A DNA stretch of 63,020 bases, filler included, from Dugesia japonica (taxonomy: Eukaryota), in NCBI GenBank assembly GCA_001938525.1. It is 6 parts of 6 records of this genome, joined end to end, with 100 filler letters (N's around TTAATTAATTAA, not from the genome) between each part and the next. Parts side by side here need not be neighbours in the genome. Positions count along the whole stretch, not along the records: positions 8,616 to 25,632 come from MQRL01635066.1; 5 more parts are not named here. The stretch is one strand, 5' to 3'. Positions 1-63,020 of the stretch are shown here, one piece after another (within the stretch, counting starts at the first letter, position 1; every line of letters starts with the position of its first letter). The notes beneath the pieces were generated by a model that saw nothing but the letters and a program-made list of their open reading frames with translations, was not told the DNA's origin and made no database searches. The position numbers and the translations under genes are program-made.

Positions 1-1139
1 TGAAATCTCATGGTAAAGTGTTCAAGGACAAACATTCAAGATCAAATCTCAAGGTCAAAATTTAAAGGCAAAATGAAATGTAGGTTAAAGTCAAATAAAG
101 TACAGTTTCAAATCTAATAAAATGCAATTCAAAGTGGCTTTCATGGCAATTATTAGTAGATCAGTGTCATTTTTGTTTAATTTTTTATTTTTTGTTTTAA
201 TATTTTAAATCTTTTTTAAATTTTAAAATTCTCAAAATATTTTTTGAAAAACTTTTAAATTGTTAAAAAATATTTAATTTCATGTTGACAACCGTTGTAT
301 ATGAAAAAGTGAACAATATGATGTAGTTAAACTTTCCATTGGATAAGTGAGTAAAAAGTTATTAAAGAATTAAAGTTGAAAACCCACATGCAACCACTAA
401 TTTTAAATTTTTAAATTTTATTGTTATATCATTCGATAAAGAATTAGAGAAATTTTATTCAGACATGACAATAAAATGTTAATAAAGATTTAATTTAAAA
501 ATTTTTATAAAACCACCATTTTTAAACATATTGTTTTGAAACATGCCATTCGATAGAGAATTAAAATACTATTTAAAATATTTCAAGAACACGTGTTATA
601 CTTACGGTGTTATCAAAATTTGATATCAGAGTGATGGGTTTCAATTTTTTTGACTTGAAACCAACAACAATCGAATTAGAATTAAAAGCTATCTATATAT
701 AACCCAAAATACTAATACTGAAAAATCCTTTTTTCGTTACAAAAATGATTTGGTTACAAGAGATAGATAGCGCACTGGCCAACTCAAAATGAGGGATTTT
801 GGAATAGTATTTTATAAGAGATTGTTACCTTTTTTCTAAACAAATTTGGTATTTTTGGATTTGCAAAAGGTTGATGAACAATACTGTTGAGTTAAAATTT
901 CAATCTCACAATAATTAATTAATTAAATTCTTATAGGTCTTAATGAAATTAGTCTATTAATTATTGGACTTGGTAAATATTTATTGGAGTTTTTATTGTT
1001 ATTTTAAAATTTTAATGAATTCAACTTCATAACATTCATAATCAAAAATACTATCTTCAATTTCAATACATTCTTCAGTTACGTATGTGAGGCGTTTATA
1101 TTTGTATTTGTAACAGGACTATCGATATTTCAAATCTCA

Positions 1140-2480
1140 CAATTTAATAGGATTTCTGATTTAATATTTATTCCGAGGCTATCATAAATGTTGGTCCAAT
1201 ATTTTCCAACCACTCTATATTGTGATTCTTATCAATCAATTAAATATCATCTGACAATGTTGACACATTTTTATTTTCTACATATTATTCATCGTTAACA
1301 TTTCTTTTTACAAAATCAGGTTCAACTGTTTATTTATCATAATATTGAGTTTGCAATCAAAATTATAACTCTAAAGTTTGCTGTTATCCTTTCAATAATC
1401 ATTATTTGTATCCTTAAAGAGGACAGATCCACGTTTCACATTTGTTTCCTTTTTCTTCCGACACCTGTTTTATAAATACAAATATTTTAAATATTATCTA
1501 AAATAAAATGAAGTCATGCATGTAGGTAGATTGATTTGAGGTATATTGAATTGGATTGAAAAGTATTTTTTATGGAAAAAAGTATTATTACGTGATATCT
1601 TAGGAATAATGACCGTATGTTTAAACCTATATTCTTCTGTATCCAAACTCTTTAATCGCCGTTATTCAATAAAGCCACTTTGTAAAATTTGATACTGTTG
1701 ATCTAGCAATTTTTTATGTTATCCTAAAGTACTCAACTGAGACTGTTTCATTATGAATTTAACAGTCAAGGTGTGGATGGTGGGTAATTAGAGTGTTTTT
1801 CAATGTTATGCCCTTAGCCTCCATTGATTCCATCTCGCTAAGTAAGCCCTAACATTTTGACCTAAAAAATATCCAGTTCTCATATTTTTTTCTTTACTTT
1901 CATTCTTAAACTTTGTTAGGTCTAAATTTAACTGGTTACTGTAAAGGGAGGGCCTGTACTATAATTGGGTGTGTCTAATAGCAGATCCATAACCATTAAT
2001 TCAATTAGTTTTTTCAAACTTATATTTACAATTTTCAGCAAATAATTATACGTATCACTGCCTACTATATTTATTTGAAAATACTCTTCTTGTCTGTACT
2101 TTTTCAACTCAATGTAAAGTAGTTGATACATTCGTAATTTAATCATGTTCAACACAGTATGTCCCAGATAGCTCGGCAGATCAAAACATACGATTTCTTT
2201 GTTCAAAAAACAACTATTAGATCAACATCAATTGTTGTTGTTTTCCTGAATTCAGATTTTTTGTGGCCGATGTTGGATATCCTAGAATCCTTAAGTATCG
2301 CAAATAAATTTGTTTTCCGTATTGTGTATATTCACTATTGTCGTTGATCGATTTAATACTGTAGGGCTCTGAATGTATGATCGACAGGATAAATAAATCT
2401 CACCAAAATAAATCTCAGCTCTAATATTCTTCTAATTTTTTACACACTGCCATTCACCATCGCCTTACTGAAAGATAAAT
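1140..2480 (-). pseudogene. Possible highly degenerate DDE transposase remnant (MULE-like?), possibly followed by a Ulp1-type protease remnant
   Basis: Minus-strand fragments across frameshifts read LSC-DHTFR (~2392-2366), NLFAILKDS, IVCFDL, AYLARWNQWR (~1848-1815) and NIYDSLG (~1195-1170). The motif order resembles DHTFK...RWN-type transposases. There is no intact ORF. Confidence 0.3.
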
Positions 2481-2934
2481 TTTTCAAACCTACACCATTC
2501 GATAGAAATTATAAAACTACTTATACATCACCTCAGGTACATTTTTCGTAAAGTACTTAAATTTTGCGTAATTTATACTCAGAAGAACAAAGGAACCTGT
2601 TGGTAAGATTTTCGAATTTTAGACTAAGATAGAAAATTAAGAAGTAAGATAGGATTGTCCCAAAAACTTATATCATAAAATGCTTCTTTTCCCATGAAAC
2701 TTCAGATAAATAAATATCATTTTATGAGGCAAATAAAAACATAGTACCGCAACAAATTTTGTATCGTTGAATGCAGAATTACATGTCGGACGTAATGGTG
2801 TATTTATAATTTTAATAGAATATAAGTATAGAAGGATATTAAAAATTTGAAATTTGAAATTAAAAGATTTTTTAGATAAATCTATGCAATTTTTGAAAAT
2901 TTTACCTACTTGTTTGAATTTTTGTAAACTTTTA

Positions 2935-3031
2935 GTAAAAAGACTTGCCATTAATATTAAGGATTTATTTAAGAATATATAATTTGTATTATTTAAACAA
3001 AATTGACTGTTTAAATAATCCTTATTTTCTT
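2935..3031 (-). repeat. 3' LTR of Gypsy element 1
   Basis: Near-identical to 6224-6320, with an adjacent polypurine tract at 3034-3043 (minus strand). Confidence 0.85.
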
Positions 3032-6000
3032 AATTCCCCCTCCATTGAAATTGAAACTCGTTTTAGCCATTCAATTCGTCTTGATTTTGGTTTATCTGGA
3101 AAATTTTGTAAAACTTAAAAGCTTAATAATCGTATACGGACCTTCATATCGGTCTCCACTTTTATGAATATTATGAGGTTCCTTTTTACAAGAACATTCT
3201 CACCAATTGCAAATTGTCTGTAACCTCTTGTATCTGATTCGTACTTTCTCATTTCTTCCGCAACTCGTTTCAGTTCTACTTTTGCTTCATTAATTAATTG
3301 TTCATGATTAGTGACCTCATTTTTCGACAGCCCATGTAACATCACTTTTCTCCCATATGGAATTTCAAATGGAGATTTCTTAATAGCGCTTTGATATGTT
3401 GCATTAATTGAAAATTAATTCTTGGGCATATATTTATTCCAAGTAAATCTATTCTTATCACTTTTCATTGAAGTGACTAACATATCTATGACTGTGCTAA
3501 TTATTTGCTCTGCTAGACCATTGACTTGATGTAGGTAAGGTGATGTAAATTCCTGTGTAATTCCAAATCTTCTTCACAACTCGTTTATTTTGATACCTTC
3601 AAAAACTCTACCCTGAACAGATAAGATTGATTTTGGTTTTCCAAACCGGTAAATCCAATAGTTCTTTATAGCATCTGATATAGCTGTTTCATCTTGTTTA
3701 CTAAGAGGTATCAGTTGAACTAGTTTTCTAAATCTATCGATAATAACAAGTAAGTACTTTTGATTAATGTATACTCAGACAAATAAGCTACATATATTAA
3801 AATTTGTTTTAGTGGTCCGATAATAATTCTTTTGTTCGACTAGTGTAGATCTTTTAGTAAATATTTCACATTTGTGAAATTCGTGTTCAATTTTTCTACT
3901 CATATAAGGACAGAAGTATATTTCTCGAATATATTCCACTAACTTCTTGCTTCCGAAATGACATAGTTCTTCGTGCACGTATTTAACTAATTTTGGTGAG
4001 TAATTTTCTGGTATAATTTCTTCTCTTGATCATCTTTAATTACAATATTCCTAAATAATTTGAATTTATCTATACTTTTAAAATATTTGCTTTTCTTCAA
4101 GTCAGTAGTTACATCATTAAATAAGCCTTGTAACCAACGTAATATTAATCTTAGTAATCCACATAGTTTTTACAGCTCTTCCATACATTGGTCATAAAAT
4201 ACATTTTTATTTAAACTGTTTAAAAATATAACTTTAGATTTATTCCCATTACCATCATTGTACACAGCGTTTCATTTATTCTGGAAATCCCCTCAGCATT
4301 ACTGTGATCCGTTACTTTCCAATATTATAAATCAAAATTGAACCTAGAAAGATTAGCAAACCTAGTCTGAAACTGTGGACTAATTTGTTTATTTATTTTT
4401 TCATTTATGTCTAAGCTGTTTGTCAAAGCTTTATGGTTAGTTCTTATTTTAAACTTTTACTCAATTAAATAATGATTAAATTGCATAACAAATTCGTGAA
4501 TAGCTAAAAGTTCTTTTCTGGTTACACAATTACCTTTTTCGTGAGAATTTAAAACGCAAAACCTATAACTTTTACATTATCTTTATAATCGTTTTGGCTT
4601 AGAACAACTCCAATAGCTCCAAAACTTGCATAAGTGTCTAGAACCATTTTCTTATGAATCAGAAAAGACTAATATCGATTTTGTGGTTAATTCATACTTC
4701 AGCTTTTGGAAACTACTTTCAGCTTCTTAGAACCATTCAATCAACTTTTCATTTCCTGATATCATTGCATACAGCGTTGCAATGATAAATCGACGATAAT
4801 AATTAGTCTCAAAAGTTATCTTAATTGCGTAACACAATCTGGAGTGGGCACTTCTATAATTATTTTAATTTTATCATAGTCTTTTTGAATTCTTTTTTGA
4901 CTAGTTGTGTGCTTCAAAAAATTCAATTTATCAATTCCAAATACACACTTCAGCAACATAATTTAATGCCGTCTTAACACGATTACAATCTGCCTAATTT
5001 TTATTTACTTCAGATGAATCAATCAATTTTATTTGTGCCATGAATACTCCATATAATTTTATCATATCGATTCCACCCATAAAACCAGGAGAAATACTTT
5101 TAACTACCAAAATTTCTTTCATCAAACGTTTTTTTCTATACAATTTGTATAAATATCTTAACAAAACATGATTTATGTTTTGAAGAAAAAACATCTGACA
5201 ATCTAACTTCTGACTTTATCATATTAGGTGCATCAATTTGGATACAATTTTCTTCACTCATTACTGTTATTAATGCTCCAGAATCCCAACACATTTCNNN
5301 NNNNNNNNNNNNNNNNNNNNNNNNNNNNNNNNNNNNNNNNNNNNNNNNTCTCATTTTCTTCTTTTCTTACATCAAGTGGAGGTGCTTTACTCTTGCACTG
5401 ATTGTATAATTCCATTGCAATCATCTTAATTGATCATTGAGGTCTAACAGCTTGATATGAAAAATTCCCATTATTGCTCGATTGTGAAAACTTTTTATCT
5501 CGATCTTTATTTGCAGTTGATTTTTCAGATTGATTTCTATTTCCTGAAGATTTAAAATTTACTGAATTCCTATGGTGCTCAAAATGTGTCTTCCCTTCTG
5601 AAAGTTTATTATAATATCGAGGTTTACTGATCACATGCAAATATGTTGGTTTCATGATATGGACTTTCCGATGTGGAATGAATTTTTCTAAATTATCTTC
5701 TTCTTTTATCAGACATTGATGGGTCAAGGGCAAAGGATTCACGTAATTTCTCACTCTTTAATCCTTGCAGAATAAATTCTCTTTCAATTTCTTCTATTTT
5801 TAATTTCTTTTGAAATACGTCTTTAACCATTTTTTTAACTCGAATCTCGAAATTTTTATACTTCGCGTCTGTTTTCTGTTTTATTATAGATAATTCCTTT
5901 ACTTTATCATAAATCAATTTTGTAATTGTAAAGGTTTTCGTAAACCATTTTTCGACCTCTTCATTGATAACAGAGTCATTTGAACAGCTAAATTCTTCCC

Positions 6001-6223
6001 ATAACTGTTTTACATCACCTCTTAAGAGTGATTTGCGAAAGCAAATTTTATTTGATTGAATGTCGCAAAACTTTTTGTTGTGTGAATCCAATCTTCGGCA
6101 TCTTGACTGAGGCCATCAAAGAAAATTGGTTTGGAAATTAACATTTCTTGCGTTTTTTGAGGTAAATTAGAAATAAAATCTTTTGCCTTTCTTCTCGTTT
6201 TGCTCTAGTTAACACAGTTGCCA

Positions 6224-6320
6224 GTAAAAAGACTTGCCAGTAATATTAAAGATTTATTTAAGAATATATAATTTGTATTATTTAAACAAAATTGACTGTT
6301 TAAATAATTACTTTTTTCTA
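6224..6320 (-). repeat. 5' LTR of Gypsy element 1
   Basis: Direct repeat of 2935-3031, followed on the minus strand by TGGCAACTGTG (PBS-like, 6223-6213). Confidence 0.85.
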
Positions 6321-6899
6321 GCTGACATCAATAAAATTTTTAAAACTTTTCATAGATTTCTATGTAATTTTTGAAACTAAATTGAAAACCAATAATTTTT
6401 GATTAAAATAATTTATTTTATATACAACAAATATGAGTAATGTTGCTTTTGAAATTGTTATTTTGTGCATGACTCATAAAATATTTGCACCTCTATTGTA
6501 TTTTCTTTGTTTAAGTTATATTTGTGTTGCACATGTATGACTTGTGGTCCTTGAATACTTGTAAATGTATTGAATTTTTGTTGTTTAACTTGTATTTTTA
6601 TTGCATTTTCTTTGTTGAATTTGTAGCTTTTAGTCCTAAAAACAATTAATATACGTTCACAATCACTATTATAGCCCTACAGAGGACTGGTAGTTTTTCA
6701 TTATTTGTGGTTCTAAAGAGGACCGGTGGATATTTACATATAAACAAATAAACTAATTACATTGCATTACATAACAAAAATTATTGTCTTAATTGGGCTC
6801 ATGAAAGCGACTGTCATAATATAATGGAAAAATATTATGAATAATGTTTGCATGATAAAAGTATTATATCTGTCCCACTTGCAGGTCTATAGGAACAGG

Positions 6900-7640
6900 A
6901 ACATACTTAAACTTTTATAGATTTAATGAAGACCACATTAGGTGGTTTATTGTAAATAAGACACAGTTATTAAATTCGTTATTAGAAAGCGATATAGATG
7001 AAAAGGTTATTAAGGACCCAGATAAATCTAATAATATCGATAAAATTTGTTATGTTTTAAATATTCCTTATTCTGAGGGCTTTAAGGATTTTAAAAATGG
7101 TTTACTAAAATTTTCAGTAAATCTCGCAAATTTTAAAATTGTGTCTCGGTCTTTTAAAATTACAAGTGCGTTCTGTAATAAGTTTAAGAATCCTTATGAA
7201 TCGGTTTCTAATTTTATTTATAAATATGATTGTAATGGGTATAATGCCAAATACATTGGAGAGACTTCTCGTCATCTCTGTAAAAGAATTCAGGAATATA
7301 GTCGGTTACGTAGTCGCAGTAATATTGTAGAACATAATATTCATTGTAAATCAGTTATAAAAATTAATAATTTCAAAATTTTGTGCGGAAACTTTAAAGA
7401 TTATTGGACGAGAGTCATGTGTGAAGCATTAATGATTAGATCTTACAATCCAAAAATTAATGTTCAAACGGATCTTTCTAAATCTTTATTGAATATCTTT
7501 ATTTAATTTGAATTTTATTGGGGCTGTTACATAATCGATTGCATAATGGAGAATTTTAATATTCATAGTTTAAAACAGTTTGTCTGAAGATGAAAAATAT
7601 ACTATCGAAACTTGTAGCTATTAATAAATATTGGTTTAAA
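6900..7640 (+). mobile_element. Penelope-like element 3' fragment with GIY-YIG endonuclease
   Basis: ORF 7141-7506 contains FIYKYDC...YIGETSRHL..RI.EY and CEALMIR..NPKIN, with an upstream LKIPY motif. A CTGAAGA...CGAAAC motif and AATAAA follow downstream. Confidence 0.85.
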
Positions 7641-8515
7641 TGGCGTGTTTCAGTATATAACAATAAATATAATGCATTAGAATAAACTGAAAAATATGAT
7701 AGATAGTGACCATTTAACCCTGATGATAAATCGGATCTGGAGGACAAAGTGGAAATTGATGAATTAATAAGAAATTAAATAGTTTAATGAACAAATTACC
7801 GCTTAAACTAAACTAAAATAATTGAATCAGGCATTTATTTTTCTAGTTCACATTCTTATTGATATTATTAAGTGATATTTTCATGAAAATTATTTAAGAA
7901 ATTTCAAAATATTTTATTGATATTGTAATATATAAAAACAGAATATTGTACTTATTATATCAATTACAAATGAAAGCAGATACATACAAACATTTGAATA
8001 GAGTATTTTTGTACTCCATCCACTTTCGATGTTTCGCTATTCGTAGATTAATATAAAGAAAATATTCTTTTGTTATCAATATACATTGATTAAAATGAAG
8101 ATTATAAAAATCTAACATTAAATAATGTTAAATTTAAATTAAATAGAATTTTAATTTCTCGGTTATTCATTAAAATTTTAATTTCAAAATCTTTAGGAGT
8201 ACGAAATTAAATACGATGGGAAATACATCAATCAATTTAAATAACATGATACGTATTTAGGGTTAACAAATAATTAAAATTTTCCATTGGAAATTTTCGG
8301 TCAAAGTAATTTTAAGTGATTACAATTGGTCAAATACATGCTAGCAATTGTTTATTCATAAAAATGAATAAACACATTTCTTTCGATTTGTGTATACATA
8401 CGAGTGGGAGTTTTAGTTGTTAGATTTCCAGATATTATCTTTCAATCTATTAAAATAAAATTAGCTGGATCACCGAAGTTAAAATTAAAATTAGAAGAAA
8501 AAATCAATTACATTT

Positions 8516-8615
8516 NNNNNNNNNNNNNNNNNNNNNNNNNNNNNNNNNNNNNNNNNNNNTTAATTAATTAANNNNNNNNNNNNNNNNNNNNNNNNNNNNN
8601 NNNNNNNNNNNNNNN
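8516..8615. other. Artificial contig-join spacer N44-TTAATTAATTAA-N44 (also 25633-25732, 34294-34393, 43804-43903, 54336-54435)
   Basis: An identical 100-bp structure with stop codons in all six frames occurs five times. Confidence 0.95.
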
Positions 8616-8671
<56 letters not shown>

Positions 8672-8860
8672 CAATAATAATAATAATATAAATAAAAGTA
8701 ATAATAATATAATCATCAATAATAAATAATTGAACTAATTGGAATACACTAATTATAATGATAAGAAATGAAAACCGTAGTGACAATATGTTAAAATGCT
8801 GAAAATAACAATAATCATATGGATAATAATAATGGTAATAATAATAAGACTAAAATGTTC
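8616..8860. repeat. (AAT)n microsatellite and degenerate flank
   Basis: Visible AAT tandem run. Similar runs occur at 14603-14632 and 43350-43425. Confidence 0.9.
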
Positions 8861-8979
8861 GTAAACAGAAGGCTAATAGTAGTGGATACCGTAAGACTAA
8901 TGTTAATGATATTGTCGAAACCTAATGATCAAACTTAATACCGTTAATACTGAAAATATATTAATTATAATAACATAAC

Positions 8980-10011
8980 AGGTTATGAATTTCGTCTTAT
9001 GTGTATGAGTTAAATATGAAAATAATAATAAAAGAAAAATTATAAGATTAAGCCTTTTAAATAATTAAGATTTAATCATAAGAAAAATTAAATAGTACAT
9101 ACTGTGCTGGAGATGACTATGAGACAGAGTAACTGATTGAATATTAAATGGATGGACGGGATAAACTTGATGGATCTGTTCCTAGAATGGATTGAGACTG
9201 GATTGGAAAATAATTCGGTTAAACGAGATGTTTGATTCTTCTTTGGATATTGACTTCAAATACGAATGATAATTGTCTTTTCTGCTTCGAGTAATCAAGT
9301 GAAGTGAAGTAGTCTTCTCACACTGTTTTATATGATTTTCTTGGTAGGAGTAATTGAATCCTCTGCTTGTCAGAATTTTAATTGTTGTTGGGAAGACTGT
9401 CAGATGATTCGTTTGGAAGATAATTGCTGTTGACAGGTTAATTACTTGAGGATTGTGTTTTCGACTGACAACAATCTATTAGATCGAATTGTTGTGAGGA
9501 GACGTCAATTTTTGGATTGACAAGATAATTGTTACGTCACAAAATATGAGACTGTTGAAATTGTTGCGTCGATTTGATCAAATTCGAACACAGTAATTAG
9601 ATGAGCTTTGAAATTTTTCTTGGAAATCTTTTATTTACGAATCGTTTTTCTAGTTGTTAATTAACTAGTTTTAGGATTTTTGCGGGTCTTTTTATACCCT
9701 TTTCCAAGCATCGTCCTATCCGGATTGGTGGATTATTGCGATTAACTAAATTATTTTTTTATATTTGTTTTATATTTTTCCAGAATCTATTTATTTTCCC
9801 GATTATTGTTTCCTTATTTTCTTTAATACGATTCATAATTTAGCTTTTCTTATTTATTTTCAACAATGTAGGAGTTTTCGTTGGGAATTAATAGTAATNT
9901 TCAATAATAATAACTTTATTTGTTGAAATATAATTTATATTTTCTGGAATTAATTATCCATTTTATTTTATCATTTATTGTTGCAAGCTATAGTTGGGTT
10001 CTGTCCCAACA
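8980..10011 (-). mobile_element. LTR-like sequence beginning TGTTGGG (minus strand), partial or solo LTR
   Basis: Terminus ...GTCCCAACA at 10011 with a terminal hairpin, TATA-like GGGTATAAAAA on the minus strand near 9690, and non-coding GC-richer composition. The left end is not defined. Confidence 0.4.
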
Positions 10012-10269
10012 TAACTATAAGTTAAGTAATTTATTCAACTAGGGTTAAATTGACGAAATGAACAAAATCTAAGCGACATCATTATTTCATTAAAATAAAG
10101 CTTTAATCAAATTTCTTTTTTTTTGGTAATAACTCTAATTTTTGACTTTGTCTTCGTCACGAATTAACTTTTTTGATTTATTCAATATTTATTTGTAAAA
10201 ATTTTCTTTGAATTAATTTATTTGTGAACAAAATTTATTTTACTGAATTCTAATTAGTTAATTAAAGAC

Positions 10270-11640
10270 CCAATAAAATTTTTACTTCTAACAGTCAAAT
10301 GTTCCATTCTCGATGTCATCTGTTCCGAAAGAACACAAAACAACAATGAAAGGAAGACTTATTGTCAACGTTTCTTATACTCCTTCAACTGCATTATATA
10401 AACTTATTGCCGATATATTAAAATTACTATTAAATTTCATTCTGGGACATTTAAAGAATAGATATGAGTTTCTCGGACGAATTAAAATTATGAATGGAAG
10501 AATGACGATGAATTTGGTTCATTAGATGTAACAAATCCAAATGGATTAATTCCAATTGAAGGACCTTAAAATTTAATCGATGTAGTAAGTGATTTCTTTG
10601 AAAAATACAAAGAACATACAGATATTCCAAATCTGTATCTGAATCTCCAAAACTGATTTCAAATATTTATCAATTTGTATCTATTCTTTGACAGTATTTT
10701 TTATCGGTGAACAACCTTTTAAAGATAAACGTGGTTCAGTAATGGGTTGCAATTTGTCTTTAATTCTATGGATAATTTTTTATGAACTTCATTGAAAATC
10801 AAATAATTCTCATAGGTAAAAAGAAAATACATCTATGGTACAGAAATATAAAGGATATTTTTTTTGTTACAGATTCTTCTTTAGAGAATATTTTGGAACT
10901 AGTCAATAGTAATAATGATAACATCAAATTTACTTTAGAGAAGTCAATCGACTTTCAGATTCCTTTTCTGGACACCTTAATACAGAAGAAACTTGGTGAA
11001 TTATTCACTACCAAGTTATATATGAAACCATTTCACAGTGGACACATATTACCTTGGAGTAGTAATACGACCATCAGCCAGAAAATTGGTATAATCAAAG
11101 GTGAAAGAATTTGAGCTGAGAGTTTTTCTTCAAATGAAGAAATGAAATTTATTTCTCTCAAGTTGGTAAAAAATAAATACTTAAATAACGGCTAACCAAA
11201 TAAAATTATATCAAAATATTTATCTTTGAATACAAAATATAATAATAAAATCAAACCAAAAACAAGCACAGTTGTTAAAATACATTTTATTAATGAGAAA
11301 TTTAGCTAAATATAATAAATCAAAATTCTAAACTCAAGCACAATCCAAGAATTATAATTAAAACTTAAGCACGTTTGGGAATAAAATTACATAAACTAAC
11401 ACAGAATATTAGTGGTCTCAAATGCATTTGTGATGACAGAAATATATGCAATAAGAAAAATATTAGTTATAAAATAACATGCACTATTTGTCAAGAAACA
11501 TATATAGGTGAAACATGCAGAATCATCCGAACAAGAATTAAGGAACATTTGAAATAAAAAGAAAGTGAAGTCTTCAAACACTTTAGACACAAACATAAAA
11601 TTTCACCAAAACTACATTACATAACATATAAAATACTAGA
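10270..11640 (+). pseudogene. Penelope-like element RT plus GIY-YIG, degenerate
   Basis: Motifs LDVT, GSVMG..LS, WYRNIKDIF (YVDD-equivalent), IPFLDTLI, KPFHSGHILPWSS and YKITCTICQETYIGETCR, with multiple stops and frameshifts. Confidence 0.88.
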
Positions 11641-11649
11641 AAACCCTTT

Positions 11650-12350
11650 CACCTTTAATTATATTGATTTCCCGGCTGGTGGTAGTATTAATACTCCAAG
11701 ATAATATATGTCCACTGTGAAATGGTTTCATATATGAGTGATGGTTACATAATTATTCAGAAGTTCAGAGAAAAAGTCATTGCATGTCTGTTAAGGCAAA
11801 GCTACTAATTTATTTGTTTTCTTTGTTGGAGTGATGATAATTGATTTCAAATTCTTTATTTCTTTAATAATTTTGTTTTACATTACTTTTAGATTTGATT
11901 TGTTATATTTGTTTTTAAAAGTTTATTTCCGAGTTCCTTTACATTGTTATCAATTTCTGTAATGGGATAATTATACTTTGGTATCATACGTCTGAAGGAT
12001 TGTTTATAACTGTACTGATATTTCATATGTTGTGTTTCCTAATTTGTGCAATTGGCATTTGAGACTGTAAATGGAAGCTTCAATCATTACAATATTGGAC
12101 AAGTCAGAGTCTCCTGAATTTGCAGGAATATAGCTTGGTCCTTTGTTTAATAGTTCTATTTGTCTGTTAGTAAATGTATATTCTGTTAGATTTTGGAAAG
12201 GAAGAACAGTTGTATTGTTTACAACATCTGAGTTTGAATTTATTTTCATTTTGATTTTATCTTCTGTTTTATTTTTTATTTATTATTTCTACTTCCTAAT
12301 ACAAATATTTTTATTTGAATTATTTGTATATTATCTATATATATTTTTAT
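11650..12350 (-). mobile_element. Inverted, internally deleted fragment of a similar Penelope family
   Basis: PLE pre-RT motif NLTEYTFT..QIELLNKGPSYIP (12004-12249). ATGAAACCATTTCACAGTGGACA is shared in reverse with ~11022-11044. Confidence 0.75.
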
Positions 12351-12949
12351 ACTCATAGTTATTCATATTATAATTACATAAATGTGTTCATATAAAAATG
12401 ATTACACACATGTTTTTAAATAAATAATTAAATTGATACAATTAAACAAACATCAATTTCATTAATATAATTATAGAATTAAATTTCACAACTGGAAATA
12501 ATAAGACATTAGCAATTCATGGTTATATTTGTAATGAATAACAAATTTTATACATATAATACAATTTCAGTTATAACGCCGTTCTTAAAACCATAATGGT
12601 GATTTATCAACTATAATGGTTAGTTACTATCCGCAATAAGTAATACTTTTCACAAGTTACAATATGTTGATAGTAAAACTAACTGATTAAATACATAATT
12701 AGTACGATTTGTTAGTACACAAGAGGTAAATATCTATCCGTAAGAGCTGGAAAATGTAATGAGTATTTAGATAATGAGACAAAGGACACCTTCCTAAAGT
12801 TTTTTTATCATTATATAAGATGTTGAGTGCATGAAATATGGTCATATACGTACAAATTATGCTCATAGACGATTAAAATTTATATAAAACGTATATATAA
12901 ACGAGTATACATAAAAAAAATTTTAAAAAAAGGAATTCATCCAAAAAAT

Positions 12950-13620
12950 ATCTTTTCTATGTGATATTTTATGTAATGTGTCATCAACATCAACTGATTC
13001 TAAGAACTATTACAAACATTGTCAAATTCGTATTGATTCTTACCCTGAGGATTTCAAAATTTTTTCAGATGAGGTTCAGCAGTCTCATTTATATGTGCGA
13101 CAAAGGTTTAGTGTAGAAGAAAGTATAAAAACTAAATTTAGCCATGCTGAACTGTATTAAATCATAACAGAGGAAAATATCGCATGCATATTTCAAATGT
13201 AGATATTGCCTTTCGGATATGACTTAGATATAACGTTAATATAGATATAACGTTAATAATTACAAATTTTTCATCTAAGAGGTCATTTTCACGACTTAAC
13301 TATAATGAAAATACTGAGAGCACTAATAAAGCAAGATAGGCTGGATGGGTTATCATTGTTATATATAGAAACAAATGTGTTAAGGAAACTTTGTTATGAA
13401 GATCTGCTTAAAGACTAAAGGAATAAATATAGTAAAATATTATTAAATCACTATGAATAAATATTATGTTTCTATATACTACAAGCACGCAGAGGATTTC
13501 TTTTTGAATTATCAACGAAATACATTTAATTTTATGTTTGTTCATTTTTCATTAGAATTGTAACGGGGGCACAAAATTTTGTAAGTGCTTAGGGCCTCTC
13601 AAGGTCCTAATTCATCCCTG
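12950..13620 (+). mobile_element. hAT transposon 3' end (dimerization domain remnant plus terminus ...ATCCCTG)
   Basis: RSFSRL...STIKQDRLDGLSLLYIE-like remnant at ~13270-13370; right end reads CAGGGATGAATTAGG on the minus strand. Confidence 0.65.
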
Positions 13621-13701
13621 TTTACGTTGCACATATATATATGACATGAAAACAGAAAATAGCATCATCAGCATAGTGCTTCTCATCGAGGCACACGGTG
13701 A

Positions 13702-13911
13702 ATGTTAAAATTGATTTCAGGATTAATCTACCTATATTCTGAGAGTGAACGTTCTTTTTCAAAACTAACATGGATAAAGAATTATCTGCGTTCAACGATG
13801 GAACAAGCCAAACTATTATTGCTGGTATTACTATCTATTGAGAATGAAATAATGAGGAAAATGACATTAAGAGACGTTATACTGCATTTTACAAAAAAAT
13901 CGAAAAGCTAA
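13702..13911 (+). pseudogene. hAT dimerization-domain fragment (second element)
   Basis: SERSFSKL..IKNYLRSTMEQ..L..L..LSIENE is a canonical hAT C-terminal motif. Confidence 0.8.
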
Positions 13912-13980
13912 TATCATCTAATTATATCATTTAAAATAAAAGCTTCAATCAAAATTATTATTTTATTTGGTATTTGATAA

Positions 13981-14017
13981 CAATTTGATATTTCGACTTA
14001 GTCTTCTTCCGAAATTG
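13981..14017 (-). ncRNA. Minimal hammerhead ribozyme motif (core U4>G variant)
   Basis: CAATTT-CGGAAGA-A-GAC taa GTC-GAAA-TATC-AAATTG. The 6-bp stem I carries a compensatory change relative to the plus-strand copy. Confidence 0.65.
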
Positions 14018-14032
14018 TCAATTCAATCAAGT

Positions 14033-14069
14033 TAATTCCTGAAGAAGACTTAGCCGAAATATCGAATTG
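14033..14069 (+). ncRNA. Minimal type I hammerhead ribozyme motif
   Basis: AATTC-CTGAAGA-A-GAC tta GCC-GAAA-T-ATC^GAATT: stem I AATTC/GAATT, intact core, palindromic ATAT stem III, AUC cleavage triplet. Confidence 0.75.
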
Positions 14070-14602
14070 TTATCAAATACCAAATAAAATAAATTTGATC
14101 GAAGCTTTTATTTTAAATGAATTCTGAAAAATGATAAATGGTTATGTCCAACAATTATTCTCGCAATAATTGCAATTGTAAAATAATTTTATCATATTTG
14201 AAATGAAAATAAATGAAATGAAAACATATTTTCAATTTTGTTTTCGTTATATCGTTAGCAAGATAGAATTTATACTTAAATAAAATGTCTTTTTTAGAAT
14301 TTTGTAGGCACATCATCATCATTATCATCGACAACAAAAAATTTAAAAACATATTTTAATATTAAATATTAAATATATTTATTTTAATTTANNNNNNNNN
14401 NNNNNNNNNNNNNNNNNNNNNNNNNNNNNNNNNNNNNNNNNNNNNNNNNNNNNNNNNNNNNNNNNNNNNNNNNNNNNNNNNNNNNNNNNNNNNNNNNNNN
14501 NNNNNNNNNNNNNNNNNNNNNNNNNNNNNNNNNNNNNNNNNNNNNNNNNNNNNNNNNNNNNNNNNNNNNNNNNNNNNNNNNNNNNNNNNNNNNNNNNNNN
14601 NN

Positions 14603-14633
<31 letters not shown>

Positions 14634-15299
14634 CCACAAAAATTGAGGACACGTATATCGCGTAATAAATTAAATTTGATTTTTTAATTACAATTAACAT
14701 AAAATATTTAAGTCAAAAGAAGCAATGTTATTCGTCTTCATGTTTGCGTTAAATCGGTTTTTCTAATTTCCGTTAAAGAATTGTTTGATTATATTCATTT
14801 CTATTTCGGTAATTCGATTTTAAATAAAAGCATTTAATCGTTTTCAAATTAATTAAATTCCATTAAAATTTTCATTTTTAATCTATATAAATAATTAATT
14901 TCATTTTGTCCATTTGATTAAATTTTTTTACAAAATATTTAATTAGATCATGCTAATGAATTTTTTAAAATTCTCTTTCTGTAATAATTTTAATGAATTA
15001 ATGTTATTATTATTAGTAATTGTAAAATCTGATATCCTTGAAATAAACAATCGGGTACCCAACGTAAGTAAATCACATAATATTTTTTACTAAAAATCGA
15101 AAGTCTCCTTACAGAAACTTCTGCATTTAAAATGTAAAATTTAGTAAAAAATTTGAAAAATTATAATTTTTAAAACGTCAAACGCATTATGACTAAAATG
15201 AAAAATCAGAAAAAATTACATTTTTGTCAACTATTAAAATTGTTTTTACAAAATCATAATGGCTAGTAAATTTATCTTTAAAATAGCTACTACAATTTA

Positions 15300-15587
15300 A
15301 AAGAATCTTGCTATAGAATGTAAAGGTGAAAATCTGTAAAAAAAAGATATTTAAATGAACATAATATTAGATATAAAAAAGAAATAATAATAAATAAATA
15401 AAGAAAAAAATTAGACCAAGAAACGTTTAACAAATATAAAGAAATAAGTTCTCGCAAAAAACAAGAAATAATGAATTTTACTTATTGAAAAATCTAAAAG
15501 TGAAGAGAAAATCAAAATCAAAATATATTCAAATCAAAGCCCTTGTACAACTGTTCTTCCTTTCAAAAATCTATTTGAACATACATT
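15300..15587 (+). mobile_element. Penelope 5' fragment interrupted by the Polinton
   Basis: ACTGTTCTTCCTTTCAAAAATCTA matches the reverse complement of ~12185-12210. Homology stops at 15587. Confidence 0.6.
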
Positions 15588-15654
15588 AGTAATAAGGGAA
15601 TGAATGAAGTAGATCAGAGGCATGAAAAAAATTTTTCATTTTTCAATTTTTATG

Positions 15655-15935
15655 AAAAATGAAAAATCAACCATGAAAAATCAACCATGAAAAATCAACC
15701 ATGAAAAATCGACTATGAAAAATCGACTACAAAAAAATCGACTATAAAAAATTCCACAAATTGCTAGAAAAAATCGACTATGAAAAATCGACTATAAAAA
15801 ATCGACTATAAAAAATTGCGCATAAAAAATTCAACATAAAAAATCACAAATAAAAAATTCCAAAAAATACTATAAAAAAAAATTCCACAATGTGCTATAA
15901 AAAAAATTCCCATACCACAAAGTGCTATAAAAAGT
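15655..15935 (+). repeat. Subterminal ~13-bp tandem repeats (AAAAATCAACCATG / AAAAATCGACTAT)
   Basis: About 15-20 degenerate units immediately upstream of the pPolB ATG. Confidence 0.85.
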
Positions 15936-16021
15936 TTTAAAAAAAATTCACCTCTTAAAGAGGATACCCACCATACCCCATGAAAAAAATATATAATAGG
16001 ATTAAATTATTAATTTATAAA

Positions 16022-19000
16022 ATGGCACCAACATACAATACTTGTTCTAATTGTGGAAAAAGTTTTTCAAGTCGAACGCCATTTAATATCTCATTTTAAA
16101 AAATGTACTAAAGATCCAAATGTAGTTTTCTCATGTGAAGTATGTCGTAAAAAATTTAAAACTGTGGTGGGGCTAATATATCATATTAATGCATCAAGAT
16201 GTAGAAATTCTCAAGATGCAAATTTACATTGTGAGATTTGTAATCTAACTTTTTCAAAACAACCTTTAGCAAAATTACACTACAATAGTGAGTCGCGCAA
16301 ACAAACCGCCGATCCAAATTCAGAATTTAATATTTCAAGAATATTTAATGAGCTTCCAGGTGATGATGTAGTTGTTTATATGGATCTGAATATTGATAGA
16401 TTATTTAGAGTTAAATANCTTGAATATGAAATTAAACATTTTAAAAAAAGTAGAATTAAAATGAGGTGGGATATTTCTCATTTAGAAGAAGATAAAACTT
16501 ATCCATATAGAGAATAGATAATAGAAATTACAAAAATATTTTTAAATTATGGAAAGAGGATAAATTTTAGATTATCAGCTAGAGGTAAATANNNNNNNNN
16601 NNNNNNNNNNNNNNNNNNNNNNNNNNNNNNNNNNNNNNNNNAATTTACATTGTGAGATTTGTAATCTAACTTTTTCAAAACAACCTTTAGCAAAATTACA
16701 CTACAATAGTGAGTCGCGCAAACAAACCGCCGATCCAAATTCAGAATTTAATATTTCAAGAATATTTAATGAGCTTCCAGGTGATGATGTAGTTGTTTAT
16801 ATGGATCTGAATATTGATAGATTATTTAGAGTTAAATANNNNNNNNNNNNNNNNNNNNNNNNNNNNNNNNNNNNNNNNNNNNNNNNNNNNNNNNNNNNNN
16901 NNNNNNNNNNNNNNNNNNNNNNNNNNNNNNNNNNNNNNATAATAGAAATTACAAAAATATTTTTAAATTATGGAAAGAGGATAAATTTTAGATTATCAGC
17001 TAGAGGTAAATATTTAAAACTTGTAAATGGCAATCTTGAAGAAAGAATTTTTAAATCTTATGCGCAACTTGAAAAAAAGTATAAGAAGAAAAAATTAAAA
17101 ATACTGTTTTAGAACAATTACTTCATCTTGAGATGCATTTAGAAGATAACGATAGAGAAGGAAGTGGTTGGAAGTTACATCATATAATTAGTTATACAAT
17201 TGAATTAGAAGTGTACAAGTCTAGAGCAGGTGGTTCTTCATATCAAAAGTTACCATTTAAAAAAATGGGGGTTATTAATATAAAAAATTATGATGATAAA
17301 TGTTTTCTATACTCAATTTTAGAACACAAACATGTTTTAGAAAATCCAAGACAATCCGGGTATCAAGAATTTCTTAGTGAGTTAAATTATGAAGGGTTTG
17401 ACTTTCTCAATGAAAGTGGATGATGTAAAACGATTTGAAAAAATATAATTGGAAAATTAATGTTTTTGAAATTGAAAATGAAAAATCTCTTATTCCACTT
17501 TATACTCCTCATTTTTCATGTAAACTAAACCAGGAAGAAAATAAATGTAATTTATTACTTTATCAAGAACACTATGTACTTTGTAGAGATTTAAATAGTT
17601 ACATGTGTAATAAAAATAAAAATAATTTTTGCATTGACTGTATGAATGCGTATCGTAGTAAAGATTTATTTGAAAGACATCAAGATGAATGTGTTCGCCA
17701 TAAACCAATAAAAACGCGATTTTGCAAAGAAGAATTCTTTTATTTTAAAAATCACCATTTTAAGAATAAGGTCCCTTTTGTAGTTTATGGTGATTTTGAG
17801 ACGTACACCAATACTATTGATAATAAACAAAAACCACTATGCTTAGAAGTATGGCTTGAAAGTCTATATCAAGATTTAATTCCCACACATAGAAAAATTT
17901 TCACAGGTGAAATTATTTTAGATAATTTTATAAAATATTTAGAAATGTTAAATAAAAAAATAAATAATATTATGGATAATCCCCCACAGGAAAAAAATGT
18001 TCCATATGTAGTAAAAAATAAATGTAGGTATTGTAATAAATATTTAAATAAAGATCGGGGAAAAGATTTTAATAAATTAACTGGAGAATTTCGTGGATAT
18101 ACACACAAACGTTGTATTAAAAAAGCATCTAAAAAAATATTTCTTCCATTCTACTTTCACAATGGCTCTGGTTATGACAACCATCTTTTCTTTAGAGAAC
18201 TTTTAGTAAAACATCCAAATGATGTAGGTAATATAATTCCACATTCAGACGAAGTATATATTTCATTTGAGTTTCCAAATATTAGATTCCTCGATTCAAG
18301 TAGAATGTGTAGCAACACATCGATAGAAAAAATAGGGACTGTGTTAAATAAAACCGGTAAATGCCCACGTTTAAATGCCTTCAATGTAAAAGCAAAAAAA
18401 ATCATATTTCCTTATGAATATGTAAATGGAAAAAATGTAGAAGAAGTAATGGAATTATTAAAATCGGATAGAATTCCGACAATGGATGAATGTTACAATA
18501 CACTAAAACAGAAAAAAAACGGAAGAGGAGTATAATGAATTTCTTGAAGATATAAGTCATTTTAAAAATATGTGGGAATATACAAAACATTACATGAAAA
18601 TCGGTGTTTTAATTCTAGCAGACTTTTTTGAAAATTTTAGAGATGTTTCTTTAGAATATTTTGAAATCGATCCATGTTATTGTTATTCCGCACCAGGACT
18701 TACATGGGCCGCAGGGATAAAATTTACAAATGTAAAATTAAAATATGCAAAACCAGAAACATTCTCAATATTTTTAAAAACAGAACGAGGAACTAGAGGA
18801 GGTTACGCAGGATGTTATGGTGAGAGGCAAGTTTTTCCCTTTAATAAAAAAATCTCACCTCTGAAGAGGCTAACTAAAGCAGAATATGATGATTTAATGA
18901 AAATATTAGAACGAGGAGAAAATATTCCAGAGAGTTATTTTGAGGAGACATTTTTAAAATATTTAGATCAAAACTCCTTGTATTCTGCATGCATGACAAA

Positions 19001-20169
19001 ACCAATTCCAACAGGTGAATTGAAAGAATGTGAAGAACTAACATATGAAAAAGCAACAGATGATTACAATTTCATTTATGAGGTTGATTTAGATTATTCA
19101 CCTGAAATTCATGAGAAAACGAGATATTATCCATTAGCCCCAGAGAGAATAAATATCACACTGGATATGTTAGCCACATATCAAAGAAAAATTTATTAAA
19201 ACACCCAAAAAATAATGTTAAATTAACACTTAATCAATTCGATAAAAAAACTATATTATATTAGGAAGTACATTAGATCCTTTTTTAGAACTTGGAATGA
19301 AGTTGTCAAAAATTCATTACAAATGTAATATGCCAACAAGCCCATGGTTAAGAGAATATATTCTTTTTAACATTGAAAAGAGAAATAAAGCAAAAAGAAA
19401 TGGTGATGAATTTGGTGATTATTTATTTAAGCTTTTGAATAATTCATTTTATGGAAAGACCCTTGAAGATATTAGGAAAAGATGTAATGTGGAAATTGTA
19501 GGAACTGATGAAGAATTTCAAAAGTTTGCAGCAAAACCAACATATAAATATTCAAAAACTCTTTCTCCAAATATAGCCGCAATGCACATGCAACAAACCA
19601 ATCTTAAATATAATAAATTTCCATTCATCGGCTTTACAATTTTAGAATACGCAAAAGAAGATTTGTATGATTTTGTATATAAAAAGATAGCCCCACTAAT
19701 TGGAATGGAAAATTACAAAATTCATTATTCTGACACAGATTCAATCTTTGTGGAAGTCAGGCGGTAAGAAAATTTGGACAAGTTCAAAACTCTATTAGGA
19801 AATGACCTCTTTCAAATGAAAGATGAATTACCTAATAGTATAATTACAGAGGCTTGTTTTATAAAATCAAAGGGTTATGCATTTAAATATGTAAATGAAG
19901 ATGGAAGTATAGATTTTGATGCAAAACACAAGGGAATAGCTAAGGGAAATAATATACAAATGGCAGCTTATAATAAAATTTTAAAAGATTCTCAAGAAGT
20001 GATTTTTGGAGTAAACTATCGTTTAAAATCTCACAAACATCAAATAGAATTAGTTCATCAATGTAAAATAGCTTTAACCGCATATAATGATAAACATTTA
20101 CTAGAAGATAATGGAATTAGAGAAGTGCCACATGGTAATCAATATAAATGTGTAAATTGTCAAGTGTAG
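16022..20169 (+). pseudogene. polB: Protein-primed family B DNA polymerase with N-terminal C2H2 zinc fingers; frameshifted
   Basis: Zinc fingers (CSNC, CEVC..H, CEIC); EGSGW; VYGDFET (ExoI); FHNGSGYDNH (ExoII); FLDS; YLDQNSLYS (motif A); KLLNNSFYGK (B); YSDTDS (C); KHKG. Split over several ORFs, with assembly gaps. Confidence 0.95.
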
Positions 20170-20213
20170 CATTTAAGATCTCATTTCTTATGGGAAAATT
20201 TAGAATGCCCAAA

Positions 20214-20792
20214 TTAAACTTTTAAATTACTTAATATTTTTTCATAATTTTGATTTAGCGTATTTTCACTTTTAGATTTTAAAATTAATTCTTGAACTTC
20301 ACGAATCATTGTCTTACTTGTAAAAATTTCTTCATCAGTTAAAATATTATCATTCAAAGCCTTTTGTTGAAATAGGAAAAGTTTATTTTTAACAGCCTCT
20401 AATTTTACAATAAGATTGGCGTACTTCTTTTTCTTCTTTTGAATTAGTGATGAATTTAATGCACCAGTAATTGGAATTGAAGATCCTATTCCAGTTATTA
20501 TAGGAAGACCAATTGTAGTAATTCCAAAACCAAGTGGAGTTGCAAAAATCACACCAACAATGGCTACGCCGGTTCCAATTAAAATTTGTGCAATTTTTAT
20601 TCCATCATCGGCGGCGCTCCATTTACTATAAAATTTTTGAAAGTGTTTTATTTTATCATTTATAAAATAAAGGTCATTTTCAAAATCTTTAATTCTTAGA
20701 GATGACAATTTACTTTTTAGGTCTTCAAGTGTATAAGTAGTAATACCATTTTGATAATTTTTTTAATCTGGATACAAGGATTTTTCTGCCAT
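20214..20792 (-). CDS. Polinton accessory membrane-active protein (hydrophobic Gly-rich hairpin; similar to the adintovirus 'gasderminX'-type ORF)
   Basis: ATG at 20792 (MAEKSLYP, then frameshift), two hydrophobic helices, a basic cluster and a KALNDNILTDEE motif. Confidence 0.6.
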
Positions 20793-20796
20793 TTTA

Positions 20797-21213
20797 TTAT
20801 GATAAATTTTCAAATATTTTTTTTGATAAATCTTTAGGACAAGCATGAAGAATAACAAGGTTATTAATACCGGCTGGTAAAATTAAATAAAAAAAATTTA
20901 TTTTTACACTTACCACCACATTAAATGTGATATCATCTTTTTTCATCTCATCAGGGACTTCATAATCGCTTTTACCCCCCTTTAATTTTAAGGTGTTTAT
21001 TTCTAATTTAAATTTTCCCAGTTTTTCATAAGTAAAATCTAAAATCTCATCAGAACCAGTAAAATTAATAATAATACTAATTTTAGGTATTTTCGTATAT
21101 CCAGAAATAAAAACACATATTGGACCAAGAAATGTTTTAGCTGTAAAATAAAGTTTTAAAGGACCTATAAGAAAAAAAAATAGTTTTTCATTAAGATACT
21201 TCCTAACGACCAC
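20797..21213 (-). CDS. Unassigned Polinton ORF (degenerate)
   Basis: A 138-codon open frame, co-oriented with and abutting the next gene. No recognisable motif. Confidence 0.35.
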   Translation of the reverse strand: MVVRKYLNEKLFFFLIGPLKLYFTAKTFLGPICVFISGYTKIPKISIIINFTGSDEILDFTYEKLGKFKLEINTLKLKGGKSDYEVPDEMKKDDITFNVVVSVKINFFYLILPAGINNLVILHACPKDLSKKIFENLS

Positions 21214-21584
21214 TGATTATTACTTTTTCTAAAGTTGCATAAATTTTTTCAAAAGAATAATACGGAAATTTATTATTATCTTAAAGTAAAAAATACATTT
21301 TAAAACATATATATATTTCTAAGTAAACATCATCCCACAGTAAATAATTATCAACTAGTTCTTTAAATTTTTCTAATGCCTCTAATGATGTTATTATTGT
21401 TTTTTATTGATAATTAAATAGAGTTGAATAATAATTCTGTCTTAGCGGTAGTGAGAAAACACATTGTATATGTAGGTTTTTGTAGAGCCCAAAGTTTTTT
21501 TAAGTTACGTTTCAAACGCATTTACTGACATGAAGGAGGTGGTTGAAAAAGCGGTTTAACACATAAAGAATATTAGGGTGATAA

Positions 21585-21735
21585 ATAGGTTTATGAGTTT
21601 AGGGTTTATGAGTGTATGGGTTAATAAGTGTATGGGTTAATAAGTATATGTGTTTATGAGTATAGAAGGTTTATGAGTGTATAGGGTTTATGGTATATGA
21701 GTGTATGGATTTATGATTGCATAGGGTTTTATTAT
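21585..21735. repeat. 16-17-bp minisatellite (GGGTTTATGAGTGTAT) inside the Polinton
   Basis: About 8-9 degenerate units with strong G/T strand bias. Confidence 0.85.
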
Positions 21736-22199
21736 CATTGATGGAAAATCTTGTGGTTTTAAAGGTTCTACAAGAATAAAATTTTATACTTGTCATTTTC
21801 TTTGTATAGTTATTTGAAAAATATCAAAAATTCTAGATTTTGAACATTCAAAATTACATAGTAATGAATCAAATTATACTGTTAATCATTAACAATTTAA
21901 TTTAAATTATATTTGTTAGTAAAATCTTCAATTGGTGATTCATTTTGAAAATCACAATTAATATTTTTAGACATCATTTATTTCCATACTACAACACATG
22001 CTTAGTAAGATCATTATAATTGAAATAGAACTGATTACATTTTAAAATGGAATTTGATCACTTTCTATTGGCTAAAATTATTAAATAATAATTTTATCCT
22101 TACAATATTGATTTCTATATTAAATTTCTAGATACTAATGTCTAAACAATAATTACCGGGAATTAATTTATTATATCATCGGATTATACAAAATATTGT

Positions 22200-22552
22200 G
22201 TTTTTTCTTAGTATTCTTAGAAAATGAAAAATATATTTTTGTCAATAAAACATATTTTGTAAACTATAAATACATGCAAATAAATAATTTCTCTGTTATA
22301 TTGCTTTTTAAACCATATTAAACAGTGTTGTTGGTAAGTTGTAAATGGATCTTGATAACAAATTTTATTGTACACAATTGGTTTTGATGATTTTGATAAA
22401 CGCGACACAATCATTGATAAATTATAAAATGCTAATGGATTTGAGCAGGTTTACTAAAATATAGTTTGGAAGTTTATCTATTGCAAAACATCTAGCCACA
22501 CTGATCCAATAATTTTTGTTGCAATTCGATCAATCTGAATGGAACTAATAAA
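22200..22552 (-). pseudogene. Adenain-like cysteine protease (Polinton PRO), degenerate
   Basis: SSIQIDRIATKIIGSVWL/CFAIDKLP N-terminus and YNKICYQDPFTT..QHC (Q...C catalytic region). Confidence 0.65.
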
Positions 22553-22599
22553 TTAAATTATAAATAATATTATATAATTATTAATTCATTGCAATTATT

Positions 22600-23807
22600 T
22601 TGAGAATACATATGATGGGTTGACACTAAAACTGTTTCGTTGTCTTTAAACTGAACTTTCTTTTCAAATACATCATAAATGAAAACATATGCTGATGACG
22701 TTAAAGATTTAGCAAATTTGATATCTAATATCAAATTTTCTTGTTGATTCTGATTTGTATCAAAATCTGGGGCAAAAACAAATCAAAAGAATGGATGATT
22801 GTCCTTAAAACTGGTAAGTGTTTATGTTACTATCCAAATATCCCATATTTCTTACTATAGATTGCATATATGTTGTGGTATAATTATCGTTGGCAAAATC
22901 TTAAGTATATTTCTCAATAATCAGTGTTTTTCGTCAAGGAAACAGAAGCAGCATCTAAATTTTTAAATTTTGAACTTGAGCTTTTATAACTACCATAGCA
23001 TTGTTCTCTACTTTGAAATGTAACCAGAATAAAGCTAGATAATTGACAATCACCAAAGATTTATTCTGTATAAAACTATGAACTATCTTTACTTATTGCA
23101 AATGCAACAACTTCCTTGGTTTTTATTGGATAAATAGCATTTATATTTTTAAGACCTAGTTAATGAAACGCTGGTACTGAGGGTTCAACTCGTACACGTC
23201 TAACCATTATCTAGTATCTAGTAATACATATTTAGGCTCATTGACTGCAGATTTCAAACAAATCTTAGAGGATGATCGTTTCAATCGAATATGAACATTG
23301 ATATCATAAGATTTTTCGGTTAATCCATGAAATTAAGTTGCAATGAACCGCATAGAGACAATTGTTTTGATATTTTAATAGACTTTTTTCTATCTGCTTC
23401 TTATCTATATATCATTGCTGTAAGACAGATATTCTTACTATTGCCATTATAATTTATTATAGTTTCAATGAATGCTTTGTGAAGATAAGATCCATTTTCA
23501 TCTACAATTTTGAAATTATTAAACGAGAGAATTGCATTCTTGAAAATTGTATGCAACATATAGTTACAGCATCATGAGTGTCAGCCATATCTTTACCTGT
23601 CTTATCAACTACCTTCACTTTAATATACAAAATAGTATCATTCAAATCCAAATATTTTGTTCGATAGTCATTTATAAAAAACTCTACGTTGCTTTGTGAT
23701 TCAGAAATCGAATTCATAGGAAAGACATATTTAAAAGTACCACTTTTAATTACAGCTTGTTGATATGGACGATCAAAAATACATAATTCACTTTTACCGC
23801 AAATCAT
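22600..23807 (-). pseudogene. Major capsid protein (double jelly-roll, hexon-like/PY), frameshifted
   Basis: The N-terminus KSELCIFD.PYQQ...VEFFI....YLDLNDTILYIKVKV is characteristic of Polinton MCP. Coding-like remnants continue to ~22600. Confidence 0.85.
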
Positions 23808-24245
23808 TTTTCAAATATTGTTCCATGTCCGCTCATTTGCTCGTTTATACGTGATGCATGTGATTTGTACTTTTTTTATTAGTTGGTATTGTTTTGGGCT
23901 GATTGATAGCATATTAGTTATTTCAAATGGTATTTGATTTGTTATACTTTGCGCTAATATACCTGCTACTTTTGGAATAATACTGGTTACCCTACTATGT
24001 TACGATGGCATAACATTTCTAAATTGAGCTAATGCATTGGATTTTAATGTTGGTAGTATTTTTTTATCCTTAGCCAGTACATCTTTAGCTGTTTTCATTC
24101 CAAATAAACCAATACGTCTAAGAATAAGTAAAGCAAATATACCTATTGTTTGTAACCAACCAGATCCATACTGTTTTCCAAGAAAGTAGTGTAATTCTCC
24201 ACCTACTTGACTAGTACTATACAATAATACAATATCAGAAATCAT
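23805..24245 (-). pseudogene. pX-like small core protein
   Basis: QVGG...FLG.QYGSGW....R motif (Gly-rich protease-site-like), ending ...GTIFEK*. It lies between penton and MCP. Confidence 0.6.
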
Positions 24246-24247
24246 TA

Positions 24248-25072
24248 TTAATTTTTCTAAAATGGGACATTAAATGAGTCTTCAGCAAAGTTGATTAGTT
24301 TTCCACTATCATCACGTATATTAATTTCTATATTGTTTGTATATGATGAAGAAATAGGTAAAAATATTGGATGATCAGCAAGTCTTTGAACTACTTCACC
24401 AGTCTCATGTTGTTTTATCCATACTGCTTTCAATAAAGAAATATTAACATCACCAACAACAATAGGTTCACCATACTACAATAGATGAACATTTCATTAT
24501 AACAATTTAATATTCTAGGTTTCTTGATACTTTCATATTATAGTTGTTCATTATCAATACGTATTTGAGTATATTGCGAATCTTTTAATCCTAATGACTT
24601 TGTTAAGATTTTATCGAATTTAACACTTTAGTTTATCTTGACAATGTAAATTGAAATAGTTCATCTTGCATACATGAAAATGTTTTAAATTAATTAAAAT
24701 GTTTTTAAAGTATTTTCTTAAAATATTCATTTAGTTGATTTAAATCATTTATATACAATTTGGATTCAAATTGAAAATAATGTTTAGTTACAATTGCATA
24801 ATAAAATTTAATATTTATTTGTTCAACGTAATCATCACTTTTAAAGTCATAAAAACGAATCAAAAAAGTTTGATGATCATCGAAATTTATACTATTATAC
24901 TTTTTCTTAATTTTTCCTCTACTATATGTAAATCCTACCAAGTTTTCACAAGTATCAAATGATAAACTGTGGAATTTAATAACACTACTAAAGGTTCTTA
25001 TTTTTCTTGAATTTTATATCTGTTTCTGTATTATTTTCATATTTAATTAATAGTTAAAAGAACTTTTTTCAT
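24248..25072 (-). pseudogene. Minor capsid protein (penton, single jelly-roll), frameshifted
   Basis: C-terminal MFIYSSMV/EPIVVGDVNISLLK, HPIFLPI, IEINIRDDSGKLINF and HFRK motifs typical of Polinton penton; N-terminal YENNT. Confidence 0.75.
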
Positions 25073-25074
25073 TG

Positions 25075-25632
25075 GTATTAACATCAAGTATTAGATCCTT
25101 CTTAATTGGTTTAAATAATTCATATTCAATCTTTTCAATATCGGCTTGTTTAGACTTGTTGGGTTGCCGATTCCACCAAGTTAGAATCAAGTGCGTCTAC
25201 AGAATATATGTAAATAATCGATTACCCAACTATAGAAAAATCTTTGTGAAAATCTTAAATGAAGGGTTCGGGATCTACTCCGTAAAATTTTTAATTAATT
25301 CAATTTTCAAATATAATTTTCAGAAACTCTTATTTACTTTAATTTTAAAATTTGATAAATTATGCTAAATGTGTATATTATTATTTAATCAATTAAAGTT
25401 TTCATCATATTTATTGAGCTGTGGATCATTTATTGAATGGCTTCTCACCATTTGAAATGATCTGTGCTTTTTATTTAATGGGTTTATTTTCATCTATCGC
25501 CATTACTCGTCCATATTATTAAATAACATTATATGTTTTGTCGCTTTTCAAATTCAAAATTACAAAAATTTTATAATTTACATGATCACTCGGGATAATC
25601 AATATTCATTCATAGATTTTACAGTTTCATAA
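25075..25632 (-). pseudogene. Degenerate Polinton ORF(s), unassigned (PW-like?)
   Basis: Coding-like remnants upstream of penton. No clear DDE or Walker motif was seen. Confidence 0.3.
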
Positions 25633-26078
25633 NNNNNNNNNNNNNNNNNNNNNNNNNNNNNNNNNNNNNNNNNNNNTTAATTAATTAANNNNNNNNNNNN
25701 NNNNNNNNNNNNNNNNNNNNNNNNNNNNNNNNAAATAGTTCATCGTTATCATCTTTTTCCATATTCTAAAAGTGTCAGGGAGGGGATCAAGAATCTGCTA
25801 AATTGCATGACGTCATTTATGGATGGTTCTTTTCCAAATGAGATTATGGCTCTTATAGCATTTATAAATTATTTATAGATAAAACAATACACAGATTTGT
25901 TTAATGTAAATTATTGAGACTTCATTTTTACTGCTATGCTTTTTTCCTACATCTCAAAATTATGGTATTTCTCAATCACTAATTTCGATTAAATTCAATA
26001 TCTAGATATTGGCCATTCTCAACAAATTAACTTTAACTAGTATCTGTTTTTCTTGATGCTCTGTGTAACTATCTAAAC

Positions 26079-26401
26079 CAGTGTTTTCCAAAGTTGGCCA
26101 TAATAGCCTCGGATGCATTGAGGGCGCTGAATAAAAATATAGAAGTGGTCAAAGTATAAAGGAGGGAAGATTTAAAACACATTCGCACATTTTTCATTTT
26201 TAAAAAAATCATATTGTAGATTAGTAGCATATAATTTCATTTATGATGTAAGGATATAAAGAATAACTGCTAAAAACTAAATTTCAGGACGTATGTAGAA
26301 ATATAGATGCGTGTATCTTTTTGTTCATTTAAAAAAGGAATCGCAGAGTAATTTTTTTTCTAAAAATGGGGCGGTAGGTCAAATAAGTTTAAGAACAACT
26401 G
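26079..26401. mobile_element. hAT (Charlie-type) MITE
   Basis: Termini CAGTGTTTTCCAAA / TTTAAGAACAACTG, with an 8-bp TSD ATCTAAAC / ATCTAAGC. Confidence 0.8.
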
Positions 26402-28152
26402 ATCTAAGCTTTAATTTTAATGGCGAGAATAGTTTACATTTTATATTTAAATAAATTCTACTTTGAAAATTATGCACACTTTAAATGAAGAAAACTCAGA
26501 GAAATGAAGATTGCGGAATAAATATAAAATTATAGATTTTTCATGCTAATTTCAATAATTATATTTATATATAAATCTATTTATAACATGATAAATTGTT
26601 ATTTGTACATATTTGTTACTTAACCAAATTATTTAAATCAATAATTAAGTGGACAATTTTTAGAATTTTTCCTAGCGCATATTTTTATATCGAATAAATT
26701 TCTTTACAGAAATAATTTATTGAATTTACTTTCCTCGATTTTTGCATGGATATTTGTTGAGATTATTTTTCATTCAATGACGTTTTTACAAAAGGAATTA
26801 TTTCATTTTTTTACATTNNNNNNNNNNNNNNNNNNNNNNNNNNNNNNNNNNNNNNNNNNNNNNNNNNNNNNNNNNNNNNNNNNNNNATAAAATAATTCTG
26901 TATGCTCTTAATTTTTCAGTGTACATAAATTTATCTATCAAATTCTTTCAAATTGATTAATGCTTTTTTTTTTAAAAAAAGAGCGTCAAACATACACACG
27001 GCATATTCTTCTCCGAATCATAATTGACTTGTCTTCATTTCTCATTGTTATTATTATTATCATCATCAATGTGGCATAATTAGAGTTTTAATGCAATAAA
27101 TAATCAATACTGGTCTGGTGATTGCATGCAATCGGATTAACTAGCATCGTATTTTATATTCACAAAATTTTATCTATCGTCCCTAATATTTCACATTTTT
27201 TTCGAAAATAAAAGCAATACAGTAACTTAGTTAATTTTTTAAAATATTGGTTTTATTCCAACAAATACTAAAAAAATATGGGCTTGCTTTATTTTTCATT
27301 TGTTTTTTAGTAAGAACACGTTCGATTTTGATTTTTCTGTGATGATCATTTATCGGTTTGTAAACAACATTGTTAATTCAATATTTATCGATGAATCATA
27401 TTTCTGAAATTTATTGAGTTCTCGTAATCCGTTTAAGGTCAAATATGCATTTATTTCCTGTATGCACTCACTCATAATTTTTCAATGTTTAAACGATTGA
27501 AGTAGTTTTAAACAACATTGTTTGTAATGATTTTCTCATTTGTAATTTTTGTTTTGATTTTTCTAATTGGTAAATTCTTGATGTTCACTGATAATTTCTA
27601 GTAAAAAAAAATAATCAATGGCAGATGATAATTATTTATTTATATTTAAAAACCAATTGATAATTTATACACATGACGTAAAATTGGCAAATTTCTTTTT
27701 AATGTTAAATTAAAATTTCAAGAGGTTATTTTTATTATCGAATTATCTATCAATTATGTCATTTATCGAGTTGTTTCTATTTCAAAAAAAATGGATTTGT
27801 CTATAATAAATTAATTTCTTTATGAATTGATTGAAACGAAGCTGTTGTTTTATTCGATCGAGGCATTGTATTAAAATCTGCTTATTATAAATAAATATTA
27901 ATATCGTCTTATTGTTATATTCCATCAATTTCCGTTGTGTAGCCATTTTTAATGTAACCTGTGAATTCTCATCATTACCGGTCTTGTGTGATTAATTTAT
28001 TTAGCATCCTACATAAAGTAAAAATGTCACTAAAAATTGATACTAGTACATAAATCAATACAGTTACTGCAACAAACTAAGAAATTCTATTTTTATTTTA
28101 ATCTATTATCACCTTGAATTTTTACTGTTTAATCTGTGTTTGATAATTTTAG

Positions 28153-28380
28153 GAATATCGTAATTTAGCTTTGGGTCATAATACAAATGAAGTACGAATG
28201 GTATTCACACCATTTAATTGCGTTCAATGCGGTACTGATTTCACACCTCTATGGAAACGAGAACGGCCGGGTAGTAGTAAGGTTGTGTGTGAGTCTTGTT
28301 GTGGAGAGAATTATCGTCGAGCACTACAAAATGACTATCAAGATAAAATTCGACTCGTACTTAAAAAATATCAAGATCAG
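28153..28380 (+). CDS. GATAD2: p66/GATAD2-family NuRD subunit, exon encoding the CR2 GATA-like zinc finger
   Basis: Contains PFNCVQCGTDFTPLWK...VVCESC. Acceptor ttttag| and donor CAG|gtaaat, phase 0/0. Upstream exons are not found in this contig. Confidence 0.88.
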
Positions 28381-29819
28381 GTAAATCAAATTTTTATTTT
28401 CAAAAAAAATGCAATTATTAAACTGTTCTAATTGCTATTGATTTCATATTAAACATTTAAAATTTTTTTTATTTATTGTTAATTTATATTAATTTTTCGT
28501 CAATTCTAACTATTGAATTATGTTTATGTTTTTTTTCAATTTTTTTGATCCTTGAAAATTATTGCAAAATTAAATAAAAATTTTTAAAATGAAAAATTCT
28601 ATTTATAAGCATTACTTTTCTTTTGTTTATCATTGTTATCAATTTATTTGTAAGAATAGTGAAATTCAGGTTTATAGTAATTGAATTACATGTTTGATAA
28701 ATCTGTTGATNNNNNNNNNNNNNNNNNNNNNNNNNNNNNNNNNNNNNNNNNNNNNNNNNNNNNNNNNNNNNNNNNNNNNNNNNNNNNNNNNNNNNNNNNN
28801 TTTGCTTAGTTTATATTAATTCTTATTCGAGAAATTTCAATAAATCATACGAAGTTTACAATTCATTTCAAATATCTGAATACTAAAATTTGTTGCTGAT
28901 TATAAAAAAAATATTAAGATAATCACTTTGTTTTTTTCTGATTTTGTTATTTTAAAAAAACTAATTTGATAACAATTAAACACGAATTTTGATAAATCAC
29001 TACACCGTAACGATGTAAAGAAAAAAAAAATTCACATAATGCTTAATTTTTATTTATTTTTTGAAATATTCTGTATTTTTAAATAGTTAACATTGTTCAA
29101 ATTTGGAAAAAACCATATTGTGGATTTTATTTGTCGTATTATAACATCTGATCAATAATTTATGAGACAAATGTCGATAAATATATTTGTTATTCAAATA
29201 TCATATCCTAATTGTAACCAACCAAATTGCAGTCTAAATTGTTTTACAAAAGATTTTACGATGATTTTTATACTAAATAAATTAACTTTTATCAATGGAA
29301 ACAAAACTGTTTTCAATAGAAATTCGATTCATTATATTAATCGCGTAGTTTTCTTACTGTGGAATTATTTTACAAATTAGACAAAACTAACAAATTTTGT
29401 CAACAAATAGTAGTATGTAAAAAAACGATGGCAAATGTTTAATAAAAAATAAATAAAACTTTGTTATTTTTTTACGACGGATCAACCGTCATCTTCTGAA
29501 AAAAATGAGTTTATTCTTTCAATATTATTTAAAGAAATATTAATGCAATTTTACTGAATATAAGATGGCTATAAATTTTTAATATTCTAATCAAAAAAAA
29601 AATTTTCGATAATAATATTTTATTGAAATTACTATTTTAAACCTATAAAAATCAAAAAAAAATTCAAATTCTCATAACTAAATCCATTACAAAGGTTTTA
29701 TTAAGAATAAGCATTTTTGGAATCTGCATTTTTGACAACGCGATAAAAGTTTATTTATTGATTCCAATTTGAAAAAAATCTAGATTTCTAGAGTCAATTG
29801 AATATTCAAATACCTTTTT

Positions 29820-30510
29820 GATATTGCATTGATTTTTGAACATTTTACCCTCCAAGAAGTGAACAAGATGTTTCACGAAATTTAAATCTATGGGAGCCAG
29901 GTCCNNNNNNNNNNNNNNNNNNNNNNNNNNNNNNNNNNNNNNNNNNNNNNNNNNNNNNNNNNNNNNNNNNNNNNNNNNNNNNNNNNNNNNNNNNNNNNAA
30001 AAAAAGTGAATAACTCCCGTGGTTATTAAGCATAGACTTCTTCGAGTGGAGATTCATTTTTGGGCAGTGTTTAAGGGACTCATCAACTGATAATTATTGT
30101 GTAGAACTTTTGCGGTCATTATAAATAATCTACTTTTCATCACAAGTTATGACGCGTTTTTGTTACTTATAATCTCCTTTTCAGGTCGATTTCTGTAAGA
30201 TCATAAAACATCTATTTATCCAGTTTCTTGACTTTGTCGATCAGCTTCGAAGGCAGTTGATTGTGAAACATGTATTTTTGCTGCTATCTCTGACACGCTT
30301 TTCCTTGAATCTTTCAGAACTATTGAGAGCAAAAGGTCACCTGGTTCTTTCTTTATCTTTAAGAGACAAATTTCCACTTGGAAATTTCTGAAATAATCTT
30401 TCCACGTTACGCTGAGCTGCAATACCATCTTCCTAAGCTTTGTTTACGTTTTCTGTTGCATTCGTAAAGTAAAATGGTACGAAAAGCGATTATATCCACT
30501 GATAACCAAA
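29820..30510 (-). mobile_element. mariner transposase remnant in a p66 intron
   Basis: VERLFQKFPSGNLSLKDKER (HTH), ITCDEK, PKMNLHSKKSML and PDLAPID. Confidence 0.8.
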
Positions 30511-31743
30511 AAATAATATAATTTCCTTGAAAATTATAAACCAGTAACTGAAAATCTCCCACAAAAGGATTTTCTTAATTTTTATTGATAATTCAGAAAT
30601 ACGTGATAATAAAAACAATTAAATTAAATAATAAATTTTTGGCATCAGTAATTTTCAATTATGAAGCTAATTATTTTATAACTACAATTATTTTCTATTA
30701 ATTTATTGTTTGTTACTGTTGATATTTTCTTGATCAGTGTTTAATTATAAATATTTTAAGAAAACTCACTTCAGTGTCTTGCGAAAAACACTCAACNTAA
30801 CTCAAAAAGTTGTTAATATTTTCAATAAAGANGTTGTGACCTTCCATTGTAGTAGGAATCACAACATCATCAGTAAATCGACTAAAAGTAGGATTACTGG
30901 ATTTAAAGGTAGATTTCGAGTTGGGAGTATCTCTAGAGTTTTTATTACTAAATTTAAAAATTTTATATTAAACTCTTGATATGATGGCATTAAAGATGCC
31001 AATTTNNNNNNNNNNNNNNNNNNNNNNNNNNNNNNNNNNNNNNNNNNNNNNNNNNTATTTTCTTGATCAGTGTTTAATTATAAATATTTTAAGAAAACTC
31101 ACTTCAGTGTCTTGCGAAAAACACTCAACATAACTCAAAAAGTTGTTAATATTTTCAATAAAGAGGTTGTGACCTTCCATTGTAGTAGGAATCACAACAT
31201 CATCAGTAAATCGACTAAAAGTAGGATTACTGGATTTAAAGGTAGATTTCGAGTTGGGAGTATCTCTAGAGTTTTTATTACTAAATTTAAAAATTTTATA
31301 TTAAACTCTTGATATGATGGCATTAAAGATGCCAATTTNTTAAGAGAATTTAAACATAAATTGAAGCTGCTCTCGTTACTGAAAGCATTAAGAATTTCTT
31401 CCATCTGCAAAAGCAGATTGCTTAAATTGTTTTCTAAGTTATTAAAAATATTAAGTATAGTATTTTTAAAGAAAACGTATCTCTCATTGAAAACCCTAAG
31501 TGAATTTACATCAAAATCTAGGGTAGAGAGACGTGGGATAAAAAATTTCTTTTTACTTTCACTAAATTTAATAATCATTTCTGTAAGCGCAATCATACGT
31601 TTGTCCACCCCTAACATTGGGTTACTCTGCAATTTTTTTTTCAGTTTTGATTTCATATTAAGTATTTTTTCATTAATAAACACATTATTTTTTATTATTA
31701 TAATAATAATTATTATTAACTNATGTATTTATTTTCATCTTAG

Positions 31744-32176
31744 GAACGTGATTTGGATCGTGATTACAAAGATATGCTTGATAGTCCAAAGAAATTTGAA
31801 TTGTTTAGGAAAGAACAAGAAAAGAAATTGATGGCGATGAGTGCATCAAATACCCGTCCAAGTGCTGTAGCTTCACAACAAGGATCTCGTACATCTACAG
31901 GACATCATCATCAAACCCCAACCAGTACTGTTTCAGCAACACAATCGCAAGGTCGACCATCACATCGACCGTCAAATACAGTTTCATCTGTTAATAGTAC
32001 TGGTAGAACAGCTCCAACTACCGGTTCGCAGCAATATGGGCAGCCAATGCGTCATCAGAATACAGTAGCTAGTGGAATAAATGCTCCAGCAACTGCCCCA
32101 TCTCAGTTAACAGTTGACCAATTAGCATACATGCAAATGTTTCAAGCACTTAATCAGCTGGGTTCAAATACAAATT
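31744..32176 (+). CDS. GATAD2: p66/GATAD2 exon (coiled-coil end plus S/T/Q-rich region)
   Basis: Acceptor cttag| continues the frame (YQDQ|ERDLDRDY). Donor T|gtaagt is phase 1. Confidence 0.85.
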
Positions 32177-32548
32177 GTAAGTGAATTTGCGAATTATTTG
32201 ATAAAGAACATCATTGTATCCAATAAATTATGTATAAAATATTGCACTATTTTATCCATATATATATTTCGAATATATTTTCTATTTTACTATTTTGGAA
32301 TTTCGATTTTCTAACTTACAAAATTTTTATTTAAATTTTATTTAATTTTTAAAATTTTTGACACTTACAAAAGGATTTTCTTTTTGAGAAACAGTTTTTA
32401 TAACCGCCGAGTAAATTGGATGGTATATGTGAATGTCATATGTTTCAGGAGTATTGTAACTAAATATAAAAAATTATCGATGAAATAGCTTAATTATTTC
32501 ACAGAAAAATCCACTAAAATATTTCATTTATTTTATTATGTCTATTTA

Positions 32549-33740
32549 TTAGGTCTAGAAATAAATAATCCAAATTTTTTTATTATGTTATGTAATAAGT
32601 AATGCAATTGTTTTAATATTCCAATTAAAATCAAATAATAAAATCGCATTTAGTTTACCAAAGAATCAAACAGAAACTTCAAAAAATTTTAGTCGATCTC
32701 TGTTCTTCATGGGAACAAATAAGGTGCATATTCGACATTGTATTGTGTGTGAATTTCAGTAGGGGAAATGCAGCAAGAGTATGTAAATCCGTTTGTTCCG
32801 TTCTCGGCAAAGATGTAGTGTTGTATGATGTGTGCGCATTTTAGTTCAGGCGCTATAAAAGTGGGGATTTCAGGGTTACAGATAAACAACGTTCTGGTGC
32901 TACTAGAACATACATCAATCTAGAACAATTACTTTGATTATTCGACACAGACACAGGCGGAGCTTACAAAACAGTGGGAGTAACTAAGTGAACTATTTCT
33001 ATCAACCTACATGAAATGGGTATGATCCAAAAAGAAGGAAAATGGGTCCCGCATGAACTGACTCAATCTAATAAAAATCAACGAACGAGAATCTGTCTTT
33101 TTCTTCTCATTATACAGTGTAGAAAGTCGTTTATGTGGAAAATTATGAAGGGAAATGAGAAATGTATATAATATGATAATCCGAAATGTAGAAAGTCATG
33201 GGTAAATTCCGGAGAATTATCAACATTGGTCACACAGCCCAATTGTTTCTGAAAAAGGTTATGCTCTGCATCATGTGGGATATTAATGGCGTGCTGTATT
33301 ATAGTGAAACAGTTACTGCTGTTCGCAATATTTGGAGATGAAATCCTCATTAAATGAAAAATATAACGCCCTGTTAAATTGTTGCATGATAGCGCTAGGC
33401 CACATATTGCTTCAAAGACAAAGGGCACCATAATGAAACTTGGCTGGGAAATTTGGGAACACCACAAATTGTCCCAACTGATTTTCATTTGTTTCGATTG
33501 ATACAGCACGTTTTGTGTGATACAAACTTTCAATCAATGGTACCATTGAAAAATGGCGTGACAACTTTATCTCGTCTAAACATCTAGAATTTTTTCGAGT
33601 TTGAATTCATTAGCTACCTGTAAGATGGTTTGGAATTATCGATGACAACGGTGATTACTTTGATTAAAAAATTTGTGTCACTTTTTTATTAAATTTTTGA
33701 AGTTAGCTGAAAAGTTTTGATTATTTATTTGTAGACCTAA
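32549..33740 (+). mobile_element. Near full-length mariner element (degenerate transposase ~32709-33666) in a p66 intron
   Basis: TIRs TTAGGTCTA(G/C)AAATAAATAATC flanked by TA. Motifs KVHIRHCI, KWVPHELT and LLHDSARPH. Confidence 0.92.
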
Positions 33741-33832
33741 TAATACTTAAAATTAATAACAAAAAATTATTAATATTATTAATTTTATTATTATTTGTCC
33801 TGTGATTTTGTTAACATAATTGTCATAATCAG

Positions 33833-34113
33833 TGAATCAACAAGCCACACGTCAACAACAACAACTCATGCAACAAATTCTTCAAATGGCTTATATGAGT
33901 AGTGCAAGCACCCTTTTGGGTGGCTCTGCAAACAATGCAGCTGCAAATTCATTCGTACAATTTCTTAGCAATATGGCAGGTCTCCTCAATAACCCCACAA
34001 GTACTCCTGATACAACTGGTGCTAGTGGTAATAGCACTACGAATAACGCTCTTTTGAACTATTATCTATCAATGTTGCAACAACAACAGGCAACAGCAAA
34101 TTCTGACAAATGA
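33833..34113 (+). CDS. GATAD2: p66/GATAD2 terminal exon (Q-rich low complexity)
   Basis: Acceptor atcag|TG completes the phase-1 codon TTG. Frame is open to TGA at 34113. Confidence 0.8.
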
Positions 34114-34393
34114 TTCTTTTGGTAGCTCTTTATGGACCTCCCAATGACTCATGCGTATTTATTTGTGTACAAGTCTATTTGTTTTCTACAATATAAATTT
34201 TTATGACAATTTTTTCTTATTGTTTAAATAAGAAGTTTCTCACCTTTTTTGTATTGAGTACCACTTATCATTCCTTTTATTAACTTCAGTATTNNNNNNN
34301 NNNNNNNNNNNNNNNNNNNNNNNNNNNNNNNNNNNNNTTAATTAATTAANNNNNNNNNNNNNNNNNNNNNNNNNNNNNNNNNNNNNNNNNNNN

Positions 34394-37300
34394 AAAATTT
34401 TCAATATAATATTTTAAAATATCGATTTTATTTTTATGAAATATTTTACTTTACATAATAATTTCATAAAATAAATTAAAAATATCGATTTAATTTTATG
34501 ACATTTTATTTTACATGTATTTTAAACATAAATTTTAATATTATATATATAAAATTTAAAGAAAGATTTCTCAGATATTTAAATCTATGAATAATTCTTA
34601 CATCTCCCCTCTTTAAAATATTTTTTAATCTTTTCCACATTTATTTCAATCATCTTGTTTTCTGAACTCTTCAGTAGGTATCGTCTTTCATGAATCTGTT
34701 TGATCACCTCGTATGGATCTGTGTATCTTTCTTTCTCTTTTGATCTGTTTTCTACCTTGATTAATATAATAAACTTGAAAATGTCTCTTTTTTGGTGTCA
34801 TCTCTCCGGATTGTTCATCATTTTCTCCATTATTGAACCATCTTTCTCTATAAACTTTCTTACCGAATATCACCTCTGCTAAACTTATTTCCAAAGTCTT
34901 CTGGCTTGTTGCATTTAGTGTATATTAATTTTCTGGTATTAACACTGCCAAATTTTTATTCTTATTCTCTTTTAAAGTTGCATTGATGTAATCTCTGATT
35001 GTTCTGAATTGCCGCTCTACTTTTCCATTTGTATTATGATGATATGGACTTGAAAAGTAAATTGTTATATTAATTGAATCTGTCATCTATTTGAAGGCTT
35101 TTGATTCGAAGATCTTCTTGCAATCTACAAGTATCTCTTTTGGAGCAACAAATCTCAGTATCCATAAATTATGCATTTCTATTACCATTTGAATTTTTCT
35201 TTCTGACGAGATCCATATTTTGCCGTCTTTTTTTTATTATAGCTTCTATTTACAAAACGTTTTACGAAACTTTTTACATGTTCCATTTTTTATATCATTC
35301 TTTATCTGTTCAATTTCTTCCAAGTTACTTTGCAATTTATATGTATCTAAGCCAGATATACCATTAAATGTTCTTCTCTTTATTTTCCCTTTCTTTGGAT
35401 TCTCACGATCTGTTAAGCATTGTACACGCATACCACAATTCATTCTCGACAGCATATCTACATTCGTGTGTCTCGAACCTTGTCTAAATTCCAATACCAT
35501 ATCTAGGCTACTAAGAAAATTCATCCAAGTCTGAAATAGCGGAGTAATTGGCTTGTTTGTCATTTTCATAAATGCTATCGTCTTGTGATCTGTTCTCACC
35601 AAAAATCTTTTTCCATACAAATAATGTTCAAAATGGTTACAAAAATAGTAAATAGCCAATAGTTCCTTTCTAGTTATATAATATCCTTTTTCATGAGCTG
35701 AAATTGCATGTGACCCTTATGCAATGACTTGTTCTACACCTCTTCCATCTATTTGCGATAAAACGGCTCCGATGGCATAAAAACCCGCATTTCTATCTAG
35801 TACAAACATCTTTTTGATATCGGTGCTTTTGTTAATGCCTCTTTCATCTCATTAAAAGCTTTATCATAATTTTCTGACCACAAAAGTTTTTTATTATTAC
35901 TTCTGTTAGATGAGTTTGGAATACTCATCGGATCATTAATATCAGAACTCGAATTCATTACAAGATTTTTATATAAACAAAAACTATACATATAAATTTG
36001 TTTTTTGCAAACAAATTTAAAATTTCATATTCAAAACGGAAAACATAAAATATCAGTATTTGCAAAACATTTTAAAATTTAACTAATTTCCAATTTTAAA
36101 AATACATTTTATATATTTATCCTATTTAACAAATATTTAACAAACTGATTCCAATAAATTCCGCCTCAAAATACAAAAAATTAAATCTGCTTTTAAAAGC
36201 TACCTTTCAACTTCTACATAGCTCTTTTAAGCTTCTAGCTTTCTTGGAGTAATTATTGATAAATCGTCTATAGTAATTGCATATTCCCAAAAAGCTTCTT
36301 AAGTTCTTCACACATTTGGGTCTTCCGAAATATTTTATCGCTTCAATTTTTGTTGAATCAGTTCAAACATGTCCTAAAAATTTGACTTTAATATAGAAAA
36401 ATGACTTCTAAATGACATTTTTCTCGATTAATTCTCAATCCTGATTCTTGAATTCTTTTAAAAACTTGGTCTAAAATCCTATAGTGCTGCTCTAAATTTT
36501 CTGGAAATATCAATATATCATCCATGTATACCTCTTAATATGTTTTCATTAATTTTTGTAACGTTCCAGGTGCTGTAGCTATACCAAAAGACATTCTTGT
36601 GAAACAATACTGTCCATTTTTTGTAGAAAATGCTGTTTTCTCCTGTGAATCTTTATTTAACGGAACTTGATAATATGCATTACCCAAATCCATAGCACTA
36701 AAATATCTTGTACCACTCAAATTGTCTAGTATTTCCTCTACATTGGATATCGGAAATGCCTGTCTTTTTGTAATTGAATTCAGTTTTCTAAAATCTAGAC
36801 ATAATCCTTCTTTTCTTTTTTCCAAACACATATTAACGGCGTGTTCCATTGCGAATTACACTTACTAATAATGCCATTATCAAACAAATTCTTGATAGTT
36901 TCATCGATCTTTTTCTCTAAATGCATTGGTTGTCTCCATGGTTTTGTGTTTATTGGTTCTCCATTTGTGATTATGTGATGTTCTGCTATTGTTGTTCTGC
37001 CGATATCCCAGTTGTCTGCCATGAATAATCCTTTATAAATCATTATAACTTTCTCCAAATTCTCGTTTGGCTTGTTAATCAATATTTTTATTGCTCTCTG
37101 TACTGTTTCTTCATCCGCTGTACTGCGTCCATACTTTGGTTCTATATTACAAAGATACATTTCAGTCTCCTCACATTTAATATCTCTCAGCAGTTGGAAT
37201 TCAAATTGTTTCTGTAATTCTATTCCTCCTATTAGATCTGGATGTATTTGTTTCACGACAATGAATTTAACTGTTTCGCTTTTATTCTCGAATTCCACTT

Positions 37301-37935
37301 CTATCTTTATCGTACCGATGATTTCAAGTGGACTATTATTGGTACATCTTAAATTGTCTTAACTTTTTAATATATTGACTTTTCTCAATCTTTCCAAAGT
37401 TCTCAAACCCATCACATTAACTCTTGCTCCAGTGTCTAACAAGCAATCAACTTTTACGTTTGTATTTCAACCGTTATACTTGGTCTACCTTGCATCTTGT
37501 CATAACTGATCTCTTTTTGCTTTATCTCTACCATTGTCAAAATTTAACTGTCATCATTTCCATTTATTTCATTGATCATCTCTGGTTGGCCTCTAATCAA
37601 TTCTTTCTTTACAAACTTGTAAACTTTTTCTTTTACAACATTGTACTCATCTACTCGTTTATCTGCGTTTCTTTTATTTATATAATTATTTATACTACTT
37701 TTATTATAATTAACAATACTGGATTTTTTGGGATACTTAATTCAACGCTTCGGCAATCTCAACTTTGGCCAGAGCTTGGCCATTTGAATATTCATCTTGA
37801 TAATTATTTGACCCTTCATTACAATAGTGATCTGTGTCTTCTCTACATGCACAATCCTTTTTATTTTCATCAATTAAATTAACGTGACTGTCATTCCTTC
37901 TTGTGTAATTATTCGTATTGTTCGAATAATATCTT
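34394..37935 (-). mobile_element. Ty3/Gypsy retrotransposon 2, 5'-truncated, degenerate
   Basis: Protease CLLDTGA (~37440); RT LCLDFRKLN, DLGNAYYQV, VYMDD (~36520); RNase H RKELLAIYY..RTDH; integrase SPYHH.TNGKVER. PPT AAAGAGGGGAGA precedes the 3' LTR starting TGT at 34602. An AT-rich insertion lies at ~35910-36185. Confidence 0.92.
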
Positions 37936-38210
37936 TGTTTGTTATTTCCGAATACTAAGGCCGAAATATTACAGCATAGAGAAAAAGGATACATGCATAA
38001 TGATGAAGGCGAAAGGTATAAACTTGAAGCAAACGGATATCCAACATCAAAGTTATCTGGAAGCATGTCTATGGAGAAGAATCGAAAAGTGTCAGACAAT
38101 CAAGCTTATAATCAATAAATCACTAGATATTTACAATAGAGAGCAAGAAACGCGCGTTATCATGTTTAGATGACAAGCGGTTTTGGAGTGAAAAGAATAA
38201 GAGTTTGACC
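37935..38210 (+). pseudogene. C-terminal fragment of a second protein-primed PolB (different Polinton family)
   Basis: LRPKYYS, KAKGI, I..KSLDIY and CLDDKRF (after a frameshift) are pPolB thumb-region motifs. Confidence 0.75.
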
Positions 38211-38265
38211 ATTATAAAATTATTATAATAATTATTATTATATAATAATATAATCATTATAAAAT

Positions 38266-50326: not shown

Positions 50327-53300
50327 CGCCCAGTCCTTTTTTACGCAATTTTTCCGTTGTTACGCGATTTTTACCAAAATTTGTTTACAAAATAAATCCA
50401 TTTAAAGAAGTGGTGACCCTGCGCAAAATTATGTATGGGGTATATGGCTGGTCTACAACTTTTTAAAATAAAATTCATTTATTACATTCGGTGAATAGCA
50501 CGTTTCCGATGTAAATGTTACCACTTCAAATTATTATGTCAAATAAACCCTTAAAAGCAAAATAATAAATATGAATTGAAAATGGAAATGATGTTCTTGG
50601 AGTAAAAAACCTTAAATAAACACGTGCATTCAAAAATAAAATAATTCATACTTGCATATGTATTTCAGCAAAGCAGTTACAAATTGGCATTTGTTCATAC
50701 AACACGTAATCTTTGATTTATCCTGACAAACACACTTAATCAAACAATTCTCACTTTTTCGTGTGACTTGGGAATATGTACGTATATGTACGTTAAAGAT
50801 TTTTAAAAAGCGTAACAAATATTGTGAGGAAAAGATTAGATTAAAATAAAGATTGGTATAATATGCTAATTAAAAACGAGAATAAGAAAATGAGTAGAAC
50901 TAAATATTGATTATAAAAAATTGATTGTTGGCTAAACTGTCTAATAACTATTTTCCGAATAATTTTATGATTGTTGGATTTTTGTCTATTGTTGGATTTT
51001 TGTCTATTGTTGGATCTTATCAAATTGTTTATCCAGTTATTTGAAGTTCTTTATTATTTGAGTCGGGTAATTTTGATTTGTATAGTTTTTTTTTTATTAA
51101 ACAGTAATTTTAATTTAATGTTAATACTTAAATATACTGATTTAAATTAAATTCTTAATTTACTTAATATTAATAAACCTTTCCGCAAGAATATGATTGG
51201 TAATTCTACATCCCCTAACAAATATATTACTGGGGGTCGAAATATATATATAAATGGAATGCAAATCAGCGAAGGTCTCTTAGTGCAAAAGAATCTCACT
51301 GGAAAGAAAAATTAAAGTTTTGAACTGTCTAAAAGAAGGCTTTGGTCCGACTAAAGTAGGGAATAAACTTGGACTTAGTGAATCTACCATGAGAACAATA
51401 AAGAAAAATGAAAGTGTCATAAGATAATCAATAATTTCTGTCAAAAAATAACGGAAACTACATCGTCATATTGTAGATATGTCAACTTAGAAATTATGGA
51501 GAAAATTTTGGCCATCTGAATCAAAGATCTCAACCAGAAAAGAATTCCAGTTGACACAGCTACGATAAAGACAAAGGCTATTTGTTTATATAACCAAATA
51601 CTGCCCAAAAAATAATCAAAATAATCTGAACACCAGAAAACAATATACGCATTTTCAGCCAGTGAAGGATGGTTTTCCAATTTTCTTCAAAGGCATAGTT
51701 TCCATAATTTTCAAACTAAAGGCGAAATTGCATCCACTTATATAAAAGCAGCCAAGAATATACATCAACTCTCGCAAGAATTATTAAAGATGGTGGGTGT
51801 ACTCTGGAGCAGGTTTTTAATGCCGATGAGACTGGCTTGTTCGGGAAGAGACTACCTAATCGAACATATGTATCAAAAACCCAAAAATTGCTAGGAGGCC
51901 TCAAAGTTGCAAAAGATAATGTGAAATTCTTACTTTGTAGCAATGCTTCTGGAGATAGAATGATCAAACGCTGATGATAAACAAAAAGTTTAGGCCGCGT
52001 GCACTAAAGGAGAATGATTTAAATGAGCTACCAGTCCATTGGTTAGCTAATAAAAAAGCTTGGGTTACTGCACCCATATTTACACAATGGTTTAAGAAAT
52101 GGTTTGTACCAGAGTTGTATGTGTCTTCAGCAGTAATATGCATGGTGGAAATCACTATGGCCAGAATGTACTAAAAGTTAAATATCTCCCACAGAAAATG
52201 CACTAATTATTCGGAAATTATAAATATGCTACACAGCATAAATAGTGAAGGCTTCGAAAATACTACGCGAGCGATATTGACGAGATCTTACTCTACCAAA
52301 TGCTAAACGAAGAGGACTTGATAGAAATTGCTAGGACTAATAACGATTCAGAAAATAGCAGTGACGAGAAAGCAGAGGAACCAACATTTAAAGCTGAAAC
52401 GATTCAAGAAGGATTGAAAATGTCAACACAAATAGTAAATTATTTTTTGACAAATGATCTCGATACTAAGCGTGCTAGAAGATTTCAAAATGATTGAAGA
52501 CTCTGCATGAACTATATAAGGGAAACTTTTAAAAATGTTTTAAAAAGGGAATTTTTCATTTTGTTTGAATATTTAAGTTTTTGAAAACGTTTTAGCGAAA
52601 ATTTGGATTTGGAGAATATTGGATTATAAAGTAAATTTTGTATATTTTTATAACATTTTACTATTTTATTGTAATTCAGTTGTAATTTATTAAGTTGTAA
52701 ATAATTAATATTCTAAAGATCTTTAATTGTTTTCAGCTATTTTTGTTGTAATGAATACAAAAGAAGAAGAAAATATTATTAATGAGGTGCGTATTCCTCA
52801 GAAACTACAACGAACTTTATAAAGAACTACTGCCACGGAAAATACAGAAAACCTCCCAAAAACGTATAACGGAATTTATTGTAAAGAAAATTAATTTACC
52901 CTTGGATCAAGAAAATAAATCTAATGTAATAATAATTGACTCGGCTCAAGAATCTCGAGAAAATAGTATTTCATTTAATGAGTCTGACCAAAATTCAGAT
53001 ACAAGCAAAATTCAATATGTCCAATTTAAAAAATCGCAAACGATGATATCTCGCCACCGAGAGTGACAGCAGCGAATTATTTCCATAGGTGAACATTATT
53101 ATGCAAAGATACACACATACACACACGAATCTGTGTGTCGCATTATATTTTTATAATAAATAAAGAAAAAAAAATTAAAAAAATATTTTTTTTTGCGAAA
53201 ATTTGATGAGCAAATTTTGAGTTTTCATACGTTTTGCTACTTTTTTTTACGCGATATTTTGATTTTTGGAACCGATTTATCAAATTATATGAAAGTAGAG

Positions 53301-53356
53301 TTTTTTTACGCGCCATTTTCTGGAACCAATGTACCGCGTAAAAAGAGGATTGGATG
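50327..53356 (+). mobile_element. Tigger/pogo DNA transposon with TIRs; degenerate, partly deleted transposase (~51255-53066)
   Basis: TIRs CGCCCAGTCCTTTTTTACGC / GCGTAAAAAGAGGATTGGATG flanked by TA. Motifs FSASEGWFSNF, QVFNADETGLF and NKKAWVT...F..WF. Confidence 0.9.
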
Positions 53357-53594
53357 TACTTAAGAAATTTATGTGCATGACTGATTGAAATTGTTGAATA
53401 ATTGTTGAAAAATTGAAAATAATAATTATGAAAGTGAAGTATTTTTTGTATATGAATTAAGGAAATTAATTTATATTTACATGAAATTTGTTTATACTTG
53501 AAAGAAATTGATGTCCATCTGAAAATATTGCATATTATGTAAGGAATTAGTATGACGTATATATTCTAATGAAATTAATACATACATTACACAT

Positions 53595-54243
53595 AATAAA
53601 ATAAAATTAAAATATTAAAAAGAAAATTAAAATATAATTAAAATATAATTAAAATAAAATTAAAATAAAATAATATTAAAATATAATTAAAATATAATTA
53701 GAATATAATTTAAAAAAATTAAATTAAATTATAATAAAATAAATTAAAATTAAAATAAAATTAAAATAAAATTAAAATAAAATTAAAATAAAATTAAAAT
53801 AAAATTAAAATAAAANNNNNNNNNNNNNNNNNNNNNNNNNNNNNNNNNNNNNNNNNNNNNNNNNNNNNNNNNNNNNNNNNNNNNNNNNNNNNNNNNNNNN
53901 NNNNNNNNNNNNNNNNNNNNNNNNNNNNNNNNNNNNNNNNNNNNNNNNNNNNNNNNNNNNNNNNNNNNNNNNNNNNNNNNNNNNNNNNNNNNNNNNNNNN
54001 NNNNNNNNNNNNNNNNNNNNNNNNNNNNNNNNNNNNNNNNNNNNNNNNNNNNNNNNTTTAAAAAAATTAAATTAAATTATAATAAAATAAAATATAATTA
54101 GAATAAAAATTAAATAAAAATAAAATAAAATTAAAATAAAATTAAAAAAAAATTAAAATAAAATATAATTAGAATAAAAATTAAATAAAAATAAAATTAG
54201 AATAAAAATAAAATTAAAATTAAATTAAAATTAAAATAAAATA
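53595..54243. repeat. AT satellite (AAAATT/AAAAT)n
   Basis: Visible tandem array spanning an N gap. Confidence 0.9.
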
Positions 54244-54435
54244 TTGTTGGGGTTTTACCCATTTTATTTAGATGATTTATGTAATTATTTCTAGGGGGTC
54301 CATCTTTATATAAAATCAGGTCTAGGATCATTGATNNNNNNNNNNNNNNNNNNNNNNNNNNNNNNNNNNNNNNNNNNNNTTAATTAATTAANNNNNNNNN
54401 NNNNNNNNNNNNNNNNNNNNNNNNNNNNNNNNNNN

Positions 54436-55043
54436 TAAGTTTCCATCATCTTTAATGATATTGGGTGTTGCCAGCAACGAAGTTCATGTTATGCCTCCGT
54501 ATTTCTTTCCACAGGGGCTTAGAATTAATGCATTTGCTTATATCGAGGCTTTGGGTACCTGTGTGAAGCCCTGGATTGAAAACGTTGCCCACGGAAGATC
54601 TTATGTGTTGCAGCAAGATTCAGCTCCTTGTCATACAGCAATAAAAACACAAAAATGGCTAGCGCTAAATTTTCACGACCATGTCACTCCAAACTTATGG
54701 CCACCTAGCTCACCCGATTTAAATCCTTTAGATTATTTTGTATGGGGCGTCGTAGAGAAGGAGACGAACAAACATCCTCATAATACCAAGGATTCATTAC
54801 GAGCTTCTATAAGTTCTGCAATGATAAATATGAACAAAAACCATTTGATCGCGGCGTGTAAGCTTTACAGAAGCCGTCTTGAAGCTGTAATTGACACTAA
54901 AAGTGATTTTACTGAATAAATATCTCTTGTGTACTTAAAACAATTATTGTTTCTAATATTGCTTAAAAATATACATATTTGTCATTAAAAATATTACTTT
55001 GCGTTAATATCAATTTTTGTCCTCAAATAGCTGACGCACCCTG
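54436..55043 (+). mobile_element. maT (DD37D) Tc1/mariner-superfamily element, 3' half
   Basis: QQDSAPCH...WPPSSPDLNPLDY with 37 residues between the catalytic Asp residues; right TIR ...GCTGACGCACCCTG. Confidence 0.9.
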
Positions 55044-56380
55044 GATAAGATTAATATCACTTTACATAATTTCAATTATTGTGAGAATAATTGTTGGACT
55101 TAACCATTGATCGCATTTGAGATTTCATTAAAATAANTAAAAAGCTTCTATCAAAATATTTTGATCGAAGCTTTTTCTTTATTTTAATGAAATCGTTTTA
55201 CATTGTTATTAATCCAAATTATTCCAGTGTCCTCAATAATCAAATAAATAAAATTATAAATTTCTTATTTGAACTTACACTTTTATTTATTTATGTTTTT
55301 TTTGCTTAAACAACTTAATTATAAAAAGAAATCATAATCTTGTCATCTACTGAAATTGAGCCATTTAAAACTAATTGATTAAATGTCAAATTATTCGGAT
55401 AAATATTTCTTAAATTACGAAACAAATGGGTCGAATGTTTTCAATTAACTTTCAATATAGAACGTTAATATGTAAATAATTATATTTGTAAAAAAAGATT
55501 TGTCTGATTAATTTGTTTAATTAATTATTAATGTTACACGAAATAAAGTTTAATTAGTGTTACATCACAATAATCTATTAAACTTTATAGTTCTTTTTAG
55601 TTTTATATAACATAATTACCAAACTGATAATAGATTCGTGCAATTTGATTGGATCCGTATGATATAAATTATACAAATAGGTATTCATTTAAAACTTACT
55701 AAGTGCTTTTTAAAGTTTAGTGATTATTTTTAAGGATATAATAAATAAACAAACCCACAGCGAGCACAGACACACAATATTATATACGCACATTTTTATT
55801 TAAAGTTTAGTAAGTGATATTTTAATAAAATTAAAATTATAAATATTAAGATAGCACAATACAGTCAAGGCAATGTACATATAGATGAGACCGGTTGCAA
55901 AGTNNNNNNNNNNNNNNNNNNNNNNNNNNNNNNNNNNNNNNNNNNNNNNNNNNNNNNNNNNNNNNNNNNNNNNNNNNNNNNNNNNNNNNNNNNNNNNNNN
56001 NNNNNNNNNNNNNNNNNNNNCCAATTCATTTTAGTCGAAGAAAACCAAAATTCCAGTTAAAGAAAAGAATTTTGTAACAAAAATAAATATACTTTTAATT
56101 ATCTTCTTTCCTACAATAGTTTCTAAAATCTTGATATAAATACTTTTATTACACAGAATCTTTCCTCAAAATAATTAAGNAGATCATTTAAAAGCTACAA
56201 AAATGAATTTAAACATGGAAAATTAAAAAAATTTCTTAATAAATAAAGCACTTACTAACCGTACATTAACACTTAGTAAACTTTAAATAGTGTAGAATGA
56301 ACAACACAATAGATAACTTGATAAATACACAATTATTTACCATTTTATTTCATTATTATCATGGAAACAATAAAGTATTT

Positions 56381-59300
56381 TTAAGAATTAGAGAAAAATA
56401 CATCATATTTTATCAAGTACCTTTCAAAACCAAATTTGTTTCTAATAGTTTCCATAAATAAAAGAATTTTAGTTGTATTCGGGTCTGTTAAACTCTGAAA
56501 CGGTAGAAAATATATAAAATGTGAAGGATAAACTTTAAATAATGACGAATTAGTGAAGCTTTTCGTAATCAAATCTGTTAATTTATTATTAAAATCATCT
56601 GGTAAAGCTTCTTCATTTAAGAAAATTGTCAAATAATATCCTAATTTCGACTGTAAAATAGCTTCAACAAATTTCCCATGATATTCAAGTCGATCATGAC
56701 TCAAAATCGCAATATTGGTCAGTATGTGTCTCAATTCAGAGATTTCCGATGCTGTTACTAAAACCATACAATTTCTTATTTTAGCTCTCTCGACTAGATT
56801 AATAACTCCATGTCTCGACAAAGAATCGAGATTTGATAATGGATCGTCTAGAATAATAATTTCCGGATAACCAATAATGGCAACAGCAATATCTAATTTT
56901 TTCACATTGGTTTTCGATAGTTGTTTCATTCTCGTATTCAAATCATTATTCAATAATAATATCGTAGAAATTTCACAGATGAAATTTTTCAAATTATTCT
57001 CCGGCAGAAGTTTTAACCGACCCCAATACATCAGTGTTTCTTGGACAGTTAAATCGGAAACGTAAAAGATTTTCTCTGAACAATACCCAATTTTCACTCC
57101 TCGTTCTTTAAAGTTTCTTATTCTAACATATTGATTATAAAGATAAATTCCACCAGTTGTCGGAAGATTTTTACCGATAATTATTTTCAGAAAATCAGTT
57201 TTTCCCGAATTATTTCTACCAATAATTCCCCAAACTGTTCCTTGTTTAAATTCAATACTGACATTTTCAAAATACAATTTTCGGTTTTTAATGAAACTCA
57301 AATCTTTAATAAATAAAAACGAATGTTCTTTACAAAGATTTTTAACTCTTCGTTTTTTCAATAGTATTGAACCGTGTCGATATTTGTTGATTAATTCTTT
57401 GATTCGAAATTTTTCTTGATGCCAAATAAATAAAACCAACATATAGAAAACACATTGTAGAACTAAAACCCCTTTAATATTGCCGCTTCTTTTGTCGGTT
57501 ATCGATTTTAGAGCTGCATTTAAACTGGCCGATGGGAAAATAATTTGAAATAATTTATCGAACATATAGAAATTCAGATTATGAACTTTCACTCCGGCAT
57601 AACTGAATTTCTGGATTTTAATAATATAATTAATCATGTAAATCACATTCAAAAAAAACACAATAAACACATCGATACAATAGAAAACGAAAATGATTAA
57701 TGTATTATAATTCGAAATGTTTTGTATTAATAATTTAAATGAAGAATCTGCTAGAACGAAAAACATAAATACTAATAAAATATCGAACACGTTTCCTTGA
57801 ATCGCAGTGATTTCGTGGTCTTCCATCACATACAACAAAAGAATCATAAAACACATAATCAATAAATAAGAGAATACATCCATTAAGTACGTGGGTAAGT
57901 GTAAAATGGAAAAGTTTATCCCAGCTAAATCATGTATCATGTAGAATTGTTGGTGGACATTTTGTGAAATGTAACGATAAGTCGATAGAGCATATGCAAA
58001 GAGTATTATCATTATTAATCTCATTAGAAAATTTATTTCTACTTCTTCTATATGTATAGTTAAATCTGAACGTTCTAATCGTTTGATAAAAACGCTTTTC
58101 GGTGACATAATTATGTTATCGGCTAAATTATAAGCGAAAATCTGACTCTTATAATCGTTTGCTAGAACTATTGCTTTCATTTCGTGGTCGGTTAAAATCG
58201 TAAAGTAAAGACCGAATAAAGTGAAATTATTATATTCTAAATAATCGGTTTGGCCTTTGTCAAAGAGATATGTTTGAAAAATGGGAAAAGAGCTACTATT
58301 CCACTTATAGTTAAATGTGTTGACTTTTGTGATGAAAGAAACGTTATTTTGGAGTTTATCGAAAATAATCGAACAAGAATTATGAGCACCTTCGCATGCA
58401 ATGAAAATCTGATAGTTTTCAGTGATTTCTTCGATATACGATGAAAGATAGAAACCGTGATCCATGAAAAGAATCGTTGGATGACTTAAACTCGTTGAAT
58501 GAACCCAAACGAAAAGTACAAGAATCGGAATGATAAATCTCATAAATAATCGATTTGGATAACGACAGAAAAACATTATTCTTTGCGTAAGAAATAAACC
58601 GAAATATCTTTTGTAGATTTCCGATTTTTGTTTGATTTTCTCGGGTAATAAATCGTATTGATTGAAATTAATTCGTTTTTTCTTTTTCTTTTTCAAATAT
58701 AAATCGTACGCATTCGATAGGAAATTTCTCATGCCAATCGCTACGAATTTATAACGCCAAATTCCGAGTTTCAATCCATATCGATCGAGTGAATTTAATA
58801 ATTTCCAAATTTCATCGACATCCATTTTTGGAACACTGAAATACGAAATTCCGTCAATAGTTTCATCGAATCTAACACTGGGAAACGCTTGTTTTAAATA
58901 TCGAATTAATGTGTAATCACTCATTTTTGCTTCTACACAACACATTAATCGATATAGCATTTTGTTTATGTGGAAATTTTCCACATCAGCCTGAGAAACT
59001 TTTCGACCGTTAATTAAAACCACAACCGAATCGGAAATGTATTCGATTGTATTCGAATTACAACTCGTATAAATGATAGTTTTAAACGTTTTCTGATTGG
59101 CGAATAATGCACACACACTCTGCATTAACATATAATCCAATCCTTCCATTGGATCATCGAGTAAAACAACTGGTTTCTCTGAAAGGAACGTGCAAATGAT
59201 TTTGATCACTCGAATTATCGACATTGGGCAGGAATTTAACGTTATTCGTAAATATTTTTCAATTTGACAAATTCCAATAAAATCATTCAAATGTTTTCCT

Positions 59301-61087
59301 AATTTTTCCGAATTGTTATTTTTCTGATTTTTACGAATTATCAGTTGAAAATATTCGCCAACTGTAAGAAAACTGAATATTCTCGTGTCGTCGATATATT
59401 TACTGATATTTTGAAAAGCTTCTTTTCGATTTTTCTTAACATTATATCCGTTGATTATTAATTTTCCCGAATTAAACGGCATTAATCCCGATAAAATACT
59501 CAATAGTGTGGTTTTTCCCGATCCATTCGGTCCGAGAATCGTTGTGATTTTATTCTTTCGAAATTTCACACTGACATCTTTCAAAATCTTTCTCCAACAA
59601 CCGTTCAAATAGAACAATTTCATCACTTTATTCAAAGAGATTATGTAATCGGATTTCGGAAAAATCACTTGATTTTCCAGGAAACTATCCCGGGAAATCG
59701 CCGGAGATTCCAGTGAAGTGAAATGTTTTCGTTTACGTTTATTGATATTGGCTTTCTTCATCGTTCGGATGTTACGAGATTTTTCGAATTTTGGAATAAA
59801 ATCCATCAGAATATCGTTGAGAAAATTCATATAAAAAATAAATAAAAGTCCCAATCCAGAATGGATTAATTGGAAATTAATCGACATTTTGAAACTGAAA
59901 CATTCATTTAAATATTCTTCATCGAGCGTAAAAAACGCAATTGCATATCGACGTTTTGCTTGATGATCTTCTAATGTCGTCAATGACCAACCGATAGCGA
60001 AAAACGGCGATAAACTCGTCAAATATTGAAATCCACAATAGGCGCCATTATTTTGACCGAAAGCAAATATATATAACAATTGCGGACAAATAATCATTCC
60101 GATAAAATACAGAGCATTATACGTGCTGATATTGAATTCAGACAACGCCATACCGAATATTAAAATCGTGTTTGTATTAATGAAAAACGTCGCTAATAAA
60201 GTATACCATGGAATGGAGTTGATGATTTTCGCATTGAAATAATCGGTACACAATGCCAGACTTGTAAACACAAAAATGAGAGAACAAACACTATGATAAA
60301 GCAATCCGATAATGAAATAATTTGCTATTGTGTACCAACCTTTTTGAGGAACTATACATTTCCTACTTAATCTACGAACAGTTTTTACATGTAAGATTAT
60401 AACACCGAATATCAAATAATAAAACAATAATTGAACACATGGCCAATGTAATTCATAATAAATAGAATTCGGTAAACCCGTTACAGAAATTTGCGGTATT
60501 TTTAAATTTGTATCAAATACAAACAAAATGCATTTGATAATATGCATTAAAGCTAAATATGGTGACAGAAGATCTCTTGATAATGATAATTCATATCCAT
60601 AATTCCCAATTACCGGTGAACTATAAGTTATACTAAGCAAATGATACGATCTGTTCATATTTTCCGTTGTAATAGAATTATAAGAAAAATTTTCCACCAG
60701 TAAAACATCTTCGAAGATTATTGCAATATATGTATAATTCTTTGCTTTATCGGTTTTCCAATTTTCTAAAATCGGATTAATACTTGATGGTTCTTTGAAT
60801 CCTTTTGGTGTGTTTCTATAACTCAAATGTTTCATTGCGTCTACCATTAGAGGACTGATTGGTGCATAAGCGATAAACAATTCCTTGTTTGGTATTGTAT
60901 TTTCGGCATTTAAAATGAAAAACTGAGGTTTTATTGGTCGTAAAATATCTTTGAAACAAATCATAATAAAGGGATTTAGAAAAACGAAAAACAGAATTAG
61001 TGGAATGTAATTTTTAGAAATAGCTAAATTTATTCTGAAAAATAAATAAACGACTTGATAAATATCAATGAAAACATTAATGTTCAT
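56381..61087 (-). CDS. Intronless full-size ABC transporter, subfamily A-like (TMD-NBD-TMD-NBD), divergent
   Basis: 1568-aa ORF with two TM blocks, each with a large loop after TM1. Walker A GPNGSGKTT and GRNNSGKT; Walker B LLDDP..LD / ILDDP..LD; C-terminal GYYLTI motif of ABCA regulatory domains. Confidence 0.9.
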   Translation of the reverse strand: MNINVFIDIYQVVYLFFRINLAISKNYIPLILFFVFLNPFIMICFKDILRPIKPQFFILNAENTIPNKELFIAYAPISPLMVDAMKHLSYRNTPKGFKEPSSINPILENWKTDKAKNYTYIAIIFEDVLLVENFSYNSITTENMNRSYHLLSITYSSPVIGNYGYELSLSRDLLSPYLALMHIIKCILFVFDTNLKIPQISVTGLPNSIYYELHWPCVQLLFYYLIFGVIILHVKTVRRLSRKCIVPQKGWYTIANYFIIGLLYHSVCSLIFVFTSLALCTDYFNAKIINSIPWYTLLATFFINTNTILIFGMALSEFNISTYNALYFIGMIICPQLLYIFAFGQNNGAYCGFQYLTSLSPFFAIGWSLTTLEDHQAKRRYAIAFFTLDEEYLNECFSFKMSINFQLIHSGLGLLFIFYMNFLNDILMDFIPKFEKSRNIRTMKKANINKRKRKHFTSLESPAISRDSFLENQVIFPKSDYIISLNKVMKLFYLNGCWRKILKDVSVKFRKNKITTILGPNGSGKTTLLSILSGLMPFNSGKLIINGYNVKKNRKEAFQNISKYIDDTRIFSFLTVGEYFQLIIRKNQKNNNSEKLGKHLNDFIGICQIEKYLRITLNSCPMSIIRVIKIICTFLSEKPVVLLDDPMEGLDYMLMQSVCALFANQKTFKTIIYTSCNSNTIEYISDSVVVLINGRKVSQADVENFHINKMLYRLMCCVEAKMSDYTLIRYLKQAFPSVRFDETIDGISYFSVPKMDVDEIWKLLNSLDRYGLKLGIWRYKFVAIGMRNFLSNAYDLYLKKKKKKRINFNQYDLLPEKIKQKSEIYKRYFGLFLTQRIMFFCRYPNRLFMRFIIPILVLFVWVHSTSLSHPTILFMDHGFYLSSYIEEITENYQIFIACEGAHNSCSIIFDKLQNNVSFITKVNTFNYKWNSSSFPIFQTYLFDKGQTDYLEYNNFTLFGLYFTILTDHEMKAIVLANDYKSQIFAYNLADNIIMSPKSVFIKRLERSDLTIHIEEVEINFLMRLIMIILFAYALSTYRYISQNVHQQFYMIHDLAGINFSILHLPTYLMDVFSYLLIMCFMILLLYVMEDHEITAIQGNVFDILLVFMFFVLADSSFKLLIQNISNYNTLIIFVFYCIDVFIVFFLNVIYMINYIIKIQKFSYAGVKVHNLNFYMFDKLFQIIFPSASLNAALKSITDKRSGNIKGVLVLQCVFYMLVLFIWHQEKFRIKELINKYRHGSILLKKRRVKNLCKEHSFLFIKDLSFIKNRKLYFENVSIEFKQGTVWGIIGRNNSGKTDFLKIIIGKNLPTTGGIYLYNQYVRIRNFKERGVKIGYCSEKIFYVSDLTVQETLMYWGRLKLLPENNLKNFICEISTILLLNNDLNTRMKQLSKTNVKKLDIAVAIIGYPEIIILDDPLSNLDSLSRHGVINLVERAKIRNCMVLVTASEISELRHILTNIAILSHDRLEYHGKFVEAILQSKLGYYLTIFLNEEALPDDFNNKLTDLITKSFTNSSLFKVYPSHFIYFLPFQSLTDPNTTKILLFMETIRNKFGFERYLIKYDVFFSNS

Positions 61088-61299
61088 TTAAATTTTAATC
61101 AACTGTTAATTGTTTAATTTAAACAGTTCATTTTTTCACTTCAATTGAATTAGTTTTTATACCGTGAAATCCCGTTTTTACGTTTTTGAAGAAACTAATA
61201 AAAAACGTAATTAGAGAGATAATGTAGATTAGAAATTAGAAAATAAATTTAAAATTGTAAATTATTTTTTATTTAGATAATCACACAAATCGTTTTGGT

Positions 61300-61850
61300 A
61301 GATATTTTTGTACAGGTTTAAAACTCTTTCGATCTTATAAATCGAAAAGGAAGTTTCGTCAATGATACCAAAGCAGGTTGGTAATTAGCATCTTTTGTTG
61401 AAAGGATTAAGCTTATCTCTTCTTCACCAGATAATTCTTCGTTGGGTAAGTTTTCGATGATTTGACTATATCATTGATCTTCATAACTTCAAATGTCATC
61501 ATCCTTATGTTGAGGTCCATCTAATTTTGTAAAGTTTCGATAGACATTTGTTACCATCTGTAATATTTTATACTTGTGTTTCTAGTCGAAGCTCTCATTG
61601 CTAGCTTCTTCTATTTTATCTTCTTGTTCCTTAACGATTCCATTATTTCGAAAACAAGTTTTGATTGTTATTTCTTCAATTTCACTCCATGCCTTATGAT
61701 GCAAATGAATATTATTTTATTCACGACAATGCATCCATTTATAATAATGTTCTCAAAACAAAGGTAAATAACAATTATCCACGAGAATCTTTCAAAAATT
61801 ATTTTTCCCCTTTGAAATTCAAGTCGCGAAAAATTCTGACAAACTATTTG
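61300..61850 (-). pseudogene. pogo/Tigger transposase C-terminal remnant
   Basis: KAWSEIEEITIKTCFRNNG followed by an acidic tail (EELSGEEEI). Confidence 0.55.
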
Positions 61851-61951
61851 GATTTCAAAAAGTCTTCCAAATTCAATTACATAAGATTGTCTATTTCGCG
61901 ATTATTCGAGGAAAATCAAAATTCAAGTCTTTTTATCCCACATGTTTATTA

Positions 61952-62356
61952 CCGTATTTTCCGGGGTATAAGCCGCGGCTTAAACGTTTAAATTATGAGA
62001 ATTTGGAAAAAAATATAGGATGCGGCTTATATGCCGATTTTATTTTATGTTGTATAAGCCGCGGCTTATACGCGTAAAATTGTTTATTGTTTTTTATACT
62101 TCTTTGTTTTTAATCTTTATAATATTATATGTATATAGTAAAGTTAAATTTTCTACTTTAATTAATTTGATTTTATAATTGATATTTGATTAAAATATCA
62201 AAATATACCAATTAGTTATTTTCATTTTTATGTATAATCAATAGACGCTTTGGATGAAATAGTATACCTTATCCAGATTTCAGCCGCGGCTTATACGTTG
62301 AAATTTTGAGAATTACAAAAAAATAATAAATGCGGCTTATACCCCAAAAAATACTG
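61952..62356. mobile_element. Tc2/pogo-like MITE
   Basis: TIRs CCGTATTTTCCGGGGTATAAGCCGC / GCGGCTTATACCCCAAAAAATACTG with TA TSD, and an internal repeated palindrome TATAAGCCGCGGCTTATA. Confidence 0.85.
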
Positions 62357-63020
62357 TACTTAAAATATGTAATAAAAATATGAATAATGCTTGTATTTAT
62401 CTTCTTTCCTGTAATACTTTTGTATATAGAAATACGTTATTATAAAATTTTAACTTAAAAATAATTAATTAAAGCATTTCAATAAATTTTAATATAAAAA
62501 TTTCTTAATAAATAAAGCACTCCTAAATTTATTAAAGCACTTTCTAAATTAGAATAAGACTTTAATTAAATATGTTTTTAAATTGATTTGATTTTTAAGT
62601 ATTTCAAATGTAGATTGCGGGAAATAAAAAAGTAAACCCGGGTTCTAAATGTACTAAAATAAAAACAGAATTTTAAAAATTGATCGCAAATAGCGGGGAA
62701 ACGCGAATATACGGGCACGTATAAATGGAGTTTCACTTTAAATAAAATTAACAAAATTTATTCATATATTTATTTTTAATAAAATTTTNNNNNNNNNNNN
62801 NNNNNNNNNNNNNNNNNNNNNNNNNNNNNAGAAAATTGTTAAATATGTAAATAAATTGAAACCAGAGAAAATTATAATTTTTTTTATTTATTAAATCAAC
62901 ATTATTTATTTAAGTCCTTAAAAGACGAGAATAACGATATGGTAACAGTAAACATTATTGATAATTTATTGTCACACAACTTGTTTTTACATGTATTATT
63001 GATTTCTTCGAATTTGTCAG

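Follow-up and report, generated by a model that had tools for sequence, protein, structure and literature searches.

The window analyzed here, a stretch of 63,020 nucleotides from the planarian Dugesia japonica, carries a pPolB pseudogene on the plus strand (about 16,014-20,169) that converges on minus-strand remnants of genes for a penton, a PW/core-type protein, a major capsid protein and an adenain protease (Table 1). The initial annotation had described this opposition of a plus-strand pPolB and a minus-strand virion block, and the Pfam DNA_pol_B_2 matches, the polymerase motifs and the capsid, PW, penton and adenain matches reported below confirm it. A GATA-finger exon, an ABC transporter gene and a DDE transposase are also found in the window.

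Table 1. Features of the locus, with positions counted along the window
Feature	Position	Strand	Remarks
Likely left end	15608..15910	+	AGTAG-type start, then 14-bp-unit tandem array; putative terminal inverted repeat
pPolB pseudogene	16014..20169	+	N-terminal C2H2 zinc fingers, exonuclease and polymerase motifs
Exact duplication, 421-bp offset, across N gaps	16221..17012		100% identical copies
Hydrophobic accessory ORF	20214..20762	-	182 codons open; hydrophobic stretch at about residues 54-89
Open frame, 139 codons	20797..21216	-	No significant match
A32/FtsK-type packaging ATPase remnant, truncated	21441..21576	+	About the first 67 of 220 profile positions
16-bp-unit tandem array	21588..21716		ATPase match ends here
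Segment matched by many contigs	21816..22290		No match in profile search
Adenain-type protease remnant	22295..22573	-	Profile iE 1.2e-8
Double-jelly-roll major capsid pseudogene	22624..23807	-	Six pieces, 8 in-frame stops; fold predicted from intact relative
Small gene in Maverick PW slot	23970..24260	-	Profile iE 2.4e-34
Penton (minor capsid), C-terminal part	24275..24753	-	Profile iE 6.3e-24 and 2.8e-7
Segment matched by many contigs	24754..25632		No match in integrase search

Polymerase, virion and packaging genes

Plus-strand pieces of pPolB match Pfam DNA_pol_B_2 with E-values of 6.5e-7 and 1.5e-4, and Exo I/II and Pol A/B/C motifs were found along the gene, which is interrupted by at least four frame changes and one in-frame stop and has altered Exo III and Pol A motifs. 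Seventeen of its 51 long homologues contain Endonuclease_7, and the three named matches are all from animals. Identity to the best database matches is 30-39% for pPolB versus 65% for the capsid; sequence searches of the PDB returned nothing useful for either protein.

Pfam gave zero matches in any frame of the virion block. Through profiles and intact relatives, the capsid, the protease remnant, the PW gene and the penton were all matched. Aligned with its intact relative P0002, the capsid is identical at 262 of 405 positions (65%), with 5 frame changes in addition to the stops listed in Table 1. A model based on this alignment (pLDDT 51) matches the capsids of Sputnik, mavirus, D13 and iridovirus (best E 1.6e-5), with no hexon among the matches listed, and on this predicted fold the major capsid is of the double-jelly-roll type. 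The capsid profile retrieved 6,247 representatives at E≤1e-3, and Pfam returned nothing for the intact capsid relatives. Contigs with 0 differences over 22536-22860 argue against intact frames at the locus; contigs over 21540-21862 (0-1 differences), in which three DNA runs reproduce the array junction, likewise count against them.

The protease remnant scores 84 in a frameshift-aware alignment versus 20±3 in 12 shuffles. It is devoid of the stretch bearing the catalytic His and its Asp and Cys motifs are altered; its relatives match Peptidase_C5 and, weakly, ASFV S273R and adenain chains. The penton-slot gene is homologous to the gene occupying the same slot in relatives, an assignment made by sequence and position, and was named penton from its position (PMC4028283) and from the likeness, judged by eye, of its relatives to the PX alignment of PMC4028283. 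Its N-terminal part was not detected in the profile search, and 24754..25632 may correspond to a diverged penton N-terminus or to an accessory gene. The gene in the PW slot, earlier called pX-like, has no family or fold support for a pX identity (no Pfam or significant structural match was obtained); it likely encodes a protease-processed core protein, a function that we infer. Five weak frameshift-aware matches (z 3.8-6.9; 112 tests, 12 shuffles each) were taken as noise.

The packaging ATPase had been expected beyond the contig break. Its N-terminal remnant lies instead inside the element, on the same strand as pPolB, as in vertebrate Mavericks, and scores 94 versus 22.6±1.6 for shuffles despite a frame change, stops and an altered Walker A loop; its relatives match Pfam Pox_A32 above the cut-off. 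A search for an integrase in the scaffold was negative (best E 0.18). The scaffold ends upstream of the penton, the region in which relatives carry an rve integrase. The negative search is consistent with the proposal that the integrase gene lies past the break.

The minus-strand ORF located after pPolB had been described as membrane-active. A hydrophobic ORF with a predicted helix-hairpin-helix is indeed present, read from 20762 to 20214, but its membrane activity received no family or fold support: 0 homologues were found among 215 candidates, Pfam gave no match, and the fold search (pLDDT-56 model) returned a single iridovirus match (E 3.6e-4). A SLATT identity is not supported, SLATT-domain proteins appearing only at E 0.55 and 1.1, and a gasdermin-like identity was unsupported by the same fold search. 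That this frame stays open amid an otherwise broken element could suggest that the host has retained it as a functional gene. We consider this highly improbable: the nearest upstream in-frame Met runs into a stop, almost no RNA reads map there, and the open length is unremarkable because pPolB contains longer open pieces.

Boundaries, integration and sister copies

The initial annotation began the element at 15588. We reject this terminus because the match to the neighbouring repeat continues across it, reaching about 15600-15607; the AGTAG motif begins at 15608, which is more likely the left end. Sequences at 155 and 43181 resemble the 14-mer at 15608, but the likeness is gone after about 14 bases; apart from the query itself the 14-mer has 6 matches, as many as in the shuffle with the highest count, and reads formed no loose-end pile at either candidate position among the rows shown. 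We infer the terminus at this site, its partner arm and target-site duplication lying outside the scaffold, which stops at 25632, at the N/TTAATTAATTAA/N spacer. The duplication within pPolB is likely an assembly artefact.

A virus-like gene set might also be expected of a free, non-integrated adintovirus genome assembled together with host DNA. Such an origin is largely refuted, and we give it next to no weight, by the breakage of every core gene and by the left flank, where host repeats run on for 7 kb in the same scaffold and are matched by contigs of DNA runs X1, X3 and X4 with 0-1 differences.

The family of the element has many copies in the host. In one DNA run, 18,634 contigs align over 8.7 kb at 85% or more, with exact pieces at a depth of about 10. 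Sister copies account for almost all RNA reads, since 3 of 45, 2 of 753 and 1 of 48 reads are at least 99% alike to the locus. With the observed gene homologies, breakage of each gene, layout and many sister copies, we read 15608..25632 as a broken, likely non-functional, integrated Polinton/Maverick copy of a multicopy family, organized in two converging modules (probability of about 0.85). Judging from what is known of the family, an active ancestor would have had a linear genome copied by a protein-primed polymerase and integrated by an rve integrase, the gene for which would lie past the scaffold end; the A32 ATPase would likely have loaded the ancestor's DNA into a capsid of double-jelly-roll type, with adenain as the maturation protease.

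Gene order and ancestry of the two modules

Gene order was compared across 29 fetched loci chosen by capsid match. Penton, PW and MCP follow one another in all 19 loci holding the three genes, MCP precedes the protease in 16 of 16, and the complete penton-PW-MCP-protease order occurs in 9 of 9 loci with all four genes; pPolB is convergent on the virion genes in 5 of 5. The same order has been published for Mavericks, adintoviruses and adomaviruses, it is the module order of vertebrate Mavericks (PMC8097293 section 7), and a passage of 10.1101/341131 terms it syntenic with adenoviruses. The view of the locus as a decayed, adintovirus-like Polinton with a virion module stands, but its adenovirus-like order is no special feature: this is the standard published Maverick layout, and in this respect the element is ordinary.

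Several observations would suit a composite locus in which two Polinton families meet close to the array at ~21.6 kb, or the replacement of the polymerase by a distant one. The ATPase breaks off at this array, and summed contig depth, which does not equal copy number, is far greater on the capsid half than on the pPolB half. Among loci with capsids that are 34-48% identical, the pPolBs share only 22-30% identity with the main pieces of the element's pPolB but 42-49% with another pPolB fragment from the window. A first tree placed the element's pPolB outside a 100/100 clade formed by them, and passages of PMC8502044 and PMC10748475 describe polymerase swaps. However, the element's pPolB has a long branch of unsure placement, and an AU test based on 21 of the 56 rows does not reject its grouping with those loci (p 0.62), the constrained tree scoring better by 4.9 log units, which leaves the swap suggested by the first tree unsupported. 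The layout also fits the known two-module plan, and we regard a composite or swapped origin as unlikely compared with a single integrated Maverick.

The family had been proposed to be undescribed in this host. This is doubtful given that PMC4028283 (Table S1) already lists four Polintons from Schmidtea that carry capsid/ATPase genes. The papers searched contained no sequence-level account of the family, no relative turned up in scans of viral contigs, and the main text and part of the supplement of PMC8502044, in which degraded endogenous adintovirus copies are described, contain no planarian name. That the copy marks a flatworm Maverick lineage not yet catalogued, one combining a long-branch polymerase and an orphan membrane protein with a vertebrate-like layout, and that its sister copies are still transcribed and may make particles, is a rather unlikely prospect; if true, Maverick virions could be sought in an animal that is easy to work with in the laboratory. 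The element alone matters little, decayed Mavericks of the same gene order being common and described, beyond the corrected annotation of an internal ATPase remnant and a shifted left end. Greater importance would follow only from intact and expressed sister copies, because Maverick particles had not been observed according to the abstract of PMC8097293 and planarian Polintons are reported in PMC8532177 as piRNA targets partly de-silenced in differentiation.

Comparison with known systems

The late region of Adenoviridae shares the relative order penton, core, hexon, protease and a related protease, but the listed matches of the element's capsid model are to capsids of virophages and large DNA viruses and include no hexon, and no pX match was found. 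Membership in Adenoviridae was rejected on the 406-aa capsid with these predicted folds and on the rve integrase carried by relatives. Adintoviruses with a Beta-class virion module (Starrett et al. 2021, PMC8502044) are alike in PolB, penton, hexon, adenain and FtsK, and have, as here, a small gene between penton and hexon. The proposed Adintoviridae are further characterized by an Alpha- or Beta-class PolB with an OTU domain at its N terminus and by membrane-active core genes (PLA2X, or Cupiennin and GasderminX with a pX-like domain); in the element the N-terminal region of pPolB is broken and interrupted by gaps, and neither the PW-slot gene nor the hydrophobic ORF gave a Pfam or significant structural match. 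Among metagenomic Polintons (L001-L029) and ENA/Logan capsids (P0001-P0006), to which the element's capsid is 54-65% identical (P0005, P0002), the penton-PW-MCP-protease order and the convergent pPolB are shared. Unlike in the element, their ATPase lies on the capsid strand upstream of the integrase (all 8 fetched loci with an ATPase), their protease is followed by an additional gene, and they also have a TBP-like gene; neither was detected in the window. Polinton-1_SM and Polinton-2_SM of Schmidtea mediterranea (PMC4028283 Table S1), likened by description only, possess MCP, penton, ATPase and protease as does the element. Vertebrate-type Mavericks (Barreat and Katzourakis 2021, PMC8097293) differ from the element in their end motif, (AGT)2 instead of AGTAGA, whereas the element resides in an invertebrate host, has all its genes broken and holds two minus-strand ORFs between pPolB and the ATPase; both share the plan of two modules that run towards each other, one with pPolB and the ATPase, the other with minor capsid, PW, major capsid and protease.

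Coding content of the decayed element

The element occupies the right-hand end of scaffold 8616-25632 in a setting of about 27.5% GC (spacers between scaffolds read N44-TTAATTAATTAA-N44). It is a genuine Maverick copy, thoroughly broken and of standard layout. The decayed Polinton proposed in the initial annotation is borne out by frame changes and a stop in pPolB, stops in the capsid, and remnants of the ATPase and protease.

Features of the element (positions along the window)
Feature	Position	Strand	Evidence
pPolB	16014-20169	+	open pieces match zinc-finger families and DNA_pol_B_2
Accessory ORF, 182 codons	20214-20762	-	
Second accessory ORF, 139 codons			
Packaging-ATPase remnant	21441-21576	+	tblastn E about 1e-4; profile iE 9.7e-5
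Protease remnant	22573-22298	-	profile match
Small gene	24254-23988	-	profile match
Penton C-terminal part	24753-24275	-	profile match

Motifs that we take to be Exo I, Exo II, Pol A, Pol B and Pol C were placed in the pPolB, whose presumed Exo III departs from the form found in 47 of 54 homologues and whose Pol A departs from that found in 41 of 54. Four or more frame changes and an in-frame stop interrupt the gene, and an exact duplication within its region, offset by 421 bp and spanning N gaps, is likely an assembly artefact. Among 51 long homologues the best identity is 30%, Endonuclease_7 occurs in 17, and all three named ones come from animals. This pPolB looked too distant from those of the capsid relatives, and the phylogeny suggested initially, built on 45 of 56 rows (the remainder aligned too weakly or were too short), sets it apart from their clade, at the tip of a long branch. 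With 21 rows, the AU test did not reject their grouping (p 0.62), and a polymerase swap is not supported here; the available portions of PMC8502044 and PMC10748475 do describe such swaps.

Two more pPolB C-terminal fragments lie on other scaffolds, at 1603-2259 (-) and 37952-38207 (+). Pieces of them are 31-54% identical to the pPolBs of three metagenomic Polinton loci (L006, L011 and L015) and the element's own pPolB is further off, which indicates two or more lineages of Polinton in the genome. An integrase-like remnant (3316-3765 (-), profile iE 1.3e-6), about 1.1 kb from the first fragment, may belong to that fragment's Polinton or to an LTR element.

The packaging ATPase had been expected beyond the contig break; its remnant lies instead inside the element, as indicated by tblastn, profile and a frameshift-aware score of 94 against 22.6±1.6 in 12 shuffles, and its relatives pass the Pox_A32 cut-off. 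It ends at a tandem array, and a 323-base contig over this junction shows 0-1 differences in three runs, one from each of three studies, and the source may be among them.

In the 182-codon ORF a hydrophobic stretch peaks at 2.16, and a helix-hairpin-helix is weakly modelled. Homologue searches, including a scan of viral contigs and the relatives' loci, gave none, and fold comparison gave a single match at E≤1e-3, to an uncharacterised protein of an iridovirus; the ORF's description as membrane-active is thus unproven. No protein was assigned to the 139-codon ORF or to the segments 21816-22290 and 24754-25632.

Virion module

Six intact capsid relatives of 406-409 aa were retrieved with the first 89 codons of the window's capsid. 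Alignment to one of them, P0002, yields six pieces with 262 of 405 residues identical and eight stops in the window. A structural search with a model of the P0002 alignment (pLDDT 51) gave 49 matches at E≤1e-3, the best at E 1.6e-5. They include Sputnik, mavirus, vaccinia D13 and iridovirus capsids; two listed at the tail are unrelated hydrolases. The capsid profile retrieves 6,247 representatives, and the metagenome scan gave 29 loci from whose genes the penton, small-gene and protease profiles were built. Penton part and protease remnant are recognised by these profiles and the capsid by the modelled fold of its relative, so the virion module stands in decayed form.

Against Peptidase_C5, protease relatives range from E 4.6e-6 (L005) and 0.05 (L011) to no match (L006), and they weakly match ASFV S273R and adenain chains; set against their alignment, the window's protease is missing the stretch with the His, and its Asp and Cys motifs are altered. 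The small gene retains QxGG, found in 19 of 21 relatives, and QxGxG, found in 20 of 21; both resemble adenain cleavage sites. Its earlier label, pX-like, found no pX match in Pfam or in a further family and fold search. The putative penton is named from its slot and from the by-eye likeness of its relatives to the PX alignment in the available part of PMC4028283.

Among the metagenome loci, two penton-type genes stand in tandem in L011 (5610-7684), L012, L014, L026 and L029. A TBP-like gene occurs in L006 (2160-2618, Pfam TBP E 2.7e-17), L011 and L017, the last with two.

Ends, copies and surroundings

The start first assigned, 15588, is likely flank, since an inverted match to 12173-12277, which we take to be part of a Penelope-like element (a label for which Pfam gave no backing), runs on across it in the alignment. 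AGTAG occurs at 15608, directly ahead of a 14-bp array, and marks a candidate left end. Similar AGTAG-starting 14-mers at 155-168 (+) and 43181-43194 (+), each followed by AT-rich repeats, are possible Polinton ends; their scaffolds also carry pPolB fragments. Such 14-mers are marginally more frequent than expected by chance.

In one DNA run 18,634 contigs matched 16939-25632 at ≥85%, mostly 85-95% alike, beside exact pieces at a depth near 10, which points to a large, diverged family and to real sequence of this copy. Similar pieces occur under a second species label (run X8). The segment at about 21816-22300 has far more contig matches than adjacent segments and the top RNA-read share in run X10. 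Three RNA runs, sampled at 6-25%, gave 45, 753 and 48 reads, most fitting the element only in part; only 3, 2 and 1 of these were ≥99% alike, so the transcripts come mainly from sister copies.

Elsewhere in the window are an apparently intron-free ABC transporter ORF of 1568 uninterrupted codons (56381-61087 (-)) and a GATA zinc-finger exon (28153-28431 (+)) that resembles p66/GATAD2. Fragments at 34826-37358 (-), 54440-54919 (+), 6859-7506 (+) and 10776-11114 (+) have the look of a gypsy-type pol, a mariner-type DDE transposase (DDE_3) and Penelope-like elements.

Comparison with known Polintons

Available parts of the literature describe planarian Polintons as piRNA targets (PMC8532177) and Mavericks as expanded in Dugesia (10.64898/2025.12.11.693146). 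Four Schmidtea Polintons are tabulated in PMC4028283 Table S1, and for two of them capsid, penton, ATPase and protease are recorded.

Within the 29 loci, the order penton, small gene, capsid holds in 19/19 with all three, capsid-protease order in 16/16 with both, and pPolB is convergent in 5/5 reaching one; nine carry all four virion genes. The available text of PMC4028283 places the penton gene mostly one gene from the capsid gene, and that of 10.1101/341131 reports penton, core, hexon and adenain as syntenic across adomaviruses, adenoviruses and adintoviruses. In vertebrate Mavericks, according to the accessible part of PMC8097293, pPolB, ATPase and PZ share a strand and the opposite one carries integrase, minor capsid, PW, major capsid and protease, with the modules pointing inward. 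The adenovirus-like order noted initially is therefore present as the rule, rather than as a distinguishing mark. The ATPase, found in 8 of the 29 loci, lies there on the capsid strand upstream of integrase (8/8), unlike that of the window, whose layout is the vertebrate Maverick layout as given in that part of PMC8097293.
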